Below, one piece after another: positions 1 to 64,000 of a stretch of DNA of 64,000 bases. Within the stretch, counting starts at the first letter, position 1. Each line of letters starts with the position of its first letter. The position numbers and the translations under genes were made by a program. Source of the DNA: Octopus sinensis (lineage: Eukaryota); assembly GCF_006345805.1 (NCBI RefSeq), contig NC_043019.1, forward strand, positions 9,733,360 to 9,797,359, written 5' to 3'. The notes under the pieces are model-generated. The model made no database searches, was not told the DNA's origin, and was given only the letters and a program-made list of their open reading frames with translations.

Positions 1-520
1 AGGCCAGTCCTCTTTATCAGAGGCAGTGACCTTAATGCTTCTGCTGTGGACAACAAGTTTTCTTGAGTACAGCTAGGTGCCAGATAGCACAGTTGTTTGT
101 CATCTCCCCCAAAAGGTCCAGTATCCAGTACTTCAGTACTTCATCCCATATCTTCCTGGGTCTCCCTCTATGAGTTCCATCCACATTCAGTAATCAGCAC
201 TTCCTTATGGAGCTGTCAACATCCTATACTAGTTTGCTTATATGACACACACACACACACACACACACATATATTTACTACAAAATAGGAAAAATGTATA
301 CAATAAAATTTGTGTGTGTGTGTGTGTGTGAAAGATACTATAATGGCCTCTGCTCCTTGAAGTTGACTTATCTCATACCTCCACTCGGGCACTGCCAACC
401 TACTTGACTCTTCCCCTTTCATCCTCTTGGTGCATCCAGCTCCTTTCTCTTTACTTTGTCTTTGCTGTGGATGTTGACCAGCAGCAATTTAATGAGAGCA
501 TTAATTGTCTCAGCCGCGCA
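1..520 (-). mobile_element. degenerate RTE-type LINE relic(s)
   Basis: The minus strand gives an EGTHRGRPRKIWDEVLK-like peptide (compare EGTCGRGRPRKTWDEVVKH in ORF 41052..41312). The 330-520 part may be endonuclease-like (less certain). Confidence 0.5.
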
Positions 521-2445
521 AGTCTCGGGGCCAAAAAGCCTGATAGACTCTACACTTTCATCCAGACTCAGCAAGTAAAACAAGAAAATATAAATGGGTT
601 TTTTTTCTTTCTTGTTTTCTTTCTTTCATTTCTCAATATTATACTAAAATATGAATTCCTGCCTATTCCCTAGAATGCAATAAGATGTGACAGAAGTAGG
701 GAAGGGAATTGCAGAAACTTGAAGCACGGAACAAATACAAGAGAGAGAAAATATGAATTGGTCAATGAACTTATTGTGACATCCATATGATTAGACAGAC
801 CTCAAATAACAGTTTCAGTAACTGATCTTTTGTGATGGGAATCTTTTTTCTAATAGGAATTATTATTTATAGTTAGAGTGTAAAATTTGAAAAATCACTA
901 CTGTTGGACTATTTCTTACATAACTATAAAATAATTTTGGAATTATAGTCCCTGCAGAGAATATATTGTAATAAGCAAAGGACAATTATTTCAACATAGT
1001 TTGGTCTCTTCCAGCATCAGTACAATCAGATTCAAACTTGTTCTCTCAGACTGAATTTTTCTGAGTCATTACATGTAATAAATCACCTGATGGTGTAGAT
1101 TTGGTATTAAATCACCTGATGGTGTCAATTTGGTAATTGGTATTTGTAAAACCATTTTTAATACCTCATTCATGTAAATTCTTAATACCTTGTTTTAGTC
1201 TTATTTTTTTACATTTGAAACCCAAATCCTTTTTAAGTCAGTAAACTAAAATAGATGCCATCAGTATACTGCTATCCGTTATACAACATCATATCTGGCT
1301 AAGACCATGAAGAAATTATTTTAAAAAGTGAGTGGGACAATCCTATTGTAACCATTTTGTCCTGTTATCTAATTTTCAATTTATCAATTACACTTAAATC
1401 AAACAGTAATTTATCAATAACTGTAAGTTTAGAGATATTTTGCTACTATTTTAAGGTAAGCCAGTGACCATGAAGAGGCCTCCTCAGTGGCATTTGAGAA
1501 TTGATTGCTTTTTGACAGATATATAATTGCTGGTGACAGGATATGAACAACTGCTCATTTAGTTATTTCTCCTGAAACTTAACATAGCACCCTGTCTCCT
1601 CAGACTATTCCTGAAATCTGACTTAACATAATTGCCCAGACCTCTATGCTGAGGTGAGGAGGATGATATATTTTGACATTCATCACAATAGACAAAGATG
1701 TAGTTCGCTGGTGAGCTGAACCCAAAACGTTTTCTTTTGTTTCCAACTTGAACTATTTTAATTCATCTAGGTCACTTAGTGACTTTGGGAGTTGTGACTA
1801 GAAAATTTGCAGTCAAATGCTGGAGTCAGTCTCATTGACCATATACTCCCCACATATTTTGGTCCTGTTAGAAACTATTGTTAATTTGTGGGACAAGATA
1901 GAATTGGTAGCACCCCTGATGAAGTGATTTGTAGGCTTTTTTTAGTACTTTCTGAGTTCAAATCACACTATAGTCAATTTTGTTTTTTATTCTTCAGAGA
2001 TCAATTACAGGAATCAGTTTAACTGATGTTAGAAATTAATTCTTGTTAGAAATTATTCTCAACAACTCATTTTTTTTTGTTCCTATAATTTGTTGTCAAA
2101 TCATTTTCCAAGGACAGAACAAGTCAAGTTACAAACAGAATGCTTTACCAGAATAAATATCAGTGATAAAGTTGTTCCACTTCAGTCAACTGTATTCCCT
2201 GCCAAGTTGGCTTTGAGCTTAATTATAAGAAAATCATAATTCTACTCATCACTTCAATTAACATCATCACCATCATTAATAATTTATTTCAGTCAACAGG
2301 GAATTGAGAGAAACTGTAAAGAAAACTAAAGTGTTGTAATATTTGCATTGTTTAAGGTGGTGAGCTGGCAGAATCATTCATTGAAATTTCTGGCCTTGTG
2401 CAAAAATAAGAAAAGAATATTTGCACTGATAGTTCCACTCTTCTT

Positions 2446-2477
<32 letters not shown>

Positions 2478-2646
2478 TGAAGGAAAAGCAACAACAAGAT
2501 AAATAAATACAATATTCTCAAAAATATGTTCAGCAAGGTTCTTAGCACTAAAACAGCACAACATCCAAGATACACATACACACACGCGCGTGTGTGTGTG
2601 TGCATAGATATAAACAACTGTATTTTGAAATATTCAAATTTATTAC

Positions 2647-2683
<37 letters not shown>

Positions 2684-3156
2684 TTATTGTGGTGGTGGTG
2701 GTGGAGGTGGTGGAGGTGGAGCTAGAAACAGTTATTATCATTATTATTATTATTAAAATCCTACTGAACTCAAATGTTACTTTCATTCAATCATAGTGAG
2801 GACCAGCATCAGTGAAATTTATTATCCACTCCCATAAAATTTGCAGCCATGTACTTTTGTTATTTTTACTATGAAGTTATTAAAACAGGGGGCATTTTGA
2901 TTTTTCTCCGGCATGTTTTTACAGGGATATCAAAATGCTTTGTTAAAAGTGATGGGAAAACCAGGCAAAAATTGTGTAAGTAGCCCTCCTAGCAACAATG
3001 AAAAGTATGAACACCTAGCTTCATTGCCTGAGGGACAGTGTTTCACCTTATCAATAGATATATATACACATAAGTATACGTATATATTGATAAAAATCAA
3101 AAGAATATAATTTAAAAAAATCAATCAAATCTGCACTTGAACTGTATGCATTTACC

Positions 3157-3187
<31 letters not shown>

Positions 3188-3647
3188 ATATATATATATG
3201 CGCTGTGATTTGTTATATATAGCCATATATACACACACATATACATATGTGCATGATTGTATGTATGTATTAGGATATTGTATAAATTTATACATACAAT
3301 GTGTTTGTATATATATATGGATGTGTGTGTATGTGTGTGTGTGTATATATATATATCAATCAAAGTATGTGTGTCTGAATATATGCATAAATGTGTGTGT
3401 GTTAAAATCTTACATAATGCAATTACTAATTGATGCATAGCAAATTAAATTCTGTTTTCACTAACTTCTGCATGAATTGATTCAAATAATGCTGTAAAAC
3501 ATTGGTTAACATCCTCTTAGATGTAAGATACATATAAAACATAGAATCCAAAAAATCAAAAGGAGCAACTCAAATAAACCTTGTCACTTAACTGAACATT
3601 CAGAATTAGGACTACAACTGACAACAGCATTGGTGAGATGCTCAAGA

Positions 3648-3692
<45 letters not shown>

Positions 3693-4500
3693 TATTAGAG
3701 GTGACTCCAGGTCATCAGTATCACTCAGGCTTATCACAGATTTAGTCACTAGGGTTGATCACAGATTTCACATAAGACACATGCCTGTTCGAAGAATTTC
3801 ACGCTTTCCCGCAATATTTCTAGCCCCAAATGGCTTATTTTTTATATCTAGCACTATGTCTTTCTCCATTTCAAAGTTAAGGGTAAAACTTAGGCAACCC
3901 TGCAAAACACAACTGATTTTTACACACAGACGATCAGCAATGAAATAACGACAGCTGAGTGCACAACAAACATCAGTGATCTGACTCTCGCCTGTACTCT
4001 TGACAAGAGATGCCAGTTAGTCTTTTTCATCTACCATACTCGTTCTAATTAGTCCAAGCTGCTAGATAATTTTTGATCCTGTGATATTATAGAACAGAAA
4101 ATTTATATAGATTGGAATTTAAATCCTATAAAAATTTGTTGTTTCCAGAAAACATTGAATTTGAATAATATTTTAATTTTTATGATTATAGATAACAACT
4201 ACGGCAATAACTTCTGAGCCCAAGTCAGGCTTGTGTGAATGATGTCAAGAGAACATCTGCTACAAATATTTTTTTTGAGACAGGGCACTGCTAAGACATT
4301 CACCAGACACTGAACCAAAATATATGAACTGCAACCAGACTCAATAGAAGGAGCCAGATTTATTGGCTGAAATAACATATTTGAAGTCAGTGTTGGCAGA
4401 AATTAAATCAGCTAGCAAATATATGTTCACTTCATTAAATTTATACTTGGGCTACGCCTAAACAGCCCACCTGCTGGAGTTGCTACTGATATATATATAT

Positions 4501-4653
4501 ATTCAATAATATAAGGAATGGCCCTGATAGGACATTCGACTCACTAGGAAGAGCAGCCAAACTCAAACCGCTAAACTATTTAGCGGTTTGAGTTTGGCTG
4601 CTCTTTCTAGTGAGTCGAATGGCCTATCAGGGCCATTCCTTATATTGTTGAAT
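4501..4653. repeat. 75-bp-arm inverted repeat (fold-back) with 3-nt loop
   Basis: Arms 4501-4575 and 4579-4653 differ at only 3 positions; loop cta. Confidence 0.95.
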
Positions 4654-4837
4654 GTATATTATATAGTCTTTGACTATCTTTTCTTTCTCACTAGACCACT
4701 GGTAGCGGAGAATTTTTTCTAGAATTTTCTAGAATTTTGCTACCCTTATATTTATTAATATATTTATTAATATATTTATTAATATATTAATATATATATA
4801 TATATATATATTCACAAAATATATATATATTCACATG

Positions 4838-4869
<32 letters not shown>

Positions 4870-5004
4870 ACAATACAAATTGATTATATATAGTTATTTC
4901 ATAGTTGAATAGTTATTATATATATATATATATATATAAATATATTCATACATATGTGCATATATATACATATATAGATATATATATATATATGCATATA
5001 TAGA

Positions 5005-5220
5005 AACATCATTGTTTAACATCAGTTTTCCATACATGCATGGGTTGGATGGTTCACAGGAGCCAGCCAGGTAGAAAACTACTTTGGCAGGGTTTTTACA
5101 GCTAGATGCCCTTCCTAACACCATCACCCTGCAGAGTGGGCTCAGCACATTTTATGTGACACTAGCACAGGTAAAGTTAGTTTTGGCATGATTTTTACAG
5201 CAGGATGCCCTTCCAAATGC
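5005..5220 (-). mobile_element. two degenerate RTE 3'-UTR/tail copies
   Basis: atcattgtttaac...catgggttggatgg and ggatgcccttcc motifs shared with the 3' end of the LINE at 40462. Confidence 0.7.
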
Positions 5221-5224
5221 ATAT

Positions 5225-5613
5225 ATACCAGTGTCTGTGGTACGTAAGAGAACCATCCGAACATAGCCGTTGCCAGCGCCGCCCCAACTGACCTCGTGCC
5301 GGTGGCACATAAAAAGCACCATCCGATCGTGGCTGTTGCCAGCCACGCCTGGCCCCCGTGCCGGTGGTACGTAAAAAGCACCATCCGATCGTGACCATTT
5401 GCCAGCCTCATCTGGTACCTGTGCCGGTGGCACGTAAAAAGCACCCACTACACTCACGGAGTGGTTGGCGTTAGGAAGGGCATCCAGCTGTAGAAACATT
5501 GCCAGATCAGACTGGGCCTGGTGCAGCCTTCTGGCTTCCCAGAACCCAGTTGAACCGTCCAACCCATGCTACCATGGAAAGCGGACACTAAATGATGATG
5601 ATGATGATGATGA

Positions 5614-5617
<4 letters not shown>
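5225..5617 (+). mobile_element. young RTE LINE 3' UTR ending in (GAT)n
   Basis: Close to the reverse complement of 40470-40860; internal gtgccggtggcacgtaaaaagcacc subrepeats; GAT tail. Confidence 0.9.
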
Positions 5618-5651
<34 letters not shown>

Positions 5652-5687
5652 ATGCATATACATAGATATAAGTATGCATGTATGTGT

Positions 5688-5731
<44 letters not shown>

Positions 5732-5736
<5 letters not shown>

Positions 5737-6130
5737 TTCTCAAAAACTGAAATTGAAGAAAGGAGTTCCAGTCATGCTTTTGAGAAATCTGGATCCTACA
5801 AAGTTGTGCAATGGAACAAGACTTATTCTAAGGCAAATGTGTCCACATCTTTTGGAAACAATAATCCTCACTGGAAAAGGAAAGGGAGAAAATGTGTTTA
5901 TCCCAAAAATTCCACTGATTCCAGCAGACATGAGCTTTGAATTCAAGTGATTCAATTTCCAGTAAGAATTAGTTTTGCAATGTCAGTTAACACGAGTTAA
6001 GAACATTTTACTGAAAATTGTTGGACTTCTCCTCATGCAGCAGTACTTTTCCCATAGTCAATTCTATGTTGGTTCCAAAGCTGGAAATAGCAACAATCTC
6101 TTCATACTCATACGAAATAGTAAAATCAAG
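5732..6130 (+). mobile_element. Helitron-type PIF1 helicase C-terminal fragment (pseudogenised)
   Basis: [27 protein letters not shown]...[16 protein letters not shown], then QFPVRISFAMS and FSHSQFYV, with stops and frameshifts. Confidence 0.9.
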
Positions 6131-6411
6131 AGTTCCTTTATCTTGCTGCTTTACAGTGATCTCCAGTTGTCACTGTGATACAAAAGTCTCCAAATGTGAT
6201 ACTCTGTGATATAAATCTGAGATGGTAGGGGAGCAATAAATAGTTTATTATTATTGGTCTCCTTAGTTTTGGGCTGCAGGTACAATTAGACCTCTGCAGG
6301 AGCTAGCTTAAAAGCATGGAGTGCAGATAATGTGGTGGATAATATCTATCTATCTAGATAGATAGATTGATAGATAGATAGATAGACAGATAGATAGATA
6401 AACATATATGT

Positions 6412-6468
<57 letters not shown>

Positions 6469-6525
6469 TATGCATATAATATATATGCATATATAATATA
6501 TATACATATATATATATATATAAAT

Positions 6526-6895
6526 AAATAAATGAAAGAATGGAGTTGAACGACGAATTAACAAAATTCCTTTATTTTTTGTTCATCTTGATGCTGACAT
6601 AAGTTCCTTGTTTTTCCTGATGAGAAGGCGGCATAATGCACCCCTTATTCCTTCGAAATTAGGAATATGCAGCCTTCGAAACATATGTCGAGAATAAAGG
6701 AATTTTGTTAATTCGTCGTTCAACTCCATTCTTTCATTTATTTGTATTAAAAAAACACACAAATTTCCACACAAAAGCACGTGATCTCTGCCCTTGGCAT
6801 GTAGCTTCAACTGTGTTTTTCTGACGTGAATTTGCTACCCAGGTATCGGTTAACCGAATTATCCTTAATAAGATAATTCATTCAACTACTCAAAT
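6526..6895 (+). mobile_element. Penelope-like element terminus with perfect 51-bp inverted repeat (6526-6576 / 6693-6743)
   Basis: Arms are exact reverse complements and enclose a hammerhead motif; bounded by (TA)n. A related copy without the ribozyme is at 44765-44910. Confidence 0.7.
6601..6705 (+). ncRNA. type I hammerhead ribozyme with palindromic stem III
   Basis: CTGATGA 6617-6623; stem II GAAGGC/GCCTTC; GAAA 6678-6681; ACATATGT; GTC triplet (cut after 6689). Stem I aagttcctt-gt-ttttc pairs with gagaa-ta-aaggaattt. Confidence 0.85.
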
Positions 6896-6973
6896 ATATA
6901 TATATATATATATATATGTATATGGAAAAAGGTCAAGATAGAAAATGTTAAAACAATTTTATAAAAAACATTT

Positions 6974-7009
6974 CAGTACCGGTTTCAGTCATTGAGACTT
7001 TTTCAACTG
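6974..7009 (-). ncRNA. minimal hammerhead with U3-A8 variant core, in a Penelope-like terminus (about 6915-7155)
   Basis: Minus strand: cag TTGAAAA agtc-tcaat-gact GAAA ccgg TA ctg. Confidence 0.6.
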
Positions 7010-7554
7010 TGAGTATGGAAAACAATTAAATTTGGAAAAATTAAAAGAAAAGATTTTTTGAAAGAATATTTGCATAGTGTTCAAATACAAGTGGCATTTT
7101 CCTTCTTTCTGCCTGTCTCTGTCTCTCTTCTTTACTCTTGTGGGTTTGAGGTCGTATATATATATATATATATATAAATAAATGTGTGTGTGTATTTATG
7201 TATATATATATATATATATCCATATATGCATATTTATATTATGTGTGTGTATGCATATATATATATATAAATATATAACAACTAAAATTATGTACAGAAA
7301 AAAATTATATCCGTACTTTAGATCTCACCTCATAAATCCAACAATTGTTTCAATTGCATTAACATGTATTTTTGTTGCTTCTTACCACTGCTTCAATCGC
7401 TGAAGTTCAATAAGTAAATCAGTGGAGATGAAAACATTGAGTGTGTTAGTTAATAAGGTATTAAAATAGAATGACTCTCCCCATATACAATAAAATATAC
7501 TTCAACACACGAATTCACAGAATCTTGCAAACCACCTACAGTATATATATATGC

Positions 7555-7995
7555 ATATCATCATCATCATCATCATTTAACGTCTGTCTTCCATGCTAGC
7601 ATGGGTAGAACTGCTAGCATGATCCATATATATATATATGTATGCATGTTGGATTAAAAGATTGCGTACGCCCATATTTTCCTAATACTTTATTTATCTA
7701 TTTATTTAATTATATATGTATATCATCATCATCCTCATCATCATCATCGTTTAAAGTCCCTTTTCCATGCTGGCATGGGTTGGACGATTCGGCTAGGTGT
7801 CTGGGAAGCCAGGAGGCTGCACCAGGCTCCAATCTGATCAGGAAGTGTTTTCAACAGCCGGATGCCCTTCCTAATGCCAACCACTCTGAGAGTGTAGTGA
7901 GTGCTTTTTACACCCCACCAACATGGGAACCAGAGGGGGCTGACATCGACCATGTTTGGATGGTGCTTTTCACCAGCATGAGAACCAGCACTACC
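7555..7995 (-). mobile_element. two RTE 3'-tail copies (7555-7625, 7722-7995)
   Basis: (ATC)n followed by ttccatgct(a/g)gcatgggt and, in the longer copy, ggatgcccttcctaatgccaacc. Confidence 0.85.
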
Positions 7996-8029
7996 TCCTT
8001 TTGACCCAGGGCAGCACTACCTCCTCCGG

Positions 8030-8836
8030 GCACTTAATGTAGGCCTGTGTTGACTCTGAGGCCATGTGGGAAGATGAATGGAGGCATAACATCACCATCA
8101 CTGGTGATCACTCCAAACACCATGATATTGACTGGATGTTTGATTTTTATCACTTGATGTACATATTTTAGGGTCACAGCCAACCAATGGTTGTTCTGTG
8201 TGTTCACCATCTGATCCTGGCAGAAATTTTTCTCATCTGAGAAAAACCAAGAAATGTTTGATTAGAGAAGATGCATGAATTTATTCAAAAGCTTTCCAGC
8301 ACAGTCTTTCCTCTCATGCTTGATAGCTTGGGCTAAAAATTAGTCCTTTCTCTTCTTGTATGAGGAATACTGAATGTCTTCATGCACCACCTGCCTGATA
8401 AGAAACTCAGATACTCCCATGTCCTTGGAGATTGACCTGATTGACTTGGTTGGATCGTTGTCAGTCATGGCCTGGATCTCACCAACAAATTCAGGAGTTT
8501 TTTCTCATCAAAACGATCTGAATGAGTTTTCTGAGTTGCCGTACCTTCGTAATCATCATTAGACTCATACAACTTTTTCTGAGTCGTCTGCACTTTCCTC
8601 AGATTGAGTCCCAAACACTGATATTTTCGTATTGGAGCTTCGGGCATGAATGCCAAGCAGTACAGCATATCGTTTCCAAATTTCTGACAGAGTGAATTGT
8701 GTCATGGTGTTGTTTTTCTCATAGATGGGGCCCAACTCACACTACTATATTGTATAGTTGCACAAAATCAAAAACAAACAATGTGCATGTGTGAAATTAA
8801 AAATAAATAATGGTGACAATTTACCCATTGCACCCT
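8030..8836 (-). mobile_element. Tc1/mariner-superfamily transposase relic, N-terminal half
   Basis: Minus strand EKTPEFVGEIQAMTDNDPTKSIRSISKDMGVSEFLIRQVVHEDI (HTH-like) with many stops; terminus ...ttgcacccta next to (TA)n. Confidence 0.7.
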
Positions 8837-8845
8837 ATATGTATG

Positions 8846-8889
<44 letters not shown>

Positions 8890-8892
<3 letters not shown>

Positions 8893-9640
8893 TGGGTCAT
8901 CCCATGGATAATGTGATTTTTTTAATGCATCTTTTATTTTTCAAAATTGAGATAAACAAATTTCTTTTTTTAATCTAAATTGCACTCTCCTTCATTTTCT
9001 ACAATGCTCTTCCATCTATCTCATAGATTCGCAAGGTCCCTCTTCCAAATTTCACTTGTCTGGGATGAAAAATATCCTCCAGTACTCTTCTGACCTCATC
9101 TACAGAATTCATATTTTTTCTGTCCAAATGATTTTGAAGACTTCAGAATAAATGATAATCAGATAAGGCAATTTCCAGCAAATATAGTGGGTCAGGCATC
9201 ATTTCCCATTCAAACTGCTCCACCCTTTGGAATGTCATCTTCGCTGTATGTGACCAAGCATTATCCTGATGGAAGAAGACTTTTCATCTTTAAACCAATG
9301 ATGATCGTTTTTCTTCTAGGGCTGACTTGAATGACTGGTTGAATGATTTTGTTCCACCAGGGTTTGCAGGATGTCCTTGCCAAGCTCTACAGATCTTCCA
9401 GGACAAGGCTCATCTGCTAGGATCTGCTAGAAATGTCTGGAACCACTGTTGACACTGGCTTATGCTTGTTGATAGATTTCTATATACTGCATTAATATTC
9501 CTCGCTCTTTTCGTAATGTTCTTGCCTTTATTGAACTCATAAAACAAAATATGCTGAATATGTTCCTACGTCTCTTCCATTATAGCTTTGAAAAATAACT
9601 GTGAAAATCAAACTGCACTCTGCAAAACTTACACTAAGAA
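8890..9640 (-). mobile_element. mariner transposase relic, catalytic C-terminal part
   Basis: Minus strand VFFHQDNAWSHTAKMT...WEMMPDPLY...LSDYHLF*SLQNHL matches mariner HDNARPH / YSPDLAPSDYHLF motifs. Confidence 0.85.
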
Positions 9641-9677
9641 TAAGTACAAGATAAAATTATTTCTTGTTTTATAGCAA

Positions 9678-10775
<1,098 letters not shown>

Positions 10776-10874
10776 CATTTTAAAACTGTCGTAATATGTA
10801 CAACATTTAATAAAATGATGTAGTATGAAACGATCGTACCAAATTACCGAAGTTATTCTTGTTGCTTATTTTGA

Positions 10875-12568
10875 TTCGGCCATTATTGGCCCAGGCCATG
10901 TCTAACTTAATAGCACCACCTGGTGAAGTCTTTCAAGTCAGAATTTGGGCACTATGGCCCACTCAAGTAGAGAGTTATTGTTTACAGAGACATATCCGGG
11001 TGTAGGGGGTTTATCCGGGATTTCTTGAAGGAATCTGTCCAAAGACTTCTTGAACCCTATAGGGTCTGTTTCTGTTTTAATGTGTTTTGGTGTAATGTTA
11101 AAGAGAGCGGGGCCAATTGAGGTGAAATAATTATGCCGTATTGTTGTTATGAGATGAGAGTGCGATTTTTGTTTTGGGCGGATGGCACGGGGCCCAAGCC
11201 TTGGATGCACCTTAAAGGTGATGCCAACATCATTTGGGCAATGCTGATGGAATATTTTCCACATCATGCAGATGATGTAGCGCTCACGGCGACGTTGGAG
11301 AGAATAAAGTTTTAGCTTTTCTAGTCGACCCCAATAGTCGAGGCCTGTCATGCCATCTATCTTTTTTGTGATTGCCCTTTGAGGTGCTTCAACTTTTATG
11401 ATACTTTGTTTTGTGTGGGGAGACCACAGTGGACAACAGTATTCAAGGTGGGGTCGGGCAAAAGTGGAGAAGAGAAGGATAATGGTGTGGATATCTCTCG
11501 ACTGGAAAGTTCTGAGAATCCAGGAACACATTCTGTGGGCCATGTCAACTTTGGTGTTTATATGAGTGGCCCAGCTTATGTTGTTGTCCACAATTACTCC
11601 CAAGTCTCTGATGTTGTTGGATGCCTCGAGAGTTTCACCTGAAGGAAGGGAGTATGGGAGTTTCAGGGCATCCTCTTTTCCAAAGTGGATTAACTCAAAT
11701 TTATCCTCGTTTAGCAGCATATTGTTTTTTTCTGCCCATTGGATAACAGCCAGTAGATCTGACTGAAGGCATGTCCGGTCACTCGCCTCATTTATGACCT
11801 TCTGTAGCTTGGAATCATCTGCAAAGATTTTTATGTTGCTGTGCTTGATGATGTCATTAATGTCATTAATGTAGATGATGAAAAGAAGTGGGCCCAGCAC
11901 AGTGCCTTGTGGAACGCCACTACTGACTTTGGCTGGGCTTGATTTTACCCCTTCAACTACAACATGTTGAGATCTGTCTGTCAGGAAACACTTGATCCAT
12001 TTCAGTAACTTTCCAGAGACACCAATGTTGGATAGTTTTTCAATAGGATCTTGTGATCAACCCTGTCGAAGGCCTTGCTGAAATCAAGGTAGATGACATC
12101 GGTGTTGGAGCCCTCTCCCAAAGTTCTCAAAATGTCATCAAAGTGATGCAGGAGATGCGTTAGGCAGTCCCTTCCATTACGGAACCCATGTTGGTTAGAG
12201 ATCAGCCGTCTGTTGCTTTCCAGAAATTGGGTTATTCGAGATCTCACCACCCTCTCAAATACCTTGATGATATGAGAGGTGAGTGAGATCGGACGGTAGT
12301 TCACTGCGAGGGACTTGTTTCCTTTTTTGAAAACTGGGACAGAAGGTTTTTTGGAATATAGCCAGCATCCAGTGAGTTTCTCCACAGATTAGCAAGGGGA
12401 GATGCAAGTTGGTGTCGACACACCTTCAGGACACAAGCAGGGAACCTATCGGGGCCTACTGCTGAATTGTGTTTTATTTCGGTTATTGCCGCTAAGACAT
12501 CAGGGGCACCAAACGTTATGTCCGATATAGTGTGTTGGGGTTGACATCACTGATACAGTGATGTCAAC
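10875..12568 (-). mobile_element. 5'-truncated CR1-like LINE (RT domain to 3' end)
   Basis: ORFs 12002..12385 (NYRPISLTS, QHGFR, LDFSKAFD) and 10938..11900 (LGPLLFIIYIND, FADD, LYSLQRRRERY). Confidence 0.95.
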
Positions 12569-13303
12569 ATATATATATGCATATATATACACATATATAT
12601 ATGCATATGTATATATACATAAATAATATTGAAATTTCTTCTGTTCTGCAAGTAGTTTGTGATATCTTAGGCAAGGATCTTTGCAAGCAGAGAAAAATTT
12701 TCCAATCTTCATGTTTTAATATCTGAACACGTTGAGTTGGTCAGTGCTCTTCTAGGCTAAAAGAAAACTTTCTACTATTTTTAAAGAAGGACTGTTTTAG
12801 CAATTTCAGAAACTTCATTTCCATTGGCACTAATACTGAGGCAAATTCTAAACTTGGTTAATAGAAGCAATTTTTTCCAATCCAGCCCAACACTAGTCTT
12901 CTTGGATTTGAGTGTTTTGTGTCTATATATATATATACACAGCACACACATACACACACAAACACACACACACACACATGCACACACGTGTGCATGTATG
13001 TATGCATGTACTCTCTCATATATATAGAGAGAGAGAAATACACATTCGATAACAGATATAAAATCGTGTATGTATGTGTAATATATAAATGAATATATAC
13101 ACACATATCTGCATACCAATATATGCGTATTTATTTACTATCACACACATGCATGCACACGGGTGGTCGTGTGTGTGTTTGTGTGTGTGTATGTATGTAT
13201 GCATGTGTGTTTGTGTGTGTGTGTGTGTGTAAAATAGGACTGCCAGTGTGTCTTTTTTGTTGCTGTTTTGTTTGTTTGTTTTTTCATTTGTTTTTCCATA
13301 TAG

Positions 13304-13367
13304 AGTTGCACCTCACATTTCACACCTCACATGCACAAGTCACGTTTGTTCACACCTTGCAAATAAA
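13304..13367 (+). other. candidate truncating (alternative last or poison) exon rich in CAC motifs
   Basis: About 50-nt U-rich tract ending ccatatag. Phase-0 reading SCTSHFTPHMHKSRLFTPCK* (TAA 13364-13366); AATAAA at 13362-13367; 9 CAC in 47 nt. Confidence 0.4.
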
Positions 13368-14429
13368 TAATGTGTATGAAAAAGAAATGGGACGAAATAA
13401 CTAAGGAATTGAGAAAAAAAATTTGCTTTTATTTTATTATTTAATTTCCTTTTAATTTATTTTGTTTGTAATTTATTTTATGACTACTGAGTGTGTGCTC
13501 ACATATGTATGAACATATGTGCATACACACCTACTTATGTGTGTTTTCAATTTTTTATTTATTTCTTTTTTTTTTGCTTCATTTTTCATTGGCATAGTTT
13601 TACTCATGGTTTTAAAAAAATCATTATTATTATGGTAGCAAATGGTAGAACTGATGGGACACTGGACAGAATGTCTTGTGATATTTAGTTTTGTGTCTTA
13701 GTTCTAATTTAAACACTACCAGAATAAAAAAAAATTAAATTTCATCCTTCAGGGCTCAATGAAATTATGTCTTGGTCAATTACTGGGTTTGATCTAATCT
13801 ACTATACTGTACCACATTGCCATCAACACTTGTAGCCCTGTAGTTATATAAGGAATCATTATTCTTAAAAAAGGTTGTGAATTCTATACAGAATGTCACA
13901 TGGCAATTAGCAAATTCTCTTTATAGTCTGAGTTCAAATCTTTCACACTTGCAGCCATCTTAGTTTGTCTGTTAAGTAGGCAAGATAGGTAAATCAATAA
14001 GATGCCCAGCAAACTGGTCAATGCCTGTGGCCCTAGACACACTTATCAATAGGCAATCTTTATGTTGCTACTACACTGTATTAAAGTTATAATCAGTGGC
14101 CCCACTATCATATTGATGAGTATTTAGTTTAAATTTGCATGGTGATTTCAAGTTCACCAGTATGCCTTAACACGATAATAGGGAAAGCAGCACAGTAAGA
14201 GGGTGCACTGATAAGTTGCATCAATAATACAAATGAGGTAATGAATTGTTTTTTTCTGGTTCTATAACAGAATACCAGTAATCAGTTCAATTAGTAATTG
14301 GTAGAAAGTATCAAGTCTACACTTCTGCTTATCTTCAAGTATGCAACTTCACCAGCTACATATGAAATTGAACCTGCTATTTGCTTGTCTTTTCATTGTT
14401 CTTTACATTATTGCTACCATTAAGAACAT

Positions 14430-14610
14430 TGAGGTAACAAGTGGTCATGCAACTTGTTAGAAATAATAGCCAGTTCTCCCTCAAATCATACCACATTGTC
14501 TTAAAGAAAGGACATTATGTAATGCAGTCTTACACATTCCTAAAAAGACAAGATGGGAATAGCTAGAATATCATTGATTATAGGTTTTCTCAGTCAGGGT
14601 GGACCTGAAG
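14430..14610 (+). mobile_element. interspersed repeat (family also at about 28490-28640 and, probably, in the 4501 fold-back arm)
   Basis: Shared ttagaaataatagcc...ctccctcaaatcataccac motif. Confidence 0.5.
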
Positions 14611-14948
14611 CTTCCCATCATCTGCACACCCTGTATGCTGAATTATACTCTTAGAATGTAGGAAAATGCATGTTACAGCTTTAATCTCTTCCCATTCTTC
14701 TTCTCTTCTTATATATCATCTTTCATTATTTTAATTTTTCTCACTTTTTGTTATGTTTTATTTCTAATTATATATATATATATATATATTCTTATTTCTT
14801 TTTTTTATAACACATTTTTTTTATTAAAAGAAAAATAAATGATTAAAAAAAGACATAAAATTAAAGAAAAAGCCAGCATGAGTATTCAATGTGTTTCTTG
14901 CACCGTTCACCTGGGTGATGAGACTAGATTTCTTACCTTTCTTTCCAG

Positions 14949-15002
14949 GGTTATGAAGGGTCACTGTTAAAGGTCACCAACAAAAATGGCAAAAACACTT
15001 CT
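14949..15002 (+). CDS. cpo: couch potato/RBPMS-family RRM protein, internal exon (GYEGSLLKVTNKNGKNTS), phase 0/0
   Basis: Acceptor tttctttccag and donor gtaagt; 54 nt. The peptide matches the recalled Cpo/RBPMS RRM segment GYEGSLLKVTSK. Confidence 0.95.
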
Positions 15003-16136
15003 GTAAGTACAGTTACTTGCACATTAACATTTCGGTAACTCTGAGATGTGGGATTACAACAAGAAGTAATTAATTAAATCAAGACTGAATTAATTAACCT
15101 CTTTTTTTCCTTCCTGGCAATTATGTTTCCACCACCATCACCACCGCAACCATTCAGATAAACCCATATTAGAGGGAGGATAAAGTTTTCTGGAAGTGAG
15201 TCAGCAAAAAATGGTTTCCTTTTCATGGAGCATTCTACTCTGTCGTTATCATTGGAGGTGGGGATTGAAAGGCATTAATGCTACTACAGCATCTATTTCT
15301 GTACCTCGTTCAAGTTACTGGAGCTGATCCCTTGTTAATCACAAAATTTTAAACATGTAAACCCTGTTTAAAATACACTAGTATAAGGAATAAATGTTTA
15401 TCCTTTATTTACTTATACTTCCCAAATGCACACCCAGTTACCTACTGTGGTGGGATTGCATGTGTGTTTCTGCACAGTTTCAGTTTTGCAATTCCTTGAC
15501 CACTTCTACAACATTCTGTAACTTGACTCCCATATATTTTTAGACCATTTTCTTTACATTGCTGATATTGATGACATCTTCCATATACTCCAGTTTCTGG
15601 GAAGTCATTTAACTTCTGAATAAAGATTGAGTCTCTCTTTTAACAAACTTCCAAATGTCTTTAAAATAAGGTCTACATCAGTCAGTGGCAAAAACATTTC
15701 TGTTGTTGCTTGGCTTGTTCAATGTAGCATTTAAATCTCTCCACAATAAATACCCTGTTGTCATTAAAGCAAGATCTACATGAGACTGTGAAGTAGCCTA
15801 ACATGCTCAGTATAGTAATCAGATATCCTCCTCTACAAATTCTTGATGGTTTTTAAAATTACATACCCAGTGAGATAGAAATTCTGTTTTGCTCTTTGAT
15901 CTGCACAAAGCAGCTATCAAGCTTTTCCTTAAAATTTTTCTAGTTATCTAGAGTTAAAAATCACATAATAATTTTTATCCTTCTCCAAGCATATCTTTGG
16001 AGTTGATTCAATCATCAATACCTACTCTCCCATAAATGTATAACATTTAGTAGAAACTAATAATGTACATGAGGTTAATTAAGTCAGATTAATTATTTCT
16101 TGTTTACTTGCACATTTAGCCTTTTCCTTTTTGCAG

Positions 16137-16201
16137 TTTGCCAGGTTTGTTTTTGCTTCTTTTTCTTTCCTCCTTCACAGGATTCACTTTTGCATGACTG
16201 A
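16137..16201 (+). other. tandem cryptic 3' splice sites leading to premature stops (acceptors before 16137 and 16181)
   Basis: cttttcctttttgcag and ttttctttcctccttcacag. The 16181 acceptor reads DSLLHD*; two TGCATG motifs at 16191 and 16202. Confidence 0.3.
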
Positions 16202-16444
16202 TGCATGAATTATTATTATTTTCTGAACCATGCATTTTCTTTTCCTACCCAAAATTCCTTACCCTTCTCCCCAAAAGATAATATTAAATCAGTAAACCTG
16301 GACCAACCCAATTTGCTTGTCTCAAATATAGTAATTATGACTGGACATGGGATCATTGAATGGAATAACGACAGCAAAAGGAGAGTAAAACTGAAGAGAA
16401 AAACTGGGTAAAAAAATGAAAGAAATTATGTGTGTGTGTGTTTG

Positions 16445-16488
<44 letters not shown>

Positions 16489-16762
16489 ATATAAAATCAG
16501 GAATTAATGTCTGGTAACCAGATTATAAATTTTCCTTTAATTATATTGATATTCTATATTATTTCTTTTAATTTTAATATTTTTCAATTTCTTTACTAAT
16601 TTTATTTTCCAATTAAAAAATATAAAGCAGAAAAGTTGTGTATGTGTATATGTATGTATGTATATGTGTGTGTGTGTGTGTATAATTTTTAAATATGTAG
16701 GCATACATACAGTTATACACACACACACACAGATACACATACATATATGAGTGTATATATGT

Positions 16763-16840
<78 letters not shown>

Positions 16841-19800
16841 TGTTAACATTGGGTTACAACAATACAAACATTGTAAGTTTGTTCGACCATTACAATTCCT
16901 ATTTGATACTGCTTCAATTTATTTTACTAATGATATGATAGAAATAATCCCAGATATTGTTCTCAATCAATTTAAGAGAGACAAATGGCTTTAGCTACAT
17001 TAGCTGGCATGATGCTAGAAGTGATGTAACAGTTTTATTGTAAGGCAGTTTTTTTCATATTTCCCCCTTTTTATTAAATTCTTACTGCCTGTGTATGTAT
17101 ATCAAAATATATATAATGCATTTTTCTTTATCTACTATATTAAAATATTAAACTTATTTGTTTACTCTTACACTAAATATTATTAAATATTTCCATTTCA
17201 AAGTTCAAATTGGTTATTAATCATAAGTGACGTAAGTCAACTAATCAAAAAATTCTAATTACAACTTTTTAAAAGTACAATTTATGAATTTAAATACTCA
17301 ACCAATTTACAAACTCTTGTTGATCTCTGAAAGGCTACACATTCTGGGTTAGAGATTTTTGTTAGGGCATGGGCAGATGAGTAGAATAAAAGTGGTTTGG
17401 ATTTGTTATTTGATTTTCTTGGACTACAGCTGATTATTTACCATCTTAATTTGGACTGGTTATACCTCATGAATAACTGGCATCGGTTGATATTTATTGT
17501 GTCTGCAGTGAACAAGATCTTGAGAAGAAACCATTTCTTCTATACTATGATATGAATGTGATTGAGATTAGCCTCTGGAGTCAAATCTTGAATTACATAC
17601 ACAATACAGAGATAAACCGTACCAGATTCAGAGAGTCGAGTTGTTAAAAATTGATTCGTTAGGAGTCTTCCTACAAAATTCAAAGAGCCTTTCATAAGAT
17701 GTCTCATGAAGCTGTAGTACAACACAATGGTCATAAATCATGTAGAGTACCCAAAAAACATGGTCTCCCATAATGAAATATTTATTTCTTTTTATTTTCA
17801 AGGGTTGACTGTTTATGGTTCTGCACTACAATTTCCTTAAGAGATTATATATCTTTGTACACCTTGTAGAAATTACATGGCTGTATAAGAATTGTTGCAA
17901 CTTAGTTGATGCAGAGGTGCCACCATGTAAAGGAATAAACAGGGGAATTCCAAAAATAGGAGAGATAAGTTAGGCCCTTTCTAATAGAAACACTTGTATC
18001 ACAGCAATGACAGGGGAACAGAAAATGAGAAAATTCATTTGTAGAATTAGTGGAATGAAGGAGATGCTTTTAAGGCCTATTGACAAAGGTACAAGTAAAC
18101 AAGCAGCTTTATAGGGAAAACATCATTGGTTTTCATTTGACACTAATTTTATGATGAAATGCTTTAATTTCTCATGGCTTGCAGGCTACATAGACTTAAC
18201 TTTTGTTAATGTGGTGAAAGCAATTTCCTTTCAGAATTATTTAAAGACCTAAAGTTCAAGGCAATCACCATCAATAATTGCCACCCATTTAATATCATTT
18301 TTGACAAAACTGATACTTTTTATAGTGCTCTCAGAGAAAAGTAAAAATTTGATGTGACTAAAGACTTAAAAATAGGAAAAGACCGTTGATGTAGTTTATG
18401 AAATACCCTGGCTTCTGATATAATACTTTGCATTTTATAGCATAGATAGCTCTTCAAGAGGTTAAATGGTTTTGGATTAGGATATAATTCACAATGTGAA
18501 ATTAAATAGCTTAAGAAATTAATAGATATCAGATTATATTCTCATTATTTTTGTTCAAGGCTAGGTTATTGTGTCAGTTTTGAAAGCAATTCAAAGTGTT
18601 GGTATCATGTTCTGTTTTGTTTCATCACAAACTTAAAAGATTATCCAAATATGTGTAGGTATCTTTAAGATTACTTGATAAATTCCTTAACGACTTGATG
18701 AAACACTGATATACCATTTAAACTCAAAAACCTGATACAAACTCCTTTCCAGGTACTTTAAAAAATGTGTATGGTCTTTCCACAGTTATTATACCAACCT
18801 CATAAGTACTACTTAATCATTTTTGCTATAATACTCATGTTTGGCTATAACATTTACAAGAACATCTATGTAGAGAACTAGATAACAAGGGATAGAGAAA
18901 AATCTACTCCAAGCCTTCTCCTACAGCAATTGCCAGCAGCAAATAAAATCTGAAATGCCTTAGTGAAGTATTTGGTTTCTATAATACCCCACTCTTAAAA
19001 GGTTTGAAATTCCTGAATCTATAAAGTCTATCTTCCACAGTGCATAGGCCAGGTCTAGTTGAAACAGGTTTGCAGTTTAACATGAAGTTTCGAAAACATT
19101 TAGCAGGTTTTCTGGCTCATTGTAGTTGAACTGGATCACAAATTAAAAAAAGAGCTCTGATCCATAAGTAATTACGAATTCTTTATGTAATTTCAAAACA
19201 GATATAAATGAGAATCCCATCTGCACAAAGTTATGGAAAATGTTATGCTTTTATATAATTTATCTTTTATAGGTACTTTAGCCATACAAAATCTATTAAA
19301 TTATTTTGTTAATTAGGAATTATCCCACAGAATATGCTTTATGATATATTTCCAAGTTGAGTTGATTAATTTTTGAGAGATGAAATTTTCTGATGAGCTT
19401 GTATTTATGAGAGTTTCAGTTACTTTACCTTTACCATAGAAAGTCTAAGGGACCCCAAAACAAAGCATACAATTGCCTGAGAAATATTTAGATTGGACAG
19501 CATATGACAATACTTTAGACTGTACGGAAGAAGAGTTACAAGTACCAGAATAGCAGACAATATCCCAGTGCGTACTGTTTTACAATTTGAACAAATGGCA
19601 ATTTTTACCTGGGCATGAAGTACAAAAATGGATCTCTGAGTTGCCTCAGGAAGAGCACATTCTACAAATTTAAGGATTTACTGTGGCAGATTGCCCTAAT
19701 TTTCCATTTACATTTGTCTCATTTAATGCCAGAGGGTCCCATTGAAGCAACATGTAATTGGTTTAATTCTGCTTTAGATTTACTTTCAAAGATCCAGACT

Positions 19801-20956
19801 GATGAAGAGCACTATTTAATGTTAAAGATTTTTTGTTTATTTTTATTAATCAAGTTCTGATAATACTCAAACATATTCTACATATAAAAGGATATTTTAT
19901 AAATGATAATTCATTTTATTCAGCTATTTTAGCCTTAAAATATAAACCTTTAGTCTTTAGCTACTACAATTAAATTTCTATAGAAATTCATCTCTATATT
20001 TAATTATGTATCTTTACATAAACTTCTACCACCTTTATATCATTATCAAAAGTTGTACAATCTTGTATGATGTTTACTGCTTTGTGTCCATTATTTAAGA
20101 ATAAATGTTTGAGCTTGTTAGGATTAAGGTCAAGCTTAATAGTTGCTTAGAAATACTTGAAAACTTTAGCATATAAATAACTTAAATTTCTGACTACACT
20201 GAAAATCTGTTGGCCTGTCAAATTTGTCTTATTAAGCTATCTTGTTAATTTTGGATCAGTAATTGATAACCTTTAAATTGAATAAATTGTTGTGATAAAG
20301 CAAATTCCAGAAATTACCTTTTGATCAAGTTAAAAGAAATAAGTATTCAATCAACTGTCATTATACTGGAAAATGTAAGGAATTGTGTTAGAGTTAAGCA
20401 ACTTTTATCATGATTTTTAATACTTGTGGGAAAGGCATGAATATCATGACATTATATTTTCAAATTTAACATGTATCTATGTATCATACTTTTGTAAGAA
20501 AATGCAGCCAGAAATTCAATGATACAAGTGAAGTGCTTGAAGTTAGATGAGATAAAACCCAAAATCAGATTTGATGATACAACCATTATTTCCATACTGC
20601 CTTATTGTTTCATTGATAGAATGGTTATGACAAGATTATATCAGCTTCTGATACTTGTCAAAATAGCTGTAGTACATGACTTTATTTTAATGTCTATAGA
20701 TTTTGAGTAAAAAGACATTTGAGTGGGTATATATTCTCCAATGTTCTCTAAGTAATCACAACTTATTAAATCAGTATGGATGGTGAAAAGTGATTAATAT
20801 CTTCAAGCATAGTATTTGTTAATTTTAAACAACACCTCACAATTTCCGATTAAATTATTTTTATCAAAATAATTTTTTTAATGTTATTTATTTTTTAAAC
20901 TCATTTATATTCTGTTTTTTCTTTTTGTGTTTTTTTTTTCTCTTCTCCTCCTTTAG

Positions 20957-21019
20957 CCTGTGGGGTTTGTCACCTTTAATTCAAGAGTTGAAGCAGAGGC
21001 AGCTAAACAAGATTTACAG
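20957..21019 (+). CDS. cpo: cpo exon (PVGFVTFNSRVEAEAAKQDLQ; RNP1 and helix 2), phase 0/0
   Basis: Long pyrimidine tract plus tag acceptor, donor gtaaca; 63 nt; continues the previous exon in frame. Confidence 0.95.
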
Positions 21020-22543
21020 GTAACAACAGTGCAGCCTGTTGATTTTTTTTTTCAATTCGTTTTTTAAAATTTACTTTCTTATAATTAATTTTCTTGTTTT
21101 CTCTTAATTTATATTTTACTTATGATTTTTGTTGTAGTTTTTTAAAATCTCTATTAACAATTATTTCTTATTTTTCATTTTGGCCTTTCTTTCTTGCTTA
21201 CATTTCATCTTTAAAGTGTGCTTATTTAATAATGGAAAATAGATTATCATGCAAATTGTGAAATTGTGACATTGTTGAATTTACCTTTAATTTTCTTGGA
21301 TCCAAAAAATTGTACCAGTCAAATACTGGAGTGAATTTGTTCAGCTCAAACTTGTGGCTTTGTGCAAATATTCAAAATCATTATTACAAAATAAGTCCTG
21401 CAGATGGCAGAGTTGGTTGAGCATTGAATAAATGTCATGTGGTAATTAACTGCATTCTCTTATGTCCTGATTTCAATTCTTGCCAAGGTAAACTTTATTT
21501 TTAATCATTACTGGGTTGATTAAATAACAACCAGTTTAGTACTAGAGCTTGTTTAACTGACTGAACTTCACCTTCAAATCTGTGGTCTTTTTCCTCTGTT
21601 AGGAATTATTATAAAATTAATGGAGGTAATGATCAGCAGAAATGTTAAAGAACTAGATTATTACTTTATACCATTTTATTACACCTTTTTATGTCTTGTG
21701 TTTCAAACCCACCAGAGTTTTTTGCTTTTTATCCCTCATTCATCCGAGAAGTTTATACATTATGTACCAGTATTGTACTAGAATTCTTTTCAACTGTTTT
21801 TCCTTTCAACAAGTGTGTAGCATTGTACCAATGTCAGGTATCGATTCTATAAACTAAATTACCTTTAGTTAGTTTCTACTTTTATTAACACCCTCATGTT
21901 CTAAGTTCTGCTGCTAAAGGTAATATTGCATTTCATTGAATTAAAGTGTGTGTGTGTGTGTGTGTGCACGTACGTACATGTGTGTATGTGTTTGTGTGTG
22001 CTTATGTAAAATATACATAGAGCTCTTGTGGAATCAACTTAACATATATCAATTAAGCTTAGATTACTACACTTTCATCAGCTTCTAATAGAAATAATTT
22101 GTCGAGAGGTTGCAAACATCTTTTTAAAATTACCTCAGATAACATTCAGTATTTGAATTCAATGGGGTCAGCTTGTCAAAATTTTTTTTAAATAAAGACA
22201 ATGCAAATTGGAGAGGCACTTGTCTTTAAAGCCAAATGGTAGATGCAACAAACTTATTTCTGTAATATTACATTTCCTCAGAGAAAAAAATTCTACTCAG
22301 ATAACAAAACTTAGAAGTGATCAGCATAGATATAAAAATGGAGAGAATACAGTGACACAGATTAAGACTTTCAACAATATGGCTGGTTGGTTGGGTGGAG
22401 AATCTCTGAGAGGCTTTCTTCGTATTAAATACAAATCTTGTAGGGTCTTACATATGTTATATGATGAGTTGAAAGTCTTCAATTAACTGAAAAAAATTCT
22501 TTCTCTCTTCCTTCTTGTGTTTATATAGGTGCATGTGTGTATG

Positions 22544-22592
<49 letters not shown>

Positions 22593-25230
22593 GGTTATAT
22601 ACTATTTATAGTCCTTTATCTAAAAAATAATATTGATTATATTTATCATGGATCGATACTCAATCCTTATGCTTTTGTTTATCTTATTTTATTTTATTTC
22701 CCGAGTTCTTCCTTTCATGATATATGTAAATAACGACATTTACTTGTTAGTTACTGTGAATAATCCTTATTTAAGTAACTTCAAATTTGGCTACTTCTAA
22801 AAAAACTTAGTAATATTTTGATATCCATTACTATATCTATGGGATAATGTGGGTTGTAGTTATCACAGTTCTAAGTCTTTGCTCATATTTTTTACAGAAT
22901 TCTTCCTCTGATAAACTACTTGAATATAGAACATTTGTTAGTTACTCTATATCAATAACTTTAAATAAAAGAGAAGACTCATTATATTAATATAATACTA
23001 TATTATCATTTATGTAATTTTTTTTGTGTAATTATAAAAAAATGCAAAGTATTGCATATAAATAAATCATTAGCTGTAATACTAGAAGTAGGTTTTTTTT
23101 TTCGAACGTGCATCAGCACATTTAGAGAATAAGTATTTATTTACATGGTTTATTACCATCTCTAGATTAAGTAAGACCCTGACACTTAATTCATTTATAT
23201 ACATATATAATATTATTGTTGTTTGCTATTAAAATAGCCAAAGATTATCTTCAAACTAAATAAATATGGATTTATAGTATTTGAGATATATACAAATATA
23301 TTTCAATAGTTGTAGATTTACTTAATTATTTTGTCCATTATATTTTTTTTTAATTGTACTTAACACTCACACTCCTAAAGATTAGTATTTGAATCATTTT
23401 TTTTTTTTGCAATCTGGCCGTCTTTTCACATGGAATTTTGTCTGTCTTTTGAACCAAAACCTTGAAGAGACTTATATACATGGATATGAATTGTTTATAA
23501 ATCAAATAATGTATATAAGTCAAAACAAATTGTTGGCTTTTTTGGTTTTTTAATGATTTTTTTAATGTTATCTCATATTATATTATATTCATAGTATATG
23601 ATGTTTTACACACTCCTTTGAAGGAATTTCTTTCCTTAGTCTGTTACTTTATATATATATATATATATACCTTATAATTCTTCCAAAATGAACAGAATAT
23701 GCTTTGCTGAGGAAATCTGTCTGCTACTTTCACCTGTTGATTTTAAAAACAAAATCCACTCTCATCTGAACCAGCTTTATTTTTGAACAATTACAACTAT
23801 TTAAATTATCAGCCATAACTCCCTTATCTGGATGATTTGTGTACTAACTGAACTAATAATTTCAATTAAAAAATCATAATTTTTCAACTCATGTTAAAAT
23901 GTGAGATTCTTTTCTATGTGTAATTGGTATGCAGAACTTTTCCCTAAGGTATTTTCTCTCGGATAAATTTCCTATTGTTGGTGTTTGAGAATATGGTGGA
24001 GCTTGTGCTATATAGGATCTTCCTTGGGAACTAGCTTAAAAATAACACAAAACCATAAGTTGTTTTCATATCCTTTGCATTGTTCCTTCAATGATACATT
24101 TCATTTTATCATGTTGGTGTTCTAGAAAGTTAGCATCACATTTTTGTTATTTAAAAATTTCTGTTCATTTACCTAGAAGTGATTACTTATAGAACTCAAT
24201 GCAAACATATAAAGTATTCAGTAATACATTAAAAGTGAAAGGCTCTAAATTGCCAGAGCTCTGAATTTTACATTTCTACTCTTTCAGCTTGTAGTCTGAT
24301 CCATTTTTCTCTTTAATTATCCAAAGTTTTTCTGATAGCCTCTGTTCAATATTCAAAAATTTATTGAAACATCAATAAGTCGAGAGAAAACAAGCTCAGA
24401 TTACCAACTGAAAGAGCAGGAATGTGAAACTTAGGGCATGGGATATTTCTAGACTTTCAGTTGTAACGTGTATGAGTGTGTATTAAAAATATTTCAACAT
24501 ATATATGTAAATGTATGATTTTGCATTGTTTGTGTATATGTGTATGTGTTTTACTAATTACAAAATAATTTACTACTTCATTAATAAAAGTTAACAAAAA
24601 AGTAATAAGAATCAAAACACAAAAACTCAACACACCTCCACCCAATAATATTCATTCAGTATGGATTTTATACATCTATTTTCTCTTGTTATTTTTCAGT
24701 CCACCTGAAGAAACAATATGGTCAGCATTATTGAAACTCATTATTGGCTTTTTAACGTTGTTCCATAAAGTTTCTATACCAGTAAGCTTATTTGCCAGAG
24801 CAGCCCAACAACTGAAATTGGGAAAATGGTGACCTACCCTCTCCCCCACCAAATCTTATATTTTAAATATATATTTTTAGAAGATGACATAGAAAGTGGA
24901 ATAATTATAATTATGATGATGACGATGATGACAATAATAATAATAATAATAAAATATAATTTAAAGTGAGAAATGAAAAGATTTTGGCCATTGAAGGAGA
25001 GAACTGTATTTCTTGTTGTTGAACCCTAGAAAGTATGAAGCTCACAAACAAACCAAATCGAAAGGATAGGAGTAAATGTGAAAGCAGAGCAAATATAGAA
25101 AATTTGCATTGCTTGGAACCACATAAATTGTTAACAAAGTTATTGAAATCTGAATGAAGAGCCTTGCTTTAGTCCACTGGTTGTTGAAGGTTGACAACAC
25201 CTATTACATCCCCCGGCAAAGATGTTCTGT

Positions 25231-25299
<69 letters not shown>

Positions 25300-25439
25300 G
25301 TGATGATGATTTTAATAATACAACAGTTACTTTAAAAATATATATTTCCTTTTTTTTACCTTGTGCAATTTAAAAGATAATTATTGTTTTTTCTTTGTTT
25401 CTACCCCCACCTCTTACATGATCTAATATTAAGATAAAT

Positions 25440-27183
25440 ATTTTGAGTTTGAATTTCACAAGTGTTGGCTTTCCCTTTCATCTTTCTAGGATCAATAAAT
25501 CAAAGTAGCAGTCTGGTACAGAGCAAATTTAATCAACTGTATTCTATCTTGAAAAGTGTGTGACCTTGTGTCTCTCTTAGATATTATTCTTATTAATGCT
25601 GGTGATGTGATGGAAGCAGTAGATGGTCAACCTCAATGCTGACTGGCTGAATGGTATTTAGTTAAATCTCTTAACATTCAGAGAACCAATCCACCCAAGG
25701 TGAACCTTGACTTTTGTCCTCTCTGAGGTTAATAAAAGATGTAGTTCCAAGGAAGTATAAGGGTTAACTAAATTGATAGTACCTAATCCCTGAAATAGCG
25801 TGATTTTATGCCTCAAAAGTAATCCAGGTCCTTGTGGTCTATAAAAGAAGTGGATTGGCAAAACCATCCAAGCATTGAACAAATGCTTAGTTCTGTTTAG
25901 TTATGACCCTTTGATTCTGAATTTGTATCTGATCAAGGTTGACCATGCGTTTCAACTCTTTGATAAATAAAGTACCAGTTGAGTACTGGGGATTGATGTT
26001 TTAGTGAAGAGTCAACATGAATCCTGTGTCCCTGTTTGTGTTAAGGTGCATGTAGTGGTGTGACAAACAACATCAAGTTGAAGTTAAACAGCCAAGTTTT
26101 TATAACAGTGTTCATACAAAAGTGAATGTGAACAAACAAGAGTTGTACGAACATAGTTACATCTGATGTGATTGAAGCTGAAACATTAGAGAGTAAGAAA
26201 TGTGCCTGCAACATAATGCAGTAGCAGTAATGGCCAAAGGCGAAGCAAGCTAGTTGTCCTCACTGGCTGTGTTTGTTGACAAGCAGCCTGCCTAGAAGGG
26301 GTAGCAGCAAACAAGAGAAAGATTCGTTGTCCCTCTAGGGTTTTTATACCTCCCTAGCAGAAGTGCCATTGCAGCGCCACCTAGTGACAACAGAATGAGG
26401 AAGCATAACTCTGCCCTATTCCTTTTAGTCCTTATGGCCCTTGCTACAATGTAATCTATTAAATCCCTCCCCTCAAATTTGCTGGCCCTGTGCCAAAATC
26501 AGAAACCCTTGTTATTATTATCATTATTATTATTATTATTATTATTATTCAGATGGCAGAATCATTAGTGCATTTGACAAAATGTTTAGTGGCATATTTC
26601 TAGCTCTTAACCTTCTGAGTTCAAATCTCACAAGGGTTGACATTGTTTTTTGGATAAAAGGACAAAAAAATATATGCTACCAGTCAAGAAACAGTGTCAC
26701 TGTTTTCAATTTGTCCCCTCCCTTCAAAATTGCAAGCCTTGTACCAAAATTATCATTTTTATCATAATGGGGAGCACAACAGGCATTTCTTCTGGCTTTT
26801 TATCTTCTGAGTTCAAAGCCTGCCTTTCATCCTTTCAGGGTTAACAAAGTAAGGATCATTTGGACACTATGGTACATGTCAGCAATTAGCTCCCCCACAC
26901 GATACAGAAATTTCAGACTTTTTACCTAGAATAGAAAGGATTATTATTATTATTATTATTATTATATTATTATTATAATTATGAGCTGGCAGGATCGTTA
27001 GCATGCTGGACAAGATAGTGGCATTTCGTCTGTCTGTGCATTCTGAGTTCAAATTCTGCTGAGGTTAACTTTACCTTTCATACTTTCAGGGTTGGTAAAA
27101 TAAGTACCAGTTGAACATTGAGGTTGATTATATCAACTTTCCCCTCCCTAAAATTGCTGGCCTTGAGCCCAGATTTTAAGCCA

Positions 27184-27190
<7 letters not shown>
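25440..27190 (+). mobile_element. cluster of at least 7 co-oriented SINE copies (gagctggcagaatc...ttctgagttcaaat...ctttcatccttt family)
   Basis: Copies at about 25440, 25660, 25880, 26445, 26550, 26780 and 26980, several ending in (ATT)n tails. Confidence 0.8.
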
Positions 27191-27233
<43 letters not shown>

Positions 27234-27283
27234 TAATAATATAATAAAAGAATTTATTATTATTATTATTATCATTATTATTA

Positions 27284-27332
<49 letters not shown>

Positions 27333-27343
27333 CATTATTATTA

Positions 27344-27383
<40 letters not shown>

Positions 27384-27400
27384 CATCATCATCATCATAG
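27185..27400. repeat. (ATT)n/(ATC)n microsatellite; similar array at 29770-29965 and (ACT)n at about 27640-27800
   Basis: Direct reading. Confidence 0.95.
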
Positions 27401-27751
27401 AGAAGTAAATAGATTAGTGTAGATGGTGAGAGTAGGCCCTGTCTCCTCTCCTGGATCATAACTCCTATGTTCATATTCTTCTACAAGTATCATAGAACAT
27501 ATTTAAGCAGAACATTAAACCATCCCATACCCAGCAGAAAAAAAAAAACATAAACAGGAAGAAAATCAAATCAAAAACAGCAATGAAGGAAAGTAATTTA
27601 AATAAATTCATCATTGAATTTAATGCATAGATTTATTACTATTACTACTACTACTACTACTACTACAATTACTACTACTACTACTAGCACTATTGCCACT
27701 AGCACCATCACCACTACTACTACACCACACTGTTGTAACTGCTGCCACAGC

Positions 27752-27790
<39 letters not shown>

Positions 27791-27945
27791 ACTATTAGAC
27801 TTACTACTAATGGTAGTATTATTACTATATTATTACCATGAATAGGAATTATAATGATTATTATTTATACTATGAGTGTAGCTACTGTTGTTGCTCTTGT
27901 TCATGTTGTTACCATGACTACCTCTGCTACTTCAACATTCAATGC

Positions 27946-27989
<44 letters not shown>

Positions 27990-28298
27990 ATTAATTCATG
28001 GATTAATTCATCTTCTCTTCGAAACTAATAAGTTTTTAAAAATCTGTGATAAGACTGTGCATCATCATTAAGGAACTTTGGAAAACTGTTTACAACCTAT
28101 ATCTGCCTCTAATGGAACTATCTCCAATATCTCATGAGTATAACCTCACCCACTAAGATGTCTAGAGAACTCAAATGTATTTTAGCTGATGAGTACGGGA
28201 CACTTTTATCTGCTGCAATTTTTGCAACTTGTAATAAAGCCTGTCTTTGTATGAAACAATTGTACTAAAAACTAATCCATTCTTGTTGCTTCTTTCTC

Positions 28299-28346
<48 letters not shown>

Positions 28347-29214
28347 CAGAAGCAACAGAGTGACAAAAAGGCAAAGGGTTTTGTGTGTTGGCACTTATCA
28401 AACCTTTCATATATATATATATATATTTATCACTGACCTCATACCTTGTGAGAGGAATTTTACTCTGTACTGCAGTGTAATAAAGGCAGCTTCTGTATAG
28501 TTGCTTGCTCTGCTAGAAACAGCTTAATCTTCATCAAATTACACCTTACCATAAAAAAAATGAAAGAATACATTAGATTTATGTAAGACAAAAAAGACAC
28601 AAAGGTCATGACTAGGACTAGGACTCTTTTTTATCAATGCTCTGCTCAGTACTTTTACTGCTTATGCAGTAATAACTCATGACAACTAGGCGGGATTGGC
28701 CAGGACAGTATGGCATGACCTGGTCTCCCTTCAATATATAACCTATCCTTTTAACCAACTGCATTTTTCTGGAATGTACAGCTCACATAGGCTTGTGGAA
28801 ATTTCTGCCTAATAATAAGGATAACTTGGATGAATATGAGTGCACATATGTATGTGTGAGTGTGTGTATATATATATATATATATAAAACACATACACCC
28901 TTCTCTATGTCCACTCTGTTTTCCAGTGCTCTTTATTACTTTATATGAAGTCATTATATTTTGTTTGCTACTTAAAGAGAATCCCTAAAGCAGCCAGCAA
29001 GTTCTGTTTTTCATTTTGACATCTCAAAAATGATGTCCTAAAAATTTAAACCGTTGGAAAATAAAGAAATATATATAACATACAAAAACAGAAAATTATT
29101 ACCAGATATTCATTCTCATAATTTTGTTGGGTTTCCATTAATATTTTTAGAAACTTATCTAGCTAAATGTACTCTACATTTTCAAATATTTTTTCTTAAA
29201 ATTGTTTTGCTGTT

Positions 29215-29787
29215 CGATTATTGGCAGAATCTTTTGGATATCAGGCCAATTGCTTAGCAGCATTTCTTCTGGTTCTGAATATTCTGTGTTCAAATCCTGC
29301 TCAGATTAACCTTACCTCTCATCCTTTCAGAGTTGATGAGCTGGCAGAATCATTAGTACATCAAATAAAATACCCAGTAGCATTTCTTCTGGCTCTTTAC
29401 AGTGTGAGTTCAAATCCCACCAAGGTTAACTTTATCTTTCATCTATTTGGGGGTTGCTAAAAATAAAGTAACTAGTCAAGTACTGGGGAAGATTGAAGTA
29501 ATTGTCTAACTTCTCCCTTCAAAATGACTGTTTTCGGAGCCTAATTAAAAAACTGTTTTTACTATTATTCAGGTGAGCTGGGAGAATTGTTTGCATGCCA
29601 GGCAAAATGCTTAGCAATATTTCATCTGCCTTCACATTCAGAGTTCAAATTCTGCCAAGATTGACTTTGCCTTTTGTCCTTTCGGGGTAAATCCTAGTTA
29701 AGTACTAGGATCAATGTAACTGACCACCCCCTCCCTCAAATTTCAGACCTGTGCCTATAGTAGAAAGGATTATTATTATTATTATTA

Positions 29788-29836
<49 letters not shown>

Positions 29837-29837
29837 C

Positions 29838-29902
<65 letters not shown>

Positions 29903-29906
29903 TATC

Positions 29907-29965
<59 letters not shown>

Positions 29966-30265
29966 CAGAGCAGCAAGCTGGCAGAACTGTTAGCAAGCCA
30001 GGTAAAATGCTTAGCAGCATTTTGTCCATCCTTACATTCTGAGTTCAAATTCCGCCCTGTTTGACTTTGCCTTTCATCCTTTCAAGATCAATAAAATAAG
30101 TACCAGTTGCATACTGGGTCGATCTAATTGACTGGCCCCTTCCCCCAAAATTTTGTGCCTTGTGCCTAGAGTAGGAAAGGATAAAGTAAGTAGCAGTTGA
30201 GTACTGGGATCAATGCAACAACTTAATCCCTCCCTGGTCTTGTGTCAAAATTTGAAACCATTATT
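29215..30265 (+). mobile_element. head-to-tail array of 4-5 copies of the same SINE
   Basis: Copies at about 29215, 29336, 29570 and 29968, plus a 3' fragment at about 30180. Confidence 0.85.
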
Positions 30266-31004
30266 GTTATTATTATTGATTATTATTATTATTATCGTTA
30301 TTATTATTGGTAGTGGTGGTGGCGGTTGTGGTAGTAATTGAAGCAGAGTAGAAGGCAAAATCTTGTCTGGCTGAGTCCTGGTTTCACAACTTTCACATTT
30401 TTAACTAGTGTTCTTGAGGACAAAACATGAACATCACAAAGTCTTGTTTTTTCTCACTTCTTTAACTTTCAAGATGTTGCTGCATTCCATTGAAAAGAAT
30501 AAGATGATGATGAAAGAAGAACCAGACATGTTTTATGGTTGATTAAATCAGCCGTACTCCTTCCATACAAATATGGTGGGCCAAAATTAGAAATCATCAC
30601 CGTTGTTATCATTATTATTATTGCACATACATACACACCCACACACACTCAGTTCATCTTTCTATTTATCTGTCTCTCAACTTTTTATCTATCAATCAAT
30701 CCGTTCCCCAGTGGTTTACCAAACACAGTTCCAGCATTTTGAAACCATGTCCAGTAACAATCACCATTATCACACACCATTAATTATTTGATGATAGTAA
30801 TGATGGTAATAATAATAATAATGTTACTTGTTTTTTACCCACTGCTCTCTACATCCGACTTTGATTTAACCAACCTCTGAAAAACACTGAAAATTCTAAG
30901 TCGTTCTTATGATTTCTCTCTCTTTCTCTCGTTCACACTCCCTTTTTGTCTCTATTCATTTCATATATACATACATACAAACCCATGTGTGTATGTGGTA
31001 TAGG

Positions 31005-31150
31005 TGTAGGCGTTGCTTCCCAACTACATGGTTCTTGGTTCAGTCCCATTTCATGGCACCTTCAGAAAAGTGTCTGATACTCTAGCCTTGGGCCAACCAA
31101 AGCCTTGTGAGTGGATTTTGAAGACAGAAACTGAAAGAAGCCCGTTGTAT
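31005..31150 (+). mobile_element. second SINE family (cttcccaac..ggttcagtccc..ggcacc..gccttgtgagtggattt..gaaactgaaagaagccc); antisense copies at about 34990, 36245, 47345, 47665, 53905 and 63590
   Basis: Recurrent motif recognised on both strands. Confidence 0.75.
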
Positions 31151-31274
31151 ATATATACATGTGTATTTGTGTGTGTGTGCATGTGTGTGTATATATATGC
31201 TGTGCATATATATATGTGTAAGTATGTGTGTATGTACATATATATGTGTAAGTATGTGTGTATGTACATATATA

Positions 31275-31357
31275 CATTCGATCACAGCACCAATAACAGT
31301 TAAGCTTCGTGCAATGGCCATACTCGATAACAAGGGGGCAGCCATAATAATAATAAT
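31275..31357 (+). mobile_element. LINE 3' tail fragment with (AAT)n; inverted near-identical copy at 51849-51931
   Basis: 3 mismatches over about 75 nt against the reverse complement of 51849-51931. Confidence 0.85.
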
Positions 31358-31435
31358 GTAATGTGTGTGCATATGTATGCATATTTATGCATGTGTATGC
31401 ATGCATATATATAGGTATGTGTGTGTGTATGTATG

Positions 31436-31490
<55 letters not shown>

Positions 31491-31559
31491 GTATGTACAT
31501 ACATTTATGTGCGCTCACTTTGCAGGGAATTTCTGCTATTTATTTTATGTGTATATGTA

Positions 31560-31629
<70 letters not shown>

Positions 31630-31976
31630 TGTGTATGTGTGTCATGTTAGGCTGGAGATGAGAGCGATGACCTCTCTGGCAAACACTATATGGAGACAGG
31701 CTGTGTGTCGTGAGTCAGCTGCAAAAGATGTTTCCCTGCAGCTTCAACAACAGTAACGTTGTCCTTTATAGGACCGCCACATTCCGTTGGCAAATAAACT
31801 TTACTGTGTATATGTATGTATATATAAATGCATGCATGTATATATGTGTGTGTGTATGTGTATATGTATGTGCATATATATATGTGTGTGTATGTGTATA
31901 TATATATATGTATGCATGTATATATGTATATGTATATATATTTGTATGTATATGTATATACGTATGTATATATATC

Positions 31977-32009
<33 letters not shown>

Positions 32010-32279
32010 GTATGTATGTTTATATATATTTATATATATATATACATACATATACATATATATATTTGTACGTGTGTTTATATTTATATACATATGTATG
32101 TAAGTATGCATGTGGTCATAGTTTGATTCCGCTCTGTGTAGCTTAATGTTTCATACACTCATCACACAAACCAAGCTCTTCCAAACCTCCGTTACATAAC
32201 AAAAACTACATTTCATTGATGGCTTTGCAAGTTTCTGTTTTTCTCTGTCTGCCTCTCTCTTTCTCTCTCCTCTTTTCAG

Positions 32280-32297
32280 TCTCTTCATTGTTATCTG
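32280..32297 (+). CDS. candidate 18-nt alternative microexon (SLHCYL) in the cpo RRM
   Basis: About 46-nt AG-free pyrimidine tract ending ttttcag, then TCTCTTCATTGTTATCTG, then gtaaga. Frame-preserving with no stop, in unique sequence. Confidence 0.55.
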
Positions 32298-33539
32298 GTA
32301 AGAAATGTGGAGTGTCTGAATTGATAGTATATTAGACTGGATGCCTTATGGTCGTTCATGAGAGCCTTTCAAATTTTGCCACAGTTGACCACTTATTTGT
32401 TCTTTTGTGAGTGAATATAAAATAAACATCAGCCATGCTCTGAACTGATTTCATTGGTATAGTGCCCATTATCCGAAATTTGAGGTCTTGTGCTTATATG
32501 AGAAATCCATTGTTAATTGTTTGCAAGATACTTGAAGAGTCACTTGTCTTACATCTGAAATATTTAACTAGGACATATATACAAATATATATATGCCTAT
32601 GCCAGTATTAGTGTATGCTCTGAAAGAATACTTTAATTCCATTTATGGATGCTACTTTTGCTAGGTATTGGATTGTGGATAGCATATAGCCATGAGCTTC
32701 AAACTTAAAAATGTGCTTCTACTGGTTCTACAGAAAGCCACAGTGTATCACTTTAGTTGTAAATAGAGTGACAAATACAATTTCTTATATGCTATTTTCT
32801 TTCCAATTCTATAACTAAAAACATCAAAGATCTTTGCCTTGTAAAGATGGAAATCAAGCAGATAGGAATATAGCAAATTTACAATATTATTTCTCATAGT
32901 TCTTCAAATACTTTTAATACAATATAATGATATCCTCTTAATGGAATAGAGCCTATTGTTTCAGGAAACTGACAACATTAGTATTATTTATCATTGCAAT
33001 GCCACTTACTGGCTAGGATGAAATTAAAGATAAATTTCCCTCAAATCACACCCTAAAATTATTGTTTCATGATACACTTGGCTGAAAATATAAATTGGCA
33101 ATTGTTATGATCGAAATACATTTTATTTATAGATCTATTTGATCCAATTTGACATGGGCATAAACAAATCTAGTGGTAATAGCTTGTCACTGATGGTAAA
33201 TATCTATCTCAGATATAACAGAAGCATATTGATCATGCTTAGATAATTTTTCGTTTTTATATCGATTTCAGCTACTTCCTTGACCCTAGGCTTCAGCTGT
33301 TATGATGCCAACTCAACTTTCGCTTGATTTTCTTACCTTTATTTCAACCTGTCACAAAACAGATTTCTAGAGAATGTTGAAATGTAATGTATGCCACGTG
33401 TTACAAAATCATATAACATGAAGAATACATTAATGACAGAAAATTGAAGTTGTAGCTAAATATCAGGAACAGAAGAATGTTATGTTTAACACATTCCAAT
33501 ATTTAATTTGAATCTCATAGAGATGACAAAAAAAGACTT

Positions 33540-33860
33540 CCTGAGCTGTTCCCTAACCTATGCCTTAGCATTTCTGACTTATAGACACATGCCAGGCATA
33601 TGCTGTCATATATAGGATGGATAAGACAATCAGCTGAGTACATTGGGAAGATTGTCCTGCTGCTTCCTTTGTCTGAGAGCGACAGGTAGTCTTTATATCT
33701 GATGGATTTGGCAAATGAGGTTGTGAGGTAGACAAGACTGAAAGGGTTGCAGACAGAAACCTTGCGCTTTGGCAAAGTCCTTATCTTTTCCAAGTTTCAC
33801 TTGAAAAGGTAAGCGTGGGCAGAGAGGGAAGTGCTGCATCCCCAGCAAATTCATTGAAAG
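33540..33860 (+). mobile_element. Tx1/L1-like LINE 3' coding relic
   Basis: Homologous to 60200-60480 (atcagctga, gaggtt.tg.gg..gac, aagtt.cacttg). Confidence 0.6.
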
Positions 33861-34579
33861 GGGGATGAAAGTGGAAAGGATGTTTCAAGTGAAAAGGTTT
33901 GTTCTGAACTTGCACCTGTAGACTGAGGGAAGAAGTTAGAAGGTAAGGAGAGGGCGCTTACCCCAGGTGTCAGGATGACTAGTTTTGTTAAGCTTCCATG
34001 ATCAGTCCTAGAAGATCTCTTGTCTTTTGAGGAATTATTTGATCTCTTTGTTCCTTTGTTTCTTTTACTCTTCACACACTTTATGTAACTCCATATTGGT
34101 ATCCTCTTGCACCATTCCTGACCTTTTTGGAAATCTTTAGGATTAATTAAGGAAACATTATTATTATTACCACTCTTCATCCTTTGAATAACATTATTAT
34201 TATCATTATTATTCACTCCTTAGTGTAAAAAAACTCAGTTGTTAGTCAACCAATTCCATTTTTGAATTAAGAAAACTCACATCACATTTAACACTCCACA
34301 TCATACACATTCACACACTCACTCAGACACACTTTGTGTATATATATATATATATATATATTTCTCTCTCACACCCACACACCATCACAAATACACATCT
34401 ACATTTTTATTGTACAATTGTCAATTATTTCCTTTTTAATGTGTGCACATGTGAGTCCCTGTGTGTGTATGTGTGTGTGTGTGTAAGTAGTAAAAATTTG
34501 GCTTAATATGACCAAACTCTTGTAAAGGTGTGTGTGTGTGTGCATACACACACATGCACACACCATCATCATAATCATA

Positions 34580-34905
34580 ATTATCATCATCATCATCATC
34601 ATCACATCCACTCGTTCGTGCTTGCATGAACCAGATGGAACTTACTGGGGGCAGATTTTGATCAGCTGGTTGCCCTTCCTGTTGCCAACCCTCACTTGTT
34701 TCCAAGTAAGGTAATATTTCCCTGAGACCAGGCATGGTTTTTCGTGAGATATTAGAAATGACTTTATTGCTTGTATGATGGCACTGTTCATTTACAAACA
34801 TCAAATGATACAACGGGACACACGCATACACATACTCATATATGTACATACATCATCATCGTTTAACAAACATCCACCTTATGTGTGTGTGTGTGTATAT
34901 ATGTA

Positions 34906-34963
<58 letters not shown>

Positions 34964-36240
34964 ATGAGTGTATGAGTATGTGTATGCAACAATGTGCTTT
35001 CAGTTTCTATTTACTAAATCTATTGGAATGGCTATAAAAAAAGACACTCACTTAAAATATCTTGTAATGGGGCTGAACCTGAAAGCAAATAGCTGGGAAG
35101 CAAGCCACACCTGCACATAGGACTGACCCATGGGTATTTTGCACCTTAGGCTTGTCTTACAATATGCAATTCCTGCTCCTACTACTTTCTCTTCTACTTC
35201 CTCTGGTCATCAACCTCTTTTACACCAGCTGAAAAATTTACCCTTCAAAATTATAATTCACTTGTAAACAAAGAAAACAGCTGTATGACTATGTGTATCA
35301 CTGAGTAAATCTGTAATTTGGTAAAGTTTGAAATGTTTCACTCCAAATCATGTGACTGGTCATTGAATACCCTCCATTACACCTTGCCAACTTTATATGT
35401 TCCTCCTCTGTTCCGAAGGTATTCTCACCAGCTCCCTTTGTTAATCAGCTTCCTTGTTTGTAATCAGATTTAAAATTTTGTCTAAATTCTTCAGAATATG
35501 TGAGGCTCACCCACCAGATTGTAGGACCATAGGCAGTTGCCTAGTACTTGGTATCAGAGCCAATGGTGATGATGATATATATATGTATGGAGGCAATGTG
35601 GCTGATGCTGGTGTCATGTGTCTAGCCCCTGTGCTGGTGGCATGTAAAAAGCACCTTCCAAGCGTTGGGCTTCACAGAGGCAATGACAAATGACCAGGAC
35701 CTTTGGCAATATGCCATATTTGAGAAGAAGACCCATCAAGCCAAGTAAAATCGTTTTGGTCATGGCAAATACTTGTGTCATGCAACTGGCACCTGTGACG
35801 GTGACATGTCAAAGCACCCATTACACTCTCAGAGTGGTTAGCATTAGGAAGGGCATCCAGCTGCAGAAACTATGCCAAACCGCACTGGAGTTTGGTGCAG
35901 GCTTCAGCCTAGCCAGCTTTTGTGAAACTGTCCCACCTATGCTAGCTATGATGATAATGATGAAATGTATAAATGTCTCCTCATCATCATGTTTCACTGT
36001 CCACCTCTCCATGCTTGCATGGGTCAGATGGAATTTTTTAGGGCAGATTTTCTATAGCCAGGTGCCCTTTCTGTCACCAATGCTTCCCTCTTTCCAAGCA
36101 GGGCAATATTTTCCCGTAGCAAAGCACGTTTTGCACAGAAGTCTGGAAATGAACAACCTTGCTTATATGATTGTGATGTTCATTTTCAACCATCACATGG
36201 TGTCTATGCAGAGGTACACATGCATATACATACTGTGCAT
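34580..36240. mobile_element. RTE-tailed short elements: 34580-34830 (-), 35590-35960 (+), 35983-36240 (-)
   Basis: (ATC)n/(GAT)n tails and tgcccttcc/ggaagggcatcc-type motifs. Confidence 0.75.
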
Positions 36241-36849
36241 ATGAAAACTACTCCATTCACAAGGCTTTGGTTAGCCCCAGATGATATTAGTAAACATTAA
36301 GGTGCCATGCAGTGGGACTGAACCCAAGACCACATGATTCAGAAGCAAGCTCCTTAACCACACAGTCACACCTTAACTGTACCTTTATATATATATATAT
36401 GCATATGCATATAATCAAAATAAGTAATGAGGATATCTACAGGTAATGCAGTACGATCGTTTCATGCAACTTCATTTAAATGAACAATGCAATCATTTCA
36501 TCAATTTAGAATGCAGAACAATCTTCAGCTGCACAAAGACATAGAATTTAATTAAATTAGAACAGATGTTCTAATTTAATCAAATTCTATGTTCTAATTT
36601 AACTAAATTCTGGTGCCTCAACTGAAGTACCATATTCATCTGAATCAAAATCATGGCTGGTCTTACCAATCAGTTTTACATAAAGAATACAACGGAGTGT
36701 TGGGCATCAACCTGATTATATAACTTTATGCACATCAGAGTTAGCCAAAGGGAATATGGCGACTGCTCCCTATTGTAAGAGTTGGATTAGTACAAGTCAG
36801 CGGCTGCTGTGAAAAAGTGGTGGAACAAAAAGAGTCAGGGATTAGTTTA

Positions 36850-37480
36850 GGAGTTATGTTCCTTGGTTGGGTATGCCATGAAGCCAGTAAGAGTTATCTT
36901 GAAGTGGCGAATGTGTGTATTTGGAATGTAGTACTCCTGTTGGGATGGGCTGTGTGGTATATGTAACAGTGTCATATGTAGAACTTTTTCTAGGGGTGTA
37001 GGTGTATATAGCTGTGGTTGTTGGTCTGTTTTTTTTCAGTAAAAGATAAAGCCATGGGGGAAGGGAGGTTATGTTAACATGTGGTGCATAATGTCTAAGG
37101 GGGGGGGGTATATCTAGGGGTATAATTTGTTTGAAGGTGTATGTGTCGGAAGTGGTGGGAGACAGTTTATTTTGTAGAGTGTCCACCTTATGGTGGTGTG
37201 TGCAGGTGTGTACATGGGTGCCTTGGGGTGTGCTTTGGTCAAACTCTTTTTGACAGGCTCAAGGGCATTGGTGAAAGGTTCCTTACAGATGGTCAAGGCA
37301 GGGGACCTGTGGTAGCAGTCATGGTGGAGCATGCAGGTACCATAGAATGTACCTCCTTTCATGCAGGCAAGGATTAAACACCTCACACCTACTATTCAGG
37401 TAAACATCCAGGTGTTGGGTACCTTCTAAAATCACTCCTTTCTCAGCCAAGCATAATCAGCACTTCCCGCTGCTATTGAA
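36850..37480. mobile_element. unclassified degenerate interspersed element; second copy at about 55130-55800
   Basis: Shared tgtacct.ct.tcatgcaggca...tccaggtg segment. Confidence 0.4.
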
Positions 37481-37883
37481 GTACAGTTTGCATCTTTCTA
37501 GGACCTTCCACTTTATGTTGTACTCCATGGCACTCTCTTTCAAAGTTCAGACAAGCTTGGCTAGGGTTGTAACATTACGTCTCTCTGGAATGTTGAATGA
37601 GGACTTGTTGTTATTAAAATGGTTTCTGAAGAGGCCTTCCATTTCCCCCACATATTTGCACATGCTCAGTTATCCATTGGGTCCTGTTGTTGTCACTTTT
37701 GCCTCGTAAACAACTGTTACCACATTGCAGAAGCTGTTTAGTGGACAAGTTGTATTACTCCTGCATGAGCATTCTGCCTCAGCCTCAGGTCTGCACTTAC
37801 TTACTAAAATCTTTTTTACACTAGGTGCTCAGTTGAAGGATAATCTCAGAGTATGTCCATTAAATACTTTGTTGAATCTATTG

Positions 37884-37934
<51 letters not shown>

Positions 37935-38229
37935 GTGTATATATATATATATATATATATGCATATATATATATATATATATATAGTGTATATATATATA
38001 TATATATATATATAAGTGTGTGTCAATCTTTTGCTCAGTAACATTTTTGCCTTTTTGAGCATCACTCTCCTAATAATATTACCTGTAAACATCTCTTGAA
38101 CTTTTCTTCATATTCTTTTTTTCTTTTCCATATTCAGTTTGCTTTGTGTGTGCAAGATCTCTCTCAAAACAGAGCCAAATTTTGATTTCACATGCAATTT
38201 CTTTATCTTCTAATCAGACTTAGAACCTC

Positions 38230-38760
38230 CAAACTAGTTACCTCCACTGTTATTGCACAACTTATAGAATTTTTTTCCAGTTTTAGAATGTGTTTTCAGG
38301 GTTTAGTACACAGTTCTCATAGCAATTATTCTTTGATCTTTTCCTTCATTTGAAATCAGCAACCTTTGAGGAAGACTTTCTACCTTGGGAACCAAAAAAA
38401 TGTCTGTAGGGGGCGCTGATCCAAAGTGTAGATTGGCTGGAGGATGAGAGTGTCTCATGCTTTGTTAAAATGTCATAGATAAACAGTGATTCGAAGGTAG
38501 GGTATTGTCATGGTGCAGCATGCAGGTTTTGTTTGTCTATGCATCAAGCTGCTTCCTTAGACAGTTTCTCTCAAACACTTCAGCACATCCAAGTAAAAAT
38601 CTTTAAGCCTTCCTGTCAAAAAATATTTTAAATCATCACTTTCACTTTTAAATGGCTCTTACATGCTTTTTGGGGTCACAGCAAGATTCGTGTGACAACT
38701 GCATTTTTGTTTTAGTATCTTCAGCCATTTTCATCACTTGTTATGACACTTTTCAAAAAG
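38230..38760 (-). mobile_element. degenerate mariner transposase relic
   Basis: Minus strand LHAAP*QYPT...SSSSQSTLWISAPYRHFFWFPR, a frameshifted HHDNAP / YSPDLAP.DFFLFP-like pattern. Confidence 0.5.
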
Positions 38761-40209
38761 TTTTCATCAGCATCCATGTGATTAAATAATTGTTATTTGA
38801 CTGTGTTTCAGTTCTACTTAACACAATGCATCTTCAATTTTCTTTTCAAAATCCTTTATCACAAACATTTACAGATGCCTATTTCTCCAGAAACTTCAAA
38901 ATAAAAAGAAAGAACAATTTTCATGCATCACAGTACACTCATTTGCAATGTGATCATCATCTATTGTCGTGGAAAATCATCCAGATTTGATATCATTGCT
39001 GGATGTTCTCAATTTGAAACACCAGTACTGCTTGTGACATTATGTGTGACTCAATCCACCTTCCCCAATAGACCTGCTTTCACATTAGAAAAGTTTCCAT
39101 ACAAAGTTTTTTTTTTCCAATCTAAAACAGAATTTAATATAAATATGTTCTTTGAAATATTTCTTTCATAGGCTTGCAATGCCTTAAATGTATGTTCACT
39201 CTGGCACAAGTAGATTAATGGCTAACTGATGTGGCATGATGTGGCTAATTACTAAATTAAAGTTGAGGTCACCCATACTCAGCATTGCAGTTGCAAACAT
39301 TTACCTGCTGGCTTGCATGCTGTTTTAAAAGTTTGGTTTCTTTTCAGACAGATCTTGTATATACTCTACTTCTACAAATGTTTCTATTCCAGAAGTAATT
39401 GAAAAAGCCGGGATTGTTCTGTCTGATGATAATGCTGTTTACTTCTATATGTTTGTCACACTTCAATATATCATTTCTGATTGATTTCTCTATTCCATGA
39501 CACATTAACAAATTCCAGAAGCCCACCTTCATTGCTAATGCAGCTTTCATTCAGTTTGCTAAAGAAAAATGACATATTTATAAACTGAAGCATTTTTCAT
39601 CCATATCTGTACAGCACAATCACTAAGTCCCATTAGGCATGAATATATTCGTTTTACCTTGCACAGATGGGCTATTAGAGTATATTGTTTTCAATAATTT
39701 TCATATCTTTGGAATGGCTCAACTCTGGCAGTTAATGGGCACTAAGCTTCTAATACATGATATCTCGCTTATTTTGGACACCATTTTTAACACAAAGAGC
39801 ATCATTGTTAAATATTGGCTCGTTTGGAGTTGTGAGAGCTGTATATACAGTCATTTTGCATATGATAAGTGCTGCAAAACAAAATATATTGCAACAAGTG
39901 AGTATAGAACACCATGCAAACCCAATCAGGTAGACACACACTTGTGCATACTCACACACGTCTATCAGCATACAGGCACAGAGAAACAATCTCTCCCTCC
40001 TCCTTTCATAAAACTTTTAACTTTTACTTGAAGAGTTTTTAGTCAAATAAATTAATCCCAGTACTAAATAATTAATAAGCCTTGCACTTTCTCTATGGAT
40101 CCTTTTTGCCAAACCACTAAGTTACAGACAAATATGTATGCATATATATATATATATATATATAAAGGACAAATGCATATATATATGTATATATATATAC
40201 ATATATATA

Positions 40210-40447
40210 TTCTCCCAAAGAGCCTGAGGGACCTGCACAAAGTGGATGTGGGTGTTTTCAAATCAAAACTGGACCTCTTCCTGTCAAGAGTCCCAAATGA
40301 ACCTACCTCACGGCAAGAGGTGCAAATGAGTATAGCGAAACCAAACTCAAATACCAAGTGCCACATATTCTAATATGATGGCTCTCAGTAATAACAGTGT
40401 AGCAAAAGAGTGGTGCCCCAGCATGGCCACACCTCCGAGCTGAAGCT
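40210..40447 (+). mobile_element. CR1-like LINE 3' end
   Basis: LPKSLRDLHKVDVGVFKSKLDLFLSRVPNEP, then a ggtgccccagcatggcc tail; flanked by (TA)n. Confidence 0.8.
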
Positions 40448-40461
40448 ACATATATATATAT

Positions 40462-43165
40462 ATCATTATCATCATCATCATCTTCATTTAGCATCCGCTT
40501 TCCATGCTAGCATGGGTTGGACGGTTAAACTGGGGTCTATGAAGCCAGAAGCCTGCACCAGGCTCCAGTCTGATCTGGCAGTGTTTCTACAGCTGGATGC
40601 CCTTCCTAACGCCAACCACTCCGTGAGTGTAGTGGGTGCTTTTTACGTGCCACCCGCACCAGACGGGGCTGGCAAACGGCCACGGACGGATGGTGCTTTT
40701 TACATGCCACCGGCACGGGGGCCAGGTGAGGCTGGCAATGGCCAAGATCGGATGGTGCTTTTTACGTGCCACCGGCATGGAGGCCAGTCAGGGAGGCACT
40801 GGCAACGGCCACGATCGGATGGTTCACTTACTTGTCACCGGCACTGGTATCACAGCTGCAATTTCCATTGATGTTGATCGACTTCGATTTTGGTTCTGCT
40901 TTCTGATATCTGATTTGATTTGATTTGATTTGATTTTTGATTTTCACTTGCCTCACGGGTCTTCACAAGTGGAGTTTTGTGTCCCAAGAAGGAAAGGTAT
41001 GTTTAAGTCGACTGGCTACATACCAGGTAAAGGCCACGGGTTATGGTCTCACTAGTCTTGCCGGGTCTTCTCACGCACAGCATACTTCCATAAGTCTCGG
41101 TCTCTAGTCATTTCCTTGGTGAGACCTAAAGTTCGAAGGTCGTGCTTCACCACCTCGTCCCAGGTTTTCCTGGGTCTACCTCTTCCACAGGTTCCCTCAA
41201 CCACTAGAGTGTGGCACTTTTGCACACAACTATCTTCAGCCATTCTCATCACATGACCATACCAGCGCAAACGTCTCTCTTGCACACCACAACTGATGCT
41301 TCTTAGGTCCAACTATTCTCTCAAGGTACTTACACTCTGTCGAGTATGAACACTGACATTACACATCCATCAGAGCATACTGGCTTCATTTCTTGCGAGC
41401 TTATGCATATCCTCAGCAGTCACAGCCCATGTTTCACTACCATGTAGCATGGCTGTTCGTACACATGCATCATACAGTCTGCCTTGTACTCTGAGCGAGA
41501 GGCCTTTTGTCACCAGCAGCCATAAGAGCTCTCTGAACTTTGCTCAGGCTATTCTTACTCTAGCAGTTACACTTTCAGCACACCCACCCCTGCTACTGAC
41601 TTGGTCACCTAGGTAGCAGAAGCTATCAACTACTTCTAGTTTTTCTCCCTGGAATGTGGTAGAATTTGGTCTCTGCGCATTTTCAGTGTTTATTGCTCCT
41701 GAGCATCTGCCACAAACAAAAACTATTTTCCTAGTTAGCCTTCCTTTGACATTATGTGTCCATAGCTTACACTTGGTGCATCTTATAGAGTTTCTACCTA
41801 CACCTTTTCTACAGATCGAGCAGGGCCATCTACCTGAAGGTGTTTGTGATTGGTCTACCTTCCTACTTATTAGGACTTTGGTTTTGGCTAGGTTGATTCT
41901 AAGGCGCTTCGATTCTAATCCTTGCTTCCACACCTGAAACTTATCCTCCAGTTCTGATAGTGACTCAGCAATTAGAGCAAAGTCGTCAGCATAGAGGAGC
42001 TCCCAGGGGTATCCTGTCTTGAATTCCTCCGTTATTGCCTGGAGGACTATGATAACTAGGAGGGGACTGAGGACTGAACCTTGGTGGACCCCAACCTCTA
42101 CCCGTAATTCTTCACTGTACTCGTTGCCAACCCTCACCATACTAGCAGCGTCTCTGTACATGGCTCACACAGCTCTCACTAACCATTCATCTATCCCTAG
42201 TTTCCTCATTGACCACCAGATAAGGGATCGGGGGACCCTGTCGAAGGCTTTCTCCATGTCAACAAAAGCCAGGTACAGGGGCTTATCTTTGGCTAGGTAT
42301 TTCTCCTGCAGCTGTCTTACCAGGAATATAGCATCAGTGGTACTTTTCCCTGGCACGAACCCAAACTGCATGTCCTCTAAGCTAACTCTCTCTCTAATTA
42401 GTTGGGCTATAACCCTCTCCGTAACCTTCATTACCTGATCCAGCTGCTTGATACCCCTGTAGTTATTTGTATCTAGGGCGTCAGCTTTACCTTTGTAGCA
42501 GTTGATTATTATGCTGCTACACCAGTCATTGGGAATGACTCCTTCGTGTATCACCTGGTTAACTATACGGGTGACTAGGCTATAGCCGACACTACCAGAT
42601 ATTTTGAGCATCTCTGCAGTAATTCCTGATGGGCCTGGGGCTTTCCCTGTTTTCATGCTTGTATTTGCCTTAACTACTAAGGAACTGTCAACTCGGATTG
42701 CTGGTCCCTCTGTTGGGTCGGCATTCGGCAGACTCTCTTTATCCCATTCATTTTCCTCATTCAGCAACCTTTCATAGTGGCATCTCCAAACCTCTCTCTT
42801 TGCATCCTCATTTAGCGCAAGAGAACCGTCATCCTTGCGAACACATTTCTCTCCTACCACGTCATGATTCTCTCTCACACACTGTTTTTGCAACACAAAA
42901 TACCTCATGTCTTTCATCCTCATGGCGCAGAACATTGGCAAATGTTTTCTTATCTGCTTCCCCTCTGGCTAAATACACCTGTCTCCTAGCTTCCCTTCTG
43001 GCAGTCTGATACACTTCCCTGCTACCACCGTTCTTCCAGTCCTTCCAAGCCTGTTTCTTTTGTCTAATAGCCCTGTCAACAATATTGTTCCACCACCACG
43101 TTATTTTGGGTCTTGAGGGGGGGGGGGGGAATTCGCACCAGCAACAGATCTGGTCAGTGGCTTTC
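40462..43165 (-). mobile_element. 5'-truncated RTE LINE, about 2.7 kb, antisense to cpo, with (GAT)n tail
   Basis: ORFs 42862..43191, 42165..42941 (KAPGPSG, QFGFVPG, DMEKAFD), 41544..42161 (GVHQGSVLSP, YADD) and 41052..41312 (RRLRWYGHV); few disruptions. Confidence 0.95.
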
Positions 43166-43273
43166 ATATATATATATATATATATATACACATATGTATA
43201 TACATATATATATGTATATATATATATATATATGAAAGAAGGTTTGAAAATGCAATTTTAAAAGATGTTTATT

Positions 43274-43317
43274 TACTTTACCGGTTTCACTTTTTTAGAA
43301 AAAGATTGTCAAAAGTA
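43274..43317 (-). ncRNA. minimal hammerhead with U3-A8 variant core, in a Penelope-like terminus (about 43235-43365)
   Basis: Minus strand: tactt TTGACAA t-cttttt-cta-aaaaag-t GAAA ccgg TA aagta; 5-bp stem I; U-U at the base of stem II. Confidence 0.55.
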
Positions 43318-43395
43318 TCATGTAAAAGCTTGGTTGTGTTAGGTACTGGTTGTCACAAAATATTACAATATATATATATTGATATATATATATAT

Positions 43396-44625
43396 TCATA
43401 GGACATCTTCGCTAATGTCAATATATTCTATTGTAACTGCCTCGCTGGTTATAGTTGAGGCGGCAAAGAAGTCCACTGGTTCGTTCACTTGTCTGTGTTC
43501 CAACGGGGTGGTAAAGACACTTTTGAACTGATCATTCAGTATCTCACTGATCTTAGTTGGACTGTCTGTGAGGGAGCCATCGTTTTGGAGGAGGAGTCCT
43601 ATCTTGTAGTGTACTGAGACTGTTTCTTTCGCGTAATGAAAGAAGGCCTTTGGGTTTGATTTAATGTTTTTTATAACCCAGGCTTCTTTGTCTGCTTTCT
43701 CCCTCACATCGGATTGTTGCAGCCTTTTTTCGATCTCCATCAGTGTTGTTTTTAGGCGGGACATTTCACTACTTTTGGGATGTTGGTTGAGTCGATTTGC
43801 AACCGTCGTCCGTCGTCTCATGAGGATCTTCCTGTCTCTTGGAATCTTGCTCCTATTTGTTTTGGCCTTGTGCTCTGGGACATATTTCTGGCATACAGCT
43901 TGCACAGAAGACATGAATCATTCTAGTTTCATGTCAATGTCTGGTGTGGAGAGACATTCCGGCCAGTCCTCTCTGAGGATCTCTTTTTGGATCAATTTCC
44001 AATCTGCTTTGTGGAAGTTCAGATTGGAGAGATTTCGGGTGCTTTCTTTAGGCTGTATGTCTCTGGTTACTTTCGGCCCAAACATAGACAGCTCTATTAT
44101 GTTGTGATCCGAGACTAATGTCGGTGTCACTTTCACATCATGAATGATGTCCATATTGTTCGTGAAGCAGAGATCCAGAATGTTATTCGCCCTAGTTGGT
44201 TTGAGTACAACTCGCTCCATGAATAAGGCATTGGTGAGGTTGAGCAGGGACTCCACCTGTACTTGCTTGCAATGATTCATTCCTGAGAGTATGAGACCTT
44301 CAGGCCATTTGACGTTGGGGAAGTTGAAATCACCCATATAAATATGGTGACGTAGTGTTCTAGATTCATGAGGATTTCTTTTATTCTTGTGAGGCAATCT
44401 TCAAACTTGCCTATGTGATTTGAAGCATCCGGTAGGCAATATGTATTGCATATGACTATATTATGTTGTCTTATGTATACAATTAAAGTGTCACATACCG
44501 AATTTGAGTATGTCATTAAGACCTGGGGTGTGAGGTCATCTCGGATGTATACAGCAACTCCACCATGGCTCCTTTCCCTTCTATCTGTTCGCAATATGGC
44601 ATAGTTTGGTACGTGTATATATGAC
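43396..44625 (-). mobile_element. CR1-like LINE internal fragment (APE endonuclease and linker)
   Basis: GGVAVY, GDFNFP, ILDLCF and SDHNII motifs in ORFs 44277..44660, 43918..44397 and 43396..43914. Confidence 0.9.
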
Positions 44626-44724
44626 ATGTATATATATATAAATATATATATATATGGCATACATATATATATATATAAATATATATATATATGACATATT
44701 TATATGAATATAAATATATATATT

Positions 44725-44767
<43 letters not shown>

Positions 44768-44937
44768 TTATTAGTGAATTGAAGAAATGGAGTTGAACGA
44801 AGATTGAACAGAATTCCTTTTATTGCATTCTTCTGCCGTGATTTTTGCTACCAAGGTATCGGTTAAACTTTTGATTAATCTGCAACAAGATTATTCATCT
44901 TTCTATTTTACCAAATATATATGTATATATATATGAT

Positions 44938-45232
44938 ATATCATCATCATCATTATTTAGCGTCCGCTTTCCATGCTAGCATGGGTTGGACGGTTCAACT
45001 GGGGTATGTGAAGCCAGAAGGCTGCATCAGGCCCAGTCTGATCTGGCAGTGTTTCTACGGCTGAATGCCCTTCCTAACGTTAACCACTCCGTGAGTGTAG
45101 TGGGTGCTTTTTACGTGCCACCCGCACAGGTGCCAGACAGAGCTGGCAAACGGCCATGGACGGATGGTGCTTTTTACGTGCCCCCGGCACGGGGGCCAGG
45201 CGAGGCTGGCAACGGCCACGAACGGATGGTGC
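44938..45232 (-). mobile_element. RTE 3'-UTR copy
   Basis: Closely matches 40470-40770. Confidence 0.9.
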
Positions 45233-45265
45233 TTATATATATATATATATGACATATAAATATGA

Positions 45266-45311
<46 letters not shown>

Positions 45312-45317
<6 letters not shown>

Positions 45318-45628
45318 AGATAAGCTACTAGCCATAGATTAGGTGGATGCAAACTCAACTGCTGGTCCTGATGTTTTCCCAGAAAACCTCCTGAAATTGT
45401 GTAAGCATGCCCTGGCAGAACCTCTACAGATTTTCTTCCAGAGCTTTCTTGCAAATGGCATGCTGCCAAGCAAGCTGAAGGAGGGAATGATATGCCCAAT
45501 CCATAAAGGAGGAAGCAGAGCAAATGCCAAAAACTATAGCCTTATGTTTCTGACTTCACACATCAACAAGTCATGGAACGGATATTCAGAGGGAAACTAA
45601 TTGCATTCCTTGAAGGAAACAACTAGCT
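45312..45628 (+). mobile_element. CR1-like LINE internal fragment (RT N-terminus)
   Basis: SEDKLLAID*VDANSTAGPDVFP...CPIHKGGSRANAKNY. Confidence 0.85.
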
Positions 45629-48614
45629 GATGTGTATCCTTTCATATTTCAATAAAACAGTAGCATTCATCTTTAATCCTGCACCTAACTTTAACCTCTA
45701 TTGCAAGAGCTTTTTTAACTCTTATATTGGTGCAGGTAAGTGCAGGTGGAACGTGACAAATACATTTTGTTCATGTCATATGTGTGTTGTCACTATGCAT
45801 ACCATTATCTTTTATTGCTTGTTGCTTTGGACTGGACATGGTGTGCCATACATCATATCGTTGCTCTCAATCTTTCATCTTGTTTGTTTAAGCAACTTCA
45901 GATTTGACTTTTTAAATCTTTCTTTGTCACTCAGACTTTCTCAGCACATGGCACTTATTTATCCATAGTTTAAGAGCAAGTATATTATCAAAATATTATG
46001 ATCCATGACCATCCCATATTTTAGTGTTCCAAAGATTACATTGTCTGACATTGCCTTCCTTTTTTTAAGTTAATAGGTATAATTTAAGGGGGATTTGGTT
46101 TGTACTCCAGGGAGATCAAACAACCATATAGAGGTTTCCCTTTATCTTCTCAGCACGTTGTTTCTATTCATTGCCATAATTATCATCACATCCACCACTA
46201 CCACCATCACCACCACTATACATCTTCCTTATCATCATGATGCTTTCACTCATCTCAAATGCGATATAAATGTTTGACTTCACCTCTTTTTATCTATTTT
46301 TTTATCTGCCTTTTGCAACTGTTAATTTCTACCCAGAATTCATTGCCAACTCACACCACATGCTCTAGCAAGTGCAACTGTTTCCTAAATACATCATTCG
46401 ATGTCTTTAATGCCCAGTCACTGTCATAACGTTTCTTGACATGCCACTTCAACTCAACGAAATCTATGTAGCCAACACATCACATTCAACTCAGTTACCT
46501 TCCATCTTCATGGATCTTCCACATTCAACCATATCTGACTACCATCAACAACTGTTCATTGTATTACTGGATAGTGTATTCCACTATTTCACCACTGATG
46601 GCTGTAACTGTAGATCATGTACACATATCACCTCTAAATTATCAACAATATATAAATATTAGGAAACAACATGTAGCTGTTTGCATTTGCCTCTCACAAT
46701 ATGTAGTTGGCAAATTTTAGTCTGTGTTGCTAGTATAACTTTCTAGTCACTTGCAAAGTATATGACAATGATTAAAGAATTCCATATAAATTATGTGTAT
46801 TTTATATGTGTATTATATACATTTACTTTATAGATTGTCATAATATGCATCCTACATAAATCTTTCATGCATACAATGTTGTATATTCCTAGTGTGCTAC
46901 GTGAACACTACACACCCCAAAATGCTGGAATTTTTTTCATGAATAGTCCACACTGAAATATAAAAATTAAGTCAGTTTGAAGTTGTATTATGTATAGAAA
47001 TTACCTAAAGTTTGTTTATTCTTACACAAGAAAAGCAGCACAATGTGTAACAACAGCTAATCATTGAGCAAACATACACAAAAATATGATAATAAAATAA
47101 CTTATACACACACACACCTTTTTTTTTTGCTCGCATACCCACATGTACAAATGTATTTACATGTGACTGAGTGTAAAACTCAGCAGAGCAATTGAGCAAA
47201 ACTCCAGTTACAAGGCAAATGAATTAATAGTATAATTTTGATTCTATAAATTCGAATTCCATTGATTGACTATTCGATTCCATTGATTGACTACTATCTT
47301 TTTGTTTAGTTTACACACTCTTGAAAACACACATGCCAGAATTTTTTTTCAGTTTCTGACCACCAAATTCACTCACAAGCCTTTGGTTGTCCCAGGGCTA
47401 TAATGTCCTTGTCCAAGGTGCCAAAACCCAAAATTATGTAGTCAGGAATTGAACTTCCCAAACATGCAGTCATGCCAGCATCTTTATATAGAAATAGATG
47501 TTCATTGGCTTTGGAGACAAATATTTCAGTTGTTCAGTCAATAGTTCATTCATTGGATTTGCATGTAAAGGGCTGAATACTCCACCTTTAATTTAATTTT
47601 CTAAGAGAATCAACTTAACAATAAGTACAAACCTTGGCACTTCATCCTAACAGCTCCTAACTATAGAGTTTCAATCACAAGGCTTGAGACAACAAAAGCT
47701 ATGGTCAAAGACGTGTCCAAGATGCTACATAGTAGAATTGATCCAGTACTCCTGATTGCAAATAAAACTTATTAGTGATTCCGTCATGCTTCTACATGAC
47801 TTTACAACCTTAGAAAACTGATCACTCTCTTTTTCGTATATCAAAAATTCCACTATATAAAAATTCCACTGAAGGGAATTGAACCATGCTTTTCTGGATA
47901 CTGATTACTCTATATTGTGTTAGGATTCTGGTAAACAATAGATCATATAATATAAATACAAGTATTCCACAAACACTTGTACCCTTAGAATAGACCTTAA
48001 GGGGAATCAGTACAACAGTGTGTGATATACTGTAAATTACAGTTCCCCTTGTAGCTTTAAGTAAGTGGGTGAATATCCTACATCCATTAAAAATCTTAAT
48101 GTAGTCCACTGGCAAAATGTGTGACATAGTGGATGACTAAATTGGCTCTTTGAATCATAGCTACAATTGATCCAACAAGTTCCACTGCTCTTTTTTTTTT
48201 CTTTTTACATTTACCCAATTTCACATGCAAGACTTTGGTCGCAATGGCAGACATTTTCCCAAAGTGCTGCACAGTGGTGTTGAGCAAGGAGCTGATGATT
48301 TCACAACAGACATACCTGCATCTTCGTATACATAGATATAGATGTATACATTGGTACATATACACATTCATTACATACACACTTGGTGATGCAACTCTGA
48401 CAAGATTCATTTGTCTTTTTTTTTCCCTTCTTGGGTTAATAAGACAAATACAAAGCATTTACTAAAACTATTTAATTGACAACATTTCTTCCATTCTACG
48501 TTTATGACCAATCTTGGCAATAGAACAACTGTCTCTGTCTTCCACCAATATTTCTAGCTAAATGCCTCTCTTACAAATCACCACTTTTATTATTTTTTTG
48601 ATATTTCTTTCCAG

Positions 48615-48753
48615 GGTGTAAAATTTGATCCCGATTTGCCACAGACTCTCCGGCTAGAATTTGCTAAAAGTAACACAAAAGTCACAAAGCCTAAACAGCA
48701 GTCTCCGCAACCGGCAGCAACACATCCAACAATTATACATCCACTAACAGGGC
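48615..48753 (+). CDS. cpo: cpo exon ([46 protein letters not shown]), phase 0/1
   Basis: Acceptor tttctttccag and donor gtgagt. FDP-PQT-RLEFAK-NTK is the family signature (ORF 48636..48830). Confidence 0.96.
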
Positions 48754-49079
48754 GTGAGTATATATGTGTATATATATATATATATATAAATGCAAATGAA
48801 ACATTGTTAAAAAAAAAGAGTCTGCAGTGACAACTGCATCCAGATGCATAGTGTCTGGCATCAGTAAAACCTTACAAGGTATGTGCTCAGGAGTAACACT
48901 GAAAACAGGAATCCATTATTTGACTGACAGTAAAACCTTATGTACCTCACTACATCCAAATTACCTGCACACCATTGCTGCAGCTGGTAGTGGTGGTGAT
49001 GCAGAAGTTTAATGAAAGTAGAACTAGACAAGACTTTTCTTATGAGTCAATACTGTTTTGAATGTAATTAATAATTTTA

Positions 49080-49116
<37 letters not shown>

Positions 49117-49879
49117 TGATCACTTTGTGTGATTGTTTTTTCTAAGTTTACTCTAAATGGTTAAACATTTGTCTCTTTTTACTTTCCTTCTTCAGTTATC
49201 TGAACCCAAATCCTGTTGTAACTAGCTTTATCTGCCTGGAGTTGATAATATAAGTATCAGCTATTTAGTTAGTGGATTAGTTCAACTGAATATTCCCCCA
49301 TATAATTCACAACAAATTCGTCAGTTCAAATCTCCTAGTGTTAACATTGTTTTTTGCCTGATGCTGAGGTTGAAAAATCAACTTTACTCAATCAGTCAGT
49401 ATTCTTCTGCTGACAAATTGTGACCTGCACCAATGTAAGGGGCCATTCATACCATCATCACAAATTCTCGCTTGTTGTAAAAGAGTAAAAACAGAAGAAC
49501 AGCAGAGAAAATTTTGAACAGTATTTCGTTCTATCGCTCTACATTCAGAGTTCAAGTTACCCCAAAGGTTTATTTTGCCCTTTGTCTTTTTTGTTTTTCC
49601 TACTAGAGATACAAGAGCACAAATTTGTGTGGCAATTGGGTGTAGCCAATTGAGTTAACCAAGGAAGCAATAAAAGCAAAAATTGGCTACGGCCAGGTTT
49701 GAACCTTTACACCACAAAGTCCTGAATTCAGTACCCTGCCATCTCTGCTTCCGTTCATCATCATCAATATGTTTTCTCATTCTCACTTTTGAATTGTTTA
49801 CATTTTATAATATCACTTTGTGATTTTTTTCTGATGTTTATTTTGTTGTTATTGTGTTTTTCTTTTCTTTCTTTTGCAG

Positions 49880-50028
49880 AAGAATTAGGTGCAGCATTTT
49901 TCCCTGGAAGTCCTGAAGCCTGGACTCCTCATCCTTTGGCCTACCCAGAACTGGCCCCTGCAACAGCTACAGCCATTCACCATGCTGCGCTCATCCAGCA
50001 TCCAGCTCTAGCCCAGGTACCGGTACGG
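49880..50028 (+). CDS. cpo: cpo C-terminal region exon (QELGAAFFPGSPEAWTPHPLAYPELAPATATAIHHAALIQHPALAQVPVR), phase 1/0; donor position ambiguous (50016/50022/50028)
   Basis: Acceptor cttttgcag; in frame with the phase-1 end of the previous exon; resembles RBPMS [20 protein letters not shown] and the insect Cpo ...QVPVR tail (recalled). Confidence 0.9.
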
Positions 50029-51029
50029 GTTAGTTTTATTATCTTTCATCCCCTATTTTTGTTTTTGCTTTGTTTACTCCTCTTTCTTTGAGTTTGTTTT
50101 TATTGTTCCCCTCACATATTTTCTTTCCTATGTGAACGTGTACAAATGTCCATGTGAGTAAATGTATGTGTGTGTCTGTATGCACATATGTGTCTACCTG
50201 TGTGTGCTGCTGCCCTACAGGGGTGAGGGTGGAGAGCAACAAAAAGTATATTCATTGCTCCTCCTCCACCTGACGAGCCAATAAAAAATGTATATTCAGA
50301 TCTATGTTTATGTCAAACATCATGGTAAAAGTAGGAAAGTTTCCAAACAAGGCAAGTCTTTCAGGTTCAATCTCATATAAGAACTAAGAAAATAAGTGTA
50401 AGTTTCAAATGTGCATTGGATCATCTCCCCGTCCCACCTCGCCCACCTCACTGATGCATATCTTCTGATGATGAAAATTTTCAGAAATTGATTTTACTTG
50501 TTTCATAGCAGGGTGCAGGATGACTACTTATCATAGGGCTATATCTGTCATATACCGGATACCTAACATCTTGAATGGCCACTCCACCTTGATATAAACA
50601 GGTACCATAAGGTAGTATTAAGTTGTGGTTGTTTTTGGTTTTGTTCAGCTGTACTCTATCCTGTACTCTAGCAATGACCATTCCATCTTTTTCCTGGCAA
50701 CAATGCATAGGACTACATTATTAACTGTGTTCTTTACTGAGATGGTAGGATGCAATTTGAGGGAGGTGTGACTCATTTCTTACCACTCAGCCATGAAGAA
50801 ACACCTAACATTAGCTGTGACACTCTGATGATGGAGGAAAGTTGAAACACTTTAAAACTGAGATTTCATTAACTTGTTCAACTTCTTACTACATAGCTAT
50901 ATAGTATTCCACCAATCCTAAATGCATTATATTCAGATTTCAAAATGATATTAATTTCATTGAGATAGGCTGATTGATAACAATACAGCACTACATCTAT
51001 ATAGATATAGATATATCTATATATTTCTG

Positions 51030-51360
51030 TGTATATGTGATGTGAAGGAAGAAAAAGAGGGAAGCAAAGAGAGAATTATGGTAGTCTTACCTATTGGTCC
51101 AGAAAAAAGGTCTCTTTCAACGTCCATGTGCTGTCTCAATCTACAAGGTTCACTCAATGTCCACGTGTGCAATCCATCGCCATACAATCTAACATGTCTG
51201 CTCTGATGCACTGTTCACCACTGATTGATTCCTCATGCTTCACTGACCCTGCATGCCCACCATGGCCCTATTAGTGGGACCCACAGGCCCCATTTTCGAC
51301 AGGACATGCCGACACCCTCACTTCCGATCCTTCTCTACAACACAGCCTGGCTCATAACAC
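51030..51360 (-). mobile_element. degenerate RTE 3' coding relic
   Basis: ORF 51017..51211 (VRLYGDGL...GPIGKT) weakly resembles the RLRWYGHV...GRPRKT region. Confidence 0.45.
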
Positions 51361-51418
51361 CACAGTATATCTCCATCTATACTCAAAATATGAGTTTGTT
51401 CCTATATTTATATTAATA

Positions 51419-51610
51419 TTTAGCAGAAGCAGCAGAGTGACTCAAGATCCAAGATTTCATGTTATGATTTAAAATTTTTTCTAGAACAATCCAGAGGGAA
51501 ATATAATTCTCAATAACTATATAAATCTACAGCCCTTTGACCTGTAACTAGTTTGAGAAGTGCTAATGCATGAAATTCTCAGACCTTGAGTCACTATTAC
51601 TTCTGCTAAA
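51419..51610. mobile_element. MITE with about 30-bp imperfect TIRs; left end also present at about 28345
   Basis: tttagcagaagcagcagagtgactcaagatc versus gaccttgagtcactattacttctgctaaa. Confidence 0.75.
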
Positions 51611-51619
51611 CATTAATAA

Positions 51620-51652
<33 letters not shown>

Positions 51653-51693
51653 CACACATTCTTTATTTTCTCTCCTTGTTTCTTTCTATGTTC

Positions 51694-51729
51694 CTTTCTG
51701 TGGAAGAGCATAGGCTCGAAACATTAAAG
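51694..51729 (+). ncRNA. degenerate hammerhead-like motif in a Penelope-like terminus (about 51650-51815)
   Basis: cttt CTGTGGA a gagc-atag-gctc GAAA cat t aaag; core A6 is U and the stem III palindrome is broken. Confidence 0.35.
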
Positions 51730-51848
51730 ACTTCTTCACTTCCTGAGTGTTAAACTAATACATCTGTTTGTTGTCTACACCATCTGTCTTCGTCTTTTGT
51801 TTTGTGAATTCTCCCTATATATATATATATATATATATACATACACAT

Positions 51849-52172
51849 AATTATTATTATGGCTGCCCCCTCGTTATCAAGTATGGCCATTGCACGAAGC
51901 TTAACTGTTACTGGTGCTGTGATCGAATGTGACTTTTTTGCCCAGCTAAAGATCTACAATGTCTTGTACAGAATTGGCAATTAAAACCTTTACTGGTAAT
52001 AGCCGGCTGTAGTTGTAACTGGGCTTCATGTACCTTTGCATGTCGTTTAAGTCCTCCTGCCGAATTACACTCTCTTCCACATGCCCGACAGATATGATTA
52101 GTATGGTGTGTTACACCACCACCAGTGACCAGGTTGTCACTCATCTGTCTCGCTTTATGACTACAAAGATGA
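51849..52172 (-). mobile_element. LINE 3' end encoding two C2H2 zinc fingers
   Basis: CRACGRECNSAGGLKRHAKVH and CQFCTRHCRSLAGQKSHIRSQH, then a short UTR and (AAT)n. Confidence 0.75.
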
Positions 52173-52334
52173 CTCTTGACATATATACATACATATATAC
52201 ATACATACATACATACTTATATATATATATATATATTATATATATATATATACACATACTTACATATATATATATATGTGTGTGCGTGTATATTTATGTA
52301 TGTATATATTATCTGTATATATCTACATCTATAT

Positions 52335-53830
52335 ATAGGGCTACTCCTCCAAAAAAGATGGTTCCCTCACAGGAAACCCAATGAGGATAACTGAAACATT
52401 GAATGAACAATTCACAAGCGTCTTCCCCCCACCCCTACAGCACATGCAAGTTAGCAAACCTGTGGAATTCTTTACCTCTACAGAAGCTGAACAGGAGGCA
52501 GTAACAATTGATATCATCAACATCGAAGAAAAGGATGTAATGCTAGCAATAGATGATATAGATGCAAACTCGTCTGCTGGCCCCGAAGGATTCCTAGCAA
52601 TTCTTCTCACGTTATGCAAAAGAGCCTTTGCAAAACCCCTGCAACTTCTTTTTCAGAGCTTCCTTGCAAATGGTGCTCCCAGAAAAACTGAAGGAGGGAA
52701 TAATATGCTCTATTCATAAAAACTAAAGACCTGTTTCTCTGACGTGTCACATCAGGAAATTCATGGAACAAATAGTCCGAAGGGAACTAATTGCATTCCT
52801 TGAAGAGAATGACTTGCTGACTGACACCCAGCATGGTTTTTGAACCAGATAGAAGCTGCCTTACACAGCTCTTGCAGCATTATGATTGGGTGCCAAAGCA
52901 GATGCTCAACAACTCAAATGTGTCATGATATATCTGAACTTTGCAAATGTCTTTCATAATGTTGACCATAGTATGATATGTTACAAGCTGCATAATCTTG
53001 GCATTGTCAGAAAACTTGGAGAATGGCTACATGGCTTTCTAAAAAAGAGAAGTCAGGCAATGGTGACTAATGGAGCCACCTCCAAGGAAAGACAAATAAT
53101 GAGTGGTGTTCCACAGGGAATTGTCTTGGGGCCACTGTTATTCATAGTGGCCCTCTCAGACATTTCCTCAGCTGCTCAGTTAGCAACCCTTGCTAGCTAC
53201 ATAGATGACAAAAAAGTCTCTCAGGGGATACAGAACCTTGGAAATGCTGTGCAGCTGTAGCAGAATTTGGATGCAATATGCAGATGAGCTGAGGAAAATA
53301 ACGTACAGTTTAGTGCTGGAAAAGTCCAAGCCCTGTGCTACTAACATACAAAGCTCAATGAAAAGTAAACAGGATACACAGGCCCAGGAGGGATTGTGAT
53401 CCCTGAACCAAAATCAGTGTTTGACCTGAATATTGACATGAGTAATAATGCATTTTTCCAGGTGCATATTACTAAGATGGCAATAAAAGGCAGACGGCTG
53501 GCTAGATAGATCCTTCGGACTTTCAGAACAAGAGAAGAAGAAACCCTGATGGCTCTCTGGAGGACATTTGTCCTCAACTATTTAGATTACTGCTTCCAGC
53601 TATGGTCACCACCCAGTATAAAATCAAAGACAGAACTCGAAGCAATCTAGCGAAGCTACACTAAGAAGATCATCTCAATGTGACATGTCAGCTACTGGTT
53701 GAGACTAAAAGACTCTACTCCCTAGAACAAAGGCAGGATATTCATCTGGAAAAACCTACAAAAACTTGTACCAAACTTTGGCATTGTCAGTTACACAAAG
53801 AGCAGAACAGAGCACCACTGCATAGAACAA
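52335..53830 (+). mobile_element. degenerate CR1-like LINE RT region
   Basis: DANSSAGPEG, YLNFANVFHNVDH, SGVPQGIVLGPLLF and YIDD motifs. Confidence 0.9.
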
Positions 53831-56800
53831 AAAGGAGGACACTGCTTGTATGATGGTGAAGCTCATTCACAGTTATCGCACAATATCAAAACACTAAAAC
53901 ACAAATGTATAAGTGCAAATGTATATAAACAAGAGGCTTCTTGCAGTTTACATCTGGCAGATCTATTCACAAGGATTTGGTCAACTCAAGGTTATAAGTA
54001 CAAGATACATGGCCAAAGTTCCACACAGTAGAACTGGACTCAAAGCATACAAATGTGTGTGTGTGTGTGTGAGTGTGTGTGTGAGTGCATGTATGTGTGT
54101 GTGTTGTGCGTGTGTATGTGTGTGCCTGATTATTTATGAGAGGAAGCAGAATTATACACCATGTGTATTGAATAATTGTTCTCATCAGAATTTAGCCCCC
54201 TTAAAGTTTCTGTCTTTTTTCCTTATTATTGTTGTTACTGTTACTATCATTGTTTTTATTACTATTTGATTACCCTAAATTTGTCCATATATGCACACAC
54301 ACACGCATGCATACACATGTACACACACACACACACACACATAAACTTCATTTCAACTTGATCTTGTTATTACTAAATTAGCGCCACGAAATGGCTGGTG
54401 GTGATTTGGCAAACGCTGTAGAGTATCTGATACAAGAACTTCCAGCATGCAATCTTATCTCTTTGTTCTGAGTTCAAATATTCACCAGGATCAATTAAAT
54501 AAAGACAAATACTAGTAATATATTGAAATAACTTCTGTCAGCTGCAGCTGATCCCCACAAAACCGTTGCTGTATTGCAATGCATTAATTCTAAGAATCCT
54601 TTTCTTAATAGCCACATAACTTTTACTACTTGGAAAGAATGAGAGAGTGATACGGAGTAGGAGAAAAAAATATTTACAAGTACAGTGGGAAGAACAACAG
54701 ATGCTATACCAAATATGGGAAGTTGTGTTTAGATTTTTGAAGATGCTTGTGCCAACATACACAAAGCATAACTATATGTATATAGTTGTCTAAAATCTGA
54801 GTCGGATAAAATAGACACTCAATATTTGTCAGTATATATCTACTAGATATATTAATCAAAGTATATAGCATAACATATATATTACAGCTAATCTTACTAA
54901 TCAGCGTTGCACCAGATATTGTATAATATGTGTTTTCTTCAAGGATGGCAAGCATGGAAAAAATAGATAAAAGATGCAACTACTCTCTCTTACTTCAGGT
55001 GACAAAATTTCACATATGGTGCTGTGAAAAAAAAAAAAAAAAAAAAAAACAGAAAAAGTTATGGGAGATAATTAAGCAAGTGATTTAGTAAGAGTTATAC
55101 CCCTTGGCATCTTACTCTCTCTTCGCCAAAACATACTGAGTTATGATACCGCAAAGGTCTAGATAACTAAATGTAAAGGACGTGATTTTGAAGGTTTGGT
55201 TTGTGTGTAGGGAGAATTGGGTGAGTGCTCAAACCTTTAACAATAAGTTTAGGAGCATATATGTATGTGCGTTGATGTATGTGTGGTTTAGCCAAGGCTT
55301 TTGCTGGGTTTTAAGGATGTGATGGTGGGAAAACTGATGGTAGAGATCACAGCATTTATAGTCATTGTAGGGCCCAATGTAAGCCAACATGTACCTTCTC
55401 TCATGCAGGCATAGGCCAAAAATCTTGTTTCTGCAGTTTAGGTAGGTGTCCAGGTGAAGATAATTTTTTTAATATAATTCTATTCTTGGTCAGGTACAGT
55501 AGCATGCACTTTCTGCTACTACTAATCTAAGACTTGCACTTCTCTATGATTTTCCACCTGTTGTAATCTGTAGCACTTTCCTTTAATGACCATCCTTGCC
55601 CAGCAAAGTTTATAGCCAAACCACACACACATAGATAGACATATGCATATATACCTAAAAATTCCCCTCAAAGAATGCCCCTACACACATATCATCCGGC
55701 TCAAACCTTCCACTTACACATATATTTACCCAGCAGACTTTTGCTGCATCACAGCTAATTCAGGTTTTTTGCAACCAGTGGCATAACTCTTGATAAGTAC
55801 CTAGATTAATTGTCTCTTGAGACTTCACTTCATCTTTCTTCACAGCACCCACAAAATGAATGTGACATTTTCCCACCTCTAATAAGAGAGAGTAGTGATC
55901 ATATTTTATTGCATACATGCCATTCCTGAAGAGCGTAAGTGTTAGATAACCACCTTGTTACTTAATATAACTGATTGGTAAGTTTGGCTGTAATGGATCT
56001 ATGGTACTGTGTACTTAGATGAACATATATTCATGTGCATACATGTATATACATACATATACACATCTACACACATGCACAGATATATGCATATATGTAC
56101 TCATGTTAACGGGTACATGCATATATATTTGCTTGGAAATATTTCAACAGGCATGATAAAACATAGTAATGAAAACAAGATATAAAGGAAAATAAAACCT
56201 GAAAGATTACTGGGTAGGTTGTTTTGGGTATACCATGTCCCTGTTCACATAATCATTTCTCAAGCTAGGTTCATGCTCAAACACAACAGAATGCATTATA
56301 TAGCATTTTTCTTTTTATATAGTATTTCATGATGAAATATATTAACATCTTGAGAATCTTCTTTTCTAAGTTTGATGTAACACTTTGGTTTTAATTTTAT
56401 GAGCAGGCTGTCTTTTGCATGTGGCTCATACTTTGAACATTATGTATCATTTCAACTTCTGAAAGTCTTTGATACAACAAATGCATAATTTTGTCTGAAA
56501 CTGTTTGATTTTGAACTTCATTTTCGGCATATTTTTCATTATTTTCTTGAGGAAAGATTTTGTTGCCATTTAGAAAATATTGTCCTTTTCCCTATTTTCA
56601 TTGCTTTGTATTGTGTCTTTCTTTGTAAATTTTTTTCTTTTTATCCTTTCATATTTTTCCCTTTAATTATTTCTTTCTCATAGTGCAATGAAAATGTGGT
56701 ACTACAGGTTGGTACCATTAGGAGATGAGGTATTTGTTCATCCATTTGTGATACTGGTCCTAAAGATATTTCCATTGCTATCCTTTGAGTTTTGCCTGGT

Positions 56801-57922
56801 TCTGCTCTGGAAACTTGGGATTGTTGTTCTTGTTGTTGCTGTTACTCTTTATTGCTTTCCTTATTTTCACTGAGTTTTCCCAGTTCTTCAGGGTGTTTAG
56901 CTCTCAGGTGCATTTTGTTCCAGCAAATACCGTGACTAGGTTTTCTTACCCTGTATCATCAATCATGTGCCCTTTATCTTGGTGCCTTCTCCTGCTCTGG
57001 TATTACTCTGTAGCGTTCAGGGGTTACTGGGATCTGAAAGTCTATTTTGACGTCCCCTAACCACAAGTCGCCTTCTTTTAAACCTGCTTAGACTATCATA
57101 CTGATACAGAAGTCATGACTAGCTATTGCTCTACATTGTATCAAATGTCTTTTTATACAATTCTAGGATTTCTTTGACCCATAATCTAGGACACAAAGGT
57201 ACAGGTAGTCACTGTTTTGTCTGTGTTTTCAGTTATACAGTTACAGCAATTTCAGTTGAGATAATTTCTTCTGATTTGTCTTGGAAGGTTTGATATTTTG
57301 ATACTTCCATCTTTTAGTAGACAGAGATATATATTATGTTTCTTTACCTTCTTCTGTGGCAAAGAAATGCTATTAGGTTTTAAAACAATTCTTCCGTCTA
57401 CATTTCTTTTCTTTTAACTCTCATAAGTACAAGAATTTTGTCTTCATTTAACATTGAATGAAGGTTTGTAATCGCATCTCTATTATATTATCAGACTGCA
57501 GCATTTGGAGTTGTGTAAGAGTTGCTATAGTTGTTGTTGTTATTGTCTTCTAAATTGCTTATCTGAGTATGTGAGACATTTTCTTCTATTAAATGTTCAG
57601 TAAAGCATTCATTTTCCTTCTTTCCTTTGTACATTCAGTTGTGTGTTTTGATTTTGTGTATTTTTTTAATCTATTGTGTTGCTTTGTTGTGTAGTACAAT
57701 GTGTGCTGGTCAGTTTTGAGGCGAAAAAGTTATGTGCGTAAATAAAATTTTAAAATTTTGTAAAACAAACTCTTTTTTTTGTTGTCTGCCTACAGACGTC
57801 AAGGGCATGCCCTTCTTAGGCAATTATTGTTCTTTTTCCAAGTACCCCAATGAAAAGTTATATTTGTAATGCTTCATAGAGAATCAAAAATACATCTTCA
57901 GAGCACTAGAGTCAAATATAAT

Positions 57923-57924
<2 letters not shown>

Positions 57925-57953
<29 letters not shown>

Positions 57954-57966
57954 AAGAAGAAGAAGA
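57925..57966. repeat. (AAG)n microsatellite
   Basis: Direct reading. Confidence 0.9.
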
Positions 57967-57979
57967 ACAGCTGCTGCTG

Positions 57980-58565
57980 CTGAAGAAGCGGTGACCAAGC
58001 AAACAACTGTCTCAAGCTGGAAATACCCAGGCCTAGATGGGGTACAAAGGCATTGGTTGAAAAATTTCGCAGCATTTCATAAAAGAATGAAGTGATCAAC
58101 AACTGGGTGAAAATCCCAAACTGGATGACTACAAGTAAAATGGTTCTTTACCAAAAGGATCCTGGTAAAGGTAATGTGGTTTATAATTAGCGGCCTATCT
58201 CTTGTCTGACGCTGACATGGAAGTTGATGACAAAAATAATATCTAATTGCGTATATGACTTCCTGGAAATAAATGACAAGCTGCCATTAGAAGAGAAGTG
58301 ATGCAGAAAGAAAAGCCAAGAGACAAAGGATCGACTTCTGACAGTCAGAATCGTGATGAATGACTGCAAGGCATAGAAATCTGGGTATAGTGTGGCTCGA
58401 GTATAAGAAAGTGTCTGATATAGTCCCCGACTCTTGGATTTTAGAAAGTCATGAGTTGGTACTGGCGTCTGATAACATTTCAGATTTTATCAGGCGATCA
58501 ATGAAGAACTGGAATACAGAGTTAACATCATGTGGAAAACTTTTGGCAAAGGTTAACATCAAGAT
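57980..58565 (+). mobile_element. R4/Dong-like non-LTR RT fragment
   Basis: WKYPGLDGVQ..WLKNF, RPISCL, HRNLGIVWLEYKKVSDIVPDSWILES, RSMKNWNTEL. Confidence 0.75.
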
Positions 58566-58569
58566 TTGT

Positions 58570-59550
58570 ATGATACCCTCCATACAGTTCACAATGGAAA
58601 AAAAAAGGTCAATCAGCTGGCATTCCTGGACATATTAATAACATGATCAAGTATGGATTCAGGACATCCGTATACCGCAAGCCGACCTTCACTGGACGAT
58701 ACCTCAACTTCAACTCCCACCATCCATACAGTGTAAAGAGACTGTTTGCTCAGTGCCTAAAACATCAAGCAATGAATATAAGTAGTGATCGTGATACCCA
58801 CCACAAAGAAATGATCAAGCTCAGTAACAATCTGTTAAGCAACAACTACCCCAGAAGCATACTCTCCCCTCTAATTATGAAGAAAAGAGAAGATGCAACC
58901 AATAAACTGTCTACAGTCTGTCTACCCTATGTGAAAGGCCTCTCCAAAAAGATACAAAAGATATGCGGCTCATATGACATCAGGACAGTATTCAAGAGTA
59001 ATACAACACTTCACAAATATCTACTTTGAGTAAAACCACCAACAGAAGAGAATATGACTAAGAACTGTGTGTACTCCATCCCATGTAGCTATGGTAGGTT
59101 ATACAAAGGCAAAACATGCCACCCCTCAAATAAGGGTAGAGAAACATCGCAAAGCTGTGACACAGGGAAATATTGATAATATTGATAAAAATGGAGACCA
59201 CCTCCCCCTGTTAGATGAAGTTAAAATAATAGACTGAGAACACCACTGGAAAATATGAAAACCAAAAGAAGCAGCACATATGCCAGGACACAACAACCTC
59301 CTAAGCAGACCAAGTGCAGATATGAGCAGCATATGGGAACCGGTATTAAGGAAGGATAGGAAAATATTAGATTTATAAGCCCTAAAATTCACTCCATAAT
59401 TGCCCACGGGCATATGGTGTAGTGGTTAAGAGCGTGGGCTGCTAATCCCAAGATTCCGAATAATAATAATAATAATAATAATAACAACAACATGGAAAAA
59501 TACGTTAGGAATGAGAAGCCAGGTTGGAAATTTCTGCAGACACCTGATGA
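58570..59550 (+). mobile_element. Penelope-like element 3' part: RT C-terminus, GIY-YIG endonuclease, terminal repeat start
   Basis: TSVYRKPTFTGRYLNFNSHHP, LPYVKGLS, KNCVYSIPCSYGRLYKGKT; ends at CTGATGA 59544-59550 (truncated hammerhead). Confidence 0.9.
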
Positions 59551-59789
59551 AACCTCATGGTTCAGGTGTTGTGCCTTTCGTAGAAAAGATCAATTAGCAC
59601 ACCAGTCAAAATACTTAATAGCATTGCATATGTTTTTATGTCTTGAGCTCAAGTTCCACTAGTGTCAATGAAATGAGTACCAGTTGAACACTGGGGTTGA
59701 TTTAATTGACTAACCCCCTCCTCCAACATTTTAGATCTTGTGCCTATAGTAGAAAGGATTATCATTATTAGTGTTATTGGTGAGCCCAT

Positions 59790-60785
59790 CTGCTCTCCAT
59801 TTGTAAGACATGCCTTTCCACAACCCATCTCTTTAACAGAACTGCAATATTGGGTGAAGAAAAGACCAAGATTAGGTGCCTGGCATCTGGAATGTTGTTA
59901 AGCACTCGCTGCCTTCTCCCAGCCAAGGAATATGGTCAGTGGAAGTTCTATGTTAGAAATATATAGTAATCCAGTGGTAAATAAGATTGATAACACCCTC
60001 AAGAAAATTCTAGGCATTGACAAGGATGAACTTTTCTGGTTTGTTTGAGAGAACTTTTCGGCTCAGCACTCACTACCATGGATAGCTTCCAGATAGCTTC
60101 CCTGAACTGCCAGTTCAAGATAAACTCTACAGCCATGGAAACACTGTTGGAAGGGGGCTGTCCATGATGCACCCAAAATGACGAAACTATTCAGCAATCC
60201 TTTGTGCAGTGTCCAAATATTGCTGACATGCCAAGTTTTGTGGGACTGATCCATCTATCAGCTGAATCCAACCTTAACACTGCCTGCAGAGCAAGCGATG
60301 TTCCGCTGTCTAGTGGCTTTGGCAAAAGAGGTTATGTGGTGGACAAGGCTGGATGGATTGAGGAAAGATACCTTCCTCTTCAGTCAAAATCTCATCGTTT
60401 TTGTAAGTTCCACTTGGACAGGAAAGTGGCATGGAGAGGGAGTTACTATCTCCCAGTGAGTTCGTAAAAAGAAGGGTGACTGTGGCAAAAATGGTTGAGA
60501 GAATGGTCTTACTCTAAGTATGTACTTGTAGATTGGAGAGCAGAAGAGAGAGAGCTTGTGGTGGTCAGGGTAATCCTAAATCTGTGGGATTCCTGGACTG
60601 GTCCTAACTGTATCATGAGGACTGCATCATTCATGTTATCACACACCCTATATACTGTCATATTTCACTGCCTTTTCCATTTCTTTTTCCTCATCATTTA
60701 TATAAACCCCCATCCCTTACAAATTGTTCTGTGCGTGTGATATGCTCCTCATTTATACCACTGTGTCTAATAAAAGAAATTATTA
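59790..60785 (+). mobile_element. Tx1/L1-like LINE 3' end
   Basis: Relic zinc-knuckle-like GCP*CTQNDETIQQSFVQCP and KFHLDRKV segments; AATAAA near 60770. Confidence 0.6.
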
Positions 60786-61752
60786 TTATATTATTATCAG
60801 TTGTAACACTGTTATAATTATACTATTATTATTTTTAGCTTGCTAGTTGTAGTATTATAAGCAATATTAAATTTCTTTCAAGTAATACAAAAGATACACA
60901 TAAAATACTCGTGAAATTCTTTTTCCATTCATATTGAACCAACTGAGACTGAGAATTTAAATAATGTGTGAGAATTTTGTATGTAAAATTTCACCAATAT
61001 GTGTGTGAGTAAATGTATATAAAAACATACTAAGGTACACATACTCCTCTCCATATAACTTAAAGTTTCATAGGCTCATATGACAAACTCCACTCTTATC
61101 TGATGATATGGGTTTGTCTACAAGTCCACAAAACTTTTAAATCATATCAGGCAGATTCAAACTTATTAAAGTCCATATGTAACTCCTATCAAATGTATTA
61201 AGTATCACTTTATTTCATTTGTCTACTAATTCGTATATATAAATATTTATTATTTAAGTGCTTGTGTATGTGTGTGTAGATTTGTGGGAATCAAATTTTT
61301 TAAGAACCAGTTCTCTTTTCTGTTACATCTCAAACATCTTACCTATGAAATTAGAGATTGGTTCTTTTTTTTTTCCCCCTCATTCCTAATTTTTTACCAT
61401 GGGAATAACACGATATAAGCCAACAAACATAGAAACATACAAATTTCAATGGCTTTTATACAATTAGTTATTTTTATTTTGTATCACACTTCAAATATTT
61501 CCCCACTGAAACTTGATTTTTAATTTTTCATTGGTTGCATGTTTTACTCTTTATTCATCAACTTTGTCAATTTTTCCAGAAATTATTATCATGAATCTTA
61601 TAGCGAAATTCTATGTAGATATTATCTAATTTTTGTTTTTTTTTAGCATGCTTTCCAGGAGGCAGTATCTTCATCAATGTTCCAAAATGTATGTTAACAA
61701 GATTTACAAATTCATAAAGCCTCATAATTTTATATTACCCTATCAACCACTG

Positions 61753-61815
<63 letters not shown>

Positions 61816-62149
61816 CAGCAATATAGTTTATATTTAAATTACATTACAAATAGTCAGTATTTAGCACTCGATGTACATTCTAATATATATCCAAAAAGAA
61901 AATTGTGTGCTTAAGTGTAAGAGTTTCTTGTATTCCAGAATATGAGACTCTTCTCCGTTTTGCACATATAAACATCATTCATTTTGATGTATATAGTTTG
62001 CATCTTTCTTGTATTTTCCAATCTATGTTAAATTCTTTAGCATTGTGGCTTAAACTCCAGATGTGACTTAATATTTTGGTGGCATTTCTCTTTACAGTAT
62101 ATCTAAAATAGTTGTGTGATTGTTTTGTTGTTTCTTAAAAGTAATTCTC

Positions 62150-63500
62150 TCTTTCCTATATATCTCTTTTGTTTGGTTTTGGAAGTAGGTCCAGTGGTGG
62201 TTACTTCAGCTTTGTATAACCACTACTTGCATATTACATGACATATCTGATCAGCAAGGGGTTGGCTTTCTGAAGATGTATGTGATCTTGATGTTGATTA
62301 TCAGGGTTCTTGGGTATCTTTATGTTGGTGGTTGAGCTGCAGTTGGTTTTGTAGTTATGTTTGTTAAATAATTTGTTGTAACTGATTTATGGGAGAATGC
62401 TTGTTTTTTTTTTGTGCTAAAATATGTTTGACACAGTGTGAGATTGGCGGGGTGAACCATAAGATTTTGCTTTTTAATTTTGTTATTACTTTATTGCACT
62501 TTGGTGTTTTCTACGTAGGTGTACATGATTTTTTTCTCCTTGATATCATTCGATTCTGGAGGTATGTCATTATAACCTGTTGCTCTATAGAATAGTTTCA
62601 TATTAGTTGAGAAAAGAGATAATCTTCTACTTACTAGATTTTGGAACACTAATATAAGATGGTTACAGTTCCAATGTTGGTAATTTAATTTTTCATTGTG
62701 TTTGTGGAAGGTTTGTGATAGGTGTCTGAGAAATCTGCTCTGATGAGGTGTGGGGATCATTTTGAACTCCAAGTTACTTTGCATTTCTTAGGTTTTCATG
62801 AGTCTCTTTTTTGTATGCTCATTCACATCCTTACAAAGGACTAAACCATTTCCCTATTTAATCTAAAACCTATGCTCATGAATTTTTAGAAAGCTCATAC
62901 AGAATCTATAGTCCTATGATGGTCCTCTGCACCATCATTGTAGACAGTCTCTAACCACCCTCATCAACAGCCCAAATCATTGATAATAAAGTAACGACTG
63001 TGGTGGTAGTGCTTCATACTGAAGCAAGTTGGTTGGATTCCCTTTTTGGGGGGAGAAGTGTGAGGGGAGATAGTTGATTGCTTATTTGATCGCTCTTCTC
63101 TAATTCTGGAGCTTATTATCTTGGCTTTCCTAAAAGACTGATTTGAAAAGCAAAATTGAACTTTCCTGTTCAAAATCTAGAAGAATGAATTTACATAGAG
63201 TTGGGAGCTTAATCAGCTGCTTACTATTTTTGCTAATGACAATTTCAAGATGATGAGGATTTATTTTTCTGGTGAAAGAGCTACAAAGCAGGTGTATGAT
63301 TAATGGAATTAACTCCAGTCCTCTTACAATTGAAAGAAATATTAATATCCTTTATGGTTTATTTGTTTCAGTCATTGGACTGTAACGATTCTGAGGCCTT
63401 AAAGAGTTTAGTTGTGCAAATTGACCTCAGTACTTCCTTTTTTTTAAGCCCGGTACTATTGGTAGTATTCTATTGGCATCTTTTGATAAACTGCTAAGTT
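62150..63500 (-). mobile_element. highly degenerate retroelement, possibly Penelope-like
   Basis: Weak minus-strand resemblance (RFLRHLSQTFHKH, KLFNKHNY) to the Penelope RT-endonuclease linker. Confidence 0.3.
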
Positions 63501-64000
63501 ACATGGATGTAAACAAACCAATGCCAGTTGTCAAGTCATGGATGGTGGGAACACAGATACATAAATATAAATATATATATTATGGGCTTTTCAGTTTCTG
63601 TCCAGCAGATCCATTCACAAGGCATTGTTCGACTCAGAGTTCTAGTAGAATGCATTTACTCAAGGTGCTATGCAATCGGACAGAACCCAGAAGTTCATGG
63701 TTAGGAAAGCAAGCTAAATAGCAATTAAAAAATTCTTACATTTTCCTAAGGCTTGAAATGTATGTGAGAGAAGTACAATCCCAGGAAGTGAATTTACCCT
63801 AGCATGTTGCTGATACTTGTTTTTATTGATCTTAGAAGAAATTGTAATCAGAATGTAAATGACCATGATTCTATTTAATCTAACATGCTACTACCGCTGA
63901 CTCTATCCAATACATAATAATAATAATAATGATAATAATAATGATAATTTATAATTTAGTACAAGACCATGCATTTGTTGGGGATGGGAACAGGTATTTA

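What the first reader, a model, noticed from the sequence alone, without database searches (positions are those of the whole stretch)
32230..32305. In-frame 18-nt microexon candidate inside the Cpo/RBPMS RRM
Seen: in unique, non-TE sequence within the 27.6-kb intron, a 46-nt AG-free pyrimidine tract containing a UGC (32250-32252), then cag|TCTCTTCATTGTTATCTG|gtaaga. The flanking exons are phase 0, so inclusion gives ...[17 protein letters not shown] with no stop. Established: RBPMS-family RRMs dimerise, and from memory of the structures the loop after helix 2 (the R/K-F-D-P segment) is part of the dimer interface. Frame-preserving microexons with long pyrimidine tracts and upstream UGC are typical Srrm3/4 (eMIC) neural targets. 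Inference: a neural microexon that tunes Cpo dimerisation or RNA binding. I do not know of a description of it.
Basis: partly seen in the sequence, partly recalled or inferred. Interest (0 to 1): 0.75.

Follow-up and report, generated by a model that had tools for sequence, protein, structure and literature searches.

The report
Unverified 18-nt microexon candidate in Cpo intron
The splice-site-like pattern is really in the sequence and is unusually strong, but nothing I could search shows it is ever spliced or conserved, so it is most likely a chance decoy exon built on a CT-rich simple-sequence tract.

Summary
It lies inside a 27,595-nt phase-0 intron of a Cpo/RBPMS gene, and inclusion would insert SLHCYL.

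The structural premise also holds. The insertion point aligns between N82 and G83 of human RBPMS, just before the alpha2/beta4-loop residues that form part of the dimer interface.

The acceptor ranks 2nd of 1361 AGs in the intron and the donor 11th of 1571 GTs. I estimate roughly a 0.2-3% chance of such an in-frame pair in this intron. That is suggestive, not decisive.

- **Absent elsewhere:** none of 132 homologous proteins has more than 2 extra residues at this junction. The orthologous introns of a mussel (1483 nt) and a sea slug (375 nt) hold no comparable exon.
- **Weak supporting signals:** the single UGC is at background frequency. The pyrimidine tract abuts the AG, giving a strong rather than weak 3' splice site. 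Similar CT-rich tracts recur in the window. A pyrimidine-rich 18-mer is almost automatically stop-free.
- **Not testable here:** no transcripts or close relatives of the source organism were reachable.

Verdict: probably a pseudoexon (~0.6), a real lineage-specific microexon ~0.2-0.25.

The parts
20957..21019 (+). Cpo/RBPMS RRM exon (beta3 and alpha2), PVGFVTFNSRVEAEAAKQDLQ. Ends in phase 0, donor CAG|gtaaca.
   Evidence: tblastn against human RBPMS and molluscan Cpo. PWM scores: 3'ss 13.5, 5'ss 7.4.
21020..48614 (+). 27,595-nt phase-0 intron that contains the candidate. Rich in TA/TG microsatellites and LINE fragments.
31160..32108 (.). About 950 bp of TA/TG microsatellite arrays, ending about 120 nt upstream of the pyrimidine tract.
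   Evidence: Tandem Repeats Finder.
32216..32220 (+). Best branch-point-like sequence (TTGAT, A at 32219), 60 nt upstream of the acceptor AG. The tract itself contains no A. Inferred only.
   Evidence: Read from the sequence. No predictor was run.
32232..32277 (+). 46-nt AG-free pyrimidine tract, 43/46 C or T, CU-rich. Weakly repetitive: TTTCTCTCTC x3, TRF score 39.
32250..32252 (+). TGC (UGC) at -30 to -28 from the exon start. It lies inside the tract, with 25 nt of CU tract between it and the AG.
   Evidence: TGC is at background frequency.
32278..32279 (+). Acceptor-like AG (ttttcAG). PWM 13.9 bits, rank 2 of 1361 AGs in the intron.
32280..32297 (+). Candidate 18-nt cassette exon TCTCTTCATTGTTATCTG = SLHCYL. 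In frame, 14/18 pyrimidine.
32298..32303 (+). Donor-like CTG|GTAAGA. PWM 9.3 bits, rank 11 of 1571 GTs in the intron.
48615..48753 (+). Next RRM exon (alpha2/beta4 loop, beta4, beta5 and the C-terminal RNA-binding loop), [22 protein letters not shown]... Starts in phase 0.

Best explanation
This is a pseudoexon: a fortuitous pair of an acceptor-like and a donor-like site. A CT-rich low-complexity tract, of a kind that recurs on the sense strand of this locus and often sits next to TA/TG microsatellites, happens to end in CAG. A GTAAG happens to lie 18 nt further on.

It is either not spliced at all or spliced only at noise level, and it carries no selected function in Cpo. If it is recognised at all, the CU-rich tract (an optimal PTB-type binding sequence, from general knowledge) would be expected to keep it silent.

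Shown: the sequence, its rank among decoy sites in the window, and its absence from all reachable homologues. Inferred: that it is not used.
For: 1. Comparable decoys exist in the same intron. There are 62 acceptor/donor pairs 3-300 nt apart with both sites >=6 bits, and the candidate is only the third best. Microexon-size pairs at >=10/>=8 bits also occur on the non-coding strand.
2. CT-rich tracts (>=90% pyrimidine over 40 nt) unrelated to known exons recur on the + strand at 7097-7139, 30913-30953 and 51659-51699. Two of these abut TA/TG microsatellites. TRF sees the candidate's tract as a weak TTTCTCTCTC repeat, and it lies about 120 nt from a 950-bp microsatellite block.
3. The 'exon' is itself 78% pyrimidine, a continuation of the tract. 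SLHCYL is what pyrimidine-rich non-coding sequence translates to, and freedom from stops is automatic.
4. None of the 120 best Cpo/RBPMS homologues, nor the 10 further cluster members that span this junction, has more than 2 extra residues between KQDL(Q) and GV(R/K)FDP. The set includes RefSeq multi-isoform sets (Mytilus edulis X29, Patella X7/X8, Saccostrea X4).
5. The exon boundaries are conserved, but the orthologous intron is 1483 nt in Mytilus galloprovincialis and 375 nt in Plakobranchus, with no plausible microexon in either.
6. The UGC, CAC/GCAC, UGCAUG and YCAY motifs are all at intron background around the site.
Against: - The pair is unusually good. Across the whole 64-kb + strand, only a genuine exon (20957) has an equally pyrimidine-rich acceptor.
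- The pair is the only one at >=12/>=9 bits in 128 kb. A first-order Markov null gives 0.03 such pairs per 64 kb.
- It is a multiple of 3 between phase-0 exons.
- The long AG-exclusion zone, the UCUC-rich tract, the strong donor and a distal branch-point-like TTGAT all fit published microexon architecture.
- The insertion falls in a loop rather than in a strand or helix core.
- No direct expression data were available, so non-use is inferred and not shown.
Confidence: 0.6

Rival explanations
1. It is a genuine, lineage-specific, frame-preserving alternative microexon of Cpo/RBPMS. When included, possibly in neurons through an Srrm234/eMIC-type activator and relief from PTB repression, it inserts SLHCYL between the end of helix alpha2 and the G-V-K-F-D-P loop. 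That would displace residues contributing to the RRM homodimer interface, and so weaken or alter dimerisation and the cooperative binding of tandem CAC motifs.
For: - The splice signals are as strong as those of real exons of the gene.
- The chance expectation is about 0.002-0.03 for this intron.
- It has a 46-nt AG-exclusion zone, a CU-rich tract, a UGC between the putative branch point and the AG, and a strong 5'ss, as described for eMIC-dependent exons.
- The insertion point aligns between N82 and G83 of human RBPMS, next to Ile84, Arg85, Phe86 and Asp87 of the dimer interface. Interface mutants lower RNA affinity 3-4 fold.
- The gene already uses RRM-internal alternative splicing: a conserved pair of alternative beta2/beta3 exons.
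Against: - There is no transcript evidence.
- There is no insert in 132 homologues, and no counterpart in the mussel or sea-slug intron.
- In the SRRM3/4 architecture the pyrimidine tract and branch point are displaced from the AG, the 3'ss is weak, and the UGC lies between the tract's 3' end and the AG. Here 25 nt of CU tract follow the UGC and abut the AG, and the 3'ss is among the strongest in the intron.
- The UGC is at background frequency.
- The peptide is hydrophobic and Cys-containing. From general knowledge, microexon peptides are usually polar and charged.
Confidence: 0.22
2. The strong acceptor is used, but not for an 18-nt cassette. One option is an alternative terminal exon that reads through the donor (…[19 protein letters not shown]-stop), with the AATAAA at 32421 as poly(A) signal, giving an RRM truncated before beta4. 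Another is a decoy or intermediate splice site that affects removal of the 27.6-kb intron.
For: - The read-through frame closes after 14 codons, and an AATAAA lies 124 nt downstream of the donor.
- An oyster Logan transcript product (P0122) ends KQDLQ-VIF-stop. This shows that transcripts terminating or retained in this intron exist in a relative.
Against: - AATAAA/ATTAAA occurs 1.7 times per kb in this AT-rich intron, so the signal is not informative.
- The exon start does not regenerate a 5' splice site (CAG|TCTCTT), so the recursive-splicing definition is not met.
- A strong GTAAGA donor 18 nt downstream would normally be used.
Confidence: 0.06
3. The CU-rich tract is a functional intronic element that is not an exon. 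It could be a binding platform for PTB/hnRNP-type proteins, or on the DNA a GA/CT-rich regulatory element. On this reading the AG...GT pairing is incidental.
For: CT-rich tracts are found four times on the sense strand outside known 3' splice sites. No CT-type tract is found on the antisense strand of the window.
Against: - The strand bias rests on very small numbers.
- It can equally come from the general T>A and C>G excess of the sense strand.
- No conservation data are available.
Confidence: 0.08

Closest known systems
SRRM3/4 (eMIC)-dependent neural microexons
   Same: - 18 nt, frame-preserving, and located in a long intron of an RNA-binding-protein gene.
- 46-nt AG-exclusion zone, UCUC-rich pyrimidine tract, a UGC between the putative branch point and the AG, and a strong 5' splice site.
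   Different: - The published architecture places the tract and branch point away from the AG, with the UGC between the tract's end and the AG, and a weak 3'ss. Here the tract runs right up to the AG, the UGC is buried in it at -30, and the 3'ss is one of the strongest in the intron.
- Neural inclusion, SRRM dependence and conservation are all untested.
Intronic pseudoexons (decoy splice-site pairs) in long introns
   Same: - Good consensus sites without evidence of use.
- Several equally scoring pairs sit in the same intron.
- It is built on low-complexity sequence and absent from relatives.
   Different: It is much shorter than typical pseudoexons, and its acceptor is as good as that of the best real exon in the window.
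RBPMS/RBPMS2/MEC-8 RRM homodimer (PDB 5DET, 5CYJ, 2M9K, 5BJR)
   Same: - The host protein aligns with these chains at E 1e-15 to 1e-18.
- The residues after the insertion point (G-V-K-F-D-P) correspond to G83-I84-R85-F86-D87-P88 of the alpha2/beta4 interface loop.
   Different: None of the solved proteins, and none of the 132 homologues inspected, carries an insertion at this point.
Alternative beta2/beta3 exon pair in the molluscan Cpo RRM
   Same: It is alternative splicing inside the same RRM of the same gene. Exon a is at 2925-2975 and exon b at 14949-15002, and the pair is also present in Mytilus.
   Different: That pair is conserved across molluscan classes and is represented in database proteins (Magallana P0005 uses form a). 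The 18-mer is neither.

Membership tests
Frame-preserving cassette microexon (3-27 nt) | Length 3-27 nt, a multiple of 3, no stop, flanked by AG and GT, between exons of compatible phase | tested here: met
   18 nt, SLHCYL, cag|...|gtaaga, with phase-0 neighbours.
Frame-preserving cassette microexon (3-27 nt) | Inclusion in mature mRNA (junction reads or cDNA) | not testable with these tools
   - No RNA-seq is available.
- The protein search that included the insert found no SLHC/HCYL-containing protein and no same-species protein at all.
- The short junction query failed technically.
Frame-preserving cassette microexon (3-27 nt) | Conservation of the exon and its splice sites in related species | tested here: inconclusive
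   It is absent from the orthologous introns of Mytilus (1483 nt) and Plakobranchus (375 nt), and from 132 homologous proteins. A degenerate DNA pattern scan of metagenome contigs gave 3 unrelated chance hits.
SRRM3/4 (eMIC)-dependent neural microexon | Long AG-exclusion zone, CU-rich pyrimidine tract, strong 5' splice site | tested here: met
   The AG-exclusion zone is 46 nt. There are 15 TCTC/CTCT tetramers in the upstream 200 nt, which is the top 1.5% of intron windows. The donor ranks 11 of 1571.
SRRM3/4 (eMIC)-dependent neural microexon | [quoted passage not shown] | tested here: not met
   The UGC sits at -30 inside the tract, and 25 nt of CU tract abut the AG. The acceptor scores 13.9 bits, rank 2 of 1361. 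UGC frequency is at background.
SRRM3/4 (eMIC)-dependent neural microexon | Neuron-enriched inclusion and dependence on an eMIC-containing Srrm protein | not testable with these tools
   There are no expression data, and the Srrm234 gene of the organism is not in the window.
Recursive splice site / RS-exon | The 3' splice site is followed at once by a sequence that regenerates a 5' splice site after the first splicing step (AG|GTRAGT) | tested here: not met
   The junction would read CAG|TCTCTT.
RBPMS / Couch potato / MEC-8 RRM family (host gene) | Single RRM with the family's conserved sequence, including the alpha2/beta4 interface loop and the C-terminal RNA-binding loop | tested here: met
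   - phmmer against the PDB: MEC-8 5BJR 5.5e-18, RBPMS 5DET 2.3e-17, RBPMS2 2M9K 3.5e-15.
- There are 654 family hits, the best 88-89% identical.
- The first RRM exon (beta1-alpha1) is not in the window.

The most novel reading that the evidence does not exclude
The 18-mer is a real, young, lineage-specific alternative microexon that arose when this intron expanded from under 1.5 kb (as in a mussel and a sea slug) to 27.6 kb. It inserts six residues directly before the alpha2/beta4 loop of the Cpo/RBPMS RRM. That would produce an isoform with altered or weakened homodimerisation, and hence altered recognition of tandem CAC motifs. It would be the first reported splice-controlled switch of the RBPMS-family dimer interface.
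Probability: 0.2. Interest if true: 0.55.

Novelty: not a real feature. Interest (0 to 1): 0.25.

Why it matters
If the exon were real, it would show alternative splicing acting directly on the unusual RRM-RRM dimer interface that defines the RBPMS/Cpo/MEC-8 family. It would also be an example of a microexon born from simple sequence in an expanding intron.

As things stand, it is mainly a caution. In long, microsatellite-rich introns, a CT-rich tract followed by AG and a nearby GTAAG can imitate most of the microexon signature. The UGC and the open frame add almost no evidence.

The firmer result from this locus is the conserved pair of alternative beta2/beta3 exons inside the same RRM.

Tried and rejected
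- **Protein search with the spliced query including SLHCYL.** It returned 654 hits, none with the insert and none from the same species or a close relative. The test therefore says nothing about the species' own transcripts.
- **41-aa junction query (a 34-aa query was refused as too short).** The result was 'no candidate shares three 5-residue words', although obvious homologues exist. I treat this as a technical failure of the word index on short queries, not as evidence.
- **Attempts to identify the organism.** Exact look-up of a LINE reverse-transcriptase reading frame found nothing on record. A homology search with the same reading frame gave a best hit of 69%, unnamed. Rfam and tRNA scans of the window found nothing. 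The cephalopod origin remains unverified; the best Cpo matches are bivalve and gastropod.
- **Degenerate coding pattern of the microexon plus its splice sites in metagenome contigs.** It gave three hits with no flank similarity and no pyrimidine tract, which I take as chance.
- **Structure prediction of the RRM with the insert.** I did not pursue this by other means.
- **Homology between the candidate's CT tract and the other CT tracts in the window.** There is only low-complexity resemblance and no significant alignment, so I dropped the idea of a shared repeat family.
- **RBPMS autoregulation through CAC/GCAC clusters, and Rbfox or Nova motifs near the candidate.** All are at intron background, so I rejected this.
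- **Recursive-splicing exon.** Rejected because no 5' splice site is regenerated.
- **Literature.** I found no description of a microexon in a Cpo/RBPMS RRM.

Full report
**Observation.**
- An AG lies at 32230-31. It is followed by a 46-nt stretch (32232-32277) with no AG, no A at all, and 43/46 pyrimidines. This stretch contains TGC at 32250-52.
- Then come ttttcAG, the 18-mer TCTCTTCATTGTTATCTG (32280-32297, SLHCYL), and GTAAGA.
- The host gene is on the + strand and belongs to the RBPMS/Couch potato/MEC-8 family. phmmer against the PDB gives MEC-8 5BJR 5.5e-18, RBPMS 5DET 2.3e-17 and RBPMS2 2M9K 3.5e-15. There are 654 family hits in the protein collection.
- Its exons in the window are 2925-2975 or 14949-15002 (two alternative copies of the beta2/beta3 exon), 20957-21019, 48615-48753 and 49880-50016.
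- The junctions 21019|21020 and 48614|48615 are both phase 0, and the intron is 27,595 nt. Inclusion would give ...[23 protein letters not shown]... without a stop.

**Is it more than chance?**
- With crude criteria (>=80% pyrimidine over 40 nt, YAG, donor matching >=5 of 6 positions of GTRAGT), it is the only in-frame, stop-free AG...GT pair of 3-51 nt in the intron. Six such pairs of any frame occur in the 128 kb of both strands.
- On the + strand of the whole window, only two acceptor-like sites reach >=90% pyrimidine: the real exon at 20957 and the candidate.
- I scored sites with simple position-weight matrices, using approximate published human splice-site frequencies recalled from memory. 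The acceptor scores 13.9 bits (rank 2 of 1361 AGs in the intron) and the donor 9.3 bits (rank 11 of 1571 GTs). For comparison, real exon 20957 scores 13.5 and 7.4.
- The same intron holds 62 pseudoexon pairs of 3-300 nt with both sites >=6 bits, and the candidate is third best.
- Microexon-size pairs at >=12/>=9 bits: only the candidate in 128 kb. At >=10/>=8 bits there are three, two of them on the minus strand. First-order Markov simulations give 0.03 pairs per 64 kb at the stringent threshold.
- Putting these together, the chance expectation for an in-frame pair of this quality in this intron is roughly 0.002-0.03.
Freedom from stops is automatic in a 78% pyrimidine 18-mer. TGC occurs 2.9 times per 200 nt across the intron, so one in a 46-nt tract is unremarkable.

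**What the tract looks like in context.**
- It lies about 120 nt downstream of a 950-bp block of TA/TG microsatellites (31160-32108). Tandem Repeats Finder weakly flags it as TTTCTCTCTC x3.
- Other tracts of >=90% pyrimidine over 40 nt, not associated with known exons, occur on the + strand at 7097-7139, 30913-30953 and 51659-51699. The first two directly abut TA/TG microsatellites and share the TTTCTCTC / CTGCCT flavour.
- No significant homology links them. So CT-rich simple sequence is a recurrent component of this locus, and the candidate's 'exon' is compositionally a continuation of it.

**External evidence.**
- The protein search with the insert-containing query found nothing carrying SLHC or HCYL.
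- Of the 120 best hits plus 12 further cluster members, none has more than 2 extra residues between KQDL(Q) and GV(R/K)FDP. The variation seen is Q, QQ or QQG. The set includes RefSeq multi-isoform sets from Mytilus edulis (isoform X29), Patella vulgata (X7, X8) and Saccostrea (X4).
- The best hits are only 88-89% identical and come from bivalves. A transposon reverse-transcriptase reading frame from the window finds nothing closer than 69%. The source organism and its close relatives are therefore not represented, and the absence of the insert says nothing about this species' own transcripts.
- Genomic loci of two other molluscs could be fetched. In Mytilus galloprovincialis the exon boundaries are identical and the orthologous intron is 1483 nt. 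In Plakobranchus it is 375 nt of GAT repeats. Neither has a plausible microexon.
- If the exon is real, it is therefore young and arose with the expansion of this intron.

**Structural premise.**
- Teplova et al. (PMC4783296) state that the RBPMS RRM homodimer interface is formed by helix alpha1, the beta1/alpha1 loop and the alpha2/beta4 loop. In that loop, Ile84 and Phe86 lie in the hydrophobic core, Asp87 forms salt bridges, and the Arg85 backbone is hydrogen-bonded to Tyr41.
- Interface mutants shift the protein towards the monomer and lower RNA affinity 3-4 fold.
- The alignment puts the insertion between N82 and G83, immediately before these residues.
- I could not model this.

**Comparison with eMIC-dependent microexons.**
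- Published features are long AG-exclusion zones, UGC near the 3' splice site, long UCUC-rich tracts, strong branch points, and in mammals strong 5' splice sites.
- The more detailed description places the tract and branch point away from the AG. This gives a weak 3' splice-site context and leaves room for a bipartite UCUCUC...UGC enhancer, with the UGC between the tract's 3' end and the AG.
- The candidate meets the first group of features. It does not meet the arrangement: the UGC is at -30 inside the tract, 25 nt of CU tract follow it and abut the AG, and the acceptor is among the strongest in the intron.
- A branch-point-like TTGAT (A at 32219) lies 60 nt upstream. The AG at 32230 is only 11 nt from it, so it would probably be skipped. 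Both points are inference.
- The recursive-splicing definition is not met (CAG|TCTCTT).

**Verdict.**
The existence of the exon is unsupported by any evidence I could reach, and the indirect evidence leans against it.
- The chance expectation is about 1%. I take the prior for a real microexon in a given long intron of a neuronal RNA-binding-protein gene to be of the same order or lower.
- I then discount for the lack of any homologous insert, the composition of the 18-mer and the recurrent CT tracts.
- This gives about 0.6 for a fortuitous pseudoexon and about 0.2-0.25 for a real lineage-specific microexon, with perhaps 0.1 for the full neural, eMIC-dependent, dimer-tuning story. The remainder goes to other uses of the acceptor or the tract.
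- The question is settled cheaply by junction reads from the species' RNA-seq and by aligning the intron in sister species.

Noticed in passing
window 2925-2975 (+) and 14949-15002 (+); L001 28729-28797 and 29984-30040: There are two alternative copies of the RRM beta2/beta3 exon: GYQNALLKVMGKPGKNC (51 nt) and GYEGSLLKVTNKNGKNTS (54 nt). Both have good splice sites. The same pair exists in Mytilus galloprovincialis, and the first form is the one used in a Magallana gigas protein (P0005). This looks like a mutually exclusive exon pair inside the Cpo RRM, conserved across molluscan classes.
   Followed up: partly
window 16181-16207 (+): An acceptor-like site (82% pyrimidine, cacag|) lies in the intron after exon 14949-15002. 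It is followed at once by two TGCATG (Rbfox-type) motifs at 16191-16196 and 16202-16207.
   Followed up: no
window 21020-21067 (+); protein P0122: An oyster transcript product from Logan (P0122, 101 aa) ends KQDLQ-VIF-stop, meaning it reads into the orthologous intron. In the window the equivalent read-through would give KQDLQ-VTTVQPVDFFFQFVF-stop. There may be a conserved truncated, intron-retaining or intronically polyadenylated form that lacks beta4 and beta5.
   Followed up: no
window 29331-29572, 29403-29572, 25490-25699, 26839-26848 (+): Other pseudoexon-like acceptor/donor pairs in the same intron score about the same as the candidate (sum of PWM scores 21.6-24.4, against 23.2 for the candidate).
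   Followed up: no
window 7097-7139, 30913-30953, 51659-51699 (+): CT-rich tracts (>=90% pyrimidine over 40 nt) occur on the sense strand only. Two of them directly abut TA/TG microsatellites. The only purine-rich counterparts on the + strand are a poly(A) tract at 55026-55068 and a (GAA)n repeat at 57914-57974.
   Followed up: partly
window 10938-12385 (-), 41544-44660 (-), 52886-53260 (+), 58643-59029 (+): These are fragments of LINE-type reverse-transcriptase reading frames. The 320-aa frame at 10938-11900 has no database relative closer than 69% identity, so the source genome and its near relatives seem absent from the protein collection.
   Followed up: partly
window 5152-5562 (-), 7642-8004 (+), 40410-40871 (+): A dispersed repeat occurs at least three times in the window. 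Its spurious reading frames share the string LQLDALPNANHS(V/E)SVV(G/S)AFY(V/T)PP. It is probably a SINE-like element.
   Followed up: no
window 50017-64000; proteins P0121, P0124: Long bivalve isoforms, named 'U1 snRNP A-like' in RefSeq, carry a second C-terminal RRM (…STLFVANLGQFSSEQELKDLF…). tblastn found no match to it in the window downstream of exon 49880-50016. The gene may continue beyond the window, or this organism may lack that domain.
   Followed up: no
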